Assembly: GCA_037441675.1 (NCBI GenBank)
Contig: JBBIRS010000002.1
Span: 172,633-236,632, forward strand
Length of the DNA: 64,000 bases
Direction of reading: 5' to 3'
DNA from: Planctomycetales bacterium
GTDB taxonomy: Bacteria > 4484-113
The translations under genes and the position numbers were made by a program. Shown piece by piece: positions 1-64,000 of the stretch; position 1 is the stretch's first letter; each line of letters begins with the position of its first letter. The notes beneath the pieces were generated by a model. That model saw only the letters and a list, made by a program, of their open reading frames with translations. It was not told the origin of the DNA and did not search any database.

Positions 1-2248
1 CTCCCAACTCTTCAGATGTTTTACTAGCTACTTCACTGAAACCTGAAATTAACATATCAATAAATGCCCTTGCTAATTGGCGTACAAGCGGAGGTAAATC
101 TAAATGTGAAGTTAACGAGAGATTTCTATCAGAGAGAGTAAAAGGAACGAAACCATTGCTCAGAAGTCTCTCAATTGCTCTCGTGATAGCACTTCGCCAA
201 TCTAATATAAGAAGATAATCCTTCTCAAATATCCTATAAGGAAGCGGTTCGCATTTGTCAGCTTGAGATGCGCACATCTCAAGTTCAATCGCTGGTTGAG
301 CTTCATAACTTGCTTGATTGCAGATTCCCAGAATTGCGGAAAAGGCATCAAAAAGCCTACCTAGAGAAGTGGAAGGGACTAATCCGACACCGTCACGTAT
401 CATCTTCAGTACTACTCTTCCTCCTTCCACATTCTTTGGGCTAAGATAACTAAGAGCATCCTCTGCCAAAGAAGGCTCAGTAGAATAAATTGCGGATAAT
501 CCCAGCCTCCAAGGCTCGTGTATACTTGCCTCTCCACCGGGAAGATTGAGAGTGTAAATAGTTGCAACACGTTCGAACGAATTTAAGTCACCCACCAAGA
601 CCTCCGCACCCCAGATTGTTCCGTCATCGCCATAACCTGTTCCGTCAAATGAAAGAGCTATCACTTGTCCATTAATATGGTTCTCAATGTAGGCAGAGGC
701 AAGATGCGAATGATGATGTTGAGCCTCTATGAATTTTGCATCATTTTTCTTGGCAAAAACTCTTGCAAGCTTCTTTGAATAATACAAAGGATGCTTGTCC
801 GCAACTACTACTTCCGGTTTCTGGCGGAAAAGCTTTTGGTAGTGCTCAAGTGTTCTTCTATGAAAAGCTTGAGCAAAAATATTTTCCATATCTCCAAGAT
901 GAGGACTAATGACAGCGAACCTTCCAATAGATAAGCAGAAGGTTGACTTCAAGTCCGCCCCAAAACCTAATATAGATTGGGCAAGACATTCTTCATCCTC
1001 CCTTGTTGCAAGCGCTACGGGATAGGGGGCATAACCTCTACCAATCCGCAAAGTTCTGGGAACTCCCATTATGAATCTCACAATGGAATCATCGCTCGGC
1101 GCAACTATTCTCCTATTATGCATTAGGAAATAGTCTGCGATACCTGCGAGCCTTAAGAGCGCTTCCTCATTTTCAAAGGCTAAAGGTTCTTCGGAAAGAT
1201 TTCCACTCGTCATAACTAAAACCTGAAGAGTCCTATCCTCACCATCAGCCAAGGGGGTGTTGAACAAAAGAAGATGCAAGGGTGAATAAGGAACCATAAC
1301 ACCAAAAAGACTAGTTCTCGGCGCAACCAGAGGAGAAATCTTCTCACTAATTACGGTGTCTTTCTTTTCTAAAAGGACTATCGGGCTTATTGGGCTAGCA
1401 AGAAGAGCCATCTCATCTGAGTTAATTTTTACAAGCTGACTCAGAAGGGCAATGTCCTTTACCACTATTGCTAAAGGCTTAAAGCGCGCTCTTCTCTTTC
1501 TCTCTCGTAACCTCTCAACCACAGAATTATTAAATGCGTCACAGGCAAGATGAAATCCGCCAATGCCTTTAATCGCTAGAATTGCGCCATCGGCTAGAAG
1601 CCTTACCGCCTTTTCAAGCGCATCCTCTCTTTCCGCTATGATTTCTCCATTGGTATTTGTTAGGAACACCTGAGGTCCACATACATGGCAGGCGTTTGGC
1701 TGGGCGTGATACCTTCTATTTGCCGAGTCCTCATATTCCGCTCGGCACTCTTCACACATTAAAAAGTCCTTCATAGTGGTATTCGGTCGGTCATAGGGAA
1801 GAGCTTCTATGATTGAATAACGAGGTCCACAGTTGGTACAGTTAATAAATGGATAGCGATATCTGCGGTCATTCCTGTCAAGAAGTTCCTTTGCGCAATC
1901 ATTACAAATGGCTGTATCTGGCGAGACTAAAGTGACTTCTCCTTCAGCTTCTTCGCTCTCTTTGATATGAAAACCCAAAAGACCCACAGGCGGAAGAATT
2001 TCCTTGAAGGAACTTGTTATTCGGGAGATGGGAGGAGCTTCGCTATGGACTCTTTCAAAAAAATTAAGACAAGCTTCCATCTCTCCCTCAACTTCACAAA
2101 GGACACCCGTAGTTGAATTTAGGACCCAGCCCGAAAGCTTCTCTTCCCTAGCAATGCGAGCAAGCGTTGGACGGAAACCAACACCTTGCACAATACCGGT
2201 GAAGTAGCACCTTAGGCGAACAACATCTGTATGAGCCTTATCAGTCAA
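1..2248 (-). CDS. hypF: [NiFe]-hydrogenase maturation carbamoyltransferase HypF. The 3' end runs off the window; the start is a probable TTG at 2246-2248.
   Basis: A minus-strand translation is continuous for about 750 aa. It shows the acylphosphatase motif (RLRCYFTGIVQGVGFRP), two CxxC-x18-CxxC zinc fingers (CNDCAKEL...CTNCGPRYS and CEECRAEY...CHVCGP), a YrdC/Sua5 motif (AIKGIGGFHLACDA) and a Kae1-like C-terminal domain. It is absent from the ORF track because no stop lies inside the window. Confidence 0.85.
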   Translation of the reverse strand, partial: MTDKAHTDVVRLRCYFTGIVQGVGFRPTLARIAREEKLSGWVLNSTTGVLCEVEGEMEACLNFFERVHSEAPPISRITSSFKEILPPVGLLGFHIKESEEAEGEVTLVSPDTAICNDCAKELLDRNDRRYRYPFINCTNCGPRYSIIEALPYDRPNTTMKDFLMCEECRAEYEDSANRRYHAQPNACHVCGPQVFLTNTNGEIIAEREDALEKAVRLLADGAILAIKGIGGFHLACDAFNNSVVERLRERKRRARFKPLAIVVKDIALLSQLVKINSDEMALLASPISPIVLLEKKDTVISEKISPLVAPRTSLFGVMVPYSPLHLLLFNTPLADGEDRTLQVLVMTSGNLSEEPLAFENEEALLRLAGIADYFLMHNRRIVAPSDDSIVRFIMGVPRTLRIGRGYAPYPVALATREDEECLAQSILGFGADLKSTFCLSIGRFAVISPHLGDMENIFAQAFHRRTLEHYQKLFRQKPEVVVADKHPLYYSKKLARVFAKKNDAKFIEAQHHHSHLASAYIENHINGQVIALSFDGTGYGDDGTIWGAEVLVGDLNSFERVATIYTLNLPGGEASIHEPWRLGLSAIYSTEPSLAEDALSYLSPKNVEGGRVVLKMIRDGVGLVPSTSLGRLFDAFSAILGICNQASYEAQPAIELEMCASQADKCEPLPYRIFEKDYLLILDWRSAITRAIERLLSNGFVPFTLSDRNLSLTSHLDLPPLVRQLARAFIDMLISGFSEVASKTSEELG

Positions 2249-2305
2249 CAGGAAAGATTATACCTTGCCAGAGATCATTCTTGACAGCCAACGCCGTCTA
2301 TGATA

Positions 2306-2347
2306 TATTGACTGACTGGCCAGTCAATGACTGAACAGTCAGTCAGA
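2306..2347. promoter_or_regulatory. Inverted-repeat operator-like site in the hypF / TetR-RND divergent intergenic region (TTGACTGACTGGCCAGTCAATGACTGAACAGTCAGTCAG)
   Basis: Near-perfect palindromic half-sites (TTGACTG / CAGTCAA and ACTGACTG / CAGTCAGT) sit about 50 bp upstream of the TetR-family gene, which is typical for an autoregulated TetR operator. Confidence 0.45.
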
Positions 2348-2396
2348 TACAATAAGCTTTTTTATAAGTTTATCCAAAACGTTTATTGAGACTAAT

Positions 2397-3050
2397 ATGT
2401 CGCTGAAAGAAAAAATTTCAGCTATGCCTGAAAAGGCGAGAGAAATACTTACCGCAGCATTACCCATCTTTGCGGATAAAGGATACTATCAGACTACGAT
2501 ATACGATATCGCACACCGCGCCGGTATCGCTAAGGGAACCATTTACTTATACTTCTCAAACAAAGAAGACCTTTATCTAAACCTTCTACTCTTTGTCTCG
2601 CATCAAATTAACGAGGGTATCAGGAAAAAGATTCAAAGTGTCGAAGACACTTGGGAAAAACTGAATATCGCTATGGATATTCACTTCTCCAACCTTATCA
2701 GGTTCAAGTCACACTATTTAGTAACAGATTCAACATTAGCAAAGCCATTTAGGGAGGCGGAAGCTTTTCGCCTTGCCAAGATAGAGCATATAAAAATCTA
2801 CGAAGAAATACTTGAACAGCATTTTAGAAAACTCGGCTTAGGTGCCCCATTCTCTTTGCGAACCGCAGCGCTCATAATTACTGGTGGTCTTACCAGTTAT
2901 GCTCGCTTTCACTTCCTGAAAGATTATGCACCTAGCCCGGCTGAGTACCTTCAGGTATTCAAACAAATCATCAGAAATGCTCTCGTAATGAAGCCATCAA
3001 GAATGAATTCTCCTACCACTTTAAAGCCGAAAAGGGGGAAAAATGAATAA
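2397..3050 (+). CDS. TetR/AcrR family transcriptional regulator
   Basis: N-terminal TetR helix-turn-helix (AREILTAALPIFADKGYYQTTIYDIAHRAGIAKGTIYLYFSNKEDLY). It is about 217 aa and lies directly upstream of the RND efflux genes, overlapping the next gene by 8 nt. Confidence 0.85.
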   Translation: MSLKEKISAMPEKAREILTAALPIFADKGYYQTTIYDIAHRAGIAKGTIYLYFSNKEDLYLNLLLFVSHQINEGIRKKIQSVEDTWEKLNIAMDIHFSNLIRFKSHYLVTDSTLAKPFREAEAFRLAKIEHIKIYEEILEQHFRKLGLGAPFSLRTAALIITGGLTSYARFHFLKDYAPSPAEYLQVFKQIIRNALVMKPSRMNSPTTLKPKRGKNE

Positions 3051-4650
3051 GGTTTTTATTAAAAACGCACTTTACCTTCTGCCTATTTTTTATTCCTTCT
3101 TCTTAAGTGGAAATATGAGCAAGATTGCTTATTCTGAAGATACTTTGACTAAAGCGGGAGAGGTAAAAACCTCACTTTCCACCGAAGCTAGCGATACGCA
3201 CAACGAAGTGACCGATCTGGGCAAGAAGGAGGAACCAGGCGCAGAGGACGTAAATGAGGCGCAATCCAGCATTACTCCCACGGATTCTCATACAACCAAG
3301 AATGCGGTCAGAATAACAATTGAGGAGCTCATTGATATTGCGCTAGCGAATAACTACGACCTTAGAATTAAACAGAAGGAGGCTGAAACCGCTTTCTACG
3401 AATACCTGAAGATAAAGGGTGAGGCAGGACTGAGTCTTGATTTTACAAGCTCAATCACACGAAGTGGACCTCTGGTGAAATTTAAGTTTGATGCCGCTGG
3501 GTCTGAAACAACTTTTCAGAAAGAGGTGATTAGCAGGTCATCACTTCGCTTGTCCTATCCACTCACACCTCTCGGCAATCTAAGTTTAGGTGAAAAAGCA
3601 GCAGAGGCAAACTACCTGGCAAGGCAAGGACTTGTAGACAAGGAAGTTGCAAGCGCAATCACCGAAACCTATCAAGGCTACAAGAGCTATCTCATTGCCG
3701 AACAGGGAGTCGCACTAGCGGAGGAAGCCCTAGTTCTTGCGGAGGAACAGCTTAAAAACGCCACATTGCGCTTTGAGGAAGGCATATCTCCTCGTTTTGA
3801 GGTAATTCAAGGTGAAGTTGCGGTTTCAGAAGCCAAGGAAAATCTCATAAGTGCCTACAACACACTTGCGCTTGCCAGAAGCTCGCTCTTTCTAACGGTC
3901 GGTATAGATCCCTCAAATTACTTCAATGGAGCGGATGTTGAAATTACTTACGATGCCTGGGTTGATTCGCTAGTTAAACAAGTTTCAGAAGTAGTTTTAC
4001 CTCGGCTTGATGTTCAGGCGTTAACGAATTACTTCCTTGAAAGTACTCCCGATTTTCGCTTTCTCAAGAGCAACATACTTTCGCTTGAGGCTCAACTGGG
4101 CGCAAGAAAGCGATCGCCTATTCTCAATCTAACCGCAAGCTATACACATCAAAGTGGGTCAAGCTTCCAGAAGAGCAACACTTGGGAATACGGGCTAAGC
4201 GGAACTTTTAATCTTTTTGATTCAGGCAAGACTGAGAATTGGTTAAGAGCAATCAAAGCCCAGAAGGAGCAATTTGAGCTATCTCTTGAGCGTTACAAAC
4301 AAGCCTTTGAATTAAGTATTACGGACAAGAAAAGCCAATTGGAGAGCGCGGTTTACGGTTGGCAAACTGCTAAGAATACCCTCTCCCAAGCGGAGGAGGC
4401 TCTTCGGATGTCTAGAATAGGATATGAAGAGGGAGTTGTTACCCACGCTGACTTAGTCTCATCACGCACCGCATACCTCTCCGCAAAGCTAAGAGAGTTC
4501 TCACAAAGGCTTGAGATTCTCTCAGCTTATCATTCGCTGCTAAGAGAAATTGGTATGACGGATGCAAGCTTATACCTGCCAAAGGATGTATCTGACTTTT
4601 ATTGGATTCCAAGACCGATTGAGGAGGGACAGAGTGAGCAGAACAGCTAA
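3043..4650 (+). CDS. Outer membrane efflux protein (TolC-like outer membrane factor)
   Basis: 535 aa with an N-terminal signal or hydrophobic segment. Two TolC-like helical/coiled repeat halves; it is the first gene of the MFP-RND operon and has a GGGGG RBS. Confidence 0.7.
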   Translation: MNKVFIKNALYLLPIFYSFFLSGNMSKIAYSEDTLTKAGEVKTSLSTEASDTHNEVTDLGKKEEPGAEDVNEAQSSITPTDSHTTKNAVRITIEELIDIALANNYDLRIKQKEAETAFYEYLKIKGEAGLSLDFTSSITRSGPLVKFKFDAAGSETTFQKEVISRSSLRLSYPLTPLGNLSLGEKAAEANYLARQGLVDKEVASAITETYQGYKSYLIAEQGVALAEEALVLAEEQLKNATLRFEEGISPRFEVIQGEVAVSEAKENLISAYNTLALARSSLFLTVGIDPSNYFNGADVEITYDAWVDSLVKQVSEVVLPRLDVQALTNYFLESTPDFRFLKSNILSLEAQLGARKRSPILNLTASYTHQSGSSFQKSNTWEYGLSGTFNLFDSGKTENWLRAIKAQKEQFELSLERYKQAFELSITDKKSQLESAVYGWQTAKNTLSQAEEALRMSRIGYEEGVVTHADLVSSRTAYLSAKLREFSQRLEILSAYHSLLREIGMTDASLYLPKDVSDFYWIPRPIEEGQSEQNS

Positions 4651-5932
4651 AACAATCATTCTAACATTCGGAGGTTCACTTGGATTAATAATTCTTTCAG
4701 GGCTCTTCGTTGTCGTGAGAAATTTCCTGAAGCCCGAGGTAGTTAAAGTGCCACCAATATCAGTAGAGACTATCACCTCAGAAGTAAAACCTTTTTATGA
4801 AACCTACGTTTATACAGGAACGATAGTCGCAGACAAGTCAACGGTAATCCCAGCGCAGATTGAGTCCACCGTGAAAAAGATATTAGTTGACGAAGGAGAT
4901 AATGTTAAGGGTGGGCAACTGCTAGTTGTTCTGGATGATGCCCAGTATCGTAATGAAGTCTCAGTCGCCAAGGCTTCGTATGAAATGGCAAAGCAGTCCC
5001 TAGCTTTAGCCCGTTCCGCGCGACCCGAACAGATAGCTCAGGCGGAGGCAAATTATCGCTCCTCAAAAATCTCGGCACAAAATGCACTAAGACACTATGA
5101 GAGAATGAAGGTGCTCTTTAGCGAGGGGGTTATCCCCAAAGCTCAACTGGAATCAGCTGAGTCGCAGTATGAAAATGCTCAATCTCTATTGACATCTGCT
5201 GAAGAGGGCTTGAAGATGGCGAGAACTGGCGCCCGAGCTGAGGAGAAAAAATCATTACAAGCGGCACTTGAACTAGCGTCCGCACAGCTTCAAATTGCGC
5301 AAAGGCACTTGAGCTATACGCGCATCTACGCTCCCTATGACGGAGAGATTTCAAATAAAATGGTTGAAGTAGGCGATTTTGTCGGCAAGGGGCAACAGGT
5401 AATTGAGATAGTATCTTCAAGAAATTTGAAAATTGAGATTTACGTGCCATCAGAAAAGGTGGGGCTACTTGAGATTGGGCAGAGTGCTGAGGTAAGAGTT
5501 GAGAGATTGGATGAACCTTTAGAGGCAACCATAACTAGTATTGTCGAATCCGCTGACCCTCTCACCAGACTCTTCAAGGTCAATTTATCTTTGCCTTACA
5601 GGACAGGGCTCCTGCCAAACGATTTTGCCGAGGTGACGCTTAAGTGGAAATTGGGAGATGGAACGGTTGTGCTTCCTGCTTCGGCAATACTCTCGCCAGG
5701 CACGGAAGAGCCATACATCTTCGTAGTTGAAAATGGGAGGGCAAAGCGCGTAAACGTAACTCTAGGTTTGAGAAACGGCGAGTGGGCACAAATTCTTCAG
5801 CCTCTTAAGGGCGGGGAAGAAGTAGTCGTATCTGGACAAAACTTCCTTACGGATGGTTCCCTAGTCAATGTAAACACTACTTCAAACATTGAGACGGAAC
5901 TTGAAAAAGGATCTCTCAGGAATACGGAGTAA
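4634..5932 (+). CDS. Efflux RND transporter periplasmic adaptor (HlyD/AcrA-type membrane fusion protein)
   Basis: Single N-terminal TM, coiled-coil hairpin, then biotinyl-lipoyl-like and beta-barrel domains. A GTG start at 4634 with a GGAGGG RBS is preferred over the ORF-track start at 4562, which overlaps the OMF gene. Confidence 0.8.
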   Translation: MSRTAKTIILTFGGSLGLIILSGLFVVVRNFLKPEVVKVPPISVETITSEVKPFYETYVYTGTIVADKSTVIPAQIESTVKKILVDEGDNVKGGQLLVVLDDAQYRNEVSVAKASYEMAKQSLALARSARPEQIAQAEANYRSSKISAQNALRHYERMKVLFSEGVIPKAQLESAESQYENAQSLLTSAEEGLKMARTGARAEEKKSLQAALELASAQLQIAQRHLSYTRIYAPYDGEISNKMVEVGDFVGKGQQVIEIVSSRNLKIEIYVPSEKVGLLEIGQSAEVRVERLDEPLEATITSIVESADPLTRLFKVNLSLPYRTGLLPNDFAEVTLKWKLGDGTVVLPASAILSPGTEEPYIFVVENGRAKRVNVTLGLRNGEWAQILQPLKGGEEVVVSGQNFLTDGSLVNVNTTSNIETELEKGSLRNTE

Positions 5933-5936
5933 CTTT

Positions 5937-8900
5937 ATGAACATCGCTCAACTTTCTATTAGAAGACCGGTATTTGTCGTAATGTTGATGCTATTTATGG
6001 TCGTCTTCGGACTTGTCTCCTATCGGCGATTGGGAATGAATATGTTTCCGAAGGTCGTCTTCCCCTTTATTACGGTTACAACTCTCTATCCTGGTGCAAG
6101 CCCAGACGTTGTTGAGTCACAAGTCACTAAGATACTTGAGGACAGCATTGCGATTACAGAAGGAATAGACAGAATGTCATCCTACTCCATGGAAGGCGTG
6201 AGCTTGGTGTTTGTCGAATTCGAATCCGACAAGGACATTGATGCTGCGGCTCAAGATGTTCGGGATAGAGTCAGCCAAGTATTAGATGACCTGCCGGACG
6301 ATGCTGAGGAGCCTGTAGTTGCGAAGTTTGACGTGAATGCAATGCCTATCCTTTACTTCACCGTATCATCCGAAACGATGGGGCAGAGGGAGCTACGAGA
6401 CTTTGTTGATAAACGTATCAAGAATGTAATTCAGCAGGCGCCCGGAGTTGCAGAGGTTACTACCTCGGGAGGGCTTGAGAGAGAGATACAGGTGATTCTC
6501 TCGCCATCAAAATTGGAAGCGTTCGGCATGAGCCCCGCAGTAATTGGTCAAATGCTTGCTCTTAGCAACGTAGACTTCCCAACAGGTTCTGTGAAAGAAG
6601 GAGGACTGGAGTACATTCTGCGTGTTCCTAATGTGTTTACGAGTGTTGCTGATATTTCCGAGACTGCTGTCGCGTCAGTATACGGTAAGACAGTAAGGCT
6701 TAGGGATATTGCAACTGTAATAGATTCTCAAAAGGAGAGAAAAACAGATGCACGCCTTAACTCTAACAGCGCTATCCTCCTATCAGTTATTAAGCGAGGG
6801 GACGCGGACTTAGTTTCCACAACCAACAGCGTGAAGTCGCGCGTCGCGGAAATAACAAGGGAATTGCCAGCGGGGATAAGTATAAACCTTGTCATTGATT
6901 ACTCAAAGTACGTTGTTGCATCCTTAGAAGATATAAATGTGAGTATTGTTCTCGGAGCTATCCTTGCAAGCTTGGTCGTTTGGCTCTTTGTAGGAAAGAT
7001 GCGCTTTACCATTCCAATAACTGTATCAATTCTTGTCGCGGTCATCGCGGATTACGCCGCTGTAAACTTCGCAGGTTTCACGCTCAACTTTATGAGTATG
7101 CTGGCGTTAGCGGTGGCGGTTGGCCTCATTGTGGACGATTCAATCGTTGTTCAAGAGAACATCTTAAAGGAGTTTGAATTAACCAACAATGCGGAAGAGG
7201 CAACTATTAAGGGAAGCTCTCAGGTGATGTTAGCGGTCATCGCTTCTACATCAACTATTATCGCTGTTTTTCTGCCGATTGCCTTTATGAGTGGGATCAT
7301 CGGACAGTTCTTTAAGGAGTTTGGTATCACGATTTCCTTTGCTATTGGCATATCCACCATAGTAGCGCTAACCCTTATTCCACTTGCCTTTTACCAGGTT
7401 AGTACTCGCCCCTCTATTGGAAAGAGAAGACCACTATGGGTAAAACCCATTGACTTTCTTTCAAGGGCTTTTGATGGTATTCACAAATCTTTTGTAAGAG
7501 GTTACTTAAACGTAGAAGAATTCTATACCAATATATTGAGAAGCGCATTGAAAAATCGCGCTAAAGTGGTGGCAGGCGGAGTGCTCTTCTTTCTTCTTTC
7601 TATTCCTCTTTTCATCATATCGGAAGTAAGGTTTACGCCAGAGATGGACCGGGGACGTTTTCAGGTTTTCATAGAGCTCCCGGTGGAAGCACCACTAGAA
7701 AGAACTGACGAAATCGTGAGGCAGGTTGAACGTATCGTTGCTTCACTTCCAGAGGTTGACAAAGTGCTCTCAGTCATAGGCATGAGCTTCGGAGGGTTTA
7801 TGGGCGGAAGGGAGCAGGGAAACATCGCTCAAGTTTTCGGCGTGCTTAAGGATAAAAGAGACCGTAAATTTCATTTGCGATGGTGGGGGATTGTCCCAGT
7901 TCTTTTCAAGTACACCGATATGGACATTGTGGAAAAGGCGAGAGAGAAGATTAGGAGTATACCTGGTGCGAAAATTTCTGTAAGTACTGAACAGATGGGT
8001 GGTAGAGCGCATCCAGTTGAGCTAGTATTTTCTGACCCGGATTATCAAAGACTCAGGCGTGTCACCAAGAAGGCACAGGAGATACTTTCCAGCATTAAAG
8101 GAGCAATAAACGTTGATAACACCGAACGACCTGGCAAGCTTCAACTAACCATCAAACCTAAAATTGAGAGAATGATTCAGTTAGGCATTACACCAGCGGA
8201 ATTAGGTCAGTACTTGCGCATTTTGTATGAGGGAATAAGTTTTAGCAAGTACAGAGAGGGTGGAGAGGAGTATGATATTACACTCTTATATCCTGAAAAC
8301 GAAAGAAGAAACCTACAATCGGTTAGGTCTATCAAAATCATTTCACCACGCCTGAATCAACCTATCTCTCTAGAAACAATCGCGGACATAAATCTCTCTC
8401 AAGGTCCTTCTCTAATCCAACACTCTGACAGGGTGCGGTCAATTAACGTTTACGCAGATGTCGCTAAAGGCGTAGGAACTGGAACCGTTCTTGCAAAGTG
8501 GAAAGCTGAGATGAAAGAGCAAGGCGTCATCCCCTCAACAACCAAAGTGACCCCTATTGGAGAATCGGACTTGATACAAGAGATGTTTGAACAGTTTTTA
8601 CTAGCGTTAATTCTTGGAGTAATCTTTAGTTATATGGTCTTGGCAAGTCAATTTAACTCTTACAAGCATCCATTAGTCATAATGATGAGCGTGCCACTTG
8701 CCACAACAGGCTCTCTCCTTTTCATCGTATCTCTTGGAAAGAGCTTTAATTTAATGAGTTTCCTTGGCATTGTGATGCTTACCGGGCTAGTAACTAAAAA
8801 CTCCATACTACTTATTGATTTTGCCAATCAGGCGAGGGTTATGGGACAAAGCATTGAGGATGCGCTTGTGTCCGCTGGCAGACGAAGAATGCGACCTATC

Positions 8901-9128
8901 CTAATGACTAGCTTTACCACCATCTTTGCTCTTCTACCCGTGGCGTTTGGGCTTGGTGAGGGCGCAGACTTCCGAAGCCCGCTTGCGGTCGCTGTGATAG
9001 GCGGAATGGTTTTCTCTACTTTATTAACACTCATTATCATCCCAGTCGTTTATGTGATTGTTGAAAACTTTAGCCTTGCTAGAATAAGAATACCTAAAAG
9101 TATAAATTCAAGCCACGCAGAAGTGTAG
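5937..9128 (+). CDS. Efflux RND transporter permease subunit (AcrB/HAE1 family)
   Basis: About 1064 aa with the 12-TM RND topology and two large periplasmic loops. The N-terminus (MNIAQLSIRRPVFVVMLMLFMVVFG) is typical of AcrB. The ATG at 5937 is preferred. Confidence 0.9.
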   Translation: MNIAQLSIRRPVFVVMLMLFMVVFGLVSYRRLGMNMFPKVVFPFITVTTLYPGASPDVVESQVTKILEDSIAITEGIDRMSSYSMEGVSLVFVEFESDKDIDAAAQDVRDRVSQVLDDLPDDAEEPVVAKFDVNAMPILYFTVSSETMGQRELRDFVDKRIKNVIQQAPGVAEVTTSGGLEREIQVILSPSKLEAFGMSPAVIGQMLALSNVDFPTGSVKEGGLEYILRVPNVFTSVADISETAVASVYGKTVRLRDIATVIDSQKERKTDARLNSNSAILLSVIKRGDADLVSTTNSVKSRVAEITRELPAGISINLVIDYSKYVVASLEDINVSIVLGAILASLVVWLFVGKMRFTIPITVSILVAVIADYAAVNFAGFTLNFMSMLALAVAVGLIVDDSIVVQENILKEFELTNNAEEATIKGSSQVMLAVIASTSTIIAVFLPIAFMSGIIGQFFKEFGITISFAIGISTIVALTLIPLAFYQVSTRPSIGKRRPLWVKPIDFLSRAFDGIHKSFVRGYLNVEEFYTNILRSALKNRAKVVAGGVLFFLLSIPLFIISEVRFTPEMDRGRFQVFIELPVEAPLERTDEIVRQVERIVASLPEVDKVLSVIGMSFGGFMGGREQGNIAQVFGVLKDKRDRKFHLRWWGIVPVLFKYTDMDIVEKAREKIRSIPGAKISVSTEQMGGRAHPVELVFSDPDYQRLRRVTKKAQEILSSIKGAINVDNTERPGKLQLTIKPKIERMIQLGITPAELGQYLRILYEGISFSKYREGGEEYDITLLYPENERRNLQSVRSIKIISPRLNQPISLETIADINLSQGPSLIQHSDRVRSINVYADVAKGVGTGTVLAKWKAEMKEQGVIPSTTKVTPIGESDLIQEMFEQFLLALILGVIFSYMVLASQFNSYKHPLVIMMSVPLATTGSLLFIVSLGKSFNLMSFLGIVMLTGLVTKNSILLIDFANQARVMGQSIEDALVSAGRRRMRPILMTSFTTIFALLPVAFGLGEGADFRSPLAVAVIGGMVFSTLLTLIIIPVVYVIVENFSLARIRIPKSINSSHAEV

Positions 9129-9162
9129 AATAGGAATAGCTATTAGCGTTAAACCTCTTTCA

Positions 9163-10845
9163 ATGAATGAACTTCTAAAGCTTTATAGGGATATCGCGGA
9201 TTCAAGAATTCTGCAAGACGTTCCTTCTCACCTTTTTTTTAGAGAGCTTAAGATAGCTGAACTCACTCTGAACCTAGCATCCGCACTTGGATTTTCCGCT
9301 ACAAGCCTTAAGCGGATTAGAGACCTGATACCTTTTGTCCCGCTGCTTTTTCTGCCTGAAATGCAATTGGGAAGAAAACTGGGAAGCGCTGTCAAGGAAA
9401 GAGTGTTTGATATGCGACTTGGGAAGAACATTGTTAAGGAGAAGGAGCGAAAATGTTGGGAGGAAATTCTTAATCTTTGCGAGAGCATATATTCCACGAA
9501 GGAGGAACTTCTTCTGCCTTATCCAAGCGTGCAGGTGTTAATAGAGCAGAATTCGGTGAAATTGATAATCCCTGAGGAGGAAATAGCTATTCCTAGCCTG
9601 AAGCCTCCGCTGGCAGAAAGGATAACCGTCCTAAGTACCGGGAAATACTTGGAGAGGTTTACTCCTGACAAGCGCTATCTTCTTCTTTCCCATCACGACC
9701 CTCACGGCTTTGGGATGATGATTTCCACTTATCTTACTCTCAAATCACTTGGGGTGACCGACGTTTCTTTTCTTACGGGCTATCAAGAAACTGGAGATTA
9801 CGGTAAGTTCTGGAAACGAACATTTCCTAGGCTAGTTAGTGAGGGGAAATATGCTGAAATAGTTCTACTAGATTTGACTGTATATGCCCCGCATCCAGAA
9901 CGAACACTTAACGCACTTTCCATCGCGGTAAGAAACGGAGTGGGTGTCACGCTTATTGACCATCATCAGGATACCTCTATTTGTGCCCGAGCTCTTTCTC
10001 AAACGGGAGCAAACGTTGTTCTTACGGATATCCCGAGTTGCTTTCTTGGTGGAAGGATTACGGAAAAGAACCTTCCCTACGTGTTGCTTGGAGCACTTGG
10101 GGACAAAGACGTGACCATTCGCCATCCCTTGGCGTGGAACAAAACTCTCCCGGATATATGCATTGAAACAACTCAAGTCCTGGAAAAATTATCAGATATT
10201 ATGCTGACATTATCACCACCCCCAAAGGAATTCAGGAAGCTCAACCTATTCCCGGCTGAAGAGTTGGTCTCAAAGGCAGAACTTGGCTTTTTGGCATTTT
10301 CTAAAGCCATTGAAGAAATTGTTTCTTGGGGAATCCCCGTTTATAAGAAAGACGTGTGCAGTTTTGATCCCAAAGTTCAAATCCAGGATAATGTTTTTTA
10401 CTCTGCGCATTTAGAAAGCTACCTAATTGGTAAAGTTCTAATCGTCAATCAAGCGCTAAGGACAACTGGAAGGAGATGGTACGACATACTAGAAAACGAA
10501 CTTTTCAAGAATGAAACAGCTCTTTACGCCATTTCTGGTCGCTATTTAACTGGTTTGGGATTTAACTTCCTTTGCGTAAAGAAATGGTCCGTGCTTATCG
10601 CGCCTCCGCCAATTTGCTTTCTTACCCAGAGGTTGCGAAAAGGAGGAAAAGGAGTTATAGGCCATCATAATGCCTTTTGGATAACAGTAAGTGAAGAGCA
10701 CGTGATAAGTGAGCTAAAAAAATTCATATCAAACATTAATCGTTACTTCGGATTATCCTCCCGTGGTGTTGTTCAGACTCTCGTTAATCTGATTAGAAGA
10801 CTTTTGAATGATAAAAAGGCTAGAGACGCAGATTTAGACACTTAA
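9163..10845 (+). CDS. Hypothetical protein with a degenerate DHH/DHHA1 phosphoesterase-like core
   Basis: 560 aa. Motifs resembling DHH-family signatures (LLSHHDPHGFG, VTLIDHHQD, GKGVIGHH), with a roughly 170-aa N-terminal extension of unknown function. Confidence 0.4.
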   Translation: MNELLKLYRDIADSRILQDVPSHLFFRELKIAELTLNLASALGFSATSLKRIRDLIPFVPLLFLPEMQLGRKLGSAVKERVFDMRLGKNIVKEKERKCWEEILNLCESIYSTKEELLLPYPSVQVLIEQNSVKLIIPEEEIAIPSLKPPLAERITVLSTGKYLERFTPDKRYLLLSHHDPHGFGMMISTYLTLKSLGVTDVSFLTGYQETGDYGKFWKRTFPRLVSEGKYAEIVLLDLTVYAPHPERTLNALSIAVRNGVGVTLIDHHQDTSICARALSQTGANVVLTDIPSCFLGGRITEKNLPYVLLGALGDKDVTIRHPLAWNKTLPDICIETTQVLEKLSDIMLTLSPPPKEFRKLNLFPAEELVSKAELGFLAFSKAIEEIVSWGIPVYKKDVCSFDPKVQIQDNVFYSAHLESYLIGKVLIVNQALRTTGRRWYDILENELFKNETALYAISGRYLTGLGFNFLCVKKWSVLIAPPPICFLTQRLRKGGKGVIGHHNAFWITVSEEHVISELKKFISNINRYFGLSSRGVVQTLVNLIRRLLNDKKARDADLDT

Positions 10846-10992
10846 ATCATATAAATCTTCAACCAGATAAATCTAAGAACATCCAAGCAAAGAAGAGTCA
10901 AGCAGATAAACTTTGTATTGAACAGCTTTAAGATTGCCTTAATCTATACTGATATACATTCAATACATTCAAAATAATTTGGAGGTTCAAAG

Positions 10993-12378
10993 ATGAAGCT
11001 AGCAATTGAAACAATCCAAGGAAGTGTCATCTACCCATTCTTGGCATCTTTAGTTCTCTTTGGCGTCGCAAGTTTCGCATCTGCAAGAGAGATAGGAACG
11101 GTCAAGGACGTATCCCTAACCGTTTACAATCAAGACCTGGCGCTTGTTCGTGAGATTCGCGGGTTTGATTTTACTCAGGGATTGAATTTCTTAACGCTTA
11201 CTGGCGTTGCCAGCAGGATTGACCCCACAAGCGTCCATTTCAAGCTACTTTCAGATTACACATTCTCCCTTCTGGAGCAGAATTATGACTATGACCTCGT
11301 TGGAACAAATAAGCTTTTGCAGAAGTACATAGGAAAACGCATCGCACTTGTTGACCCGAAAGATGGCACGCGTAAAGATGTGACGCTACTTTCAGTTTCG
11401 GATGGAATAGTCGTTGACTATGCGGGGAAGATTCTTATCAATCCGCCTGGAAATATTGAGCTTCCTGAACTTACTGAAGGCTTACTTCTAAAGCCAACGC
11501 TGGAATGGCAGGTTCTTACCGAGAAAGCATTCTCTTCAGATGGCGAGCTTTCCTATCTCACGAGCGGTCTCTCGTGGATCGCAGATTACGTAGCTCTTCT
11601 TGAGGATGACGAGAAAACCGCTGAAATGGAGGGTTGGGTTACGCTCACGAATAACTCTGGCGCTACTTACGAGAATGCCAAGCTCAAGCTAATCGCTGGA
11701 GATATTCACCGAGCGCCAGCTCCAAGAGCAGTGGAAATGGCTCAGCTCCGCAAAACTATGGCGGAGGCGGATATGGGTTTCAAGGAGGAGGCTTTCTTTG
11801 AGTATCACCTTTACAACCTTCAGCGCAGAACTACCATCAAGAACGCTCAGACGAAGCAGGTATCGCTACTCACTGCTAGCGGAATACCGATAAACAAAAT
11901 TTACACTTACGACCCTGCCTGGCGAAGCGAGAAGATTGAAGTGCGAGTTGAATTCAAGAACAGCGAAGGCAATCATCTAGGAATGCCACTACCCGCGGGA
12001 CGAGTGCGGGTTTTTAAGCGCGATAGCGAAGGCATACCTCAACTCGTAGGCGAGGATTCCATTGACCACACTCCGAAGGATGAGATGGTGCGCCTCCTTC
12101 TTGGGTATGCCTTTGACGTGAAGGGTGAGAAGAAACAGGTTAGTTACACCGACAAACAGAAGGGTTATACCGCAAGTTATGAAGTCTCCCTACGAAATCA
12201 CAAGAAGGAAGCGGTTACGATACTAGTGTTGGAGCATCTGCCATATGCAAACTGGAAGGTGGTTGAGGCAAGCCACGATTATAAAAAGCTTGATGCGCGG
12301 ACGATTGAATTTACAGTTAAGGTACCCGCGGATGGTGAGGTGAAACTTAGCTATACAATTGACGCTTGGTGGGAGTAA
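10993..12378 (+). CDS. Secreted DUF4139/DUF4140-type (MuiA-like) protein
   Basis: 461 aa with an N-terminal signal peptide and a GGAGG RBS. Overall length and composition fit the DUF4140-DUF4139 family; the assignment is tentative. Confidence 0.4.
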   Translation: MKLAIETIQGSVIYPFLASLVLFGVASFASAREIGTVKDVSLTVYNQDLALVREIRGFDFTQGLNFLTLTGVASRIDPTSVHFKLLSDYTFSLLEQNYDYDLVGTNKLLQKYIGKRIALVDPKDGTRKDVTLLSVSDGIVVDYAGKILINPPGNIELPELTEGLLLKPTLEWQVLTEKAFSSDGELSYLTSGLSWIADYVALLEDDEKTAEMEGWVTLTNNSGATYENAKLKLIAGDIHRAPAPRAVEMAQLRKTMAEADMGFKEEAFFEYHLYNLQRRTTIKNAQTKQVSLLTASGIPINKIYTYDPAWRSEKIEVRVEFKNSEGNHLGMPLPAGRVRVFKRDSEGIPQLVGEDSIDHTPKDEMVRLLLGYAFDVKGEKKQVSYTDKQKGYTASYEVSLRNHKKEAVTILVLEHLPYANWKVVEASHDYKKLDARTIEFTVKVPADGEVKLSYTIDAWWE

Positions 12379-12460
12379 TCTTTCGGTGCAGTCGGTGCAT
12401 ATCATTCTGAAGGCATCACACTGAAGAGGTGCTTGCTTGCAATTGCGAGATTTCCTAAAA

Positions 12461-12560
12461 TTCTGGAACACGCCCGTCTCGGGCGTGTCCTCACCCACCC
12501 TGTAGGGCGGGGACGCACCCTGCCGAATACGGCGTCATATGAGTTGATGCCCTAGAGAGA
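12461..12560. repeat. Copy A of a dispersed GC-rich short repeat (hairpin CACGCCCGTCTCGGGCGTG plus core CCCTGTAGGGCGGGG...GCCGAATACGGCGTCATATGAGTTGATGCCC)
   Basis: The same motifs recur at about 25.2, 30.6-30.8, 44.3 and 62.2-62.4 kb, always intergenic and more GC-rich than the surrounding sequence. Confidence 0.45.
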
Positions 12561-12660
12561 AATTCTGTCGCAATTCAGAATGGTGCCCCGCGGTGGCGGG
12601 CAAGCCACTAGATGACAATTCTTCCGCCCGTGTAGATTTGCCTGTCCCAAAAAACAAAAA

Positions 12661-12779
<119 letters not shown>

Positions 12780-12784
12780 ATAGT

Positions 12785-12814
12785 ATTATATATTCCTTCG
12801 AGTTTGGAAGTCAA
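12785..12814 (-). promoter_or_regulatory. Sigma70-type promoter for the 5S rRNA gene (TTGACT-N18-TATAAT)
   Basis: On the minus strand, TTGACT (12809-12814) is separated by 18 nt from TATAAT (12785-12790), about 7 nt before the 5S 5' end. Confidence 0.5.
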
Positions 12815-13027
12815 GAGCGTTGGGAACGATGATTTAACGTTCCTTGCAAAACGCTCTGCATTTAGTTAACTTAGTTGATTGTTAAGCATTGTTTAGTAGT
12901 TTGACGCGGGTATTGGTAAAATTCGGAGAATAATTTATACTATGAACTTGCATGATGATACTCAGTCGCAAATTTCTTTTAGCGGGTACTATACTATATA
13001 AAATTAGATAGGGACGGGAAAAAGATT

Positions 13028-14452
13028 ATGAAGGAAGGATTTTTAATAACGCTTCAAAAAGAAGGGAAGATGAGGCTCTCACCACGCATATATCATCATC
13101 CGCACTTAAAACTAGAAACCGAATCTGTCCAGCAGTTGAAAAATGCTTCTATGCTTCCCGGGGTTATCGATGTTTTTGCAACACCGGACATTCACGTCGG
13201 TTACGGTGTTCCAATAGGATGCGTTATTGCAGCGACGGATATAGTATGCCCTGCGGCGGTTGGTTATGATGTTAACTGCGGAATGAGACTCTTGAAAACT
13301 CCTCTGCTGGCTAAGGACGTGGACGCTAAGCGAATTGCCAATGAAATTGCTAAGAAAATTCCTCTTGGCGAAGGCAAAGAAAACTTCCAATTGAGCAAAG
13401 AACAGTTCAAGAGGTTAATCGCTGAGGGGGTTCCGGGGCTCGCGGAAATACAAATTCCCGCGCTAAAAAATGCCCTCAAGAATGATGTAAGTTTGGTGGA
13501 CGAGCTTGATCACATTGAGGACAGTGGAAGCCTGCCTGCTGACCCCGATAAGGCGAGCGACACCGCAATTGAACGCGGAAGAAAACAGATTGCCACCCTT
13601 GGAGGAGGCAATCATTTTATTGAGCTACAGATTGTGGAGAGAATAATTGACGAGACGACCGCTAAGCATTTTGGGCTTTTCAAGGACCAATCTGTAATTA
13701 TGATTCACAGCGGAAGTAGAGGACTTGGACATCAAATTGGTGATGATTATATGAGGCTTGGCAGAAATATGGCTGAAAAGGACGGAAGATTTCTGCCCAA
13801 TAGAGAACTGCCTTATTTTTTCCTTCACGAAAAACCAGCAAAGGATTATCTAGACGCAATGAACGCGGCGGCGAATTTTGCCTTCATCAATCGCCATTTG
13901 ATGGGCGTTCTAGTTAAGGATGCGTTTCTCACGCTCTATCCGGGCATTAAGATAACTACTCTTTACGACCTGGCACACAATATTGCAAAGTTTGAGGAAC
14001 ACAAGGGAAGAAGGGTTTTGGTTCATAGAAAAGGTGCAGCAAGAGCCTTTTCCGCTAAGAGGATGAAAGGAACTCCATTTGCGTGTGTTGGTCAACCTGT
14101 CCTGGTGCCTGGCAGTATGGGAAGCGCAAGTTATGTTATGGTTGGAACTGAAGCTAATGAGGATACCTATGCCACCATAAACCACGGGGCAGGAAGGCAA
14201 ATGTCCAGGGTTGCTGCCTCGGGCAGAACTAGACGTGGAAAAGAGTTAAAAGGCAGAGAATCTCTCATCTCTGACGAGGAATTTTGGGAATCAATGAAGG
14301 GAATCCATTTGATAGCTGAAAATATTAAGACTGCAAAGGAAGAAGCGCCGCAGGCTTACAAGGACATCGACCTTATAACTGAAGCAATTCTTGAGGCGGG
14401 ATTGGCGAAGGCGGTTGCTAGGCTAAAGCCTCTAGCGGTCCTTAAGGGTTAG
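13028..14452 (+). CDS. rtcB: RNA-splicing ligase RtcB (3'-phosphate/5'-hydroxyl RNA ligase)
   Basis: 474 aa. RtcB signatures are present (PDIHVGYGVPIGCV, VGYDVNCGMRL, GGGNHFIELQ, HSGSRGLGHQ, NHGAGR). An alternative ATG at 13064 is possible. Confidence 0.85.
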   Translation: MKEGFLITLQKEGKMRLSPRIYHHPHLKLETESVQQLKNASMLPGVIDVFATPDIHVGYGVPIGCVIAATDIVCPAAVGYDVNCGMRLLKTPLLAKDVDAKRIANEIAKKIPLGEGKENFQLSKEQFKRLIAEGVPGLAEIQIPALKNALKNDVSLVDELDHIEDSGSLPADPDKASDTAIERGRKQIATLGGGNHFIELQIVERIIDETTAKHFGLFKDQSVIMIHSGSRGLGHQIGDDYMRLGRNMAEKDGRFLPNRELPYFFLHEKPAKDYLDAMNAAANFAFINRHLMGVLVKDAFLTLYPGIKITTLYDLAHNIAKFEEHKGRRVLVHRKGAARAFSAKRMKGTPFACVGQPVLVPGSMGSASYVMVGTEANEDTYATINHGAGRQMSRVAASGRTRRGKELKGRESLISDEEFWESMKGIHLIAENIKTAKEEAPQAYKDIDLITEAILEAGLAKAVARLKPLAVLKG

Positions 14453-14615
14453 CTTTACTCTAAAGTTTTAGCCTAAGTATTTTTACACGCACTTTTACAG
14501 CTATTAGCAAATTTTATAACTGTCAGAGGAATCTTTAAGATTGCTGTTTCTCTCTCTGAGCCGTAATTCATTTCAGAGGTATAATTTCTGGGGAACGTTT
14601 TGAAGGGAGTAAAAA

Positions 14616-17240
14616 ATGTTTAATTGGAATCATACGTTCAAATTATTGATAATTTCTCTCTTTCTTCTAATAATAATTTCCTGTAGTAGCAAAGATGCTT
14701 CTTTTGAGCATAAGATAAGTGGTGAGGCGAAAGGCATTGCCAATGAAGTATCTTTATCTCAGATACTTAACGAAATTGAGCAGGAGCACGTGCCACCAAA
14801 TGTTGATGCAGGAATCGTAGGTGACTTGAAGAGGGAACTAATCAAGGAGCTAACAGTTCTAGGCAAGAACAGGTTCGTTCTTAAGCCGGTGGACAACCCT
14901 AAGAGCGCTGTTTCAGATTTAAGGCTATTCATTGAGCTTGATGGTAGAGCACACTTTGAATGGACTTACGCGAATCTGGGCGACTACAACCAGGACGGCG
15001 CAGTTGATATCAGAGATGTCTCGCCTCTTGCGTCTCACTTTAGGGAAAAAGTATCGGACAGCCCAACACCAGAGCTGACCGCCTGGATTGATGGTGATGA
15101 TAATGGCGAGGTAAATATTTCCGACGTTGGGATAATTGCTAAGAACTTTTTTGCAGAAGTATCATCTTACGTTCTTGAAGGAAGCGAGTTTGAAGATAGA
15201 GGTTTCCAGCCCATTGAAGGTTTAGAAATTTCTCTAAACGATGCTACGGTTGAACCCGGGGCTGTTAAGCGGTTTAGTTTGGAAGTCCCGTCTCTGGACT
15301 TTGGCTATTATCGCGTTGTGCCGCAGGATAGCCTGGGAAGAGATGGACTTCCAAGTAATGTAGTCCCATCTATCGCTGAAGCTCCTCTTATTGAAAGTGT
15401 ATCACCATTAGGCGGATTGACTGGAGAACTTGTCACATTTTCCGCTGTGGTCACCGGGACAGAACCAATCATTTATAATTGGGATTTTGGAGGAGGGGCG
15501 GAGCCGAATACTTCTGAGGAAGCCAATCCAACTGTTACCTTGAGCGCGCCCGGCACTTATGATACCGCACAACTAACTGTGAGAAACATTGCTGGTGAAG
15601 ACACATTTAATTTTACAATTATCGTCGGTGATTTGGGCGGGCCACCCGTCATCCAACAAATTATCGTTCCAAGTGGACAAGTTGGTGACTCGGTTCAATT
15701 TAGCGCAGTAGTTGCTTCCGACCCGCCGATTATTTCCTACACTTGGACATTTAGTGGCGGAGTTGATGTAACTTCCTCCTCTGAAGCTTCTCCCACGGTG
15801 ACATTCACTGAGGCAGGCAATTTTTCTGGAAATCTACTCGTTGACAACGGTAAAGGTACAGACACTAGGGATTTTAACTTCACGGTTAATGAATCGCCTC
15901 CACCACCTTCTGGACCGGATGTGGTTTCAGTTTCGCCATTGCAAGGATTTGAGCTTACCAAGTTGCTGTTTACCGCGGAGGTCACTTCCAGTGGAACCCT
16001 TACTTACGATTGGGATTTTGGTGACCTAGGATACCCGCAAAATTCAACTGAGCCATCCCCAACCGTATTACTAGGTACATCGGGACCCCACCAATGCAGT
16101 TTAACGGTTACCGATGAGTACGGTAGCGATTCTCTTGACTTTACTGTAACTGTTGATCGTGCTAACTGGACGATAGTTAATATCGCTAGAGGAGGACCGT
16201 ACCTTGACTTGGAAATCGTTAATGGCAGACCAGCGGTAGCTTTTCAACTACTTGAAGGTGGTATGTCAGATCAAAAATCATACGCCGCCTATGCCATTAG
16301 CTCAACGCCTGATGGAACTGGCACATGGACAATGGGAAAGATAGACACACAAAATATTTCTGGTTCATACATTTCACTAGCGGTTGCAGATAGTAGACCT
16401 GCGGTTTCCTATCAAGCGTCCACGGAAACATTTTCAGGTTTAAGATACGCTATTAGTCCAACTAGCGATGGACTGGGCGGAAGCTGGACAATAAGCACGG
16501 TTGTTTCTGGTTCATCCGTTGGATATTACAATTCCTTAGCGGTTGTAGATGGCAGACCTCGCATCGGCTATTACGACATGTCGAATACGCTGATTATGTT
16601 TGCAAGTAACGATCAAGTTGATGGACTTGGAACTTGGTCATTCTTCACAATCCAGGACACCTCAGGCGCGGATATATGCTTAGCGGAGATATCCGGCAGA
16701 CCCGCTATGACCTATCTTCGTAGGACATCTCCCCCAATTAGGAACCTGCTTCAATACGCGATAGCAGATAGTTCGGTAGGTGATAGATGGTCTTTGAGAA
16801 GAACCATTGACAACGGAGGTGGAGTTAATGATGTTGGCGCTACATCTTTTCTCACCACTATTTTTGATAAACCCGCGGTTAGCTACTTTGACATGACTAA
16901 TAGAGACCTGCTATTTGCAATTTCCGATGATAGAGTAGGCTCAGGAACATGGAGTATCTCCACTGTTCACAGCCAAGGAGATGTAGGTGGAAACTCCTCG
17001 TTAGCATCTGTAAACGGTTATCCAATGATTAGCTATACCAATATTAGTGGGAACAACTCTTTATGGCTAGCTATGTGCTCTGAACCTGATGGAAGTGGTG
17101 GATGGGCATATGCCCCCGTGGATACCCGACAAGATTCTGCTGGTGGAAATACAGTGATAGTTGATATAGGTGGCAGGCCGGGTATCGCATACAGCCCCAC
17201 CGGCGACGGACAGGTTAGATTCGCTTTAAGGGATTATTGA
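14616..17240 (+). CDS. Surface lipoprotein: dockerin-like Ca-loop module + Fn3-like domain + 4 PKD domains + C-terminal ~45-aa beta-propeller-like tandem repeats
   Basis: Lipobox (LLIIISCSS). Dockerin type-I-like duplicated loop (DYNQDGAVDIRDV...DGDDNGEVNISDV). Four PKD units (YNWDFGGGAEPNTSEE...; YTWTFSGG...; YDWDFGDLG...). At least seven repeats of the form TWxxxxIxxxGxxGxYxSLAVxDGRPxIxY. Confidence 0.7.
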   Translation: MFNWNHTFKLLIISLFLLIIISCSSKDASFEHKISGEAKGIANEVSLSQILNEIEQEHVPPNVDAGIVGDLKRELIKELTVLGKNRFVLKPVDNPKSAVSDLRLFIELDGRAHFEWTYANLGDYNQDGAVDIRDVSPLASHFREKVSDSPTPELTAWIDGDDNGEVNISDVGIIAKNFFAEVSSYVLEGSEFEDRGFQPIEGLEISLNDATVEPGAVKRFSLEVPSLDFGYYRVVPQDSLGRDGLPSNVVPSIAEAPLIESVSPLGGLTGELVTFSAVVTGTEPIIYNWDFGGGAEPNTSEEANPTVTLSAPGTYDTAQLTVRNIAGEDTFNFTIIVGDLGGPPVIQQIIVPSGQVGDSVQFSAVVASDPPIISYTWTFSGGVDVTSSSEASPTVTFTEAGNFSGNLLVDNGKGTDTRDFNFTVNESPPPPSGPDVVSVSPLQGFELTKLLFTAEVTSSGTLTYDWDFGDLGYPQNSTEPSPTVLLGTSGPHQCSLTVTDEYGSDSLDFTVTVDRANWTIVNIARGGPYLDLEIVNGRPAVAFQLLEGGMSDQKSYAAYAISSTPDGTGTWTMGKIDTQNISGSYISLAVADSRPAVSYQASTETFSGLRYAISPTSDGLGGSWTISTVVSGSSVGYYNSLAVVDGRPRIGYYDMSNTLIMFASNDQVDGLGTWSFFTIQDTSGADICLAEISGRPAMTYLRRTSPPIRNLLQYAIADSSVGDRWSLRRTIDNGGGVNDVGATSFLTTIFDKPAVSYFDMTNRDLLFAISDDRVGSGTWSISTVHSQGDVGGNSSLASVNGYPMISYTNISGNNSLWLAMCSEPDGSGGWAYAPVDTRQDSAGGNTVIVDIGGRPGIAYSPTGDGQVRFALRDY

Positions 17241-17422
17241 GATTTAATTTTTTGATTCTCCGCTACACTTCGCGAGAAGCTTCTGCTAGGCATTTTTGCT
17301 TGGTCATTAAAAATATTCGTTTTAATTTATGTTACACTTTTCACTAGATGAATAACTCCTTAAGCACTAAACTTAAATAAGAGCTTTGACGTATCTTGTA
17401 AAATTATACTTTAGTAAAAAAT

Positions 17423-18352
17423 ATGCCTACACTGAATCTAAGCAAAGAGGAATTAATTGAAAGGAGTCGCCTAATAAGGCACGACATACTTATTAGCGTA
17501 AATGCCGCCCAAAGTGGACATCCTGGTGGACCACTTTCTGCTGCCGATTACCATACTGCCCTCTGGATGAACTATCTAAACGTGGATCCCAAGAACCCAT
17601 ACTGGGAGGAAAGGGACAGATATCTCCTTAGCAACGGTCATTGCTCCGCGCTCAACTTTGCTCTTATGGCACATAGGGGATTCTTCTCTCGCGGTTATCT
17701 CTTGACTTTTCGGTCACTGAATTCACGTCTTCAAGGACATCCCAGCAGTGTTAAGCTTCCTGGAATAGAGGTTGGAACTGGTTCTCTTGGGCAAGGGCTC
17801 TCTGTGGCTCACGGAATGGCTCTTGGAGCAAGGATGCGCGGAAGACCCGATATTTTGTCATTTTGTAACTGCGGTGACGGTGAATTGCAAGAGGGAAACA
17901 TCTGGGAGGCAGTGATGCATGCAGGCCATCGGCAGACTGACAATCTAATTCTCAGCGTGGATTGGAATAACGCACAGATAGACGGTTATGTGGAGAATGT
18001 CAAAGGAGTTGAACCGCTTGTGGATAAATTTGAGGCTTTCCGATGGAGAGTTTTAGTTGCGGATGGCCATAATATGGATGAAATAATAAACGCTTGGGAG
18101 TGGGCAATTGATGGTACCCCAAGGTGTGGAAAGGGTTGTGGAAAGCCTTCCGTTATACTCTTCAAGACGGTTATGATGAAAGGATGCCCATCCTTTGAGA
18201 ATATTCCCGGCTGGCACGGTAGACCACCAAAGGATGATGAGCTAATGATTATGCTATCTGAGCTTGGCTTCAAATATACAAACGTCGAAGAAGCTAGAGT
18301 TTCCCTTGGAGAACCAATATACGATGGTTATGGAGCGGAAAATGGGCATTAA
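17423..18352 (+). CDS. Transketolase, N-terminal (TPP-binding) subunit
   Basis: The sequence GHPGGPLSAADYHTALWMNYLNVDP...LSNGHCSALNFALMA...GSLGQGLSVAHGMALG is typical of the split transketolase N-terminal section. It is 309 aa. Confidence 0.85.
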   Translation: MPTLNLSKEELIERSRLIRHDILISVNAAQSGHPGGPLSAADYHTALWMNYLNVDPKNPYWEERDRYLLSNGHCSALNFALMAHRGFFSRGYLLTFRSLNSRLQGHPSSVKLPGIEVGTGSLGQGLSVAHGMALGARMRGRPDILSFCNCGDGELQEGNIWEAVMHAGHRQTDNLILSVDWNNAQIDGYVENVKGVEPLVDKFEAFRWRVLVADGHNMDEIINAWEWAIDGTPRCGKGCGKPSVILFKTVMMKGCPSFENIPGWHGRPPKDDELMIMLSELGFKYTNVEEARVSLGEPIYDGYGAENGH

Positions 18353-19343
18353 GACTGGAACTAAAGTAAGATACAAAAACGGAATTCTACCTAGTAGCGA
18401 GTGGAAACTGGAGTTAACCAGAAAAGCCTACGGCGAAATGTTAGTAGAATTAGGGGAGAAAAACCCAAACATTATTGTTTTAGACGCTGACCTAGCAGAA
18501 TCCACCTACACCAAATTCTTTAGAGAAAAATTCCCAGATAGATTTATTGAATGCGGGATTTCGGAGCAAGATATGATGAACACCGCTGCAGGGCTTTCCA
18601 CCTGGGGCTTTATTCCTTTCCTGTCAAGTTACGCAATATTTTTGACCGGCAGAGCTTGGGATCAGATGCGCAATACTATAGATTACTCCAACCTCAACGT
18701 TAAGATTGCGGCTGCGCATGGTGGTATTTCGGTTGGAAAGGACGGTTGCTCACATCAGGGTATGGAAGACCTTGGAAATACGCTCAGTTTAGTAAATATG
18801 ACAGTGGTAGTGCCGGCTGATTATTGGGAAACTCGGAAAGTTATGGAATGGATTCCAACTCACAAGGGTCCGTTGTATATGCGATTAGGGAGGGAAAAAG
18901 TGCCGATGGTTACCACCGAAGAAACTCCCTTCCTTCCCAAGAAAGCAATTGAGGTAGTGGAGGGAAGTGATGGGACGTTTATCAGTTTTGGGATGATGAT
19001 GAGCAGAGCGGTTCAGGCTGCAGAGCTGTTAGCTGAAGAGGGTATTTACTCTAGAGTACTTAATATGCCAATGATTAAGCCCATTGATGAGGAAGCTATA
19101 CTAGAGGCGGCACGAACCACAGGCGCAATAGTCACCATTGAAGAGCATTCCATTTACGGTGGCTTGGGCTCAATCGTGGCACGGATACTAATCCAGAGTA
19201 AATACCGCGTCCCCACTAGAATAATTGGAATACCGGATATATACCTAAGAAGTGGAGATCCGGAGGAATTACTCCAAATCGCGGGATTAACCGCTCAAAA
19301 TGCTGCTAATAAAATGAAAGAGGCATTGAGAGAAGCAGGCTAG
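18342..19343 (+). CDS. Transketolase, C-terminal (pyrimidine-binding) subunit
   Basis: The sequence AYGEMLVELGEKNPNIIVLDADLAESTYT...ECGISEQDMMNTAAGLS identifies the transketolase C-terminal section. An ATG at 18342 with a GGAGCGGAAA RBS is preferred over the ORF-track start at 18264; it overlaps the N-terminal subunit gene by 11 nt. Confidence 0.85.
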   Translation: MGIKTGTKVRYKNGILPSSEWKLELTRKAYGEMLVELGEKNPNIIVLDADLAESTYTKFFREKFPDRFIECGISEQDMMNTAAGLSTWGFIPFLSSYAIFLTGRAWDQMRNTIDYSNLNVKIAAAHGGISVGKDGCSHQGMEDLGNTLSLVNMTVVVPADYWETRKVMEWIPTHKGPLYMRLGREKVPMVTTEETPFLPKKAIEVVEGSDGTFISFGMMMSRAVQAAELLAEEGIYSRVLNMPMIKPIDEEAILEAARTTGAIVTIEEHSIYGGLGSIVARILIQSKYRVPTRIIGIPDIYLRSGDPEELLQIAGLTAQNAANKMKEALREAG

Positions 19344-19376
19344 CAACTTCGTTGTCAATGGGCTTATAATCATAAC

Positions 19377-20750
19377 GTGTTTCTAGGGTTTGCTAAGAAA
19401 CTTTTCGCGAATTCAAAGATACAAGCAAGTGAATCGCTACTCCCACTTTTAACAGCTATATTCATTCTAACTGTAGTTTTTTTGTTTGCATTAACTTCTG
19501 AGTTCATCCCAGCCAAGATTAGCAATTTACAAGAAGCTAATCGCTCAATCAAATTAAGTTATCGTGGAATTGAAAGAGAAGCGATATCCCAGCTAGAAGC
19601 TGGCTTGAGAGCAGATGATAATCAGACTGTATTGCTCTCGGCAATATCTCTTGAAAGCTTACCCATAAAACAACTGAAGGAAGAGATGATTAGCTTGAAA
19701 GAGAGAGGTTTTGAGGAAGCTTATATCCGTGTACTGCCTGAACTTTATGCGTTAAGTTATGAAAAGGCCTTAGAGGACCTTAAGAATTATGCGCTTTCGG
19801 ATGAATTAACAACTACCCAAATAGCAATTGAACAGCTAGCGCGCCTACCACCGCTAACAGCTGTAGAAGAACTCCAAGAAAACCTTTCAATACCCCACGA
19901 CCAAATGGTATATCACGTTGGTAGAGTACTAAGAAAGTGGCGAAGAGCCAACGATAAACTACTTGACCTGCTGAGGACTATTAACAAAAAAAGGTTTACG
20001 CCGGAGGGAAGGCTTTACGCAGCGATTACTCTAATCTCTCTAAATGCCTATACTGACGAAGCTTGGAAAACTATTGATTGGCTGGTTAAAATCAAAGATG
20101 AAGAGAACGCGAACCGTCTTGCCCTATATCTTGGAGATAGGAGCGATCCCCAATCTTACAAGGTTTTGCTACAAATGCTAGAGGATCCGGAAAATAGAGT
20201 TCCTGCGCTGAGGGCTTTGGTGCATTACGATTATCCTGATAAGGTGGACAAAGTCAGCAAGTATGAAATTCTTGGAAACACTTATCAGCGATTCCTCGTG
20301 TTAATTAACTTAGCGAGTAGCGGTGAAGAATTTCCACTAAAAGATGCTTTTGAAAGGCTAATTGAAAAACATTCAGCTGTTTTATCAGAATTTACTACTG
20401 CACTTAGAGAATGGGAAGACCCTAAAGCGCTCCCATATTATGATAGAATGGTAAAGAAGAATCCATCTAGGATAGTGCGAGTTGGGATATCTCAAAATCT
20501 TAGAGCCTACCCATTGAATGCTCGCGCTATATTTCTTGCTAGAAAACTGCTGGAGATGAGTGAAGATTCCTCTGAAACAACATTTCACCTGAAAACACTT
20601 GGACTAATCGGAACGCGAAGGGAGAAACCGCTCCTTTTTAACATCCTACGCAAATCTAAGGATACGCAGACTAGAATTGTCTCCTCTTGGGCAATACTTA
20701 ATATAGATGCTGGTTTGCCCATAAACACTCCATCTCAGCCTTCTATATGA
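19377..20750 (+). CDS. Hypothetical membrane-anchored alpha-helical repeat protein (HEAT-like)
   Basis: 457 aa with a GTG start. It has an N-terminal TM helix followed by repetitive alpha-helical units; no catalytic motif was recognised. Confidence 0.3.
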   Translation: MFLGFAKKLFANSKIQASESLLPLLTAIFILTVVFLFALTSEFIPAKISNLQEANRSIKLSYRGIEREAISQLEAGLRADDNQTVLLSAISLESLPIKQLKEEMISLKERGFEEAYIRVLPELYALSYEKALEDLKNYALSDELTTTQIAIEQLARLPPLTAVEELQENLSIPHDQMVYHVGRVLRKWRRANDKLLDLLRTINKKRFTPEGRLYAAITLISLNAYTDEAWKTIDWLVKIKDEENANRLALYLGDRSDPQSYKVLLQMLEDPENRVPALRALVHYDYPDKVDKVSKYEILGNTYQRFLVLINLASSGEEFPLKDAFERLIEKHSAVLSEFTTALREWEDPKALPYYDRMVKKNPSRIVRVGISQNLRAYPLNARAIFLARKLLEMSEDSSETTFHLKTLGLIGTRREKPLLFNILRKSKDTQTRIVSSWAILNIDAGLPINTPSQPSI

Positions 20751-20899
20751 ATGCTTCCTTTAGTAGTTTATGAAAGTAAAAAGAATTAATATTGTTCAAG
20801 CCAAAGGAATTTTAGGATAGCAAAATGGAATGCGTTTTCATCACGCGCCGTGAAGCTTGTTTAAGTGAAGTATTATTCTGATTACATGGAGAGTTAAGG

Positions 20900-22165
20900 A
20901 TGGACATTCAATCAATTAAAGTTATTCTTGTGATAGTCCTTCTTTCCGGGATTGTTGCGATTGTGGGCGATCGCATTGGAAGAATTGCCGGCAAAAGAAA
21001 ATTAAATTTCCTTGGCATGCGTCCACGCCTAGCCTCCAGCGTCATAGCCGTCATTACAGGTATCCTCATCGCAGTCGGCACAGTTGCAGTCCTTGCCCTT
21101 TCCTCTAGAACTGTTCAGGAAATGCTGTTCCACTTTGACGAGCTCAAAGAAGATGCTAAGAAGCTAGAGATAAAAGCCCAACAATTAGAGAGGGAAGTTA
21201 CAAGCTTGGAACATCAGCGAGAAACATTAAATACGGAATTAGAAATTACACGCAAGTCTCTCGCTTATAGCCAGAAGCAAGTGACCGACTTAAACTTTCA
21301 AATCGCAAGTACTAATAAGAGATTGGCGAGCATACGCCTAGATTTAGGCAAGGCGGTATCTCAGTTAGAAGAGACAAAAGGGAGGCTTATTAAAACTGAG
21401 GCAAACCTCAAGGAAATGAGAAAGGAAGTAAAGGCTCTTGAAGAAACTAACATTTTATTGAAGAAAGAACAACAAACGCTAAAGGATGAAAACGAAAGGC
21501 TTGAACAAACTAGAGCCAATCTAACCGCAGCAGCTAAAGAACTAGAAGAGAAGGTTTATTCACTGAGAGAAGGAGAAATAATGCTCTTTTTCAACCAGCC
21601 TCTAGGGTATGTTAAAGTTCCCTCTGAGGCGAATCTGCCACAAGTGCGTCAAATTCTTCTTGATTCCCTCCAACAAATTCAACAAAACTTAAAAACTAAA
21701 GGATTGGAACTTGATGAAAAGTATTCCGAACTACTAGCCCCTATACTTGATGCACTAAGCATGTTAAATCAGGACGCAATCGTCATTATTTACTCAGCCA
21801 GCAACGTACTACCAGGAGAAAAGGTCAAGGTTGAGTTCGAGATAGCTCTGCATAAGCTTATTTTCCGAAAAGGAGAAGTTATAGCTAAAGTTAGGATTGA
21901 ACCAAACATTAAAGGCAGTGATGTAGCCTCATTGCTTCCACCATTATTAAAAACAATTAGGAGCATCGCAATTGATAGGAGGCTCTTGCCTGATATAGAT
22001 ACTGGCGAAGTCGGAACTATCTCTTCAGATGATATTAAGGAATTGCAAGACCTACTTGATAGAACCAGTGGCGCAAGAACTCTAGAGATACTTTCGGCGA
22101 AAGACATATATACCACCGACAAATTGGACAAATTTCTCTTCAGAATGCAACAGATAACAAATTAG
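20900..22165 (+). CDS. DUF3084-like membrane protein with a long coiled-coil
   Basis: The N-terminus (ILVIVLLSGIVAIVGDRIGRIAGKRKLNFLGMRPRLASSVIAVITGILIAVGTVAVLAL) resembles the DUF3084 family and is followed by heptad-rich coiled coil. Strong RBS. Confidence 0.45.
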   Translation: MDIQSIKVILVIVLLSGIVAIVGDRIGRIAGKRKLNFLGMRPRLASSVIAVITGILIAVGTVAVLALSSRTVQEMLFHFDELKEDAKKLEIKAQQLEREVTSLEHQRETLNTELEITRKSLAYSQKQVTDLNFQIASTNKRLASIRLDLGKAVSQLEETKGRLIKTEANLKEMRKEVKALEETNILLKKEQQTLKDENERLEQTRANLTAAAKELEEKVYSLREGEIMLFFNQPLGYVKVPSEANLPQVRQILLDSLQQIQQNLKTKGLELDEKYSELLAPILDALSMLNQDAIVIIYSASNVLPGEKVKVEFEIALHKLIFRKGEVIAKVRIEPNIKGSDVASLLPPLLKTIRSIAIDRRLLPDIDTGEVGTISSDDIKELQDLLDRTSGARTLEILSAKDIYTTDKLDKFLFRMQQITN

Positions 22166-22220
22166 CAATGGTAATTTCAGCGCTAGTCTAATGGTAATTC
22201 ACAGAGGATACACTCAAACT

Positions 22221-22925
22221 CTAACTTACTAAAGTTCCCACCTTCTCACCACTAACTATGCGCTTTAAGGCACCCTTTTCAAAGATGTTGAATACAATTA
22301 GTGGTAGGGAATTATCCTTGCAGAGAGTAAATGCGGTTATATCAAGTATCTCCAGCCTATTCTCAATTGCTTGGCTAAATGTTATATTTTCATAGAACTT
22401 GGCATCGTGGAACTTTTCCGGGTCTTTATCAAAGACGCCTTTAACGCGAGTTGCCTTAAGAACTACATCTGCGCCAATCTCAAGTGCCCTTTGAACTGCG
22501 GCGGTATCGGTTGAGAAGTAAGGTCTTCCCAGTCCACAAGCGAGTAGAACTAGGCGCCCCTTCTCAAGATGATGGATGCATCTTCGCCTAATGTAGGGTT
22601 CTGCAACTTCATCCATTTTCAAGGAGGAAACTAGGTGAGTGGTAATACCCCTCTGTTCAAGCTTATCCATAAGTGCCAGAGAGTTAAGCATTGTTGCAAG
22701 CATGCCCATATAATCACCAGAGGCGCGGTCAATCCCAAGAGCCTCCAACTCCGTACCGCGAAAGAGATTGCCCCCACCAACCAGAACTGCGATTTCACAT
22801 CCGGTTTCTTTAGCGGAAATGATTTCTTGAGCGAAGTAGTCAAGCCTCTCATAGGATATGCCTATTCTTTCTTCCCCTGCAAAGGCTTCACCCGATAGTT
22901 TAAGTAGAACCCTCCTGTATAACAT
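22221..22925 (-). CDS. pyrH: UMP kinase
   Basis: The sequence LLKLSGEAFAGE...VGGGNLFRG...DYMGMLATMLNSLAL is a textbook PyrH signature. The real start is MLYRRVLLKLSGE at 22925. The ORF-track extension to 23045 overlaps tRNA-Lys and is spurious. Confidence 0.9.
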   Translation of the reverse strand: MLYRRVLLKLSGEAFAGEERIGISYERLDYFAQEIISAKETGCEIAVLVGGGNLFRGTELEALGIDRASGDYMGMLATMLNSLALMDKLEQRGITTHLVSSLKMDEVAEPYIRRRCIHHLEKGRLVLLACGLGRPYFSTDTAAVQRALEIGADVVLKATRVKGVFDKDPEKFHDAKFYENITFSQAIENRLEILDITAFTLCKDNSLPLIVFNIFEKGALKRIVSGEKVGTLVS

Positions 22926-23038
22926 CAAATTTAATTTTATCAGATTTTTATTCCTTGCTATAAAGGTATAATAGGAACTGGAAGGAAGATTTAGATAACA
23001 GGTGGCAATTGAAAGGGAAGAGGCGTGTGGTAAAATTT

Positions 23039-23111
23039 GAGCCATTAGCTCAGTAGGTAGAGCACCGGACTTTTAATCCGGGGGTCCCGGGTTCGATTCC
23101 CGGATGGCTCA
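23039..23111 (+). tRNA. tRNA-Lys (anticodon UUU)
   Basis: Cloverleaf: acceptor GAGCCAT/ATGGCTC, D-arm AGCTCAGTAGGTAGAGC, anticodon stem-loop CCGGA-CUUUUAA-UCCGG, T-arm GGGTTCGATTCCC. No encoded CCA. Confidence 0.85.
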
Positions 23112-23117
23112 AGGTTA

Positions 23118-23190
23118 GCCCCCATCGTCTAGTGGACTAGGACACCACTCTTTCAAGGTGGAAACGCGGGTTCAATTCCCGCTGGGGGTA
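23118..23190 (+). tRNA. tRNA-Glu (anticodon UUC)
   Basis: Reads GCCCCCATCGTCTAGTGGACTAGGACACCACTCTTTCAAGGTGGAAACGCGGGTTCAATTCCCGCTGGGGGTA and is closely parallel to bacterial tRNA-Glu. Anticodon loop CUUUCAA. Confidence 0.8.
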
Positions 23191-23317
23191 GAACTTCCTT
23201 TCAGGTTTTCTCGCTCAATCGTTGCAAAAAGTCGAAATGCATACATAGCACGCTCTTACGATTCCAAAATAGCTTCGGAAGGGGTATCAAAATCTCAAGG
23301 ATTACGCCAGTTTGAAA

Positions 23318-23524
23318 TTAGGGGCTTTGAATAGGCGATTCTACCGTTAAGCGGAACCTAAGGATGGAACCATCAGGGCGTATCACATCAATGTCATCGT
23401 CCCGCCCACCACCGTAACGTGCTCTTAGTTGACCATCCTGATACTCTTGTTGATTGAGCAAGTCGCAGAGAAACTCAGCAAAACTATTGGTATCAGTTAC
23501 CAAACTTAAATTAAAGATAGGCAT
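23318..23524 (-). CDS. Small hypothetical protein sharing an ARYGGGRD(D/E)D motif with the N-terminal domain of the 32590-33221 ORF
   Basis: 68-aa ORF. Motif LRARYGGGRDDDIDV compares with LEARYGGGRDEDVPL in the larger protein, so it may be a domain fragment or paralog. Confidence 0.3.
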   Translation of the reverse strand: MPIFNLSLVTDTNSFAEFLCDLLNQQEYQDGQLRARYGGGRDDDIDVIRPDGSILRFRLTVESPIQSP

Positions 23525-23723
23525 TTATCCTTCCTCCCAATTTATTCCCATTCACGGGGTAAAGTTATTTTATCAAACAAAAATTCTAATAAAGCATTAA
23601 AACGCAGTATCAACTCGGGTTACAAGCTGAATGAAATATAATCACAGTTCTTAAATAAATTATTAATAAAAATTGATTCCTGGTAATACAAAAGGACATC
23701 TCAGCAGTTAGAGCTTATCAAAG

Positions 23724-24974
23724 TTAATCAATCACCTTCAATTTCTTCGCTAGTTCAAGCTTGTCCTTGTCCTCAAGATAGGAGGGATAAAGTCCCAAAG
23801 CTTCCTTAAGGTATTTTTTGGCATTCTCGTTGTCACTATTTAGATAGTAAGCGTAGCCTAAATCCCAACAATTCTGTGGGCTATCTGGGCAAAGGGCATA
23901 GGCAAGTTTCTGATAGTGAAGCGCTTTCTCAGCTTCTCCTTGCAATTCAAAGATCTCTGAAAGTAGCCCGTAACTAATATCCCAGTTAGGGTTTAGCTCT
24001 ATAGCTCGATTGGCAAAGAAAGTTGCAACATCATACTCGCGCCTCTCTTTTGCAATAAAAGCCAAGTCGTAAATGACCTTTTCTGAATCGGGTCTTGCCT
24101 CCCGCGCCATAAGCGCCAATTCCCTGGCGGTACCATAGTCCTTGAGGCGATAGGCATAATGCTCAGCTGCCATTTGATACGCCCAGAGATTTTTGGGATC
24201 AATTCTGAGAAGTTGCTCAAATACTGGTATTTTCTCTTCTGGTGGAAGTATCATCAAGCGATGGAAAAACTTTAACTCGAAGAGTTGGAGCCCAACTTGA
24301 AGACCCTTAAGCTCGCCTTCTGCAGGCTCGTGTGAAATGAAACCTAGCCTCTGCCTCATCACCACGTGTTTTCTTTTGACAAACCGCAATCTCTCCACCG
24401 CCCCCCTGCTAAGCATTACCTGTGTGACGCGTCCAATTCTTGCGTAACCCTCAATTCGTTTGGCGAAATTTATGGCAAATCCCTCTATTCTCTTTTCTCT
24501 ATCTCCACGCTCTCTGAGAACGCAAATCCCTCGATGAATGCCAATACCTAAATCAAAGGGTAAATGACGAGCCTTTACCCTTTCCATATTCAGGGGAGTA
24601 GAAAGCCAAGAATTCTTGAGCAGAATAGCGGCTCTCATTGCACCAAAGAGAGCGTGGTCACATATAGCACGGCTCTCAGCCTCAAGTTTCAACCTTTCCT
24701 CGCTCTCAGGGGGAAGGTTTGCTATTCTTTCATTTCTCTCCAACTGTTTGGGGTCATAGAAGAAAACCGCAAGCTGATCACCTGCTACAGACTTCTCTGC
24801 CACGGGATAATCACCAGCATCCGCGACCGCTTGCAGTAGATGTTTTTGATACTCTTCAATTAGCTCGTCATAATCCCAAAAGTCAAGCACAGTAGAGATT
24901 CCAACGGAGTTGATGAGGTCGGCAAATAGGATAGTCACCTCCACGAGATTCGTCCGCTCCACCTTGGCTGGCAT
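23724..24974 (-). CDS. Class III adenylate/guanylate cyclase catalytic domain fused to TPR repeats
   Basis: The N-terminal cyclase homology domain (VTILFADLINSVGIS...GIGIHRGICVLRERGD...GFAINFAKRIEG) is followed by several TPR-like units in the C-terminal half. Confidence 0.75.
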   Translation of the reverse strand: MPAKVERTNLVEVTILFADLINSVGISTVLDFWDYDELIEEYQKHLLQAVADAGDYPVAEKSVAGDQLAVFFYDPKQLERNERIANLPPESEERLKLEAESRAICDHALFGAMRAAILLKNSWLSTPLNMERVKARHLPFDLGIGIHRGICVLRERGDREKRIEGFAINFAKRIEGYARIGRVTQVMLSRGAVERLRFVKRKHVVMRQRLGFISHEPAEGELKGLQVGLQLFELKFFHRLMILPPEEKIPVFEQLLRIDPKNLWAYQMAAEHYAYRLKDYGTARELALMAREARPDSEKVIYDLAFIAKERREYDVATFFANRAIELNPNWDISYGLLSEIFELQGEAEKALHYQKLAYALCPDSPQNCWDLGYAYYLNSDNENAKKYLKEALGLYPSYLEDKDKLELAKKLKVID

Positions 24975-25187
24975 AAGAGTAGTTTAGCATAGGAAGATTA
25001 TTTCAGGCGCCTAATTAAGGGAGCTGGTTTCTCGTTAACGATACTTAGTTGATTTCTTCAAATTCTCCCGTATCAATTCAATATTGAACGCCAGACTTAG
25101 TAAGTTGGACTAGCAGACATACGATAATAAAGCTATCGGTTGATTTTGAAGCGCAGGTTTATCCTTAACTGGTCTAAGCACAACACA

Positions 25188-25245
25188 GGAATCTTCACTC
25201 TGGAGGGCGAAGAGCTTGCTTTCGCCCTACAGAGAAATTCGGCGC
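25188..25245. repeat. Copy of the dispersed GC-rich repeat (GGGCGAAGAGCTTGCTTTCGCCCTACAG...AAATTCGGCGC), inverted orientation
   Basis: It shares the GCCCTACAG / CTGTAGGGCG core and the GCCGAATT segment with the copies at 12.5 and 30.7 kb. Confidence 0.35.
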
Positions 25246-25308
25246 TAAGCGATCCCAATAGAGATACGAATTTAAGGTTATAATTTATTTGGAAGCTAAG
25301 CAAGCTTT

Positions 25309-26088
25309 ATGTGGTTAGATATTAACTTTTGGGCTACGAATCCTTTTATACCTTGGGACAGGATATTCAGTGGGATAGTCCTTCTAATCTACCTTTATCA
25401 AATCTGGTGGGTTTACAGAGACGCGGAGAAGAGGTATTTTTCCGGCGTTTGGTTTGCCCTTCTTGCCGCGATCGTTCCGCTTGGTGGTTGGTTATTTTAT
25501 CTCCTTTACCGTTCATCCTCTCTCCCAGAGTTAGATTTACTTGAAATAAGGGAAAAACTTCTTGAGCGCGGAAGCTCCATCGATTATGAAATTTATCTCG
25601 CTAGACAAAGACAAGTCGCAATAGAGCGGTCACTCGCGTGGGTAAGGGGGTTTCTCAAGCCACCCCAAAAAAACTTATCCGAAATTAAGGTTCATAGTTA
25701 TCCAGATGAGATAATTCGCTCAAGAGAGAAAGAGTTACTGAAATCTCGCAAAGAGAATGCAAAAGAGAGTTTTGAACCATTTTTAAATTTTGTGGAGAAT
25801 ATCGCAAAGGGAATAGTGTCAGCTTTTAGGCAGATAATCGCACCAAACTATATGAGTGTTCGAAAAAAGCTTAAGTTTTACGATAAGGTTAGAGAAGCAC
25901 CACTCGTGGATGAAGATCTGGAAAATCTGTTACAGTCAGGGCTTTACATTTTGGCGAAGGAAGATTGCCAAGCAAAGTTAAGGCTCGCATCGGAACAAAA
26001 TGACGCAAGGAGAATGCGCACTTATGAAGTGTATTTAGCCAGAATTAATAGGCTGATTAAGGCTGAAAAGGAAGAAGCGAAAGCATAA
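25309..26088 (+). CDS. Membrane protein with a PLDc_N-like (phospholipase-D N-terminal, DUF) double-TM domain
   Basis: The sequence YQIWWVYRDAEKRYFSGVWFALLAAIVPLGGWLFYLLYR matches the PLDc_N small TM domain architecture. A charged, helical C-terminal tail follows. Confidence 0.4.
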   Translation: MWLDINFWATNPFIPWDRIFSGIVLLIYLYQIWWVYRDAEKRYFSGVWFALLAAIVPLGGWLFYLLYRSSSLPELDLLEIREKLLERGSSIDYEIYLARQRQVAIERSLAWVRGFLKPPQKNLSEIKVHSYPDEIIRSREKELLKSRKENAKESFEPFLNFVENIAKGIVSAFRQIIAPNYMSVRKKLKFYDKVREAPLVDEDLENLLQSGLYILAKEDCQAKLRLASEQNDARRMRTYEVYLARINRLIKAEKEEAKA

Positions 26089-26173
26089 AAATCAAGGAGT
26101 TGCATTTTCGGAACTTCACTTTTGGCTTTAGCGATTAGCTAAACATTACTGGACTGGGTTGAAGTTTTCTATC

Positions 26174-29100
26174 TCACGGTAAATTCTTGATAATCAGGAC
26201 ATCCTGCCCGCCACCTCCATCATCTTCAACACCAACCGGATTCGTCTCACTGCCACTAACTGTTCCGGTTGTACCGTTGGGGTCTGTTATGTCAGCTGTT
26301 GCATCCAACAAGTTTTCCGCAGGAATGTTTTCCTGAAGTGTTACATCTGCCCAAGTTCCGCTGTTGTTGGCGCCATAGCCGGTGATATATATATTGCCAT
26401 TGCCATCAATGTGAGTGTCAACTCCAGACTCGTTAGCCAATGTGCCCCAGGTTTTGGCTAACACCAAATTGCCGCTTTCATCCGATACTAGGAAGAAAAG
26501 CTCATAGTCACCAGTAAAGCTGTTACTTTGACCAGCGAGGTAAATATTCCCGCTAGTATCCGAAGAAACGCTTTCAGCAAGATCTTCGCCCGACTCGCCC
26601 CAAACCTTCTGCCAAATAATATTGCCGTTGGGGTCGATACTTATTAGGACAGCATCATTACCCCCTGCGCCGAAACTATTTGTTACACCTGAAATGTAGA
26701 TATTACCAGAGCTACTTAAAGACACTCCTGTTCCCCTTTCCTGGGAAGTTCCACCCCATGTTTTAGCCCAAATAATGTTGCCAGATGTGTCTAGCTTAAT
26801 TACAAGAATTGAAGAACCACCAATACCGATAGATTGCGTCCCAACTGCGTATAAATATCCGTCATTTGATAACACTATATCGTCTATTTCCTCAACTATG
26901 AGTGGGCTTCCCCACTCAGTTTCCCACCGAACTGCGCCGGTGGAGTCATAGCTAAGCACGAGGGCATCTATTACTCCAAGTCCAAAGGTTACAGTCCCAC
27001 CTATATAAAGATTACCCGATGTATCACTCTTAACACAACGGAATGAATCCGCAAATCCTGCGCTCCAAGTTTTTGCGAAGTCAAAATTTCCATCAAGGTC
27101 ATATTTCATTAGCAGAGCTTGCTGTCCAGGAACGTCACCGCTTTGCGTTTGCCCGACCAGGTAGAGCCATGAGGAACCTACAATACTTCCACCTAAAACC
27201 TGGTCCAAGAAGTTTCCACCCCATGTTTTCGCCAATTGAAGAACGCCACTTCCGTCATACTTTAGAATGAGCACATCACCACCGTTTCCAAAGCTTGTCG
27301 TGTTTCCAAAAATGAAAATGTTATCAGACTGGTCAACAGCAACTTGAACTGCACTCTCATCCGCTAATCCTCCCCAGGAACGAACAACTGATGCCGGCGT
27401 CGCAACAAAATCTTGCCCAGTTACGTCTGTCCCAGATACATCTACCGATCTGGAAACTGGCTCAAAAGTGTAGCCACCCTTGGATGGCGTTAGCGTATAG
27501 CTTCCATTGGGAACGGTGAAAATGGTGTAACTACCATTCACGCCTGTAACTGCAAAATACCCCCCAGGCTCAAGAGACATAATCACGCCTTGCACACCCA
27601 CACCAACCTGATTCACCACAGTTCCAGAAACATTGTATGTTGGTGGTGGAGGAGTGGTAACAGTTATTCGCCTTGAAGCGATGCTTGATAGCCCTTCAGC
27701 ATCGGTCACGCGAACTCTAACGTCATAGATTCCCACAACGTTATACGTGTGTTGACTGGTAGGAGTTAAACCCGAGTTAAAATCCCAAACTCCGTCTCCC
27801 TCCCAGTCCCATTCATAGCTAGCGATGTTACCGTCTGGGTCTGTGCTAGCGGAAGCATCAAAATTCACACTTAACGGCACATCGCCAATTTCAGGATTTG
27901 CGGAAAGTCTTGCAGTGGGAGGACGGTTTGGTGATTGCGCTACTGAGATAGTCACTGTGTCAGATGCCTGCAATCCTCCATTATCAAAAACTGTGACACT
28001 TGCGTTAAAGTCTCCGCCAACGTTGTACACAAAGGTTCTACGTGGGACGCCAGTCGTTGCGTCAACTGTGCCATCACCATCAAAATCCCACTCGTAAAGC
28101 ACAATGATGCCATCTGGATCTCTACTTGTGCTTGCGTCGAAATCAACGCTAAGTGGTGTCGCACCGGAGAGAGGATTTGCGCTTAGACTAGCTATAGGTG
28201 GAATGTTGTCTCCACCGGGATTTATGGCTGTGATGGTCACTTGCGCTTGCGCCGAAGCTCCAAGATTGTCTACAACCGTTACTACTGCCCGAAATGTTCC
28301 TGCAGTGTTATAGGTGAAAGATGTTGTCGCATCCCCTGCGCTTCTATCCATCGTGCCATCTCCATTAAAATCCCATTGATATAGAATTATCTGACCATCA
28401 GAATCACTACTGCCTGATGCGTCAAAATCAACTGTTAATGGAACATTTCCGCTGGTAGGATTGGCATTTAATGATGCAGTTGGAGCCTGATTTAGTTCAA
28501 TAATGTTAGATAAATCGCCTAAGTTATCACTATCATCGTAAGCTCTAACCGCGACAAACCGATATGGGAATGAGGCAAGTTCAAAGGAGAAAGTTTTAAG
28601 CTCACCGGGGGAAGGAGGGCTGAATTCAACTCGACCCACCTCCGTAAAGGCTTCTGGGGCATTCTCGTTTGCGCCTAAGACGATGTATCCTGCTACGCGG
28701 CTAAAAAAGCCACTCGCAATCGTTGCAACATCCCTTATATCAATGCTATCATCACCGTTGCCGTCAATTGCTTCATCCACTGCGTGTTCCCACTGCCCAT
28801 CAACTTTTGCCTCAAAAAAGTGCTGCGTCAAAGGCGCAACGTCTGCAATGCTTACCACACCGTCCTGGTTATAATCCCCTCTATTCTTGTAACTCCAAGA
28901 GATAGAAATTGGATTACCGCCAGAAAGACTCAAGTCATTAATGGCATTTTCGTTACCGGAAGGAACCTTGCCAACGAACTTAAAACCCTCTAATGAAGAA
29001 CCGCTAGGAATGGTTTTGGTTCTTGCTTCAGCTTCTCCAAGCAACAAAGTTTCAAGCTCGCTCTTAATAATTGAAAAAAGAGCATCATCAACTTCAGGCG

Positions 29101-29311
29101 GTGCCTTTAGGGTTGAAAGTTCCGCCAATGCATCTTCAAGCAAAACTTCATCCTTAGAATCTAAAGCTGAAATAGGGCTTGTATTAACAGGGCTAGGCTT
29201 GCGAGAACTTCTACTCTCGCTCCCAGTAAAATCAATACCCCTTCCACCACAGGAGCTAATCGTGTAGATAATAAGAAAATACAAGATAGACCTTAAGCCT
29301 ATCTTTTTCAT
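26174..29311 (-). CDS. Surface lipoprotein: dockerin-like Ca-loop module + Fn3-like + 4 PKD domains + carboxypeptidase-regulatory-like domain + SBBP beta-propeller repeats
   Basis: Real start is MKKIGLRSILYFLIIYTISSCGG (lipobox). Dockerin-like DYNQDGVVSIADV...DGNGDDSIDIRDV. PKD units (LYQWDFNGDGTMD, LYEWDFDGDGTVD, SYEWDWEGDGVWD). CarboxypepD_reg-like YNVSGTVVNQVGVGVQGV. Repeated SGNIYISGxTNSFGAGGNDAVLxxxDxNGNIIWxKTWGG is typical of the SBBP repeat. Confidence 0.7.
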   Translation of the reverse strand: MKKIGLRSILYFLIIYTISSCGGRGIDFTGSESRSSRKPSPVNTSPISALDSKDEVLLEDALAELSTLKAPPEVDDALFSIIKSELETLLLGEAEARTKTIPSGSSLEGFKFVGKVPSGNENAINDLSLSGGNPISISWSYKNRGDYNQDGVVSIADVAPLTQHFFEAKVDGQWEHAVDEAIDGNGDDSIDIRDVATIASGFFSRVAGYIVLGANENAPEAFTEVGRVEFSPPSPGELKTFSFELASFPYRFVAVRAYDDSDNLGDLSNIIELNQAPTASLNANPTSGNVPLTVDFDASGSSDSDGQIILYQWDFNGDGTMDRSAGDATTSFTYNTAGTFRAVVTVVDNLGASAQAQVTITAINPGGDNIPPIASLSANPLSGATPLSVDFDASTSRDPDGIIVLYEWDFDGDGTVDATTGVPRRTFVYNVGGDFNASVTVFDNGGLQASDTVTISVAQSPNRPPTARLSANPEIGDVPLSVNFDASASTDPDGNIASYEWDWEGDGVWDFNSGLTPTSQHTYNVVGIYDVRVRVTDAEGLSSIASRRITVTTPPPPTYNVSGTVVNQVGVGVQGVIMSLEPGGYFAVTGVNGSYTIFTVPNGSYTLTPSKGGYTFEPVSRSVDVSGTDVTGQDFVATPASVVRSWGGLADESAVQVAVDQSDNIFIFGNTTSFGNGGDVLILKYDGSGVLQLAKTWGGNFLDQVLGGSIVGSSWLYLVGQTQSGDVPGQQALLMKYDLDGNFDFAKTWSAGFADSFRCVKSDTSGNLYIGGTVTFGLGVIDALVLSYDSTGAVRWETEWGSPLIVEEIDDIVLSNDGYLYAVGTQSIGIGGSSILVIKLDTSGNIIWAKTWGGTSQERGTGVSLSSSGNIYISGVTNSFGAGGNDAVLISIDPNGNIIWQKVWGESGEDLAESVSSDTSGNIYLAGQSNSFTGDYELFFLVSDESGNLVLAKTWGTLANESGVDTHIDGNGNIYITGYGANNSGTWADVTLQENIPAENLLDATADITDPNGTTGTVSGSETNPVGVEDDGGGGQDVLIIKNLP

Positions 29312-29422
29312 CCCTAAAAAACTTCTTCTCACCCAACAATTCTTATCCTTTCCGGCTATCATTAACATATTCTCTAAGTTTTCTAATTTTATTCAATTAC
29401 ATAAAGTAATAAGGCAGGATTA

Positions 29423-30472
29423 TTATTCCTTTTCTTCGGGTTTTGAAACAATTCCCTCAGTTTCAACCTGTATGGGACCTTTTCCTTTCTCCTTAATTGA
29501 CTGCCATTCAATATAAGCAAGAATATCCGCAAGTTCCTGGTCGGTTAGTCTGTCAAGAGGGAAAAATGGCATTTTCCCATATTTTAGCGAAGGCTGAACA
29601 TGCTGAGATTCAGAGTTCAGGGTCGGAACCTCTTCACTCTCTTCTGCGATACTCTCTACATTTTCAGTTCCACTCAGAATAGAGTCCTTGCCAGCAGATG
29701 AAGGTCTTTCTTGGTCAATTGGTCGCGATGAATTGTCACCAGCCTTAGAATTCAAGCCTTCATCAAGTGCAGACGCAGTAAGCTCAGATTTTACTCCTCT
29801 AACCTTTTTAAAAATGAATTTTAAGTCTGTCTCCTCATCAAAGTTTAGAACTGGCGCGGAACCATTCTCTCTGTGGCACAGAATACATGCGGACTGATAC
29901 AGTTTTTCGCCTCTTCTCGCATCTCCTGCTTCCGAAGGGAATTGCTCCTGTTTTTCGATAACAACCGCGGGTGAGTGAGCTTCTGGACTAATGCTCTCCA
30001 AATAAGAAAAAAGCGCGGTCATATTCGGGTCATTCGCATCAAGGGGCTCAACTTCAAGCCAAGCAACTAAGCAGGTGTTGATAGCTCTTATTAATGCATC
30101 ACCATTTTTGCCTTTGTAAGCGCCATTGAAGTAGCTTTCCCGAGAGAAGGAGTTCCAAAGAGAATGGGCAGGTCTTAGATAGCCATCTGTTAGCTCCTCC
30201 TCATCAAAATTTGCGTGGCAATAAATGCAAGCGTAAGCGGTATTTCCAAAGGAAGAGTAAAATAGGCGCTTCCCGTCAAGGACTACCTGCGCTTTGTTAT
30301 CAGACTCAGCAAAAGTTTCACTTGGTTGACTTGCATCTGAGGGGGAATGAACTTGCTCAGGCACATCAGCGCTTGCGGATAATGTTTGTTTAAGAAGCCC
30401 TGGCGCGCTAAAGCGTATGACAAACACCGCAATGGCAACTAATAACAAGAGTAGTCTATGTCTTCTTGCCAA
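29423..30472 (-). CDS. Di-heme cytochrome c peroxidase family protein (CCP/MauG-like) with an acidic low-complexity insertion
   Basis: Signal peptide. First heme motif CIYCH in a CCP-like context (GKRLFYSSFGNTAYACIYCHANFDEEELTDG). Second heme motif CILCH. C-terminal GKMPFFP...DQELADILAYI carries the distal Met ligand region. Confidence 0.6.
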   Translation of the reverse strand: MARRHRLLLLLVAIAVFVIRFSAPGLLKQTLSASADVPEQVHSPSDASQPSETFAESDNKAQVVLDGKRLFYSSFGNTAYACIYCHANFDEEELTDGYLRPAHSLWNSFSRESYFNGAYKGKNGDALIRAINTCLVAWLEVEPLDANDPNMTALFSYLESISPEAHSPAVVIEKQEQFPSEAGDARRGEKLYQSACILCHRENGSAPVLNFDEETDLKFIFKKVRGVKSELTASALDEGLNSKAGDNSSRPIDQERPSSAGKDSILSGTENVESIAEESEEVPTLNSESQHVQPSLKYGKMPFFPLDRLTDQELADILAYIEWQSIKEKGKGPIQVETEGIVSKPEEKE

Positions 30473-30596
30473 TTCTCATCTCCCACAATGAATTGTAACA
30501 TAGGTAATGAAATAATAGCGCAAATTTTTCTGATGAGATATTGTAAGGCTCTGCAAGGATGAATGAAGTTTGTAAAGGCTAGGTGAGGGAACCTGA

Positions 30597-30800
30597 GGAT
30601 TGTAAGTATCAGGGAGAAATCACTCCGCTGGAAAGGTAGTGTAGGGCGACCACCTGTGGGTCGCGGTCGCCTCATTCAGACTGTAGGGCGGGGTTTTATA
30701 CCCCGCCGAATTAGGAGTCATACAAGTTGACGCCCCGCCTATTGCGGGCAAGCTTAAAGGGAATCTCGGCGCGATACAAGTTCGCGCCCTGCAACTCTAC
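30597..30800. repeat. Composite copy B of the dispersed GC-rich repeat (GTAGTGTAGGGCGACCACCTGTGGGTCGCGGTCGCC; CTGTAGGGCGGGGTTTTATACCCCGCCGAATTAGGAGTCATACAAGTTGACGCCCCGCC; CGCGATACAAGTTCGCGCCC)
   Basis: Several hairpin-forming GC-rich units; each matches units in copies A (12.5 kb), C (44.3 kb) and D (62.3 kb). Confidence 0.45.
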
Positions 30801-30816
30801 CGACTGATGCTAACTC

Positions 30817-32580
30817 CTAATAGAAAATGGCAAACTTGAGATTACCGTTTGTATAGTCAGAGTAGCTAATTGCGGGATTTCCGTTAACTACCGCAAGTGA
30901 GGTGTACTCGCCCACATCACCAGCGCTATCAACGGTAACGATGTGCCACGCCATGTTCACGGTTATTGGCACGTAGTCAGTATCTGTTGAGCCATCGTCG
31001 TCGGTGATGCGGACGGTGGCGTTGTAGGTTCCACCGCTGTTGTAAGTGAATTGGACTGTGGAGTCGATGCCTGAATCGTAGTCGTAAGTCCCATCACCGT
31101 TCCAATCCCATTCAAACTTGGTGATGCTTCCACCGTCGGGGTCGTAACTTCCCGAAGCGTCAAAGTTTACCGTCAGGGGAGCATCACCAACCGTTGGACT
31201 GGCGGAAACAGACGCGATGGGTGGTTGATTCGTGGCGTAACCAGTATCAGGTGAGCTCCTCGGTCCTTCCCCGTCAGGCACTAGAGCTGAGACTTCATAG
31301 ATAAAGGTAACGTCATTGGTTACTGTATCGTTGAAAATAGTTGTGGGCGCAGAAACTGTCCCACGCTCCGAACCATCGCGATAAATCTTGTATCCGCTTG
31401 CCTGAGGAACCGCCTGCCAGCTGACAGTGATTATCTTGCTCTGGGTTCCATCGGATGCGGAGACGCCCCGCGGGACGCCAATCGCCCGCCAACCCTCCGC
31501 ACCAGAGCTTCTCTCGCTTCGCTCACTATCAGGTCCCGAATGAAGCGCTTCTACAAAGTAGAAGTAGTGAACACCACTAGTTCCACTCCAGCCCGCGGTG
31601 GTGTCATCATAGCTATTGCTTGGCGCTGGAACTTCAGTAATCTTTACCGCATCGCTTCCATTTGCGAGGCTTTCCCGGTAAATCCAATACCGAGTCGCAT
31701 TATTCACCGCATTCCAGCTCACTCGGACATTCAGCGCATCAGTCCCCTGAGTAGCAGTAACTCCAGTTGGAGTTGAAAGACTGCGATGCCCATAATCTCC
31801 CATTCCTCGTGGCTGTTCAACTCCAGAAATAACCGCCGAGACTGAGTAAAACCTTGGCGTATTCCATGGAGCGGTGGTATCGGAGAAGGTTCGTGTCGGT
31901 GCATCTACCTCGCCGATATTCTCAGGGCTCGCATCATTCTCATCAAGTCCGCGGTAAATAATGTACCTTTCCGCCAAAGGCTCCTCGCCCCAGGTTAGCT
32001 CAACTCTATCAGGAAATGTCCCATCACTAGCGATAACCTGACCCTGCCCGAGACTCGACCTCATTCCCTTAGCAGGCTGGCTGAGTGGACTGTCAATGTC
32101 CTCGCCAATCGCCTGCACAAAATACCACATCGGAACGCCAAACGGTGGCTCCGTATCAGCATAACTTGTATCAGCGGAGGGAAGCTCAACTATGAGCTGA
32201 GGCTCGTCTGTCTCGCTTTCCGCTCGATAAAGCCGATATCCAGTCGCACCCTCAACCGTACTCCATTGAACGAGGATTAAATCCTCATATGTTCCATCAG
32301 AAGCACTGACACTAGGCACCGCAAGCAGGCGCGTTCCCAAAATGTTACTAATTCCACCAAAGCCCGCATCGTTCCTTGCGCGAACCCCATAACGATATGT
32401 CTTGCCCGGCGTCCCTGATGTGTCCTTATAGGTCACAGTCGGCGCATTGATTCCAGCAAGAAGTGTCGGCGAATCCTCTGTATCTGGGTCTGCCCGCAAA
32501 ACTTGATAGAGAAATGTGTCAGGGTCAGGGTTGTTATCCCAAGAGAGAGACACGCCCGAAGTATCCTCGCTAACCAGCAA
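30817..32580 (-). CDS. Secreted protein: 5 Fn3-like repeats + PKD domain + one C-terminal propeller-type repeat. Probably the C-terminal portion of a longer frameshifted gene.
   Basis: About 90-aa repeats with (S/T)ASDGT...W...YR(L/I)YR. PKD unit KFEWDWNGDGTYD. The terminal WHIVTVDSAGDVGEYTSLAVVNGNPAISY repeat is the same as in the 14616 gene. The first Fn3 unit continues upstream of the annotated TTG start in this frame. Confidence 0.65.
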   Translation of the reverse strand: MLVSEDTSGVSLSWDNNPDPDTFLYQVLRADPDTEDSPTLLAGINAPTVTYKDTSGTPGKTYRYGVRARNDAGFGGISNILGTRLLAVPSVSASDGTYEDLILVQWSTVEGATGYRLYRAESETDEPQLIVELPSADTSYADTEPPFGVPMWYFVQAIGEDIDSPLSQPAKGMRSSLGQGQVIASDGTFPDRVELTWGEEPLAERYIIYRGLDENDASPENIGEVDAPTRTFSDTTAPWNTPRFYSVSAVISGVEQPRGMGDYGHRSLSTPTGVTATQGTDALNVRVSWNAVNNATRYWIYRESLANGSDAVKITEVPAPSNSYDDTTAGWSGTSGVHYFYFVEALHSGPDSERSERSSGAEGWRAIGVPRGVSASDGTQSKIITVSWQAVPQASGYKIYRDGSERGTVSAPTTIFNDTVTNDVTFIYEVSALVPDGEGPRSSPDTGYATNQPPIASVSASPTVGDAPLTVNFDASGSYDPDGGSITKFEWDWNGDGTYDYDSGIDSTVQFTYNSGGTYNATVRITDDDGSTDTDYVPITVNMAWHIVTVDSAGDVGEYTSLAVVNGNPAISYSDYTNGNLKFAIFY

Positions 32581-32589
32581 GCCGGTAAC

Positions 32590-33221
32590 AATCGCGGGCT
32601 CGGTTCTATACCGATAGCAACATCCGTTATCACCGCCTCAACGGTCACGCCACCTGGGTCCTCCTCCGCCTGAAAAACTCTGCGAAGTAAAGACCCAGAC
32701 TTAGGAACAATCGAAAATTCCGCCACAATTCCATCGGGAGTCATCGCTGAAGTCATCCTTGCGCTACCCTCATTCACCGCAAGAACAGTAATGTAATAGC
32801 GATTTCCAAAAGACTTGAATCGGGTTTTCAGGGTTTCCGACCTCACTTGAATTAGCACATCAACATCGGTAAATGGTCCAAACCATCGCCAAGAACCAAC
32901 GGAGTAATCCGCCAGTCCCACAAAATACGCAAGCGGAACATCCTCATCCCGCCCGCCTCCATACCTCGCCTCCAGCGTGTCAATCAGCGTTCGCAAAGGT
33001 TTCGGCTCAGCTCCAATATCCTGCCCATACATCACATAGGAATACTCCCCAACCTCGTATGCCCGCAGGCTCACCCTCGTCCCTTCAACCTCTATCGCAT
33101 ATTCACGCTCGCTCGTCGTTCCAGTTCCGCCGGAAAGAATATCCGAGCCAAGGGTCATCACCTGCATTCCTTGAGACACGTTTCTCACCTTGTCCGAAAA
33201 GAGAGAATCAAGAGAAAGCAC
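32590..33221 (-). CDS. N-terminal part of the same secreted protein (unknown domain with the ARYGGGRDED motif). The ORF-track tail to 32433 is an out-of-frame read-through.
   Basis: GTG start. The N-terminal ~210 aa are compositionally protein-like; beyond GIEP the ORF-track translation becomes junk while the downstream ORF's frame becomes Fn3-like. This indicates a +/-1 frameshift near 32600-32640. Confidence 0.5.
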
Positions 33222-33455
33222 ATCAGGCAGAGGTCCTGAGGAAGGTTTTTCTTGGGAAGCTGGCGGACTTGCGTTGCCCGCGCCAGCAGGCGTAAGCTAG
33301 AGTGCGGTAGGTCCTTTCCCTCCACCTCCCCCACAAGTGCTAGTTACTAGCGTAGTAAAAAGCAGACAAGTCAATAAACTAAAAGCCCTTCTTAATCCCG
33401 CCAATTCATAGCCAACTTTCCATTCTGTTTCAATCCTCATTTGTCATCATTCTCC

Positions 33456-34436
33456 TCACTGAGGCAACTCCTGCCTCACTCTAAAGTAAAGCTTATTTGA
33501 TTCAATGGGCGCAACCGCACCTTTCTTGGCAATTATCCAGAAATCTCCCGCGAGCGCATTGTCAACCGTTAGTGCTCGAGGAACAGCCGCGGAAAAAGTC
33601 AAAAATGCAGGCGGAAAATTCTCAAAGAACACGTCCGCGCTAACATCATTTCCCAGCGGGTCCTCCACGATAAGGTTATATGTAGAACTAACTTCTACGA
33701 CTAAGGGGTCCTCATTTGTGCCAGTTCCACCAAGTGGAGGTGTGGCTTGTCGGTCGACGCGCAGGCTAAGTGGTGTGGTGAAAAAGCGGACGAGTTTGCT
33801 TTCGTCGCCATACTCGTTCTCAGCTGAATAGGGCCGAACGCGGTAAATCCCCATCTCAACTGGTTCGGTAAGTTCGTAGGAAAAAGCCTTCCAGCCCGAG
33901 CCTTCCTTGTCAAAGGATGAAGTAATGGGAATTCTTGTTACTTCCTGCCACGAAAGTGCCTCATCAGACGAAACTTCAATAACATATCCGGTAACTTTGG
34001 AAAAGAAATTCACCGCAAGAGGTTGAACGTCCTGAATATTGATGACGACATCCATGTTGCCATCAATCACTATATCTAACTCATCCGTGGACGTTCCACC
34101 AAGCGCTTCGGAAGTGTGCCGAAAATGTAGCGCCAGTGGACGAACATCCTGAATGTCTACTCTGCCGTCCTGATTGTAATCACCGATGTTCTTGTAGCGC
34201 CATTCAAGTTGAAAAGTGCCTTCTACGTTAACAACAGCCAAATCTTCAACTTTATTCTGGGCACCGAGTGGAACGCGCGAAGAAAATTTTGATTCCCCAG
34301 ATAAGATCAGTGCATCTTGAAGTGCTAACTGAATGTGTGCGAATTCGGAAGATTCAACATTTTCTGGAGAGGTCAGCGCCCATATTTCGTTAATAGCAGC
34401 AGAAAGCGCTATATCATCGGGCGAATTAGTTTGCAT
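33456..34436 (-). CDS. Secreted dockerin-like module + Fn3-like + C-terminal domain protein. Its lipoprotein signal peptide lies upstream at 34485-34547, separated by an A7/T7 homopolymer frameshift.
   Basis: DYNQDGRVDIQDV...DGNMDVVINIQDV, paralogous to the N-termini of the 14616 and 26174 genes. Upstream, an ATG with a GGAG RBS encodes MRMILLFIGVVLLFF, and the adjacent frame continues SCGGGDDRF. A one-base change in the T7 run gives a perfect lipobox LLFSC. Confidence 0.65.
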   Translation of the reverse strand: MQTNSPDDIALSAAINEIWALTSPENVESSEFAHIQLALQDALILSGESKFSSRVPLGAQNKVEDLAVVNVEGTFQLEWRYKNIGDYNQDGRVDIQDVRPLALHFRHTSEALGGTSTDELDIVIDGNMDVVINIQDVQPLAVNFFSKVTGYVIEVSSDEALSWQEVTRIPITSSFDKEGSGWKAFSYELTEPVEMGIYRVRPYSAENEYGDESKLVRFFTTPLSLRVDRQATPPLGGTGTNEDPLVVEVSSTYNLIVEDPLGNDVSADVFFENFPPAFLTFSAAVPRALTVDNALAGDFWIIAKKGAVAPIESNKLYFRVRQELPQ

Positions 34437-34716
34437 ATTAGGGTCTGGGATTAAAGGTTCTTTAAGTGAACCCCTGAACCTGTCATCGCCACCTCCACAG
34501 GAAAAAAAGGAGAACTACCCCAATAAAAAGTAAAATCATTCTCATTTCTCCGCCTCCCTAAAAGGTTACTGGCGCCCCGTTGACTTAATTATTATAACAT
34601 GTAATTAATAATTAGCAATTTTATGAGAATTTTATTCATTACGAGAGAACCTAAGTTTCGGCGTGAGGAACACTTGAAACGGTAAAAAATCAAGCAAAGG
34701 CAATAATCGGTATAAT

Positions 34717-35175
34717 TTGTTAATGACCGAGATGAGGATAAACTCAACTGCATTTCAAGATGGGGAAATGATACCCGCTAGATACACTGCGGATGGTGAG
34801 GATGTCAACCCGCCTCTGGAAATAACAGGCGTTCCTGATGATGCAAAGAGCCTTGTTCTCATTATGGATGACCCGGATGCGCCGGTGGGAGTTTGGGACC
34901 ACTGGATTGTTTTCAACATTTCACCAAGTATTGGCGAGATTTCTGAAAACTCAACACCAGAAGGTGGACTTCTCGGCAGAAACAGCTGGGGAAGGACAAG
35001 CTACGGCGGTCCCGCTCCGCCCTCAGGCGTCCATCGGTACTTCTTCAAGCTCTACGCTTTGGACACGACGCTTAATTTGTCCGCTGGTGCCACAAAGGCA
35101 CAAATTGAATCCGCAATGAAGGGTCACATCCTCGAGGAAGCTCAACTGATGGGCAAATACACGCGGAGAAGGTAG
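34717..35175 (+). CDS. YbhB/YbcL-family PEBP (phosphatidylethanolamine-binding-protein-like) protein
   Basis: DDPDAPVGVWDHWIVFNI...GPAPPSGVHRYFFKLYALD is the PEBP bacterial signature. Confidence 0.75.
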   Translation: MLMTEMRINSTAFQDGEMIPARYTADGEDVNPPLEITGVPDDAKSLVLIMDDPDAPVGVWDHWIVFNISPSIGEISENSTPEGGLLGRNSWGRTSYGGPAPPSGVHRYFFKLYALDTTLNLSAGATKAQIESAMKGHILEEAQLMGKYTRRR

Positions 35176-35264
35176 ATTGGTATCTTACTATCAGCTTTAT
35201 TCTTATCCCTCCCTGGAAGAACAGATGTAGACTCGGGCTCCCAATGAATACTATAATCTGATTT

Positions 35265-36263
35265 ATGATCATTGCGATAACGGGAACGAATGCGGCGGGT
35301 AAGGATACCGCGGCGGAATATCTTGTGAAGAAGGGCTTTACCCACTTTTCGCTCTCGGATGAGCTAAGAGAAATAGCGCGGGAGCGTGGGCTTGAACCGA
35401 CACGGGAAAATCTCATCGCCCTGGGAAACGAGCTTAGGAGGCTTTATGGGACTTCATTTCTCACTAAGCGCATTCTGGAAAAGGCAAGCGGGACAACCCA
35501 TATTGTCCTTTCCAGTGTGAGAAACCCTGGCGAGCTTGAGCCTGTAAAGAATACTGATGGCTTCCGCCTTATCGCTATTGATGCTCCCTCACAAGTTCGC
35601 TACGAGCGCGCAAAGGCGCGTGGTAGAATTAGCGAAAATGTAAGCCTTGAAAGTTTCATCCAGATGGATGCGGAAGAGATGCACGGAGGAGACACTGAAC
35701 AAAATCTCGCAAGACTGATTGACATTGCGGATTTCAAGATAGTGAATGATGGAAGTTTTAATGAGCTTTACAAAAAGCTTGATGACGCTGTTGGTCCTCT
35801 TGCTAAGCCAAAGCGCGCCAGTTGGGATGAATACTTCATGAACATCGCCAAGCAGGTCGCCACACGCTCCACCTGTGATAGAAAACGCTGCGGTGCGGTT
35901 ATAGTTAGGGATAGAGTCATTCTTTCCACGGGGTATAACGGTAGCATTATCGGACTTCCCCATTGCGATGACGTGGGACATATGATTGAAAACGGGCATT
36001 GCGTGAGAACTGTTCACGCCGAGATGAACGCAGTCGCGCAGGCAGCTAAGAATGGCGTTAATATCAACGGATCAACCATTTACATTACTGCCAGCCCTTG
36101 CTGGATTTGCTTCAAGCTCCTCTGTAACGCTGGTATCAAGCGCATCTGCTATGGCGAATTTTACAGAGATGATCGCATCTTTGAGGCAGCAAGGCAGGCA
36201 GGCGTGGAACTTGTGGATTTGTCACACACTCTCGCGGCAAACGAAAAAAAACTCAATCACTAA
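35265..36263 (+). CDS. Fusion protein: P-loop nucleotide kinase-like N-terminal domain + dCMP/cytidine deaminase (zinc-binding) C-terminal domain
   Basis: N-terminal Walker A (IIAITGTNAAGKDT). The C-terminus carries CMP/dCMP deaminase motifs (HAEMNAV...PCWICFKLL). Confidence 0.65.
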   Translation: MIIAITGTNAAGKDTAAEYLVKKGFTHFSLSDELREIARERGLEPTRENLIALGNELRRLYGTSFLTKRILEKASGTTHIVLSSVRNPGELEPVKNTDGFRLIAIDAPSQVRYERAKARGRISENVSLESFIQMDAEEMHGGDTEQNLARLIDIADFKIVNDGSFNELYKKLDDAVGPLAKPKRASWDEYFMNIAKQVATRSTCDRKRCGAVIVRDRVILSTGYNGSIIGLPHCDDVGHMIENGHCVRTVHAEMNAVAQAAKNGVNINGSTIYITASPCWICFKLLCNAGIKRICYGEFYRDDRIFEAARQAGVELVDLSHTLAANEKKLNH

Positions 36264-36265
36264 AG

Positions 36266-37012
36266 CTATGTATCTTCACCCTTATACCCGGAGAAGGATT
36301 CAACCTTTATATCCTGCGGCGAAATGCCCATTCCAAAAAGAAGCTTCATCATAGATCGAACCATATCCGGAGTTCCGCAGATGTAGAATATTGTTCTCCT
36401 GATATCCGAGATGTGCTCGTAAATTAAACTTTCGTCAATTCTTCCTACCCTTCCTCTCCAATGTGAGCTTGCTCCTTCCGGGCGAGTTATTGTAAATATT
36501 GCCTTGAAATCTAGAATTTTGTCACAGAATTCATCCCAATCTTTCTTGTAAAGAATTTCTTCCGGGGTTCGGGCGGAATATAGTAATGTAACTTTGTATG
36601 GCAGAGAGTTGTCCGCGATATACTTTAGCATTCCCCTATATGGTGTGACTCCAATCCCACCGGCAATAAAGATGAGTGGATGGCTCGTTTCATCTGGCAA
36701 GGTGAAATCGCCGTGGGGACCTTCTCCCAAAATTTTCTCGCCAGCGCTGAGTGAATTTATGCGACTTTTGAACTCGCTCCCTGTAAGCATTCTCATCGTG
36801 AAAAGAAGATAATTTTCTGTTGGAGAAGATGCGATAGAAAATTCCCTTGATAATGAATCAGTCCCAAATGGTTCTAATAAAATTTTAAGCACTTGACCTG
36901 GCTTGTAGGTAAATAAATTATCAGAAAATGAAAAGTAGAACGACTTAATGTCTTTCGTTTCAGAAACTGATCTAAGAAATGTGAGTTCATGTTTTGCTAG
37001 CCCACTACTCAT
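36266..37012 (-). CDS. FAD/NAD(P)-binding oxidoreductase of the ferredoxin-NADP reductase (FNR-like) family
   Basis: RxYS-type FAD motif (REFSIASSP), G-rich NAD(P) motif (IFIAGGIGVTPYRGML), and a C-terminal CGTPDM motif (YICGTPDMV). Confidence 0.65.
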   Translation of the reverse strand: MSSGLAKHELTFLRSVSETKDIKSFYFSFSDNLFTYKPGQVLKILLEPFGTDSLSREFSIASSPTENYLLFTMRMLTGSEFKSRINSLSAGEKILGEGPHGDFTLPDETSHPLIFIAGGIGVTPYRGMLKYIADNSLPYKVTLLYSARTPEEILYKKDWDEFCDKILDFKAIFTITRPEGASSHWRGRVGRIDESLIYEHISDIRRTIFYICGTPDMVRSMMKLLFGMGISPQDIKVESFSGYKGEDT

Positions 37013-37241
37013 AAATATAACTATCTGAAAGATAAGGAAACATTATTTCACAACTTAACTTTTTTTCAGAAAATACAATATTCATTAGGATGGAATTATA
37101 TTTATTAGGATTGTTCTTCCTATTATCGTATACCTATCAAGGGCAATGTGGCTTTCACTTTTGAACCAAGCAGCGATTAGCATTTCTTAGGCTTTTATAG
37201 CCCTTGAATAAAAGTCAAAAGTGTAAAATAATCAGAAAAGG

Positions 37242-37901
37242 ATGAAAGAGGATAAAAATATAATTACTAAAAAGAAGTTCTATTGTGGTTTTTCTTTAAT
37301 TCTATTTTTACTTCTAACGATTTTAATGATATCCGCTTGTCCCAGACAATCCGAGAAATCAGCTCAAGAGTATGAGGCGCCAGATCATACAACAGCGAGC
37401 CCACCAAGCGAACCTGAAGAGCTGCCATCAGAGCCAGAAACAATAATGCCTGAGAAGAATGTCCTTAGAATTTGGTCTATTATGTTCGCAGATATGGGTA
37501 TGATGCAGGCGAGGTACACCGCAGATGGCGAAAACGTCAATCCGCCACTAAATATTGATGGCATCCCCGAAAACACGAAGAGCCTAGCTCTCATTATGGA
37601 TGATCCTGATGCGCCAAGGGGTACTTGGGTTCACTGGGTTGTGTTCAATATACCCCCTACGATAAAGGAAATCCCTGAGAACACAGTTCCTGAAGGTGCA
37701 GTCGTGGGCAAGAACAGCTGGGGGAAAAGCGCCTACGGCGGCCCTGACCCCCCAAGTGGAATTCATCGCTATTTCTTCAAACTATATGCCCTGGACACGA
37801 CCCTTGACTTGGATGCTTCCGCAACCAAAGCTAATGTTGAGAAGGCAATGGAGGGGCACATTCTAGCCCAAGCAGAGTTTGTCGGAAAATACGGTAGATA
37901 A
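37242..37901 (+). CDS. Lipoprotein-anchored PEBP (YbhB/YbcL) family protein, paralog of the 34717 gene
   Basis: Signal/lipobox (LLLTILMISACP), an acidic linker, then the PEBP core (DDPDAPRGTWVHWVVFNI...GPDPPSGIHRYFFKLYALD). Confidence 0.75.
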   Translation: MKEDKNIITKKKFYCGFSLILFLLLTILMISACPRQSEKSAQEYEAPDHTTASPPSEPEELPSEPETIMPEKNVLRIWSIMFADMGMMQARYTADGENVNPPLNIDGIPENTKSLALIMDDPDAPRGTWVHWVVFNIPPTIKEIPENTVPEGAVVGKNSWGKSAYGGPDPPSGIHRYFFKLYALDTTLDLDASATKANVEKAMEGHILAQAEFVGKYGR

Positions 37902-38135
37902 GATATAGATACTGAACGGTAGGATACTTATCAAGTATGCTTTATTAACTCGGCTAGACCTCCAAAGTGCGGTGACCCCTTGAGGCGGGGGCAATCTTGT
38001 ATTCCCCTAGTTAATTTCTCTATCAGTTTTCGATAGCCTCAGCTCGGTATTTGTCACCTATTTTCTTCACCACCGCAAGCATTTCTATCGCGTGACGATG
38101 TGCTCCTTCAATATCACCCTTTGAAATTAGCTCAT

Positions 38136-38477
38136 CTAGGATATAGCCCTCAAATGGCGGCTTGAACTCCCTAAGTTTTCGCTCAAAAGCAGACTCGAAA
38201 ACCTCCTCATACAATTCACCTCCTCTAGCATCACCCTTATCACCAAAGATGGGGCTTTTAATTCATCTGTCCTGACTGGCGAATCCTTTGAAGGAATTCT
38301 ATCCTTGATTACGAAGAGCCAAACCAATGCTGCCCCCCCCAATGCCCCTACCGCGTGTGCGTAAATCCCGAGATTCATATTCAAATGGAGGCTGATGAAG
38401 ATACCTGAAAAGACAAGCTGAAGAATGATCCACGAACCATATACCAAATGGCAGAAATATTCCTTATGTGTGGCCAC
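38136..38477 (-). CDS. Rhomboid protease, C-terminal fragment (continues the 38381-38791 ORF after a frameshift)
   Basis: IYAHAVGALGGAALVWLF carries the rhomboid catalytic His helix. It overlaps the N-terminal fragment in another frame. Confidence 0.5.
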   Translation of the reverse strand: MATHKEYFCHLVYGSWIILQLVFSGIFISLHLNMNLGIYAHAVGALGGAALVWLFVIKDRIPSKDSPVRTDELKAPSLVIRVMLEEVNCMRRFSSLLLSENLGSSSRHLRAIS

Positions 38478-38791
38478 AACTTGCCGGTGTAGATGTGTCC
38501 GAAGCTGAAATAATCATACCACACAAGCGAGGTTATTCTTGCCCTTGGATAGAAAATTAAGTAAACTGCAAGACCTCCTAAGATTGCCCCACCTGCGCCT
38601 AATCCTGGTAGGTTGCTTTCATAGCCCAGAAGAACGGTGACAACGCTTGCAATAAGCCCACATAAAATGTAAAAGATGAAATTCCTGAATCTTCCGAGAA
38701 GCCATTCAACGTTGTCCCCGAAAAGCCAAAGGGCATACATATTTCCGAAAATGTGCCAGAAGTTCGCATGCATAAACATTAATGTAAACAT
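38381..38791 (-). CDS. Rhomboid family intramembrane serine protease, N-terminal fragment (frameshifted)
   Basis: HANFWHIFGNMYALWLFG...GAGGAILGGLAVY carries the rhomboid catalytic Ser region. The ORF stops early. Confidence 0.55.
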   Translation of the reverse strand: MFTLMFMHANFWHIFGNMYALWLFGDNVEWLLGRFRNFIFYILCGLIASVVTVLLGYESNLPGLGAGGAILGGLAVYLIFYPRARITSLVWYDYFSFGHIYTGKLWPHIRNISAIWYMVRGSFFSLSFQVSSSASI

Positions 38792-39130
38792 AGTTATTCT
38801 AGCGGAATGGCTGTTCCAGGAACACTATCTACGGCAAGGATTCTCTTAGGAACTTCAGCCCATGTGTTCACGAAACCTTCAATGCCAAGGGGTGATGTCA
38901 GCTGAATGAAAAAACGAAAATGTTGGCGAGAATGAGAAGCTGGTTTACAACCGTCGCCGTGCAACTGGTGCGTAGTCACGAAGTGGTATGCCCATTACTG
39001 TTTGTAATCTAATATACCACTAAACGCACCTACCTTGCAAAATTTTTGTTTCAATTTGAAAAGCCTCAGGCTTCGTGAACCACTGTGGAGTTACTTCGCG
39101 GAGCAAAGTTCTACCTAAGTTTCGGTTAAG

Positions 39131-40393
39131 TTAGAATTTGAAGTTAAAGTCAAACTGCCACCTGCGGTAATCCTTTGGCGCGGAAAGGACTTTCTCATTT
39201 GCAAAGTACGTTAGTCCTAGGGCGGTGTTCTGGGAGAGTTGATAGGCGAAGCTGAATTTGTGACCTTTACCGTCCGTTCCACCACCTATAAAGTCTGAAT
39301 CGCTGAAAGCTCCAACCACCGCATCCTTCTCAAGTCTGCGATACTCCCAACCGAAGCTCCAGCTACCAGGGGCCTTTAACTTTCCAACGGAAATGCCATA
39401 GAGGTAGCCTGTGTCGTTAGTATCTGCGTCCCTGTTCCTGACGTAGTTTCCGTAAATGCTAGTGGGGGTCTCTCCTGCGTTGAACCCGAATTCGCCGAAA
39501 AGCTCGAACTCATTGAAGTCGTTAGTGTAGTAAACATCCTTTACTGTTGGATCAGGGTCTGCGGTCATCGTGTTTCCAAAACCCTTGGTGGAATCTACCA
39601 AGCCCTTGTTTCCCTTCATATTGGAGTAATTATGGACGCCAGCGCCGAGCGTGAACTGGCTTCCGCCTGCGGTCTTGTGAGTAACTCCAGCCTGTAAGGA
39701 AAGTATCTTTGTGTCGGATGCGCCGCTTCTCTCTTCCGCCCAGAGGTAGCCCGCGTTAAGGAAGGGTTTCGTATTCTCGTCGGAACTCGCAATCTTCAGC
39801 GCAATTCCCTCGGGAGTCAAGTCGCTATCCCAGAGTAGCTGACTACCGCCAGGGATGAAAAAAGGATTGTTCATCTTTCCGCCAATCACGCGAACCGCAG
39901 CAGTCTTGCTAGGATGCCAATCGAAGTAGGCTAGGTCAAGCCCAAAATCCTTTCTGGTAAATCCACCTCCCAAAGTTTGGTTTGTAGAAACGGGGTCAAA
40001 TCCGCCTGTGGAAAGACGAATTCCCAAATCCACTTGGTCGTTCACTTTGGCTCCAATCCCAAGCCTTAGCCTCATCCTATCCCTCTGGCGAAACTTTTTA
40101 TCCTCCTCGTCAATTCCTTCAAATCGGAAACGGTAATCGCCTGAAATCTTCAACTTTTCAGCCCAAGCCGGAGCAAGTTTTACCTCTTCCTGCTTCTTGG
40201 AAACGCTTGCAAGCTCCTCCTCTAGCGCTTTGAGCCTGGCGGAAAGGTCTTCAATAATCTCTTTCTGTTCCTCTATAATTTTCCTAAGCTCTGTGATTTC
40301 CTCTTCCACATTGGAGGTTGGCTCTTCTTGTGACAACGCAGGAATGGAAACAAATAGTGCAATAACCAATGGTATAAGGTATTTCTTTATCAT
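39131..40393 (-). CDS. Outer-membrane beta-barrel porin-like protein with an N-terminal periplasmic coiled-coil
   Basis: Signal peptide, a 60-aa heptad-rich acidic coiled coil, then alternating amphipathic beta-strand pattern ending in a C-terminal FDFNFKF (aromatic terminal residue typical of OM barrels). GGAGGA RBS; last gene of the Mo-enzyme operon. Confidence 0.55.
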   Translation of the reverse strand: MIKKYLIPLVIALFVSIPALSQEEPTSNVEEEITELRKIIEEQKEIIEDLSARLKALEEELASVSKKQEEVKLAPAWAEKLKISGDYRFRFEGIDEEDKKFRQRDRMRLRLGIGAKVNDQVDLGIRLSTGGFDPVSTNQTLGGGFTRKDFGLDLAYFDWHPSKTAAVRVIGGKMNNPFFIPGGSQLLWDSDLTPEGIALKIASSDENTKPFLNAGYLWAEERSGASDTKILSLQAGVTHKTAGGSQFTLGAGVHNYSNMKGNKGLVDSTKGFGNTMTADPDPTVKDVYYTNDFNEFELFGEFGFNAGETPTSIYGNYVRNRDADTNDTGYLYGISVGKLKAPGSWSFGWEYRRLEKDAVVGAFSDSDFIGGGTDGKGHKFSFAYQLSQNTALGLTYFANEKVLSAPKDYRRWQFDFNFKF

Positions 40394-40457
40394 AATTTCC
40401 TCCTTGATTGCTATTTTTCTGCCTTGTTTGCTTTATGTGAAAAGATGAAAGGATTGC

Positions 40458-43043
40458 TTATACCAAATTATCCAACTTTTGCACTAAGGTGAGCTTAGAG
40501 TCTATAAAGTGCTTTTCCACGGTAACAACGGTATCCATCCACCTTTGTTGGCCACCAATCGGCTCAGGGCTGTTCGGAATAATCCAGTTAGGATGAACAC
40601 CGTGATTCCCTTTCCACCAAATACGACCAAGGTCGGGCTCGTCATCCCTTCCAAAGGGGCTCTTCACGCCAGATGCATAGCGACCGTACTGCCAGTGACC
40701 TAAATGATGCGAAACGGCTATGACGCCTGGAATTATACCCTCGGTAATTCTTGCCTTAGTAACAATCTCTCCGATTTGGGACTTTATCCGTATCGTATCG
40801 CCATCGCTTATGCCAAATTTTCTCGCTGTTACAGGATTTATCCACGCGGGATTGTCATGGTAAATCTCGGTCAAATACTTGCAGTTTTGGGTTCTTGAAT
40901 GCGTCTGAGTAACGAACTTGAAGGTCGTAAGAACAAGGCTTTTCCCGTCAAGATTTTCGTGTTCTGGAATTGGCATCCATGAAGGAATAGGTGGAAACCC
41001 CTTATCCGCCAAGAATTGGGAGTATATTTCAAACTTGCCGGATTTGTTGATTTTATCAGGCGCAAATCCTTTGTAGGCAACGCCATCTATCATCTGCCCT
41101 ACGTACTTCTTATAGGCACCGGGAGTAGTCGTATAATCCTGTCCTGGCTCCCCTTTCCATATAACGCCAGTTTTCTCATCCACGATAGTACCCTTTAGCT
41201 CATCCTCGGAAAGAACTTTTTCAAAACTGCGATAGATGGGTTTAGCGTTCTTGTCATACCAAACACCGTATTTTCTCATAAAGTCAAAACCGCCAGCTTC
41301 TCTAACGCCTGGCGTGTTTCCGCAAGCATCACGCACAAACTCCTCGTGTGATGCAAATCCGAGGGGTCTGCCGACCATACCTGCAAGCTCGCAGGCAACA
41401 TCAGCAAAGTCTCTCGCTTCTCCAAGCGGGTTTATGGCAGGTTGCCGAATGTAATACTCCGGAATCTGGTCGTAGGAAACATGGTCTTCCAATGTCCATC
41501 TTTCTGGATAAGTGGCATCAGGAAGAATCAAATCAGCAAGATGCGCTGACTCGCTATAGTAGGGCGTAACAGCAACGTGAAAAGGAACCAGCTCCTCATC
41601 CTGAAGAACCTCTATGTTTCCCTGACAGTTGCCATTTACGTATACAGGATTGTAACAGTATGTTATATAGACATCTGGTCTGCCGTTCTTGCCTTCCTTT
41701 ATCATCCTAAAGACCTGATTGCTAACGTTATGAGTGGGATAGGCTATTCCCTCACCATCAAGGATGTTTAACGCCTTAGGCTTCTCCACGAAGTGGGGTT
41801 CGGGAAATGTGGATACCCACTTTGGCGCGACTGGTTTACACCTTCCGCCTTTAACGTCAATATTTCCGCAGAGAGCCTCCAGCATCAAGATTGCCCTTTC
41901 CGTTTGAACTCCGTTGTAGTGGGCAATCGCGCCACGATAGGAAACAATCGTTCCAGGTTTAGCTTTAGCGTAGGCAAGAGCAAGGCTACGAATCTTTTCC
42001 GCCTTCACACCACTAACGCCCTCCGCCCATTCTGGTGTGTATGGTGCCAGATGCTCCTTGAGCTGGGGAATTGTTACATTCGTCCACTTGTTTATGAACA
42101 ACTCATCATAAAGACCTGCTTCAATCACCGAGTTCGCCATCGCTAGCACAACTGCTAAATCCGTGCCAGGCTTAATTGGAATCCATTCGGTTGATTTGGC
42201 AGCGGTATTTGAAAGCCGAACGTCAAAGGTGTAAAGCGGAACGCCTCTTGATAGAGCGGATGTTACTCGCTGATTAAAAACATTGTGGGAAGTATGAGTC
42301 TCAAAAAAATTGCAACCAAAGTTGAGTATAAGGTTTGTATTTTCAACATCATTAACGTCGTAATGCTTGCCCCACGTTAGCTCCTGAGCAACCCACTTGC
42401 CGCCTTCGCAAATAGAGGTGTGATTACCAATGGTTTCCGAGCCAAGAGCCTTCATAAATATATTTTTGAGGATGGTTGCGTGACTTCCTTTCATTCGGCC
42501 ATAGTGGAACATAATCTTCTCGGGGGTGCCCTCATCCAAATTCTTCTTTATCCTTTCAGCGACAATTCCAAGGGCTTCATCCCAGGAGACTCTTTCCCAC
42601 CGCCCTCCACCCCTTGGGGTTCCGTTGACCCTTCTCATCGGAAAGAAGATTCTGTCAGGGTTGTAAACTTGGCTAACAGCTCCATGCGCCTTATTGCATA
42701 TTTTGCCACGAGTCCTGAGGGAGTTGGGATTTCCCTCCACGTGAGTTAGAATGCCATTTTTAACGAAAAACCAGAGGGAGCATCTAGTCACGCACTGCCA
42801 ACAGGCAGAAGGAACCACACCGGGAGGAGGCTCGATCCACCCGTTAACTCCCTGCGAGTTAGAGTAACCACTAGCTGGCGGTGGCGAGACTAGATTGGAG
42901 GCTCCGAATGCTATGCGCCTTGCTAATGCACCTCCACTGAAAATCAACGGAATTATTGCAGATAAGCCACTTCTCAGAAACTCCCGCCTGTTAAATTCCC
43001 TTATGTTAAACGCACAATCATTCAAGCTTCTGTTGCGCTTCAT
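40458..43043 (-). CDS. Tat-exported molybdopterin (bis-MGD) oxidoreductase catalytic subunit (Psr/Phs/Ttr/Arr-like)
   Basis: Twin-arginine leader (NRREFLRSGLSAII...ALA). N-terminal FeS0 cysteine cluster (CWQCVTRC...C). About 860 aa with molybdopterin domains II-IV. GGGAGGTG RBS. It overlaps the FeS subunit gene by 26 nt. Confidence 0.8.
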   Translation of the reverse strand: MKRNRSLNDCAFNIREFNRREFLRSGLSAIIPLIFSGGALARRIAFGASNLVSPPPASGYSNSQGVNGWIEPPPGVVPSACWQCVTRCSLWFFVKNGILTHVEGNPNSLRTRGKICNKAHGAVSQVYNPDRIFFPMRRVNGTPRGGGRWERVSWDEALGIVAERIKKNLDEGTPEKIMFHYGRMKGSHATILKNIFMKALGSETIGNHTSICEGGKWVAQELTWGKHYDVNDVENTNLILNFGCNFFETHTSHNVFNQRVTSALSRGVPLYTFDVRLSNTAAKSTEWIPIKPGTDLAVVLAMANSVIEAGLYDELFINKWTNVTIPQLKEHLAPYTPEWAEGVSGVKAEKIRSLALAYAKAKPGTIVSYRGAIAHYNGVQTERAILMLEALCGNIDVKGGRCKPVAPKWVSTFPEPHFVEKPKALNILDGEGIAYPTHNVSNQVFRMIKEGKNGRPDVYITYCYNPVYVNGNCQGNIEVLQDEELVPFHVAVTPYYSESAHLADLILPDATYPERWTLEDHVSYDQIPEYYIRQPAINPLGEARDFADVACELAGMVGRPLGFASHEEFVRDACGNTPGVREAGGFDFMRKYGVWYDKNAKPIYRSFEKVLSEDELKGTIVDEKTGVIWKGEPGQDYTTTPGAYKKYVGQMIDGVAYKGFAPDKINKSGKFEIYSQFLADKGFPPIPSWMPIPEHENLDGKSLVLTTFKFVTQTHSRTQNCKYLTEIYHDNPAWINPVTARKFGISDGDTIRIKSQIGEIVTKARITEGIIPGVIAVSHHLGHWQYGRYASGVKSPFGRDDEPDLGRIWWKGNHGVHPNWIIPNSPEPIGGQQRWMDTVVTVEKHFIDSKLTLVQKLDNLV

Positions 43044-43875
43044 CCTTTATACACCTCCCGTTCTGGTAAACGCCTTTGAGCTCCTCTTCAGTCATCCCAA
43101 TGTAAAAACACTTCGGTTCTGTGTTGATGCTTTCATCTCTGTATCTAAGGCTAGGCAAAGTGAGAATACTCTTGCCTTCCCTTCTTGCACTGGCAAGCGC
43201 CTTTGAAATGTCGCTACTTGGATCATTCAAGTTCCCGAAGAACCGAGCGCTATGGGGGCAGGCTTTCACGCAAGCAGGCTTATCACCAGAATCCACTCTA
43301 TGTACGCAGAGGGAGCATTTATTTGCCCGGTATCCGTTCTCGGTCTCAACGAGAGACCTTACCTGGTACGGGCAAAGGGCAACGCAGGCGCCGCAACCGA
43401 TGCATCTATCGTCGTATGCGTCCATCAAGCCGTTATCAACCAGAACTAAGCCATCTGGACGCTTGTAAGTCGCTCGCTTTTCATACTCAATCTTCTCACC
43501 GTTTGGTGCAATGTAAAGCGCCTTCTTTGGCTCCACGGGACACCTGCTAATGCAGATTGGCCTCTCGCAATGGTTGCAAAGCCAGGGAAGGAATAGCCTC
43601 TTCACTGAGGGGAATTTGCCCTTCTCGTGGATTATGACTTGGTTCCTGAAAACTCCCAGTGGAACATCAAATTCCTCTTTGCAGGCAACCGCGCAGGCAA
43701 AACATCCCTTGCATCTATTAAGGTCTATGAGAAATCCATAACGGGGTTTCTTTGCACTTTTCTCTTTGGCAGTATCTGGGGCTATTACACTTTCAACCAG
43801 AACCGCCGCAGAACCCATCGCCAGGGCGCCTTCCTTGATGAACTGCCTTCTTGTTATTGAAGTTACTTCATCCAT
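43018..43875 (-). CDS. Tat-exported 4x[4Fe-4S] ferredoxin-type electron-transfer subunit (TtrB/PsrB-like)
   Basis: Tat leader (TRRQFIKEGALAMGSAAVL). Four Cys clusters (CKGCFACAVAC, CNHCERPICISRCP, CIGCGACVALCP, CSLCVHRV...CVKACP). Confidence 0.8.
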   Translation of the reverse strand: MDEVTSITRRQFIKEGALAMGSAAVLVESVIAPDTAKEKSAKKPRYGFLIDLNRCKGCFACAVACKEEFDVPLGVFRNQVIIHEKGKFPSVKRLFLPWLCNHCERPICISRCPVEPKKALYIAPNGEKIEYEKRATYKRPDGLVLVDNGLMDAYDDRCIGCGACVALCPYQVRSLVETENGYRANKCSLCVHRVDSGDKPACVKACPHSARFFGNLNDPSSDISKALASARREGKSILTLPSLRYRDESINTEPKCFYIGMTEEELKGVYQNGRCIKDEAQQKLE

Positions 43876-44282
43876 AGTGAAATTCCTTGTGATAAGAGAC
43901 TCTTATTATAAGTTAATATTATAACAAATATTCATTCAATCATCCAATATTTCGCAGAGAATTTAACAGTCATTCGGCTTAGTCTCATATACCGTGAACG
44001 GAAAGCTTAGAAAGCAATAGCGTTATCATAGAAAGCTCGAACTAGATTTTGATTATTTAGACCTTAGTGATCATTAAAGTTGACGCCAACCAAATCCATC
44101 AACTCAGTCGCTAGTCTACTCATAAAAATAAACCTATTTACAAAACACCAAGTGACTGGTTCGACGGGGACTTCTTTTTATGAGGTGTGTGTAATTTACG
44201 AAAAGCTTAAATTATCGTTATTGTGGAAAAGGACATAGGCGAGGACCAGCCCAAAGCTGGCAAGCGTCCGTGATCCAAATAG

Positions 44283-44350
44283 AGGTACTGTGGGGTGCGA
44301 ACTCGTATCGCGCTGAAGCGGCGGGGCGCAAGTCCCCACCCTACAGGGTC
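44283..44350. repeat. Copy C of the dispersed GC-rich repeat (reverse orientation: GACCCTGTAGGGTGGGGACTTGCGCCCCGCCGCTTCAGCGCGATACGAGTTCGCACCCCACAG)
   Basis: It matches the CTGTAGGGCGGGG...CCCCGCC hairpin and the CGCGATACAAGTTCGCGCCC unit of copy B. Confidence 0.4.
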
Positions 44351-44379
44351 AAAACGTCACCACGTAATTCAAATACTAA

Positions 44380-45326
44380 TTGTCATTTGCAGTGAATTGG
44401 GCGAAGAATGCGGACTTATCCGCCCCGCCGAAGAAGTTCATCCCCACCGTCACGGTCGTTCTATCGTCAACTTTGTAGCTCACCTCGGGTTTGAAGGTTG
44501 AATGCATAGGCGTTCAGACGTGGATAAAACATCACCGCGCTCTGGAACACCTTGCCAAACTTCATCGCCGGTTGACGCCAATAACCCCGATTAGCGTAGA
44601 ATTAGGCGTCCCAATCACCGTGCTTCCTTCTGATTTTGAGGGCGAGTTCAATGTTCCCCACTTTCGGCTTTGGGCGGAGGTAGGAGCGGTCGGGAATCTG
44701 CGGTATCGGGTCAAAGTAAAGCACGCGGCTCCCATCAGGCACTTTATCCTTCGTGAAGAATGGCACTGCGATAATCTCAAAGCTCGTCTCGCCAGAGTAC
44801 TAGTTCAACTTGAGAGCGTCAACACCTGGTTTAAGAAAGTCAAGCGGCATTCCCGGAAGAAGAGCGTCCCAGTTCTTAGGCCAAACCTCTGCGATGAAAA
44901 AGAGGTCGCCTACTCCCCAAGTGATTCACTGCCTGCCATATCGCATATCCCACTTCTCCGCATAGTAACCAAATAGCTTCACGCAAATCCCCCTTCCACG
45001 CTCCCTCAGTGGCATCTTGATAAAGGTCTAGTTTAAAGAAGGCACGATAATCGGGGAAGTATGGCAGGGGAAAGCTCTCAAGGCGAAGACGCTCTTCCGC
45101 GCGCATTAGCTTCTGTTCAGATGCGCTCTGACCAGGGTAGTCAGCTGGATTTGCTCCTCCAATGCGAGCTGAGTAATTGCTCTGCCAGAATCCATGAACC
45201 TCAACCGCCATAGCTTGCCCTATTGCTTGTGGAGTTAGAATAATTGTTAAACCCACTAATAGGACAATCTTGGCAGGAACTCGTTTCATCATTGAAGCCA
45301 TTACTGCGGCGGGCGCTAAAGATTTT
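44380..45326 (-). pseudogene. Remnant of a DUF1302-family outer-membrane beta-barrel gene (multiple frameshifts and in-frame stops)
   Basis: An intact-looking N-terminus (MKKSLAPAAVMASMM...AVEVHGFWQSNYSARIGG...DYPGQSASEQKLMRAEERLRLES) and a C-terminal barrel fragment (VSYKVDDRTTVTVGMNFFGGADKSAFFAQF). Coding potential is scattered over three frames, with a TAG at about 44801. Confidence 0.5.
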
Positions 45327-45499
45327 TTCATGAATGCCGATGTTGTACTTAATTCCGCTGAACGTAACAATTGTTCTGTGCCCAGTCTTCACAGTTCTCA
45401 TCATCCGAAGGGTTGCGGTGGGAATACCCTGTATCGTTTCAATCTTATCCGAGGTGAAGACACGGTAAAGCTCGCCCTGCTTGTCGTAATACTCCTCCT

Positions 45500-46080
45500 T
45501 TAGCGGAGAAAAGTTGCCTTGTCAATCCAGCGAAGAACATAGGAGTATTCCGTTACGTTGCCCTTGGGAATGGATTTAATCATAAAGACGGGATTACCGT
45601 TAAAATTATCATCTTTCACGTACTCGTGTTTGTCTTCGCCAACCTCCCTACCGGAGACGTCTTCATAGTTAAAGTCTGATCCGACAAAACTTGAGCGCTT
45701 ATCATTAGCGGCGATGCGCTTTACCATTCTAACCGCGGGAATGAAAAGCCAGCGGTCGTCGTCCTTGCCAATGTTCTTCCATACCATAAAAGCCGTATCC
45801 CTCAGGTCTCCGGGCTCGCTGAAGTGAATGTAGTACCTCTGCTCACCGCCTTCCTTGATGTCCTTTCGGAGGATTGTCAGCTTGCGAGCTCGCTCCTTTC
45901 CGTCCTTATTGATAAGGCGCATAGAAACCTGCGCTCGCCAATCATCTCCGCCCTAGTAGTAAGCCAAGTAGCTCTTTTTAATAACTTCGTCCGCGTTGAT
46001 TTGCGCTGCTGCTGACGAACTTAACAGGCAAACAGCTAAAGTGGTGAACACCGTCCCTAGTAATACGAAAGTAATGCGTG
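45500..46080 (-). pseudogene. LolA-like/DUF1329 outer-membrane lipoprotein-sorting-like protein gene, interrupted by an in-frame TAG
   Basis: The upstream frame reads MNPRITFVLLGTVFTTLAVCLLSSSAAAQINADEVIKKSYLAYY-TAG-GGDDWRAQVSMRLINKDGKERARKLTILRKD... continuous with ORF 45500-45922. The family is normally partnered with MMPL exporters. Confidence 0.5.
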
Positions 46081-46086
46081 GATTCA

Positions 46087-46305
46087 TCAGTTAGCCTCCT
46101 GTTTGACATGAATGTCTGGGCAGGAACGAAGTCCTCCCCAATAAAGAAACGTCATCATCAGACACCAATTCGTGAAAGCTGACTTGAAAAGATTGAAGCC
46201 TACAAGGGCTGTAAAGAGATACCACCAAGAGCTGACGAAATATCCAAGAGAAAGGGAGAGAAGAACAAAAACTCCATCAATTCCTCTTAGAACTCTTTCC
46301 AACAT
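46087..46305 (-). CDS. DUF2892-like small inner-membrane protein
   Basis: 72 aa with two TM helices, the family-typical R-x-x-R-G-x-x-G N-terminus and a CP motif near the C-terminus. Confidence 0.4.
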   Translation of the reverse strand: MLERVLRGIDGVFVLLSLSLGYFVSSWWYLFTALVGFNLFKSAFTNWCLMMTFLYWGGLRSCPDIHVKQEAN

Positions 46306-46311
46306 TTTTGG

Positions 46312-48650
46312 TTAAACCTCCTTAAAGAAATATTTTTCAAATAGACTAATCACTCCTGGTAGGAGTATGAGCGTGGCAATTCCAGATAAAAGCATAATCG
46401 TGAAGAGATATACACCAACTGTCTCGTAAGAAGTGAGAGGGGCGAATAAAAGGGACGTAAAGCCGATAGCAATTATTACCGCGTTTCGCATAATCGCAAG
46501 GGCAGGACCGTTGAAGATGGAGCCTACAACTTCTCTAGCTGCTCCACCTTCACTTCCTCGCTGTTTGAATCTCTGCAGGAAATGGATGGCGTAGTCCACT
46601 GCGATCCCCAGCGTCATTGAAGAAAGTACAGCTAGTGGCATATCGTAGTCCTTGCCGACGATGCCAATAAAGCCATAGCTCATAGCGATTGTGAAGGTGA
46701 GTGGAATCATTGACGCAAGTCCCCACACTAGACTCCTAAAAAGAAATGCCATTAGGAGAAAGACTATTAGAAATGAGCCCAAGAACGACCTCATCATCCC
46801 CACCACCATTTTCTCTTGCCAAACTACGTTCAGGTAAGTTAGCCCAGCCCATTTTAGAGTAAAGCCCACCGGTGGCGGATACTTTTTCGCAAAGTCTGCC
46901 ACATCTCTCTCAACCGCAGTCATTTTCTGGTTGTCTCCGCTTTTCATCTGCACCCAGATGTTCGCGCTCGTGAATTCACAGTCAACGAAGTTGTCAAGCT
47001 CGTTTGGATCCCCACTGCTTTGAAAGAGAAAAAGAAACTGACTAATCGCATCGGATGAGCCAGGAAGGGAATAAGTTCCCTCCGCTTGCTCGCTTACTTC
47101 GTATCTAACAAGCTTAACAATATCAGCGATTGAAGTGGTTTTACCGATTACCGGTTTTTTGCGCAAGTTTCTCTTGAAGCGCCTCTATATACCGCATAAC
47201 CTCCGGCTCTTTAACGCCGTCAGGTATTCTGCCCCTAAGGACTAGATATGCGCTGTAAGTTCCAGCGAAATTCTCATTCATCAACCATTCCGCAACTCTT
47301 ATCTCGTGGTAAGGCTTGAACCACCTAACGGGATTATCGTTAACGTTGATTCTTGTGATTCCATAGATGATTCCATAGACCGCCAGCGCGGATAGGAAAA
47401 GAGTTATCGCCCAGATAAACTTTGCGTTGCTGAAGCTGAAATGCCCAATCTGATTGAGAAGACCTTTGCTCTGTGGGCATTCCGAAATCCCTATTGGGTC
47501 ATCTATACTTTCTCCACCATCAAGAGCCACAAAAGTATGCTGAAAGGCGTCAGTCCGCTTGAGAGCATTCTCTCATCTTCCCATCAGGAGGAAGAATGCT
47601 GGAATAAACCTCATAGTTAAGAACCATGCAACCATTACTTTAAATGCCACAAACATTCCGAAAACAAAGACAGGCGTAATTAGCGCTAGCCCTAGCGTAG
47701 CGAAGCCCACAGCGGTCGTGAGCGATGTGAAGAACATAGCCACAAAATGAGCGTTTATAACGAACCTGATAGTACTTGGCCTATCATTGAATCTCCCGCG
47801 ACAGTCGTGAAATTCCGAAAGAATATGAACGCTGTCAAGAACCGAAATTGGGAGTAGAAATATTGGAATCATTGAGCTCATTATGTGAACTGTAAAGCCA
47901 AGGCCACTTAAAAGTCCCATCGTCCAGATGATGGAAAGTATGGCGACAATCATCGGAGCAATTATCAGCGAGAGACTTTTGAAGAACCAGAGAGGTATGA
48001 GAAATACCAAAAGACCTGCAAGGGGAGCGGATATCGCCATTTGCAGGAACATTTCATAACCGAACTGATCTTTCGCAATGGGCAGACCCGCTATGTGATG
48101 CTCTTCCTTTACTCCTTCCTCCTTTATGATTCGCTCTATCTCTTTGCTTATGCGGTAGCTTTGGTTCTTTTCCTCAATGGGAATATAAATTGTGAGAGCC
48201 CTTCCATCCTCGAATACAAGCTTTCCAGCGGAAAGGGGGTTACTTAGAATTGTCTCACGCACAGTTTCCGCCTGTTCTCGGGACAAAATCTCACCTTCCA
48301 CAAAGCGAGATACAATTAGAAAACCTCCAGCATTTGTTATGTTGTCTGATGTGCTTGGACTTATCAAATCTTCAATGAGGACGCCGTCAATTTGGGCTAT
48401 TCTCTCGGTGATTCTCCTCAGTCGGTTTAGAGTGTCAGGGGTAAAAACCCCATTTATGCTCTTATCATCAAACACGCCGAGAACTATGAGGTCATTGACG
48501 CCAAAAGTTTCTTTAACCTCCCTATGAAAAAGTCGCAAGGGCTCGTCATAGGGAAGCATATTCTCGGAGTCGGTGTCAATCTTCACGCGGAGGAATCCAA
48601 GGGCAAAAATGGGAGTAAGTAGAAACGAAAGCCAAACTATTAGCCACTGC
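46312..48650 (-). pseudogene. MMPL/RND-superfamily exporter (HpnN-like) gene, broken into at least three ORF fragments and lacking a start codon
   Basis: Fragments 47573-48586, 47141-47530 and 46312-47166 together reconstitute a two-repeat MMPL transporter, with 6 TM helices and a periplasmic domain in each repeat. TM1 (VWLSFLLTPIFALGFLRVKIDTDSENMLP) has no in-frame start after an upstream TAA. Confidence 0.6.
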
Positions 48651-48883
48651 TTTTAAAGGCAGAATTCAACAAGCCAATTTGCCTTTCGCATTTTCACACC
48701 TAAAGCCATCCAAGCTTTACATCCGAGCGAAAAACGCTCCAGGAAAATAGAGCGGAAAGAACAAGGTGTAGCGCAGTCCACGACGTAGAGAACCCAGTGA
48801 AAACCTGAAGACCTAGTAGAACTGTGGCAATTACGAGGAAGAGGCAAAAGCCTGCCAGGCGTTTGCGGGTAAGCCTCAAAGGC

Positions 48884-49333
48884 TCAATAGTCCTCGAAAC
48901 TTCCTGGTTTTTTAGTTTCTGCTAAGCGAGGGAAAACTTTTCGGTCTGTACCAGTTCTGCAGAAATCTATGAAAAGCGCACTTTGCCTTTGAATCTGCTC
49001 GAACATAATTTCACGCATCAGGTCAAAAGCCTTGACCATTTTGGGATTCGCTAGACGGTAATATACTTGGTTTCCCACTTTCCTAGTCTCAAGAATGAGC
49101 CGCTCCTTCATAAGACTTAGATGTTGGGAGGTACTGCTAATAGAAGCACCAAATCTTTCAGCAATGTCCAAAACGCTCAATTCGTTCTCCAGGAGTGCGT
49201 TGAGAATCGCCAGCCTCGTTGGATGGGAAAAAACTTTGCACATATCCGCATGAAGCTTGTAGAGCTCCTCCTCAGCGTTCAAGGACGAATGCATCTTTCT
49301 CCTCGCAGTTTTATTCTTCGCAATCATGGCCAT
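48884..49333 (-). CDS. ArsR/SmtB family metalloregulatory transcriptional repressor
   Basis: VFSHPTRLAILNALLENELSVLDIAERFGASISSTSQHLSLMKERLI is the ArsR winged helix-turn-helix. Confidence 0.8.
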   Translation of the reverse strand: MAMIAKNKTARRKMHSSLNAEEELYKLHADMCKVFSHPTRLAILNALLENELSVLDIAERFGASISSTSQHLSLMKERLILETRKVGNQVYYRLANPKMVKAFDLMREIMFEQIQRQSALFIDFCRTGTDRKVFPRLAETKKPGSFEDY

Positions 49334-49488
49334 AATGGTTAATATATCTCCTTAAGTAATCAATTATTTCATAATATTCTAAAATATTAAATATTGATCA
49401 GAACGTGTGATTGCAATAGATATTATTCGCGAGAAAGCATCTGTAAGCTTACTAGTGAATGGGTGGAACAGTGGGAAACGTTATTTTA

Positions 49489-50226
49489 TCAATGGGGAAT
49501 GAAAGGCCAGGCAAGCCCCATTATCACGAGTAGTGTCCCGCCTATAAGAGCTTCGTAATTCTCAAGAAAACCCATTTGAAGTTTTTGAAGTCCTCGCAAA
49601 AGGGCGTAAACAAATAGAAGCATAAGTCCGACTGTCCCCATATAGTAGATTAGCGACACCAAAAAAACACCGAACCAACCCATCCTCACTGCGATAAGGT
49701 AATAAGCCTCAAGTTCCAGGCAGGGCGAAAAGAACATCATAATAAATAGTGCTCCAATTGTTACAATGCCTCTTTTGCTGGACAATGTCATAGCTTCACT
49801 GTGACCCTGAGAAAGTTCAGTTCCTTCTATCCCTTCAATTAAGTTACTATGATTATCGGTGTGAGAAAGCGTCGTTTTATGGAAATTTACGTGTCTAAAT
49901 AGATGCACGTGGGAGGTCTTTCTACGAAAATGACGAAAAATCATTACTGCGCCAAGAAGAACTAGAATTGAGCCAGCAATAATTGTATATTGACGTTCTA
50001 ACGTTTTCACGAAAGCAATCCCCACCATTCCGACAACAATTCCTAGGATAACTGTGCTCGAAAGGTGAGCTGTTCCGCCAATGAAAGTGGCGAAAAGTGT
50101 AGTTCGCGCTTGCCAACCTTCGTTTCTTCCAACCACAACAAATGGTATCCAGTGGTTCGGAATGAGCGCATGCAAGGCTGAGAGAGCCACCGCACCAGAA
50201 ATGAGGGCAATTAATTCAGTATTCAT
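49489..50226 (-). CDS. Putative metal-ion (Ni/Co-type) membrane transporter, HupE/UreJ- or NicO-like, with a His-rich cytoplasmic loop
   Basis: 6-TM protein. A conserved-looking His/Asn motif in TM1 (ALHALIPNHWIPFVVVG) and a central His-rich loop (HFRRKTSHVHLFRHVNFHKTTLSHTDNH). It is co-located with the ArsR-family regulator. Confidence 0.35.
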   Translation of the reverse strand: MNTELIALISGAVALSALHALIPNHWIPFVVVGRNEGWQARTTLFATFIGGTAHLSSTVILGIVVGMVGIAFVKTLERQYTIIAGSILVLLGAVMIFRHFRRKTSHVHLFRHVNFHKTTLSHTDNHSNLIEGIEGTELSQGHSEAMTLSSKRGIVTIGALFIMMFFSPCLELEAYYLIAVRMGWFGVFLVSLIYYMGTVGLMLLFVYALLRGLQKLQMGFLENYEALIGGTLLVIMGLAWPFIPH

Positions 50227-50287
50227 CTGCTTCTAGTAATACCTTACCTACCCAACCCAGCAAGCTTAGTGCATTAATAAACTGAGC

Positions 50288-50704
50288 TTACCTGCCCCGC
50301 TGGAATAATTCAATCATCTTGTAAGGATAACCCAGATCAAAGGAGCTTACTTCGTCAAGTTTTGCGAGCTCATCCTCATTTAGCGCCCAATTTATTGTCT
50401 TTAGGTTGTCTTTCAACTGCTCCATTGTTCTTGCCCCGATGATGACCGAAGATACCCAAGCTTTGGAAACTAACCAATTTAGTGCGCACTGGGAAACTGA
50501 AACCTTCCTAACTTTTGCGATATCTTTCAGAGCCTCAATTATAGCGAAAAGCTTTTCTTCTCGCCCCTGAAGGGGTACCACAGTTGGACGTCTATCTGCG
50601 TGTCTTCCTTTCTTTGGCCATTTAATTTGGGTGTATTTCCCGCTAAGAAGCCCACCCGCCAAGAGGGGCTCCACGGCAGTATCCCAAGCCCTTCTGAGAT
50701 ACAT
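50288..50704 (-). CDS. Aldo/keto reductase, C-terminal third (continues the 50539-51297 ORF after a frameshift)
   Basis: LFAIIEALKDIAKVRKVSVSQCALNWLVSKAWVSSVIIGARTMEQLKDNL is typical of an AKR C-terminus. Confidence 0.6.
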   Translation of the reverse strand: MYLRRAWDTAVEPLLAGGLLSGKYTQIKWPKKGRHADRRPTVVPLQGREEKLFAIIEALKDIAKVRKVSVSQCALNWLVSKAWVSSVIIGARTMEQLKDNLKTINWALNEDELAKLDEVSSFDLGYPYKMIELFQRGR

Positions 50705-51297
50705 AGTGGAACTATCTCTCGCTCAATGTCCCTGCAGAGAAGGCTGGACTGCATTTGCGCGCTTACAAACTTCTCAAGCCCAAGCTTATCTGAAACTGAG
50801 AGTGCCTTCATTGCCTGCCAACCGGAGAAGTTTGAGAATCCTATGTAGCGAACCTTTCCCCAGCGGACAAGGTCATCTAGCGCGCGCATAGTTTCCTCAA
50901 GAGGGGTCTTAGAATCCCAACCGTGAATGTGGTATAGGTCTATGTAATCCGTGCCAAGGCGCTTCAAGCTTGCGTCGCACGCGCGAAGAATGTGATGCCT
51001 TGAGGCGCCAAGGTCATTTGGATCAGGACTCACCCGCCCACGAAATTTCGTGGAAAGTATTACACTCTGCCTCTTCCTCCCGAGCGCCTTCCCAAGAATT
51101 ATCTCCGCCTCACCGTTTCCATAAACATCCGCGGTATCAAAAAAGTTTATGCCAACATCAAGACACCTTGCCACCATTTCATTCCCAAGTTTCTGACCAA
51201 CGCTTCCCTCGCCAAACCTATCCTGCCCAAAAGTCATATTGCCAAAGCAAAGAACAGAAACTTTAAGCCCTGTTTTGCCTAAAAACCTGTATTCCAT
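50539..51297 (-). CDS. Aldo/keto reductase, N-terminal two-thirds (frameshifted gene)
   Basis: The sequence GTDYIDLYHIHGWD...IGFSNF, with the catalytic Asp/Tyr/Lys/His context, is the AKR signature. The reading frame breaks near 50600-50700. Confidence 0.65.
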   Translation of the reverse strand: MEYRFLGKTGLKVSVLCFGNMTFGQDRFGEGSVGQKLGNEMVARCLDVGINFFDTADVYGNGEAEIILGKALGRKRQSVILSTKFRGRVSPDPNDLGASRHHILRACDASLKRLGTDYIDLYHIHGWDSKTPLEETMRALDDLVRWGKVRYIGFSNFSGWQAMKALSVSDKLGLEKFVSAQMQSSLLCRDIEREIVPLCISEGLGILPWSPSWRVGFLAGNTPKLNGQRKEDTQIDVQLWYPFRGEKKSFSL

Positions 51298-51397
51298 TGT
51301 ATCCTCATAGATATGAATTCCGCTCCGAGACGCGGTTGGAAGAGCTAAACTACTCTACCTTGAGGAGAACTTTTTTCTCGTAGTAATTGCCCTCAAG

Positions 51398-51961
51398 TCA
51401 CCGGGCTAAGGATTTGAAAAGAACCTGCAAGCGGATTTCCCTATCCGTGGCGTTTTCTCCCGGCGAAATCGTCTTCGTTATCTGAGCGAGCTTATCACCC
51501 GGATAACCCTCAAACTTCTCGACCAGTCGCTTCCCGCAGAAGGAGCGGTTCACATTCCACCTGCGCGCGAACTTTATGCTTGCCTCTGGCGCGCTTGTAA
51601 GCTCTTCCGGGTCAACGTAAAGCCAGCCAACCATATCCGGCGGATATTGAACTTCTGGCTTAACACCGAAAACAGCTCTAACTCGCCTTTCAGTGCCCTG
51701 CTTTACGGGAATGACGTAACTTCCGTCACTTAGCCTAAAGGATTCGCCAGTTTTGGCATCAATAATATCAATGATTAGTTTGCCTTCATCCACCCAGGGC
51801 CCTGTATTTGTATGGTAGGAAAGACAACTTTCCTGTCTTCCCTCAAGGCTTGCCGCTGGCCAGGAGCTTGCAGGTTCATTGGTGAAAAGCATCATACCAA
51901 TGCCTACTAAAACACCTAACCCCAGGAGTATGAACCGCCTACATTTCACAAATGCTCTCAT
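51398..51961 (-). CDS. Hypothetical secreted protein
   Basis: 187 aa with an N-terminal signal/TM segment. No recognised motif. Confidence 0.4.
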   Translation of the reverse strand: MRAFVKCRRFILLGLGVLVGIGMMLFTNEPASSWPAASLEGRQESCLSYHTNTGPWVDEGKLIIDIIDAKTGESFRLSDGSYVIPVKQGTERRVRAVFGVKPEVQYPPDMVGWLYVDPEELTSAPEASIKFARRWNVNRSFCGKRLVEKFEGYPGDKLAQITKTISPGENATDREIRLQVLFKSLAR

Positions 51962-52007
51962 CTTCCATTCCTCCTACTTAATTTGTTAGGATGATAGAAA
52001 TTATACT

Positions 52008-53297
52008 TTGAATGGGGGAAAAATCTTTTCTTTGATTACGAGCTCATTCTGGATTATGAATGTAAAATCTGAGCGTATGCTAATTAGCTCAAGTGAACAG
52101 CGTCCGACTAAGAGAAACTTCCGCTTGCATCCAGTGGTTTACGCAACAGGTTGGGTGAGCTTTTTTACGGACTTGGGAAGTGAGCTGATATATCCGTTAA
52201 TCCCCCTCTTTCTAACAGTTGAGCTCTCCGCATCCCGCGCGCTTCTTGGGCTGATTGAAGGACTTGCGGAAGGGGTTCCTGCGATAACCCGTTGGCTCGC
52301 AGGGGGAATCTCTGATCGTCTCAAGAACCGTAAGTGGATTATCTTTATAGGTTACACAATTTCAAGCGCAAGCAAACCGCTTATTGGCTTATCCGCAACA
52401 GCAAGTCAGGTGCTTACGTTCCGCGTGATTGACCGATTAGGAAAAGGTATCCGTGGCGCACCGCGGGATGCTCTAGTGGCAGATTTGAGCAACGCCAATT
52501 CGCAGGGCTACGCCTTCGGCTTTCAACGAGCGATGGACCATGCAGGCGCCATGTTTGGTGGGCTGATTTCGTTTTTCCTTGTCGGCGTCCTCGCATTCTC
52601 CCTTCGCCACGCGTTCCTCATCTCCGTTATTCCAGGAATAATCGTTCTTGCGCTAATACTTTTGTTTATTCGTGACAAATCGATTCGCAAACCTGCGTCA
52701 GCGCCAGTGTTGCGCTCGCTAGATTGGCGCGGTCTTCCTACTGTCTTTTATCTTTATCTTGTTTCCGCAATTATTTTCGCATTTGCCAATTCCAGCGATG
52801 CCTTTCTGCTTTTGCGCTCGTATGAAATCGGAATTTCCGCTGGATTAGTGCCTCTTCTTTGGGTAGTGCTCCACTTCGTTAAAGCGATAACTTCCGTTTG
52901 GGGTGGAAGGCTTTCCGATGCTGTTGGCAGAAAGCCCGTTTTAATTTTTGGCTGGACGCTTTACTCAATTGTCTATCTCGGGTTTGCTTTTGCCAGCGCA
53001 AAATGGACTCCATGGGTTCTCTTTGCCCTATACGGCTACTTCTACGGCGCAACCGAAGGAACAGCCAAGGCACTAGTGGCGGATTTAGTGTGTGAGGATA
53101 GGCGAGGTGCCGCGTTTGGCATACTTGGAACACTGGAAGGAGTTATTTTCATTTTCGCAAGCATCCTCGCAGGGGTGCTGTGGGACATTACGGGAAGCGC
53201 CAAACTACCGCTGATACTCTCCGCATCTCTTTCTCTCCTTGCCACCCTCTGGCTCACATTATCTCTTAGCCCTAGGGCGAACCCGCGAACGCGATGA
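52008..53297 (+). CDS. MFS transporter
   Basis: 12 predicted TM helices and MFS signature loops (GxxxDRxGRK-like LSDAVGRKP). The ORF-track start is TTG at 52008; internal ATG starts at 52056 or 52077 are more likely. Confidence 0.7.
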   Translation: MNGGKIFSLITSSFWIMNVKSERMLISSSEQRPTKRNFRLHPVVYATGWVSFFTDLGSELIYPLIPLFLTVELSASRALLGLIEGLAEGVPAITRWLAGGISDRLKNRKWIIFIGYTISSASKPLIGLSATASQVLTFRVIDRLGKGIRGAPRDALVADLSNANSQGYAFGFQRAMDHAGAMFGGLISFFLVGVLAFSLRHAFLISVIPGIIVLALILLFIRDKSIRKPASAPVLRSLDWRGLPTVFYLYLVSAIIFAFANSSDAFLLLRSYEIGISAGLVPLLWVVLHFVKAITSVWGGRLSDAVGRKPVLIFGWTLYSIVYLGFAFASAKWTPWVLFALYGYFYGATEGTAKALVADLVCEDRRGAAFGILGTLEGVIFIFASILAGVLWDITGSAKLPLILSASLSLLATLWLTLSLSPRANPRTR

Positions 53298-53319
53298 TGA
53301 CTTCCGTTTGTGAGATACC

Positions 53320-53615
53320 ACCGGAAAGAAACTCTCCCCATACCTCGCCTTTTCCAATTGAATTGCCCACGCGCTGTATTTACTCTGTTTTGGATAAGAA
53401 GGGAAAGGTCATAGACCTATAGCTGGTACTGACACCACGCTTGTTGCCGCAAAGCTTTTATGGCACGAGTGGTTCGGAATTGACATTAGCCGTGAATATG
53501 TAAAATTCGCTGAAGAAAGAATTAAAAACGCTGAGAGAAAGAGAAAACGCGTAGAGGCTGAAGTATCACTCTACCTCGTTACAAAGACCTTTGCTGAAAG
53601 GAAGGCTCGTGGCTA
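53320..53615 (+). pseudogene. Decayed C-terminal remnant of an N6A/N4C DNA methyltransferase (frameshifted, with an in-frame TAG)
   Basis: Spread across two frames, it reads HTSPFPIELPTRCIYSVLDKKGKVIDL, then TAG, then IAGTDTTLVAAKLLWHEWFGIDISREYVKFAEERI. This corresponds to the HPTQKP...S..GD.VLDPF.GSGTT...R.[FY]IGIE....Y...A..RI end of beta-class MTases. Confidence 0.5.
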
Positions 53616-54047
53616 GTGGGTAGGAAGATACAGAACGCCTAACAATGAGGTAAGGAAAGAGCAGATGGATTTGAGTGAACTGAATGTAAGGCATCTTCCG
53701 AAACGAAGCAAGCGCGATCAAAAGATCAAAGCGTATGAGCGTTGAAACTTCCGCTCTTATCTGTTATAATGGAATTAGATGGATTAGGGCGTAGTTACTA
53801 TAGTTACTTTACTTGAACAGCTGAGTGCGTGTTGCCTAAGTTCCTAATGCCAGGAAGGGTGCTGGTAGGATTTTGGCTTGTGTTACCGCCCTGTCCCTAA
53901 GCGTTTTTCGCGTAGGGCAACTAAACGGATCTACTTCTGTCTTGTAGCCCCATACGACGGTTTGGAGTTGCGCCAAACCGCAAGCGGGACCTAAAGTGTG
54001 GCTTAAGTGCTCACTTTTGTTCCTGCCTTAGACAACCAAAAAGGAGG

Positions 54048-55175
54048 TTGCCGATGGCAAAAGTTAAATATATTACGCGTGTCTCTAAGTTGGAGGAAAT
54101 CCCTCATAGGGATAAGGCTTGGATGGAGGAGGTGCATTCGCGCTACAAGTTCCGCGCCAACGACTACTACATGTCTCTCGTTAATTGGGACGACCCAGAT
54201 GATCCGATAAGGCGCCTAGTGATTCCCAATAAAGGAGAATTGGAAGAATGGGGCGAGCTGGACGCAAGCGAGGAAAAATCAGTCACCCCAGTTCCCGGGC
54301 TTGAGCACAAGTATCGGGATACTGCACTTCTGCTTGTCAGCGAAGTTTGCGATGCATACTGTAGATTCTGCTTCAGAAAGCGTCTGTTCATAGACGAAAA
54401 CAATGAAGTCGTACCTGGAACCGCTCAACAGATTGATTACATCAAGAAGCATAATGAAATCACCAACGTGCTTTTAACAGGTGGAGACCCCTTGATTTTA
54501 TCCACCCATAAACTTGAGGTAATCCTATCTCAGCTCAGGCAGATTGACCACGTGCAGATTATTCGCATTGGCACTGAAATGCCTGCGTTTAACTTCTTCC
54601 GTATCCTAGATGACCCAAGCCTACTTGAAATGCTTGGCAGATACTCAACCCCTACAAGGCGAATCTACATTATGGCTCACTACAACCATCCTTGGGAGCT
54701 AACTCATGAAAGTATTTCAGCCATCGATTTACTCTTGAAGGCTGGATGTATTATCTGCAATCAGTCACCAATAATTCGTGGAATTAATGATAACATTGAT
54801 ACTCTCGTTGAACTAATGCGCAAACTATCCTTCTATGGAATTCCGCCATATTACTTCTTCCAGTGCAGGCCAACAGCTGGCAATAAAACCTTTGACCTTC
54901 CAATTGTTAAAGCTTGGCATGTCTTTGACCGCGCGAGACGAATGGTTAGGGGGCTTGCATCCCGCGCGCGATTTGTTATGAGTCACTCAAGTGGGAAAAT
55001 TGAAGTCCTCGCAGTTGATCAAGAGCATATCTACCTACGCTATCACCGGGCTAGGAATCCTCACGATGAAGGACGCTTTATGATTATGAAAAGAGATGAT
55101 AACGCTTATTGGTATGACGACTTGGTTGAAGTTGGCATTGAACCGAGAATGGATACTATATTTATTGAAACATAA
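54048..55175 (+). CDS. KamA-family radical SAM aminomutase (lysine 2,3-aminomutase-like)
   Basis: CDAYCRFCFRKR radical-SAM cluster motif in the KamA context (ALLLVSEVCDAYCRFCFRK), with a PLP-binding C-terminal region. AAAGGAGG RBS. Confidence 0.8.
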   Translation: MPMAKVKYITRVSKLEEIPHRDKAWMEEVHSRYKFRANDYYMSLVNWDDPDDPIRRLVIPNKGELEEWGELDASEEKSVTPVPGLEHKYRDTALLLVSEVCDAYCRFCFRKRLFIDENNEVVPGTAQQIDYIKKHNEITNVLLTGGDPLILSTHKLEVILSQLRQIDHVQIIRIGTEMPAFNFFRILDDPSLLEMLGRYSTPTRRIYIMAHYNHPWELTHESISAIDLLLKAGCIICNQSPIIRGINDNIDTLVELMRKLSFYGIPPYYFFQCRPTAGNKTFDLPIVKAWHVFDRARRMVRGLASRARFVMSHSSGKIEVLAVDQEHIYLRYHRARNPHDEGRFMIMKRDDNAYWYDDLVEVGIEPRMDTIFIET

Positions 55176-55432
55176 CTTTTCTCATCGCTCTTCGTTCAAG
55201 GTGTACATTAGCAGAAAAACCTTTATAAGGGTAAGGCTCTAAACATAAGAAATTGCTTTCTGTGAGAGTGGAGTTAAGCGTTACTTTCCTCTTTCTCATA
55301 AATTCGCCAATACCCAAAAATTACCGCTTGTTTGACGTAAATGCTCGTTTTCTGCCATAATTTCTTAGGTGGTAAGAGCCAGTGCTTTTTAGAAAGAGCA
55401 AAAGAAGCTCATCGTCCCTCTCTAGGGTATTG

Positions 55433-56518
55433 ATGGTACGGCTTCCAATTACGCTACTTCTTTTCTTAGCAATTCCGAAAGTATCTACCGCCCGTGAAGA
55501 GGCAACTGAGGTAGTCTCCCGCTTCATCTCAGCAATCCTTGAGGGTAACGAATCAGCGGTAATGGATTTGATTCATTCGGCATTTAACGCCGAAGTTGGC
55601 GATAAAAGTGAATTCAACTTGTGGCTCAGAAAGTGGTTTGGATGGGACGATGATTACATCTTTGAACCAAGCTCTCTCTCGGTAAAAACCGAAGGCGACA
55701 CAATAAAGGTGTCAGGTAGCTTCACTCGGGCGTGGCTTATGGGCATTCACGCGGATGACGTGGATATTTCAGCAGAAACCGAGTTGACCGAAGGTTTGGA
55801 GGAAGAAGGGGCATCCGTTCAGAAGGTAGAGAAAACAGAAACAATAACCTTTACCCTGAAGAAGGAGGATGCGGGAAAGATCAAGATAATTGGTATAGAA
55901 GGAATGAGTATGTACGACCCGCAAGCGGCGGCGGTCGGCTCCCGTGATCCCCGTGCTAAGAAGATTGGTCAGGCTCTTTCATCTTTAACAAAAATTCCAT
56001 TGATTGGTGGTATCTTCAGTCCTAACAAGATGGAGTTTGAGAAAGGCAAAAGGGGATTAATCTTTCTAGTCGTCGTAGTTGGAGGGATGATGACATTGTG
56101 GATAGGAGTCGGCGTTGCCAAGACGCAACTGCAGTTAGCTGTTCTTAATGCCCATTCTTTCCCCGAGGGAGTTAGCTATCACACTCAATTTCAAAACTAC
56201 ATTGAACATCGTGCACGGCTCGAATCTGGAAGCACTGAGAAGCGTCACGATTTTTATCTTCGTAGGTTGATTGACGAGGGCAAATTTGATGAAGCCAAGG
56301 CTTACACGGAAGGGATGGTTGTATTTGCCAAGAGAAAGAGAGACAAGAAGGCAGTTGAAACTTACCAAAGCTACCGCAAACGGGTAGAAACTCTTCATGA
56401 AGATTATCTCTCTTCCAAGAAATCTGATGATGTTGCCCTTATCCATAAGGACAAGACTGACCTCGATGTTCATCACATTCTAGGGGTTACGAAAGAGCAT
56501 AAGGAAAACGGGGAATAA
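55433..56518 (+). CDS. Hypothetical secreted/membrane protein
   Basis: A signal peptide (MVRLPITLLLFLAIPKVSTA) begins at an internal ATG of the ORF-track entry 55382-56518. There is a mid-protein TM helix and a lysine-rich C-terminus. Confidence 0.4.
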   Translation: MVRLPITLLLFLAIPKVSTAREEATEVVSRFISAILEGNESAVMDLIHSAFNAEVGDKSEFNLWLRKWFGWDDDYIFEPSSLSVKTEGDTIKVSGSFTRAWLMGIHADDVDISAETELTEGLEEEGASVQKVEKTETITFTLKKEDAGKIKIIGIEGMSMYDPQAAAVGSRDPRAKKIGQALSSLTKIPLIGGIFSPNKMEFEKGKRGLIFLVVVVGGMMTLWIGVGVAKTQLQLAVLNAHSFPEGVSYHTQFQNYIEHRARLESGSTEKRHDFYLRRLIDEGKFDEAKAYTEGMVVFAKRKRDKKAVETYQSYRKRVETLHEDYLSSKKSDDVALIHKDKTDLDVHHILGVTKEHKENGE

Positions 56519-56712
56519 CAAAGATTTTTGTCGAGACTTCTTCCTCAGAAAAGTTTCAAAATGAGAAGCATGAATGTAGCGGTTAAAGGCGGTGCATCTT
56601 GCGCAATCTAAAAGTCTTGGAAAGCTTCTCTACCTTTGGCGAAAAGCGTATTGCGAATAAAAATAAAAATAAATGCGCTACTTGCTTTATCACCCTTCTG
56701 CTCCTAACCCAA

Positions 56713-57903
56713 TTATCCTATTACCTCTTGAATGATTTGATGGTACTTCTCACCTAACCTTTGCGGATCAAAGAGTTCTAAAACTTTCCTTCTCTGTCTT
56801 ATAACTTCATCCGTTGGGGTATTTAACACAACATCTCTGGCTTTATCGAGGGCTTCCAAATATCCCTCAGCGTTACTACTTCTTGCCCTGATTAGAAGTG
56901 AAATGTCTTCTAATTCATTGGGTATAAGAAGTTCCGCTGGAACTATAACCGCAATGCCGTGAGCTAATAATTCGGGTATCTTAGCTGGCCACATAGTCCG
57001 CGTCCATGCTGGATATTCATGCACAAGAGAGATATGCCACTTGGAATATTCTTGTAGGAGCCTTTCCCGTTCCATCCAGCCAAAATGAACGCTAAAGTTT
57101 GAGGGTGAATTAGCGTAAAAATTCTCCACTAGTGGGCGCCACGCACCACTGCCTATCAATCTAAACTTGAACAATTTTGGATTAGCTCTTCTCACGACTT
57201 CTAGGTAGGTTTTAAAGTCATATCCTCGCCCCCAGAGACCCGCATAGCCAACAGTTAATTTATCTTCACTTGCGGGAAGCCTTCGGACAAAGCTCTGCAA
57301 TGGGACATCTACTGGGTTCATCACTAGCTCAATTGGTTTACCTTGAAGCTCATTTTGGAGGATCTTATAGAGGTTTGGCTGATTCACTACTATCTTACTT
57401 GCACCTTGATACATCCTTCTTGCCCAGCCATCAATGTAGCGATAAAGAATAGAGGGAAGGGGAAGCTCAGCTATACGTAAATTCTCCGGATAAAGGTCTC
57501 TTATATCGTAGATGAAAGGTACGTTGAACTTAAGTGCAAGACTAAAACCAAGGCAGGCGGCAGAGAAAAAAGGACTCGTTCCAATCACCAAGTCGGGATG
57601 TTGAAGTGACTTCCAGAGTTTAATTCCCCTCGTATAAAAACGCACTTCCTCAGTGATCCTCTGGTGAACATTAAATTTTGCATCAGGAACGTGGAAAACT
57701 AGAACCTTGGCGCCATGACTAAAGTAGGAACCTTGCATTCCGTCAAAATTTTCGAACTTGAAACCCCTTGGGTACCTTGGATTACAGGTTAGAACCTCAA
57801 CATTAACACCCTTACTTGAAAGATACTTGGCGAAGACACCCATTCGGGAAGCTGCAGGGCCAATTTCAGGGGGGAAATAACTTGAAATAAACAGAACCTT
57901 CAA
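56713..57903 (-). CDS. GT4-family glycosyltransferase (WcaI-like)
   Basis: N-terminus MKVLFISSYFPPEIGPAASRMGVF is typical of GT4; a C-terminal EX7E-like region is present. Confidence 0.75.
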   Translation of the reverse strand: MKVLFISSYFPPEIGPAASRMGVFAKYLSSKGVNVEVLTCNPRYPRGFKFENFDGMQGSYFSHGAKVLVFHVPDAKFNVHQRITEEVRFYTRGIKLWKSLQHPDLVIGTSPFFSAACLGFSLALKFNVPFIYDIRDLYPENLRIAELPLPSILYRYIDGWARRMYQGASKIVVNQPNLYKILQNELQGKPIELVMNPVDVPLQSFVRRLPASEDKLTVGYAGLWGRGYDFKTYLEVVRRANPKLFKFRLIGSGAWRPLVENFYANSPSNFSVHFGWMERERLLQEYSKWHISLVHEYPAWTRTMWPAKIPELLAHGIAVIVPAELLIPNELEDISLLIRARSSNAEGYLEALDKARDVVLNTPTDEVIRQRRKVLELFDPQRLGEKYHQIIQEVIG

Positions 57904-57910
57904 GATGACA

Positions 57911-59209
57911 TCACGTCCCTACTCCATAATACTTTAAGCCATAACTCTCAACTACAGAGCGTTGCCAGATATTCCTCCCATCAAAAACGACCTTCTCCCG
58001 CAGAAGAGAGTAAATCTTGGCAAAGTCTGGACTACTGAATTCTGGCCATTCAGTGATAAGCATAAGGGTATCCGCACCGTCTAAAGCCTTAAGAGAGTTC
58101 TCTGCGTAAGTAACACTGTTATTGAGTATCTTTTTTGCTTGTTCATATCCGCTGGGCTCAAAAACGTTAATCTTACATTTACGCTCTAGAAGACCTTCAA
58201 TAACCTTTAAGCTAGGAGCGTATCTCATATCGTTTGTGTTTGGCTTAAAGGCTAAACCCCAGATTGCAACTACTTTGCCTCTGGATAATTCCTTGAAATG
58301 AAGGTCAAACTTCTCTAGGAGCCTCTTGGCTTGGCGATTGTTGATTTCCACTGTAGCTCTAGCGAGAAGCATTGGCTCCCCGACTTGCTCACCGATGTGA
58401 ATGAGAGCATTCAAGTCTTTGGGAAAACAGCTTCCTCCAAAACCAACTCCAGCGGAGAGGAACCTTGGTCCAATCCTTGAATCCATTCCCATTCCAATCC
58501 TAACTTGCCTATAGTTTGCGTTCAACTTTTCACAAAGATTTGCAATTTCGTTAGCAAAGCTGATTCTCATCGCCAGCATAGTGTTTGATGCATACTTCAC
58601 TAGCTCACTACTCCTAGGATCCATTACGAGTATTTTCTCTTTCTCCATCTCAAGGGCGCTATAAAGAGTAGTTAGCTTCTCTTTGGCAAAATCGCTTTTT
58701 GTGCCTATTACTATTCGATCAGGGGCAAAAAAGTCTTGAACTGCACTTCCTTCTCGCAGAAACTCCGGATTATTAGCCATATGGAAGCGAACCGATGTTT
58801 TGGAAGCAATGAGATTTTCCAGTTGCTCCGTTGTTCCGACCGGCACGGTACTCTTTATGATAACAACAGCGTCTTCGGACAGATATGGGGATAGGCGTTC
58901 CGCACTTTCAACAACGTAAGTCAAGTTACATGAGCCATCCTTATTCTCTGGAGTCTGAACGCAGATGAAGATAAGCTCAGACTGGGGTATAGCCTCCTCA
59001 TAGCTTGTAGTGAAATTAATTCTCCCAGCTCGCGCATTCTTTTCTATAATTTCCGGCAGAAACGGCTCAATAAGTGGGCATTTCCCTGACTTCAACTTGC
59101 TAATCTTATCCTCGTCAATATCTAAGTAGATTGTCTGATTGCCAATTTCTGCGAAGCAGGCTCCACTTACGAGCCCCACATAACCACAACCTATTACACA
59201 GATGTTCAT
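57911..59209 (-). CDS. UDP-glucose/GDP-mannose dehydrogenase family nucleotide-sugar dehydrogenase
   Basis: N-terminal Rossmann fold (MNICVIGCGYVGLVSGACFAEIGN) and catalytic Cys region (GFGGSCFPKD). Confidence 0.85.
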   Translation of the reverse strand: MNICVIGCGYVGLVSGACFAEIGNQTIYLDIDEDKISKLKSGKCPLIEPFLPEIIEKNARAGRINFTTSYEEAIPQSELIFICVQTPENKDGSCNLTYVVESAERLSPYLSEDAVVIIKSTVPVGTTEQLENLIASKTSVRFHMANNPEFLREGSAVQDFFAPDRIVIGTKSDFAKEKLTTLYSALEMEKEKILVMDPRSSELVKYASNTMLAMRISFANEIANLCEKLNANYRQVRIGMGMDSRIGPRFLSAGVGFGGSCFPKDLNALIHIGEQVGEPMLLARATVEINNRQAKRLLEKFDLHFKELSRGKVVAIWGLAFKPNTNDMRYAPSLKVIEGLLERKCKINVFEPSGYEQAKKILNNSVTYAENSLKALDGADTLMLITEWPEFSSPDFAKIYSLLREKVVFDGRNIWQRSVVESYGLKYYGVGT

Positions 59210-59421
59210 ATGGAAAGCCTACTTATCTTAGTAAATTTTAGAACAATAGATAGAGACAAAACAAGGATACAACGAGAACAATACGCACCCTCAGATGCTT
59301 TAATTATCTCAGGATTGCTTGGCGACTATATGTGCGCAAGATTCAAATACCTTTGCACGAGAGCTTTGGGAGAACTGAGTGTTTAAAAAGTAGCCCAAAG
59401 AAAGTATGTTCATTCCGATGG

Positions 59422-59613
59422 CTATCCCTGAAACGATTGCTCATCGGTCTGCTCCTTACCAGATTCCCCGTCAGATTTTCTTGTAATTTCTTCACGGAAG
59501 GAACGAACACCCCTTCCAAGGTCTCTCATTATCACTGCAACTCGTCCAGCCCCAAAGAGAATTAAGACTATAATGAGAACGATTAAGAGTTCTTGCCATC
59601 CAAGTCCAAACAT
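59422..59613 (-). CDS. tatA: Twin-arginine translocase subunit TatA/E
   Basis: MFGLGWQELLIVLIIVLILFGAGRVAVIMRDLGRGVRSFRE is the canonical TatA TM plus amphipathic helix. Confidence 0.85.
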   Translation of the reverse strand: MFGLGWQELLIVLIIVLILFGAGRVAVIMRDLGRGVRSFREEITRKSDGESGKEQTDEQSFQG

Positions 59614-60812
59614 TTTTTATGCCTCCTGCCTATGCTAATTATAGCTTTTTTTGGCATTAGTCTAAATTGAACCAAAATGAAGTCAAACAGAATACAATCC
59701 GAGAATAATGAGACTATCTTTTGAAAATTGTCTTCACTTTGGATTCAGCCTTTAGAGTTTGCTACCATTATTCTTTAGCTTATTCTTCACTTGCGAAACA
59801 AAATTATCCTTCTCTTATAAAGTTTCAGATTTTCTCCGCCCAAACCCCACGACCATACCATAATTCTGAAAATTTTTCCCAGCCCATTTGGTACTCTCCC
59901 GCCAATGGCTCTTGGACAATTAGTTTCTCTCCGTTTTCCTCAAGACGCACCACTACCTCGTGCCCAACTCCTAATCCTTATTTTAAGCAGACTAAGTACC
60001 AATTTTTGTCCTTCAGGAGTTTTTGCTTGGTTAAAGGTTCCGCCCGTATACGATATTCCATTGGCAGTGAAAAACGAAGTAATCGCCACTCATTTATGTC
60101 AGATCCGCCATGAACGCTGATAAGACCTCGCCTGACCATCTCTTCTTCGGTGGCTTCAAAACCTAGCGTTTTGATATAAGTCGCTCCAACCGCAACTATG
60201 CAAGTACTTTCAGTGCTCTGAAGCAACACTTCTTCCCTCCAAAAAGTTTCGACTGCCTCCTGCGGACTTATCTGTTGTCTTGTTATAAGCTATACCCCAT
60301 ATAACACGATTAACGGTGGTATGGCTAGAAATGCCCTTTTTTGGCGAATTCTAGGTACGATCCTTGCTAGCCAAATCACTATTGCGAGAATTCCACCCCA
60401 AACTAAGCTTAGAACATATACCGTCACTGAGGAGTGTGGAATAATCCAAACCCAGGGATACTATAAGTACCAGGGAATTATGTGGATCGGAAAAATCAAG
60501 ACTGAAAGAAAGCAGGAGAATAATCTTAACCAGCTAAACCAGCTGATTACTCCGAGCCTGAGCAAAATGCCAAGAATAATAGACACAAGAATGGCGACGT
60601 AGTCAAGCGGGAGCAGCATACATAATTTATACCTTACTTAAAAAGTTAAAGGCGTATAGCTCAGGGTTCAGCTTTATTAAATCCGAATGAATGTAACTGT
60701 TATACCATGTTCAACTTTGCTTAATAGGAGCGTATAACTCACTAGTGGAAATAGAATCTAGTTACGTTTATAATTATCGGTCAATCTGGATGTTTTTATT
60801 TAAGAAGTATTG

Positions 60813-62192
60813 ATGCAGAAGGGCAAAATGCCTTCAGGAGAGGCTAAAGCTGAAAAAAAGCCACTAATCTCGCGTGGTTGGAGTTTCAAAAAGGCAACGT
60901 TAACGCTACCCATAAAGCCCACAGAACACGTCCGCATCGTTCGGCAGTTCTTCTTCTGCCTTTCGTTAATTATCGTCATTTTTGTTTTAGTGTTGTATCT
61001 TCTTGTTTTCAGGTTGGATGAGAAATTAGTTGTCTCTCAAATGTGGTATGACGCCAGACGAGTCGCTGGCAGCCTAAAGGTGCAATGGGATTGGGCATTA
61101 TCCTATGATAAGATATACGTTCCCATCAAAGAAGCGCCCGCGGATTCTGGTGTTGACGAAACCAGAGTTAGCGATGGTGCTGAGAATTATTTTATTAAGA
61201 ATCACAGGGATATGACGCTCGAGACAGCTGAGATCGCCCAAGCTCAGAGGAAGTTCAGGTTCCAACTGATTAGCGCACTTCCCGAGAGTAAACTTACTCC
61301 CACTGATAATTGGGTTAAAGTCGCATTTGAGAAGATTAAAAACAAAAATATAACGGAAACAGGAGAAGTCCGCAAGGATGGCAATACGCTTGTCTTTTGG
61401 TATTTAACTTCTATAAAGGCGGAGGCTTCTTGTCTAAGATGCCACCGCGATGAGGGGTTCATCCCGGGCAAAGTTGTTGGGGGATTTGTCGTCCAAATAC
61501 CTGTTAGTGAGGAATATCAAAACATTCGGAAGTCTAAAATTGCTGTTGCGAGTCTTTTCGGGGGCTCATTAGTTGTAATCTTTATCACTATCATATTACT
61601 CGTCTTAAATCTTTCAGCACAGCTAAAGGATGCCTACTACCATCTTGAACAGCTAGCCAGGGAAGATTCGCTAACCCATCTTCCTACAAGGCGAGCATTT
61701 AAGGAATTCACAGACTTGCAGGTTGCCTTATCCAATCGTCACGGTTGGCCACTAACCATCGTTATTGCGGATATAGACAACTTCAAAAGCGTGAATGACA
61801 CCTATGGTCATAAAATGGGTGACGACGTACTAACCGCTTTCTCCAAGATTCTAAGAGACAACATCCGTTGTTCTGATGTGCCATGTAGATGGGGTGGAGA
61901 GGAGTTTGTTGTTGCCCTAGTCAATACTGAAGAGACGAATGGCGCAAAAGTCGCAGAGAAACTCCTCCAAAAGTTTAACGATTTGAAGGTTCCAGGACTA
62001 GACATAAAACTTACGTGTAGTTTTGGCATTACTCAGTTGAGGCGAGGTGAAACTGTGGAAGATGCTATTGCGCGAGCGGACACAGCTCTGTTCGAGGTGA
62101 AGCGCGCTGGCGGTAACGGCTTCAGAATTGCTCAAAATGGAGTTCCTTCTGAGTATAAGGTTGGCGATGAAATTAGCTCCTCTCAGAATTAA
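60813..62192 (+). CDS. Diguanylate cyclase (GGDEF, motif GGEEF) with an N-terminal membrane-anchored heme-c-binding (CxxCH, DUF3365-like) sensor domain
   Basis: TM helices at about 45-67 and about 235-260, a CLRCH motif in the periplasmic domain, and a C-terminal GGDEF domain (RWGGEEFVVAL) with an RxxD I-site-like context. Confidence 0.75.
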   Translation: MQKGKMPSGEAKAEKKPLISRGWSFKKATLTLPIKPTEHVRIVRQFFFCLSLIIVIFVLVLYLLVFRLDEKLVVSQMWYDARRVAGSLKVQWDWALSYDKIYVPIKEAPADSGVDETRVSDGAENYFIKNHRDMTLETAEIAQAQRKFRFQLISALPESKLTPTDNWVKVAFEKIKNKNITETGEVRKDGNTLVFWYLTSIKAEASCLRCHRDEGFIPGKVVGGFVVQIPVSEEYQNIRKSKIAVASLFGGSLVVIFITIILLVLNLSAQLKDAYYHLEQLAREDSLTHLPTRRAFKEFTDLQVALSNRHGWPLTIVIADIDNFKSVNDTYGHKMGDDVLTAFSKILRDNIRCSDVPCRWGGEEFVVALVNTEETNGAKVAEKLLQKFNDLKVPGLDIKLTCSFGITQLRRGETVEDAIARADTALFEVKRAGGNGFRIAQNGVPSEYKVGDEISSSQN

Positions 62193-62227
62193 ATTACCCT
62201 GCACCCTATAAACTACGCAACTTAATA

Positions 62228-62425
62228 TCCCCCATCCACACATTCGACCTGTAGTGTAGAGGGCTTGCCGCCGCCGTAAAGTTATAGACCTGTATGACGG
62301 CGAGCTTGCTCCCGCCATGCTCAGAAGCTGGATCACGGGCGTCTCGCCCGTGTCCTTCCCCGCCTACCCCCTTATTTGGATCACGCCCGTCCTCGGGCGC
62401 GTCCTTTCCCACTGCGAGAACCAGC
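62228..62425. repeat. Copy D of the dispersed GC-rich repeat, with two tandem hairpin units (TGGATCACGGGCGTCTCGCCCGTGTCCTTCCCC and TGGATCACGCCCGTCCTCGGGCGCGTCCTTTCCC)
   Basis: The units are near-identical to the CACGCCCGTCTCGGGCGTGTCCTCACCC unit of copy A, and the region also contains a GTAGTGTAGAGGGC core. Confidence 0.45.
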
Positions 62426-62565
62426 CAAGAGCTGGGAAGAACCGTGGGCAATAGGAATGAAAGATTTCAAGCCGTAAGCTCCGGAATGTAAAGTGAATAA
62501 TTTCAACCGTGCGCCTATGCTTTTGAGACATTCTCTCAGGAAATATTCAAAAGCATCGCTATGAG

Positions 62566-63606
62566 CTATCCTACCCTTTCAGGTTTATCCTCACCGGCTA
62601 CTGGTACATTAAAGAATCCCGGGTAGACATCTATCTTCTCCAAATTGACTGCGGTAAGTATCAGGTCAAGGGCGAGGTCAAAGGGGACGTTTTCCAGGTT
62701 CAGGGTTAGATTCCCAGTTCCAGGGCGTGGGAGTTGTGCTTGGAAAGTGCCTGCCTCACGGAAACCGGTGCCACCACCACCCTGTCCGCCTTCCGCACCG
62801 CCAGCACCGCCTCCAGCGCCTGCGCCTCCAGTCGAGCCTGGACCCCCGGGCCTACGCCTTCCACCCGTGGGCGGGTCAGACCAATATGGATCTAACACAA
62901 TGCTAACATTCCCAATCTCGCTAAGCAACATCAAAACATCTCTGAAATCAGTATTGACAAGGTTTATAGAAACGAGCGCGTCTGAATACTTATACCTGTA
63001 AGGAAAGGGAGGAAGCTCGTACTCTCCTTCCGGTGCGATTGTTATAGGCACGCGTGGATAGTCCTCGTCAATTTCATTGGGCACCTTCTTGCTCTCTTCG
63101 CTGTTCAACTCCTGCCCGCTCTCATTTTGAGGCTCCCCTTCATTATTTGATTTCTCATAGGAGCCTTGTTTATTCTTGCCGAGCCCATAGGTTACCGTGA
63201 GGACAACGTTTGGTGATGCGGGAATAAAGGTGGAGCTAGGCGAAATAGCGACCGCAAGCCCTCTGCCCATCAAGCTTCTTTCTATTACGATTTCACTTCC
63301 GCCTTGCTTTGGAGTTACGCTTATCGCGCTTGTAAAATAACCATTAACACTTCTCTTAACCGGACTATTAATTACAAGCCCATCAACGAAGAGAGTGATT
63401 TTTAAGGTGTTTTCTTCAAGGCTCCTGTAACCCGTTCCTGCAAGATAATAAGCATCAATTCCATAGCCTGAGTTTAGAATTACTTTACCCGGGATGATTT
63501 CAGTGACTACGCTCTCTGAAGATGCGGTGGTAATTATAGATAGGGCTAAGAGGACTGTTACGAATTGTCCTAAACAAATTATCTTTCTCCAATTCATGCT
63601 CATCAC
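62566..63606 (-). CDS. PilQ/GspD-like N-terminal-domain protein (AMIN + two secretin-N/N0-N1-type domains, Gly-rich linker) lacking a secretin pore domain
   Basis: Signal peptide. Secretin_N-like LVSINLVNTDFRDVLMLLSEIGNVSIVLDP and NLENVPFDLALDLILTAVNLEKIDV, separated by a poly-Gly/Ala/Pro linker. It is only 346 aa. Confidence 0.45.
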   Translation of the reverse strand: MMSMNWRKIICLGQFVTVLLALSIITTASSESVVTEIIPGKVILNSGYGIDAYYLAGTGYRSLEENTLKITLFVDGLVINSPVKRSVNGYFTSAISVTPKQGGSEIVIERSLMGRGLAVAISPSSTFIPASPNVVLTVTYGLGKNKQGSYEKSNNEGEPQNESGQELNSEESKKVPNEIDEDYPRVPITIAPEGEYELPPFPYRYKYSDALVSINLVNTDFRDVLMLLSEIGNVSIVLDPYWSDPPTGGRRRPGGPGSTGGAGAGGGAGGAEGGQGGGGTGFREAGTFQAQLPRPGTGNLTLNLENVPFDLALDLILTAVNLEKIDVYPGFFNVPVAGEDKPERVG

Positions 63607-63644
63607 CTTCCTGAAAGTACTAAGTTCATTTTGCCTAATTATAA

Positions 63645-64000
63645 CTAAATACTATTATCAATGATAACACTATCCAGCCTTCCTCTTACTTCGATTCTTC
63701 GTAAGCGAATAGAGTTACCTAATTTTGTGTCAAAGTCTATTCGAAAAGTGTTTTCTCCATTATGTATGAAACCATTTAGATTCAAAATGATTGGCTCGTA
63801 GTTTACCATACCTTTGGGAAATTTAATGGATTGCGATTTTATCTCAATTGGAATGCCATTCAAGTAAAATGAAACGTTAGGTCGGTCATAGCTATCCTGA
63901 CTAAACCAGAGGAGGTCCGAGGGAGTCTCAACCGGGAAAAGTAACAGGTGTAAATCCTCAAAATAGTTAATATCGTAATTTAGCTTACTAGGGTTAAATG
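63645..64000 (-). CDS. Hypothetical protein; 5' end beyond the window
   Basis: The minus-strand frame stays open from 64000 to a stop at 63645. It lies upstream of the PilQ-like gene, so a pilus-assembly partner (PilP/PilO-like) is possible but unsupported. Confidence 0.35.
   Translation of the reverse strand, partial: FNPSKLNYDINYFEDLHLLLFPVETPSDLLWFSQDSYDRPNVSFYLNGIPIEIKSQSIKFPKGMVNYEPIILNLNGFIHNGENTFRIDFDTKLGNSIRLRRIEVRGRLDSVIIDNSI

Follow-up and report, generated by a model that had tools for sequence, protein, structure and literature searches.

Five intergenic clusters of GC-rich hairpins in a planctomycetal genome, very probably GTAG-tagged repetitive extragenic palindromes

Hairpin units at five intergenic sites

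The window analyzed in this study, a stretch of 64 kb with a GC content of 45.0%, contained five clusters of short GC-rich hairpins (sites A to E) comprising about 14 units. The preliminary description of this DNA had claimed related hairpin units at five intergenic sites, in both orientations and often as composites, and the analysis bears this out: all five sites contained such units, none of the sites overlapped an ORF of at least 100 aa, site D was inverted with respect to sites A and C, and the units were grouped as dimers and trimers. The sites were also as distinct in composition as described, with 59-62% GC versus 40.6% in the remaining intergenic DNA. Regarding the coordinates, all five sites stood, except that site A runs on as far as about 12607, the left limit of site D is at about 44235, and the stretch 62228-62320 of site E holds only decayed fragments.

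Convergent genes face each other with their 3' ends across sites A and E; the neighbors of site C, and probably those of site D, share one strand, and site B separates divergent gene starts. A position at convergent gene ends, which had been suggested as a point to check, is thus found at two of the five sites. On the minus strand beside site D (44376-45370), short ORFs (e.g., 44376-44507, ending ...VSYKVDDRTTVTVGMNFFGG...) resemble a broken or mis-framed gene of the beta-barrel type; given these gene pieces, the plus-strand ORF 44491-44976 may not be a real gene, in which case both neighbors of site D would be on the same strand. Next to site A lies an orphan 5S rRNA gene (12661-12777, minus strand, 118 bits), with no 16S or 23S gene in the window and with a near-consensus sigma-70-like promoter of its own (12814-12785, 11/12). 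A 5S-like stretch was also found about 2.3 kb from the RtcB gene in one relative (L124).

Three main unit types, designated M1, M2, and M3, were distinguished, with stems of 7-11 bp and unit lengths of 26-33 nt. M1 has the form CTGTAGGG[C/T]GGGG-loop-CCC[C/T]GCCG, that is, CT-GTAG-GG[C/T]GGGG-loop(5-7)-CCC[C/T]GCC-G, and occurs at 12500(+), 30681(+), and 44346(-); CTGTAGGG is invariant across these three copies, whereas the loops vary. Variants of M1 are found at 30639 (GT-GTAG-GGCGACC...GGTCGCC) and in the long palindrome at 25198-25234 (minus strand CT-GTAG-GGCGAA...). M2 is a 7-bp hairpin with the loop TAYRAGT and the opposite-strand tags CTAG, GCGG, GCAG, or GTGG; it is the inverted partner of M1, following it at exactly 5 nt in three of three cases, with one solo copy at 30768. 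M3, GGA[A/T]-CACGSSCG-TC(C)T-CGSSCG[T/C]G-TCC, has copies at 12465, 62330, and 62378; a weak remnant lies at 44281(-). Additionally, a weak short hairpin with a GCAAGC tail (M4) is common to sites A and C. The features are as follows, each M1, M2, or M3 unit being a putative repetitive extragenic palindrome (REP).

Site A, 12465..12490, plus strand: M3 unit, tag GGAA, stem CACGCCCG/CGGGCGTG, loop TCT, tail TCC
Site A, 12500..12525, plus strand: M1 unit, CT-GTAG-GGCGGGG-ACGCA-CCCTGCC-G
Site A, 12531..12557, minus strand: M2 unit, stem GGCGTCA/TGATGCC, loop TATGAGT, minus-strand tag CTAG, 5-nt spacer to M1
Site A, 12500-12557: head-head REPIN-like doublet of M1 and M2
Site A, 12587..12607, strand not assigned: M4 hairpin, CCCCGC-GGTG-GCGGG then CAAGC, folding z = -1.1, low confidence, probably a decayed REP
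Site B, 25198..25234, minus strand: single long palindrome, CTCTG-G-AGGGCGAA...TTCGCCCT-A-CAGAG, z = -5.1, minus strand CT-GTAG-GGCGAA-loop-TTCGCCC
Site C, 30639..30671, plus strand: variant unit, GT-GTAG-GGCGACC...GGTCGCC
Site C, 30681..30708, plus strand: M1 unit, CT-GTAG-GGCGGGGT-TTTAT-ACCCCGCC-G
Site C, 30714..30740, minus strand: M2 unit, GGAGTCA-TACAAGT-TGACGCC, tag decayed to GCGG, 5-nt spacer to M1
Site C, 30733..30754, strand not assigned: M4-like hairpin, CCCGC-CTATT-GCGGG then CAAGC, low confidence
Site C, 30768..30794, minus strand: solo M2 unit, GGCGCGA-TACAAGT-TCGCGCC, minus-strand tag GCAG
Site D, 44319..44346, minus strand: M1 unit, CT-GTAG-GGTGGGG-ACTTGCG-CCCCGCC-G
Site D, 44288..44314, plus strand: M2 unit, CT-GTGG-GGTGCGA-ACTCGTA-TCGCGC(T), partner of M1 in the doublet 44288-44346
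Site D, 44235..44281, minus strand: weak M3-like remnant, TTTGGATCACGGACG..., profile E = 0.17, low confidence
Site E, 62330..62355, plus strand: M3 unit, GGAT-CACGGGCG-TCT-CGCCCGTG-TCC, two stem pairs swapped from C-G to G-C relative to site A
Site E, 62378..62404, plus strand: M3 unit, GGAT-CACGCCCG-TCCT-CGGGCGCG-TCC
Site E, 62240..62320, strand not assigned: unfolded decayed fragments of the left half, CTGTAG..GGGCTTGCC, half an M2 loop and two GGCGG(G)CAAGC-like pieces, z = -0.19, missed by the profiles

An unpaired GTAG tag within the string (C/G)TGTAGGG was found for M1, for the site C variant, and for site B (12500, 30639, 30681, 44346(-), and 25232(-)), and CT directly precedes the tag in four of these five copies. 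The M2 and M3 units of the window have no proper GTAG; the M3 tags are GGAA or GGAT, and the M2 tags are those given above. The doublet of M1, a 5-nt spacer, and M2 occurs three times in register, head to head with the tags outside (profile E = 1e-16 to 1e-18), with a length of 58-60 nt, and folding of the whole doublet into a larger hairpin is predicted at sites A and D. Tandem units are present at site C (30639 and 30681) and at site E (62330 and 62378), and site A is a trimer.

The bare 10-mer CTGTAGGGCG was only marginally enriched (six matches at up to one mismatch versus 2.3 expected, with 3 of 100 shuffles reaching six). Unlike the 10-mer, the longer units were absent from all shuffles: the M1 pattern CTGTAGGGYGGGG-N4-8-CCCYGCCG gave three matches in the window and none in 100 shuffles, and the M2 hairpin GYGYSATAYRAGTTSRYRCC gave four and none. 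The three M3 copies align as CACGCCCGTCTCGGGCGTG and two variants. Searches with nhmmer profiles for the M1-M2 doublet and for M3 recovered the named sites and gave no other match in the window at E < 0.1. A coding sequence on the plus strand at 54137-54160, CGCGCTACAAGTTCCGCGCC, within the ORF 54048-55175, resembles the M2 hairpin GGCGCGATACAAGTTCGCGCC, probably by chance.

The strong hairpins that had been claimed for every site were supported by single-strand folding at sites A, B, and C and in the right half of site E (z = -3.8 to -5.8), with z = -2.0 at site D, and failed in the left half of site E, which is decayed. When the window was searched for GC-rich hairpins whose stems have 7 bp or more, the best-paired stems, with up to 11 pairs, fell at the five sites. 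In the M2 stems, two pairs differ between copies in both bases, and 89% of cells are paired, versus 25-57% with a slid partner; two pairs of the M3 stems are swapped from C-G to G-C, with 97% paired. These counts come from three or four window copies with weak controls (the observed score was reached by 13 of 500 shuffles for M2 and 55 of 500 for M3) and are only suggestive.

M1 and M3 cores in other genomes

The preliminary description had not recognized the consensus; it resolves to two widespread GTAG-REP cores, M1 and M3, each with at least 120 loci. A scan for the M1 pattern, with one genome per species, gave at least 120 loci in about ten phyla. The loci listed belong to Armatimonadota, Verrucomicrobiota (Opitutaceae, Kiritimatiellia), Planctomycetota, Bacillota (Oscillospiraceae), and Acidobacteriota, as well as Methylomirabilota, Coatesbacteria, WS1, and Alpha- and Gammaproteobacteria, and among the matches listed several assemblies give several loci each. 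An inverted partner with the tags outside was present within 120 nt in 57 of 135 instances among the matches listed. One armatimonadotal locus (L062, 48% GC) carries two copies identical to the M1 unit of site C (30681-30709), each paired with an inverted GTAG-GGCACGG REP. The exact junction of the M1 tail and M2 seen in the window doublet had no match in the metagenome collection.

The M1 stems also covary across genomes. With the tag and the outer stem fixed by the search pattern and only the inner positions free, the matches listed comprise 53 distinct inner sequences, of which 43 have complementary bases at the first unconstrained pair, with all four Watson-Crick types represented; shuffling gave a mean of 23.7 and a maximum of 36 of 53.

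The M3 core was likewise found at 120 or more loci in the metagenome collection. A GT[A/G][G/C/T] tag precedes 83 of 117 distinct M3 copies among the matches listed, and many of these form inverted doublets. This suggests that M3 is a second class of GTAG-REP, of which the window holds copies with a decayed tag. A tag on the opposite strand of M3 (GTGAG, GGAAG) was considered and dropped, as the tag of the metagenome copies precedes CACG on one and the same strand.

Four M3-core metagenome loci from related organisms (L126, L171, L228, and L238) have the GGAT tag and the TCCTT.CCC tail of the window M3 units, with similar flanks. They were not counted as copies of the family, being in frame within a lipoprotein gene homologous to the window ORF 14616-17240. 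This ORF (plus strand) is one of three paralogous genes for dockerin-like lipoproteins in the window, together with 26174-29368 and 33456-34436 on the minus strand. In the four homologues, the M3-like palindrome CTGGATCACGCCCGTCTCGGGCGTGTCCTTACCCCC, encoding GGKDTPETGVIQ, lies just past the lipobox (e.g., L238 2040-2110), and two of the four have an extra partial duplication of 27 nt. The palindrome could be a REP captured in a coding sequence.

Genes resembling Y1 transposases were identified in 6 of the 120 M1 loci listed (0.80 Mb in total). Two of these ORFs (L079 and L098) were tested, and both pass the NCBIfam model NF047646 'REP-associated tyrosine transposase' (RAYT; 104 and 112 bits, cut-off 80) and Pfam PF01797; the best match of the L098 ORF in the PDB is E. 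coli TnpA-REP (4ER8, E = 1e-10). At four loci (L079, L098, L024, and L099), the RAYT-like ORF has M1-type REPs no more than about 100 nt away, and at L098 they flank the RAYT gene on both sides in inverted orientation. REPs flanking a RAYT gene form the classical REPtron layout (PMC3733652). The only RAYT near an M3-core locus among the matches listed is 4.6 kb away (L201), which gives no direct link between M3 and a RAYT. No RAYT-like ORF was found in the 64-kb window (best tblastn E = 3.5, and profile searches) or, by profile search, in 42 kb from two relatives.

The nearest named relative of the source lineage is 'Planctomycetales bacterium 4484_113', with an RtcB protein 75% identical to that of the window. 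Two relatives, L246 and L247, encode a DUF4139 protein 85% identical to the window protein and are collinear with the window over 989-12378, a block of TetR, OEP, RND-pump, and DUF4139 genes. Collinearity stops at the stop codon of the DUF4139 gene, exactly at the start of cluster A, which places cluster A at a synteny breakpoint. In L247, 21 kb contain one cluster of the M1 family (CTGTAGGGCGGGTATTTATTCCCCGCTGAAATACGGCGCGAT..., 15983-16075), which separates a 182-aa gene from uvrC; it shows the ...GAAATACGGCG... junction of the window at a different locus. In L246, the spacer beside uvrC and the 64% identical orthologue (182/192-aa gene) holds an unrelated GC-rich sequence (12333-12447). Comparison of these two spacers indicates that the family exists in the lineage at different loci in each genome and turns over, and such differences among sequenced relatives are consistent with mobility. 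No clean filled-versus-empty orthologous site was found, the gene order diverging after DUF4139 in both L246 and L247. The RtcB-linked loci of relatives (L121-L125), which are short, contained no REPs.

Origin of the clusters

These results make it very probable that the five sites are clusters of GTAG-tagged REPs with a BIME/REPIN-like organization. The REP/BIME reading had been among those proposed at the outset, and it agrees with the GC-rich hairpins of 26-33 nt that carry a 5' tag of the (CT)GTAG type, lie outside genes in both orientations, and form dimers and trimers; the evidence from other genomes, where the same cores flank RAYT genes, points the same way. Directly observed are the anatomy of hairpin plus tag, the doublets, the extragenic GC islands, the link between core and RAYT across genomes, and the occurrence at another locus in a relative. 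The units are a genuine repeat family of a known kind of element, and no new kind is revealed.

Previous studies have established the definition of GTAG REPs, their dimer types, and their association with RAYTs (PMC3733652), the binding of TnpA-REP to the GTAG tag and the hairpin foot with cleavage at CT (PMC3479197), the determinants of REP recognition (PMC8266576), and the REPIN doublets (PMC3116915). By analogy with E. coli, Stenotrophomonas, and Marinomonas, the single-stranded hairpin and tag would be bound by a REP-associated tyrosine (HUH/Y1) transposase (RAYT/TnpA-REP). Such an enzyme would cleave and rejoin at a nearby CT, and units, above all inverted doublets such as M1-5 nt-M2, might thereby be copied to new intergenic positions, a process that would leave no target-site duplication. 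After insertion, the hairpins would be passively tolerated between genes, and secondary roles as 3'-end or RNA-stabilizing structures or as recombination hot spots may follow. The degenerate tags and imperfect stems make the window copies look old within this genome of 45% GC.

Selection of the hairpins at gene ends, primarily as terminators or 3'-end structures stabilizing RNA rather than as mobile DNA, was also considered and is improbable. The convergent 3' ends at sites A and E and the same-strand neighbors of site C and probably site D would suit this explanation, as would the position of site A after the 3' end of the orphan 5S rRNA gene. Moreover, imperfect stem positions of the site A copies are G-T and would form G-U pairs in plus-strand RNA, and REPs of other genomes have been reported to follow coding regions and are presumed to be transcribed (PMC3733652). 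However, a scan for hairpins followed by T-runs called none of the REP hairpins, none of which is followed by a T-run; within the sites it made one call, a 5-pair hairpin at 44253-44236, which belongs to the weak M3-like remnant at site D, and the terminator-like totals in the window (19 and 18) were at the level of shuffled sequence (21). Termination needs no conserved unpaired tag or 5' arm, and units stacked two to four deep in both orientations, the location of site B between divergent gene starts, and the same cores beside RAYT genes in other phyla all argue against it. The terminator module of the preliminary description therefore does not hold up; a secondary role of the REP hairpins as 3' structures is possible, and a terminator origin of the family is incompatible with these findings.

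A MITE origin had also been raised and is very unlikely; the units would then descend by deletion from an insertion sequence of the DDE type and show terminal inverted repeats along with target-site duplications. The doublets do have inverted ends (CTGTAGGG...CCCCACAG) and a length of 58-60 nt, but these ends are the REP tags themselves; apart from the REP pair, terminal inverted repeats are lacking, and no direct repeats flanking the doublets are visible at sites A, C, and D. The units also occur singly and in tandem, no related insertion sequence is present in the window, and the transposase found beside the same core elsewhere is of the HUH/Y1 class, which makes no target duplications.

Equally implausible are small structured RNAs, likewise raised at the outset as sRNA modules, or cis-regulatory RNA motifs, to which the stable hairpins with some compensatory changes might have pointed: Rfam matched none of the units, whether the gathering threshold was applied or E was relaxed to 1, giving only the 5S rRNA and two tRNAs in the window, no promoter-like site is associated with the units, which are 26-33 nt long and lie in either orientation relative to their neighbors, and relatives show no conservation of position. 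Weak Rfam 'Plastid-ycf2' matches at 23039-23191 on the minus strand, antisense to tRNA-Lys and tRNA-Glu and below the gathering score, are artefacts of tRNA-like structure.

For annotation, the REP reading means that the five sites should be labelled as REP elements and not as sRNAs, terminators, or MITEs. It also extends the GTAG-REPs to an uncultured lineage of roughly 45% GC that has 'Planctomycetales bacterium 4484_113' as its nearest named relative. The interest of the family is modest and stems chiefly from the reuse of the M1 and M3 cores across many phyla, and two REP cores little changed in many phyla beside RAYT genes offer material on the co-evolution of RAYT specificity and REP sequence. 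More speculatively, and rather doubtfully, the M1 core CTGTAGGGCGGGG...CCCCGCCG and the M3 core GT[A/G]G-CACGGGCG-TCT-CGCCCGTG-TCC might represent near-identical REP 'species' across about ten phyla, which in this genome would be orphan, RAYT-less GC islands that have been co-opted. If so, cores shared to the nucleotide across phyla would point either to one RAYT-REP system that spread horizontally again and again or to a very tight constraint from RAYT recognition, and the co-option would be, for example, as the 3' structure of the orphan 5S rRNA gene and as recombination points, cluster A lying just where the collinearity with two relatives breaks off.

Comparison with known repeat systems

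Three other element types were rejected on anatomy. CGTC-REPs are marked by a terminal unpaired CGTC, A/T at the first stem positions, and a CCA-like tail; here, CGTC is seen only where the stem of M3 passes into the loop and not as a terminal tag, and the stems start with C/G. CRISPR and attC readings were likewise ruled out.

The closest resemblance is to the GTAG-REP super-family (Di Nocera, De Gregorio & Rocco 2013, PMC3733652), which includes families of Opitutus terrae and Rhodopirellula baltica. The shared traits are palindromes 20-40 bp in length, built on stems of 6-13 bp and bearing at one end an unpaired GTAG, which may be degenerate (GTRG, GYAG, GTGG); subfamilies set apart by complementary changes in the stem; grouping into clusters and into dimers of the head-head, tail-tail, and head-tail types; a position outside genes, for the most part where neighbors converge or share a strand; and an association with RAYTs (PMC3733652). 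Unlike the described families, the host here is uncultured with a GC content of roughly 45%, and the tags of M2 and M3 are more degenerate. The consensus strings of M1, M2, and M3 matched none of the 24 published GTAG-REP families as given in text and supplements, the basis of this comparison.

As in the REPs and BIMEs of E. coli, a 5' GTAG stands at the hairpin foot and is preceded by CT, the cleavage site in E. coli (PMC3479197, PMC8266576), and REP types alternate in clusters with opposite orientation. The RAYT beside M1-type REPs in other genomes also resembles E. coli TnpA-REP (4ER8). Unlike the bulged, imperfect stems of E. coli REPs and the BIME spacers with IHF sites, the stems described here are short, almost perfect, and comparable to those of the 'perfect palindrome' group 2, and the 64-kb window differs from the E. 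coli REP/TnpA-REP system in that no RAYT was found within it.

Finally, the doublets differ from the REPINs of Pseudomonas (Bertels & Rainey 2011, PMC3116915) in that their two arms are of different sequence types rather than near-identical copies and the spacer is only 5 nt. Nevertheless, as in the REPIN-RAYT system, inverted REPs with a short spacer form a larger hairpin and recur as a unit, namely M1-5 nt-M2 three times in the window and with the same junction in the relative L247.

Follow-up and report, generated by a model that had tools for sequence, protein, structure and literature searches.

A candidate periplasmic oxyanion oxidoreductase encoded next to a putative Pho-regulon-type porin in a Planctomycetales bacterium

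We have analysed a three-gene locus from a 64-kb stretch of Planctomycetales DNA (the window, i.e. the whole stretch that was analysed), and we see about an even chance that it encodes a soluble, periplasmic, two-subunit oxyanion oxidoreductase, likely acting on arsenic, which is situated in an arsenic/phosphate-type neighbourhood and has its electron partner encoded elsewhere. Our comparative analysis has established the gene structure of the locus, the family placement of the enzyme, the fold of the neighbouring porin, and the gene contexts in which the porin and the enzyme family occur. An initial annotation of the same locus had suggested an oxyanion such as arsenate as a substrate, which we consider a reasonable guess; its account of the role of the porin is revised below.

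Organisation of the locus

The features of the locus are the following:

43018-43875, minus strand: FeS protein (B subunit), 285 aa, intact ORF
40458-43043, minus strand: Mo-bisPGD catalytic subunit (A subunit), 861 aa, intact ORF
40394-40457, minus strand: spacer that separates the Mo and porin genes, 64 nt
39131-40393, minus strand: coiled-coil β-barrel porin, 420 aa, intact ORF
43876-44290, minus strand: AT-rich intergenic stretch 5' of the FeS gene, presumed promoter region
38023-38979, minus strand: frame-split fragments of a rhomboid-family gene (ORFs and Rhomboid domain)

The initial annotation had correctly described three tightly linked minus-strand genes in this order and at these coordinates, with the sizes of 861 aa and 420 aa for the products of the second and the third gene. 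The 64-nt gap that it had placed before the porin gene is present, but the “26-nt junction” between the first two genes is in reality an overlap, with the FeS and the Mo ORFs sharing 26 nt; in L001, the closest relative of the window locus, where the gene order is FeS-Mo-porin-pstSCAB-phoU, the same overlap is 23 nt long. The 64-nt spacer contains a single weak σ70-like match (minus strand, 40441-40413) and no terminator-like site, with the counts of promoter and terminator sites across the region not being above those of shuffled sequence; the spacer may hold a promoter of the porin's own, so that the porin gene may be transcribed separately from the BA genes.

Searches of the entire window by tblastn, with NrfD, TorD chaperone and X/S/R sensor sequences as seeds, have returned no homologue, and the chaperone and sensor genes are missing from L001 as well; neither the window locus nor L001 has ars genes beside the operon or a gene for an electron partner. 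The stretch at 43.9-44.3 kb, formerly taken for a degraded region, is AT-rich intergenic DNA with no remnant of an anchor gene, and it is presumed to be the promoter region of the FeS gene. A PsrC-like anchor beyond 43.9-44.3 kb, which had been named as a finding that would speak against the initial reading, is ruled out by the empty NrfD search and by the intergenic character of this stretch. Based on the count of CxxCH motifs, no multihaem cytochrome is encoded among the window ORFs of at least 90 aa; the only one with at least two such motifs encodes a di-haem protein and is located ~9 kb from the operon, so that the reported lack of both an NrfD anchor and a multihaem cytochrome holds for the window. 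Plus-strand ORFs at 44295-44976, suspected to be the remnant of a group II intron reverse transcriptase, have no Pfam match.

The two subunits and their clade

The A subunit contains the Molybdop_Fe4S4 (PF04879), Molybdopterin (PF00384) and Molydop_binding (PF01568) domains, all above their gathering cut-offs, while the B subunit matches Fer4_11 and carries four groups of Cys residues that can be read from its sequence. Tat motifs occur in both proteins (NRREFLRSG in the A subunit, TRRQFIK in the B subunit), in agreement with the Tat export that had been assigned to them, and this combination of three A-subunit domains, a four-cluster partner and Tat motifs on both subunits places the pair in the DMSO-reductase (Mo/W-bisPGD, CISM) superfamily. 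The B subunit has no evident C-terminal transmembrane helix; it is 72% identical to its L001 orthologue and 35.6% identical to an annotated TtrB, and its best NCBIfam matches, all under their cut-offs, are TtrB (161 bits against a cut-off of 416), DsrO and NrfC. It would thus be a Tat-exported, soluble, periplasmic electron-transfer protein with four [4Fe-4S] clusters, of the TtrB/DsrO/NrfC-like kind.

The A subunit is not recognised by any of the curated models of its nearest relatives: its NCBIfam scores are 319 for PhsA (cut-off 694), 195 for ArrA (NF041714, cut-off 1600) and 103 for TtrA (cut-off 1750). With all scores far under the cut-offs, the enzyme is not a member of the Ttr, Psr/Phs or Arr families as curated. 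Its closest sequences in the PDB are those of ArrA (6cz7) and PsrA (2vpw), at ~1e-53, and its identity is 29% to ArrA, 30% to ArxA, 24% to TtrA and 29% to PhsA. Homologues with identities of 53-83% occur in many phyla, some of them labelled as Psr/Phs by JGI. In a neighbour-joining tree, the family of these proteins is monophyletic (100% bootstrap) and includes none of ArrA/ArxA, TtrA or PhsA, with the window protein being located outside the Arr+Arx clade (98% bootstrap). The phylogenetic placement that the initial annotation had proposed as a check hence yields a distinct clade, but one that shares sequence motifs with Arr/Arx.

The conserved motifs of the A subunit are HYGRMK, NHTSIC and GHWQYGRYAS, and Cys212 of NHTSIC is the predicted ligand of Mo. 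The family profile aligns with ArrA over its full length, and the family has in common with Arr/Arx the Gly-Arg pair that occurs in (R/K)GRY of Arr and in XGRGWG of Arx, the H-(S/T)-S-x-C motif of the Mo ligand and the C-terminal GHWxYGRYAS; in a motif comparison, Ttr, Phs and Dms either lack these elements or have weaker forms of them. The (R/K)GRY motif of ArrA itself does not occur, as HYGRMK keeps the Gly-Arg pair, but has Met in the place of Arr Tyr166. Neither the XGRGWG motif nor the arxB2ABCD arrangement of ArxA is found, the window order being B-A, unlike a genuine arx cluster such as that of Sulfuricella (L174). In most members of the clade, the third Cys of the FS0 cluster is replaced by Asp.

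The resemblance to ArrAB/ArxAB, therefore, comprises a Tat-exported Mo-bisPGD subunit with its Cys ligand in H-(S/T)-S-x-C, the Gly-Arg of the substrate motif, the C-terminal GHWxYGRYAS, a four-cluster B subunit and the existence of AB forms without an anchor, e.g. the anchor-less ArrAB of Shewanella, for which CymA serves as the partner (PMC2762525); sensors of the same XSR subfamily, σ54 regulators and TorD can be added for the relatives of the window enzyme. The differences are the identity of only 29-30%, with a separate clade and an ArrA score of 195 against 1600, the HYGRMK motif in the place of (R/K)GRY or XGRGWG, the B-(C)-A order in the place of A-B or B2-A-B-C-D, and the Tat signal of the B subunit's own.

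The clade is present in 334 species genomes, almost all of them from uncultured organisms; its hosts include Nitrospina, Scalindua, Marinimicrobia and Rhodospirillales of oxygen-minimum zones, and Desulfobacterota of sediments. Within the DMSO-reductase superfamily, it is a distinct, very widespread and uncharacterised lineage with a relationship to Arr/Arx.

Gene neighbourhoods of the enzyme family and the arsenic link

We have compared the gene contexts of the family in 87 distinct loci. NrfD occurs in 41 of them, in the order B-C-A, while the partners in other loci are either a Rieske/cytochrome b complex or multihaem cytochromes, the latter accompanied by a separate FeS-NrfD module. A TorD-type chaperone gene is found in 72/87 loci, and MOSC and MOT1 genes recur near the operons. 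One of the few cultured carriers, Sedimenticola hydrogenitrophicus SB48 (L088), has a B-C-A-D operon together with two AioX-like genes.

Periplasmic sensor (X) proteins are encoded beside the family operons in 19/87 loci, from at least five phyla and together with σ54 regulators. These proteins match ArrX (4e-54), AioX (1e-61) and PtxB (7e-21); one of them has 38% identity to a genuine ArxX, but only 23% to the sensor domain of TtrS (E = 4e-4), and sensing of the TtrS type has been rejected on these grounds. Comparison with the pocket residues of AioX (PMC5908839) has revealed that the pocket Cys and its flanking motifs are conserved in the X proteins of the family, with the exception of those of Marinimicrobia, which lack the pocket Cys; X proteins are reported to follow host taxonomy (PMC5908839). 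A phosphite oxidase, which would be compatible with PhnD-like sensors and pst genes, has been down-weighted, as the sensors fit ArrX/AioX far better than PtxB/HtxB (187 versus 78 bits). In six loci, an ACR3 arsenite pump is encoded within 10 kb of the enzyme, and in one locus from a Brocadiaceae genome the genes pstSCAB-phoU-FeS-NrfD-Mo-TorD-arsR-acr3-arsC lie on a single strand. Since sensor, TorD, ars and electron-partner genes are missing from both the window and L001, the arsenic link is one that rests on relatives with identities of 52-64%.

Extended to the whole clade, this link leads to a proposal that we make tentatively, at less than an even chance: the clade may be a third lineage of respiratory arsenic-oxyanion oxidoreductases beside Aio and Arr/Arx, with sensing of the ArrX/AioX type, phosphate-type porins and interchangeable NrfD, multihaem or Rieske modules, which would be marked by HYGRMK, by the B-(C)-A-D order and, mostly, by Asp in the place of the third FS0 Cys. 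The antimonite oxidase NaoABC is Aio/Nap-like and has a Rieske subunit (PMC11521347); as a member of another family, it has been rejected as a match.

Proposed mechanism

With regard to the substrate, the direction of the reaction, the electron partner and the co-regulation of the genes, we infer from the above a system in which the A subunit, with its FS0 cluster and Mo-bisPGD, and the B subunit, bearing four [4Fe-4S] clusters, would be exported by means of their separate Tat signals. The substrate, an oxyanion similar to phosphate and in all likelihood arsenate or arsenite, would pass the outer membrane through a porin of the kind encoded here. In the periplasm, it would be reduced or oxidised by the A subunit, whose Mo centre would have a Cys ligand and a lining of Arg, His, Thr, Lys and Tyr residues similar to that of Arr. 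The B subunit would exchange electrons, in one direction or the other, with a partner encoded elsewhere; in relatives, this partner is the NrfD quinol dehydrogenase of the B-C-A loci, Rieske/cytochrome b, or a set of multihaem cytochromes accompanied by a separate FeS-NrfD module. The porin would serve as the gate of the substrate, neither substituting for an anchor nor acting as an Mtr-like conduit, and its adjacency to the enzyme would reflect an arsenic/phosphate-type neighbourhood that no longer has its pst genes at the window site.

The porin and its adjacency to the enzyme

The porin matches Porin_5 of Pfam (1.7e-50) and has a Sec signal. In its AlphaFold2 model (pLDDT 82.6), residues 29-70 form a helix, after which comes a 16-strand β-barrel, so that the N-terminal coiled coil and barrel of the initial annotation are borne out. 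The best Foldseek match is OmpM1 (6e-16), followed by OprB, OmpF-type porins and OprP. Residues Arg88, Arg90, Arg106, Arg108 and Arg110 are invariant and alternate along strands 1-2, an arrangement suggestive of a lumenal ladder with selectivity for anions or phosphate; the porin is probably trimeric and anion-selective.

Relatives of the porin directly precede pst genes (pstSCAB-phoU) in 44/56 informative loci, almost always with no Mo genes nearby; linkage to the Pho regulon is also seen in L001, L090 and L091-93, whereas the window itself has no pst genes. Two relatives, with identities of 71% and 47%, are located in phoB-phoR-porin-pstSCAB-phoU arrays, and an alignment of four regions upstream of porins has shown no conserved motif in a search for a Pho box. 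By similarity and gene context, the porin would be of the Pho-regulon type that normally heads pstSCAB-phoU. It shares with OprP/OprO and PhoE the 16-strand barrel, the place of its relatives as the first gene of the pst operon, following phoBR, and the alternating invariant arginines of the first strands, and with OmpM1 the coiled-coil stalk that precedes the barrel. It differs from OprP/OprO in that Pfam places it in Porin_5, while its relatives resemble Porin_O_P no more than faintly, from OmpM in having no SLH domain, and from porins of the Pho regulon in being detached from pst.

The site of this detachment can be located. The rhomboid fragments, with a Rhomboid domain (Pfam, 1e-20) on a 136-aa piece, sit where L001 and L090 carry pstSCAB-phoU; PEBP/NAD-binding genes are the neighbours of this site in the window, and in L001 and L090 these genes come after the porin and pstSCAB-phoU. 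The pst genes have, by this comparison, been lost from this site of the window.

These features bear on an alternative that we regard as unlikely, yet with a chance too large to neglect, namely that the juxtaposition is incidental: the porin would be the remnant of a porin-pstSCAB-phoU operon that serves phosphate uptake only, and the substrate of the enzyme would have nothing to do with phosphate-like anions. The pst operons headed by relatives of the porin with no Mo genes, the position of the 71% and 47% identical relatives after phoBR, the promoter-like site in the 64-nt gap and the disappearance of pst from the window site are all in line with it. So is L180, whose enzyme is 69% identical to that of the window, and which has unrelated genes and no porin downstream; together with the scarcity of Mo genes near the relatives of the porin, this could make the adjacency in the window incidental. 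What argues for a functional association is the family as a whole: porin genes adjoin BA in 27/87 loci, from several non-orthologous porin families, usually upstream and on the same strand, including L180, L181 (with an enzyme 71% identical) and L005 of the window's own subclade, and even in the distant L050 and L035, both from anammox bacteria, pst genes directly adjoin those of the enzyme. The conserved synteny suggested by the initial annotation is, therefore, real as far as the recurrence of porins beside the enzyme is concerned, and is not confined to this genome; across the family it involves several non-orthologous porins, and the porin of the window is not a dedicated substitute for a membrane anchor, but belongs to a group that heads pstSCAB-phoU after phoBR.

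Sulfur oxyanions as alternative substrates

It is improbable, in our estimate, that the enzyme is instead a periplasmic reductase of sulfur oxyanions or polysulfide (tetrathionate, thiosulfate, polysulfide or sulfite), i.e. an anchor-less system similar to MOLY or Ttr, with the anion porin admitting the substrate. The best named matches of the B subunit (TtrB and DsrO), the top NCBIfam score of the A subunit (PhsA) and the Psr/Phs labels of some homologues are compatible with such an activity, as is the frequent occurrence of the family in sulfidic habitats and oxygen-minimum zones. However, all curated models of sulfur reductases score far under their cut-offs, and the clade, to which neither TtrA nor PhsA belongs, lacks the motifs of these two and shares motif elements with Arr/Arx.

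With TtrBCA, many family members share the B-C-A order (41/87 loci) and the Tat-signalled TtrB-like B subunit, but the A subunit of the window is ~160 aa shorter than TtrA (~1020 aa) and only 24% identical to it, both Ttr models (103/1750 for TtrA, 161/416 for TtrB) are missed, the window has no C subunit, and the sensors of the family are of the AioX/ArrX type, not of the TtrS type. A clade of Ttr, Srd and archaeal arsenate reductases has been described (PMC10100899). From PsrABC/PhsABC, the system differs in its PhsA score (319/694), in its B-A rather than A-B-C order, in its lack of an anchor and in its position apart from PhsA.

[quoted passage not shown] By description, MOLY resembles the present family in its anchor-less, Tat-exported AB pair, its TorD chaperone (72/87 family loci) and the co-occurrence of porin and MOSC, to which the recurrence of MOSC and MOT1 near the family operons can be added, but the chaperone gene is absent from the window and L001. 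The role of MOLY in sulfur disproportionation is itself a proposed one. Rhodanese, TusA and DsrE are not found among the larger clusters of neighbouring genes, as judged from some annotated representatives, and the best 120 homologues of one family member are all from uncultured organisms, with no cultured sulfur disproportionator that carries MOLY among them.

The surface-conduit explanation

Mtr-type barrels have ~26-28 strands, and a barrel of the size found here is too small for a cytochrome or a 95-kDa enzyme to fit inside. The logic of DmsEFAB/MtrAB that the initial annotation had applied to the locus, with the barrel replacing the membrane anchor and allowing the enzyme or its electron conduit to reach the surface and an extracellular substrate, is thus rejected as extremely improbable on account of the porin fold and the absent cytochrome: as in MtrAB/DmsEF, a β-barrel gene does lie beside a respiratory oxidoreductase operon with no inner-membrane anchor, the three genes are tightly linked, the window has no multihaem cytochrome, and porin-bearing family loci mostly lack NrfD (22 without versus 5 with; Fisher p = 4e-4), but the barrel has 16 strands and diffusion porins as its best structural matches, no decahaem gene of the MtrA/DmsE type is present in the window, the relatives of the porin belong to the pst operons of phosphate uptake, five loci have porin and NrfD together, and anchor-less relatives carry Rieske/cytochrome b or multihaem cytochromes instead. 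For the original finding, the value of our analysis is corrective, in that the locus does not represent a new Mtr-like system of surface respiration.

Implications

If the preferred reading is true, with arsenic or another phosphate-like oxyanion as the substrate, a widespread unannotated enzyme would be added to the element cycles of marine and subsurface environments, as the 334 species-level genomes of the clade include key nitrifiers of oxygen-minimum zones, anammox bacteria and sulfate reducers. Should the enzyme be active on arsenic, “arrA-like” signals that are weak against arsenic gene models would be partly explained, and should the clade be a third lineage, much of the environmental arsenic respiration would be invisible to the markers arrA, arxA and aioA. 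The repeated recruitment of anion porins to operons of periplasmic molybdoenzymes suggests that the permeability of the outer membrane to oxyanions limits respiration in non-proteobacterial diderms.

Canonical arx in Azoarcus has also been considered as a match and has been set aside: in strain CIB the cluster is arxB2ABCD (PMC6683785), while the KH32C locus is a different, B-C-A-D cluster. The latter, located on an Azoarcus plasmid, is undescribed, and its Mo subunit is 39% identical to that of the window.

Organization of the operon

The initial annotation described a minus-strand operon of three genes; its coordinates are confirmed, and all three open reading frames are intact:

43875-43018, minus strand: FeS protein (B subunit), 285 aa, with a TRRQFIK twin-arginine motif and the Pfam domain Fer4_11
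43043-40458, minus strand: catalytic subunit (A subunit), 861 aa, with an NRREFLRSG twin-arginine motif and, by Pfam, the three domains that make up Mo-bisPGD enzymes
40393-39131, minus strand: barrel protein, 420 aa, Pfam Porin_5 at 1.7e-50

The B subunit carries four cysteine groups (CxxCxxCxxxC, CxxCx4CxxxCP, CxxCxxCxxxCP and CxxCxnCxxxCP). The 64-nt junction between the Mo gene and the porin gene is correct as described, while the 26-nt junction is right in size but is an overlap of the FeS and Mo genes, which also overlap, by 23 nt, in the closest related locus (L001). The supposedly degraded region at 43.9-44.3 kb is AT-rich intergenic DNA, and tblastn of the window with NrfD seeds has found no NrfD homologue, in agreement with the reported absence of a membrane anchor; this search gave no sign of a PsrC-like anchor beyond the region, which the annotation had named as a possible refutation. 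By tblastn, the window also contains no TorD chaperone and no X/S/R regulator (sensor protein, histidine kinase and response regulator). The operon has no cytochrome gene, as reported; in the window, a single open reading frame with at least two CxxCH motifs encodes a di-haem cytochrome c, located about 9 kb from the operon. This protein (29423-30472, minus strand, 349 aa) has a weak SoxA/TsdA-like domain (E = 8e-4, below the cut-off), and is the sole candidate soluble electron carrier in the window.

The porin

The barrel protein had been likened to the DmsEFAB/MtrAB systems of Shewanella, in which the barrel lets the enzyme or its electron conduit reach the cell surface. In its AlphaFold2 model (pLDDT 82.6), a signal peptide precedes a single long helix (residues 29-70), which leads into a 16-strand barrel; the top Foldseek match is OmpM1 of Veillonella, followed by OprB, OmpF/OmpU-type porins and OprP. 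OmpM1, the best structural match, likewise combines a coiled-coil stalk with a 16-strand porin. The 16-strand model and the porin matches rule out an Mtr-like barrel, and the conduit interpretation is wrong.

Where its relatives are encoded settles the affiliation of the porin of the window: it belongs to a group whose members typically head phosphate operons. Relatives at 71% and 47% identity are found in the order phoB-phoR-porin-pstS-pstC-pstA-pstB-phoU. In a sample of 80 metagenomic loci and four loci fetched earlier, 56 had enough downstream sequence, and in 44 of these the porin is immediately followed by pstSCAB-phoU; a Mo gene is located near the porin in only two. In L001, the order is FeS-Mo-porin-pstSCAB-phoU, while in the window the site of the pst block is taken by a frame-split rhomboid gene (38023-38979, minus strand; pieces at 38381-38791 and 38136-38477 in overlapping frames); the neighbouring PEBP and NAD-binding genes occupy the same relative positions in the window, in L001 and in L090, where a relative of the porin belongs to a pst operon. 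Strands 1 and 2 of the barrel carry five invariant arginines in alternation, a pattern that, on the model, would be compatible with an OprP-like anion ladder.

Two PEBP-family paralogues (34717-35175 and 37242-37901, both plus strand) flank the genes of a nucleoside-kinase/dCMP-deaminase fusion and an FAD/NAD-binding reductase; all of these genes also flank the locus in L001 and L090.

Placement of the catalytic subunit

The molybdoenzyme falls within a large clade that is related to Arr/Arx and uncharacterised. The A subunit falls below every curated NCBIfam cut-off (score/cut-off: PhsA 319/694, ArrA 195/1600, TtrA 103/1750), as does the B subunit (TtrB 161/416, DsrO 151/200). The nearest solved structures are ArrA (6cz7) and PsrA (2vpw), each at about 1e-53; the family profile aligns with ArrA over its full length and with PsrA in pieces only. 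Homologues of the A subunit are plentiful and unusually conserved (53-83% identity) over many phyla, including Aminicenantes, Glassbacteria, Omnitrophota, Planctomycetota, Nitrospirota, Nitrospinota, Marinimicrobia, Desulfobacterota and Proteobacteria. When a single genome of each species was scanned, the family was located in 334 species, nearly all represented by metagenome-assembled genomes. A rare cultured carrier is Sedimenticola hydrogenitrophicus, whose strain SB48 has a B-C-A-D operon of the family (C, NrfD anchor; D, TorD chaperone) with two AioX-like genes nearby, and is a practical organism for functional tests.

In a neighbour-joining tree that includes ArxA of Sulfuricella, ArrA of Shewanella, TtrA, PhsA and DmsA as reference sequences (drawn from annotated plasmids and PDB entries), the family is monophyletic (100% bootstrap), its sister is an undescribed enzyme of an Azoarcus KH32C plasmid (77%), and it is placed outside Arr+Arx (98%), Ttr and Phs, the deeper nodes being weak. 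The signature motifs of Arr and Arx are absent from the family, which retains the Gly-Arg of their substrate motif; this Gly-Arg is missing in Ttr, Phs and Dms.

Table. Motifs of the family, Arr and Arx.
Motif; family; Arr; Arx
Substrate; HYGRMK; RGRY; YGRGWG
Mo ligand; NH(T/S)SIC; SHSSVC; GHSSMC
C-terminal; GHW(E/Q)YGRYAS; GHWAYGRYAS; GHWGMGRWT

The arsenate site of ArrA comprises R165, H189, S190, C193, K198 and Y210; in the HMMER alignment, R165, H189, S190, C193 and K198 correspond to the invariant residues R183, H208, T209, C212 and K216, and Y210 corresponds to the near-invariant Y228, while Y166 of ArrA corresponds to Met184. In alignment A1, Asp occupies the third ligand position of the N-terminal FS0 motif (C-x2-C-x3-C) in 15 of the 22 members of the family, as it does in the Azoarcus KH32C enzyme; the window (Mo subunit residue 88, about 42780-42782), L001 and five others have Cys.

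A sister lineage of Arr/Arx that branches deeply and whose binding pocket is not conserved has been described from RBG-1 and OP1 genomes (PMC3903129), and the ‘arrA’ of NaphS2, for which the arrA model gives a score of just 237 bits (10.1101/2020.10.18.342550), may be a member of the family. Broad phylogenies distinguish three clades (Psr/Phs/Srr, Arr/Arx and Ttr/Srd/archaeal Arr) and unnamed Cys-ligated branches (PMC10100899). In the literature searched, no function is assigned to the clade and no member is characterised.

Electron partners and porins across the family

The open reading frames were mapped in 87 distinct loci of the family: a TorD-type chaperone is present in 72, and in 41 an NrfD gene either separates B from A (order B-C-A) or is close by. 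Other partners occur as well: the Desulfobacterota order is 11-haem cytochrome, B, A, chaperone, 8-haem cytochrome, second FeS protein and NrfD; a multihaem cytochrome of the NapC type is encoded in one Nitrospinota locus; and in L181, a 71% identical relative, B-A is directly followed by a Rieske protein, cytochrome b and a c-type cytochrome (5540-7466), i.e. the molybdoenzyme is linked to a bc-type complex. Since the window and L001 cluster with two B-C-A loci in the tree (100% bootstrap), the anchor-less state is one of several interchangeable arrangements; in the window it may have arisen through loss, a direction of change that we infer. Known anchor-less AB enzymes are ArrAB, the partner of which is CymA (PMC2762525), and the MOLY cluster of sulfur-disproportionating Desulfobacterota, i.e. 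MolyAB with the TorD-like MolyC (PMC9676032, PMC12998232).

A β-barrel gene is located within 5 kb in 27 of the 87 loci, usually just before the FeS gene and in the same orientation. Porins do recur beside the enzyme, and they belong to several unrelated families (Porin_O_P, SLH-porin, Porin_4, Porin_5 and a barrel of about 440 aa that no Pfam model matches); another is a second family of coiled-coil barrels, encoded beside L180 (69% identical), L181 and L005. The initial annotation saw the porin as standing in place of the anchor, and porin-bearing loci indeed lack NrfD more often (22) than they contain it (5; odds ratio 6.6, Fisher p = 4e-4, 87 loci), but this pattern largely tracks taxonomy, NrfD loci being mostly proteobacterial and porin loci mostly from other phyla according to the record titles, and we do not read it as a swap. 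In our reading, lineages with outer membranes that poorly admit oxyanions have repeatedly recruited an anion channel through which the substrate can enter. Independent published parallels are an OprO/P-like porin encoded beside a homologue of TtrBCA (PMC13490349) and the co-conservation of MOLY with a phosphate-selective porin (PMC9676032).

Gene neighbourhoods and the candidate substrate

The gene neighbourhoods of the family elsewhere point to arsenic, with serious caveats. Many family operons are preceded by the genes of an X protein (a periplasmic binding protein), a histidine kinase and a σ54 activator; X proteins have been shown to bind the compound on which the cognate Mo enzyme acts (PMC5908839). 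One family X protein has E-values of 4e-54 with ArrX and 6e-49 with AioX, but only 7e-21 with PtxB; one is 38% identical to genuine ArxX and only 23% identical to the TtrS sensor domain (E = 4e-4); for the X protein of Azoarcus, the AioX match is at 1e-61. The family X proteins retain the flanking motifs of the pocket and, except in Marinimicrobia, the pocket Cys (pocket residues from PMC5908839). The matches and motifs are evidence, at the level of sequence, that the family X proteins belong to the arsenic-sensing subfamily.

Within 10 kb, six loci of the family encode an ACR3 arsenite pump and three encode homologues of low-molecular-weight phosphatases, which we read as ArsC-type. In a Brocadiaceae locus (L050, 1416-15110), pstSCAB-phoU-FeS-NrfD-Mo-TorD-arsR-acr3-arsC are contiguous on one strand, with similar arrangements in Scalindua, Marinimicrobia and Desulfobacterales loci, and the Azoarcus paralogue adjoins arsA and arsB, the latter annotated as an ACR3-family arsenite efflux transporter. 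The pst/pho genes are common in arsenic islands, and the position of the window operon beside a Pho-type porin would fit the same pattern.

The sensors and the ars neighbours together favour an arsenic oxyanion as the putative substrate, and the reaction may run in either direction according to the host. The window and L001 themselves have none of the sensor or ars genes of the family, the B subunit is Ttr-like in appearance, and a sulfur-oxyanion role of the MOLY/Ttr type is a live rival. The interest of the locus is in this family-level lead, and not in the architecture initially proposed.

The Azoarcus sp. KH32C locus (plasmid pAZKH, 53684-71996) is an undescribed cluster: FeS-NrfD-Mo-TorD, along with additional FeS and hypothetical genes, is oriented divergently from the genes of an AioX-like sensor, a histidine kinase and a σ54 regulator. 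The Mo subunit of this cluster shares 39% identity with that of the window, and the cluster is unlike the canonical arxB2ABCD. In a Marinimicrobia locus (L063, 4419-6491), the histidine kinase upstream of the family operon is fused to a MobA-like NTP-transferase domain of the molybdenum cofactor guanylyltransferase type.

Other features of the window

Adjacent to the intact Mo operon, the region 44876-48586 (minus strand) contains an MMPL/RND-type transporter in three open reading frames (47573-48586, 47141-47530 and 46312-47166), followed by a truncated LolA-like frame (45500-45922) and a frame of 164 aa; the breaks could be frameshifts, pseudogenes or assembly errors. Between the Mo and MMPL operons are two plus-strand open reading frames of 68 and 161 aa (44295-44976), which resemble a mobile-element remnant in appearance, but neither has a Pfam match. 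A run of large secreted proteins of 1064, 587 and 326 aa, with PKD, fibronectin type III and dockerin-type domains, is encoded at 26174-34436 (minus strand).
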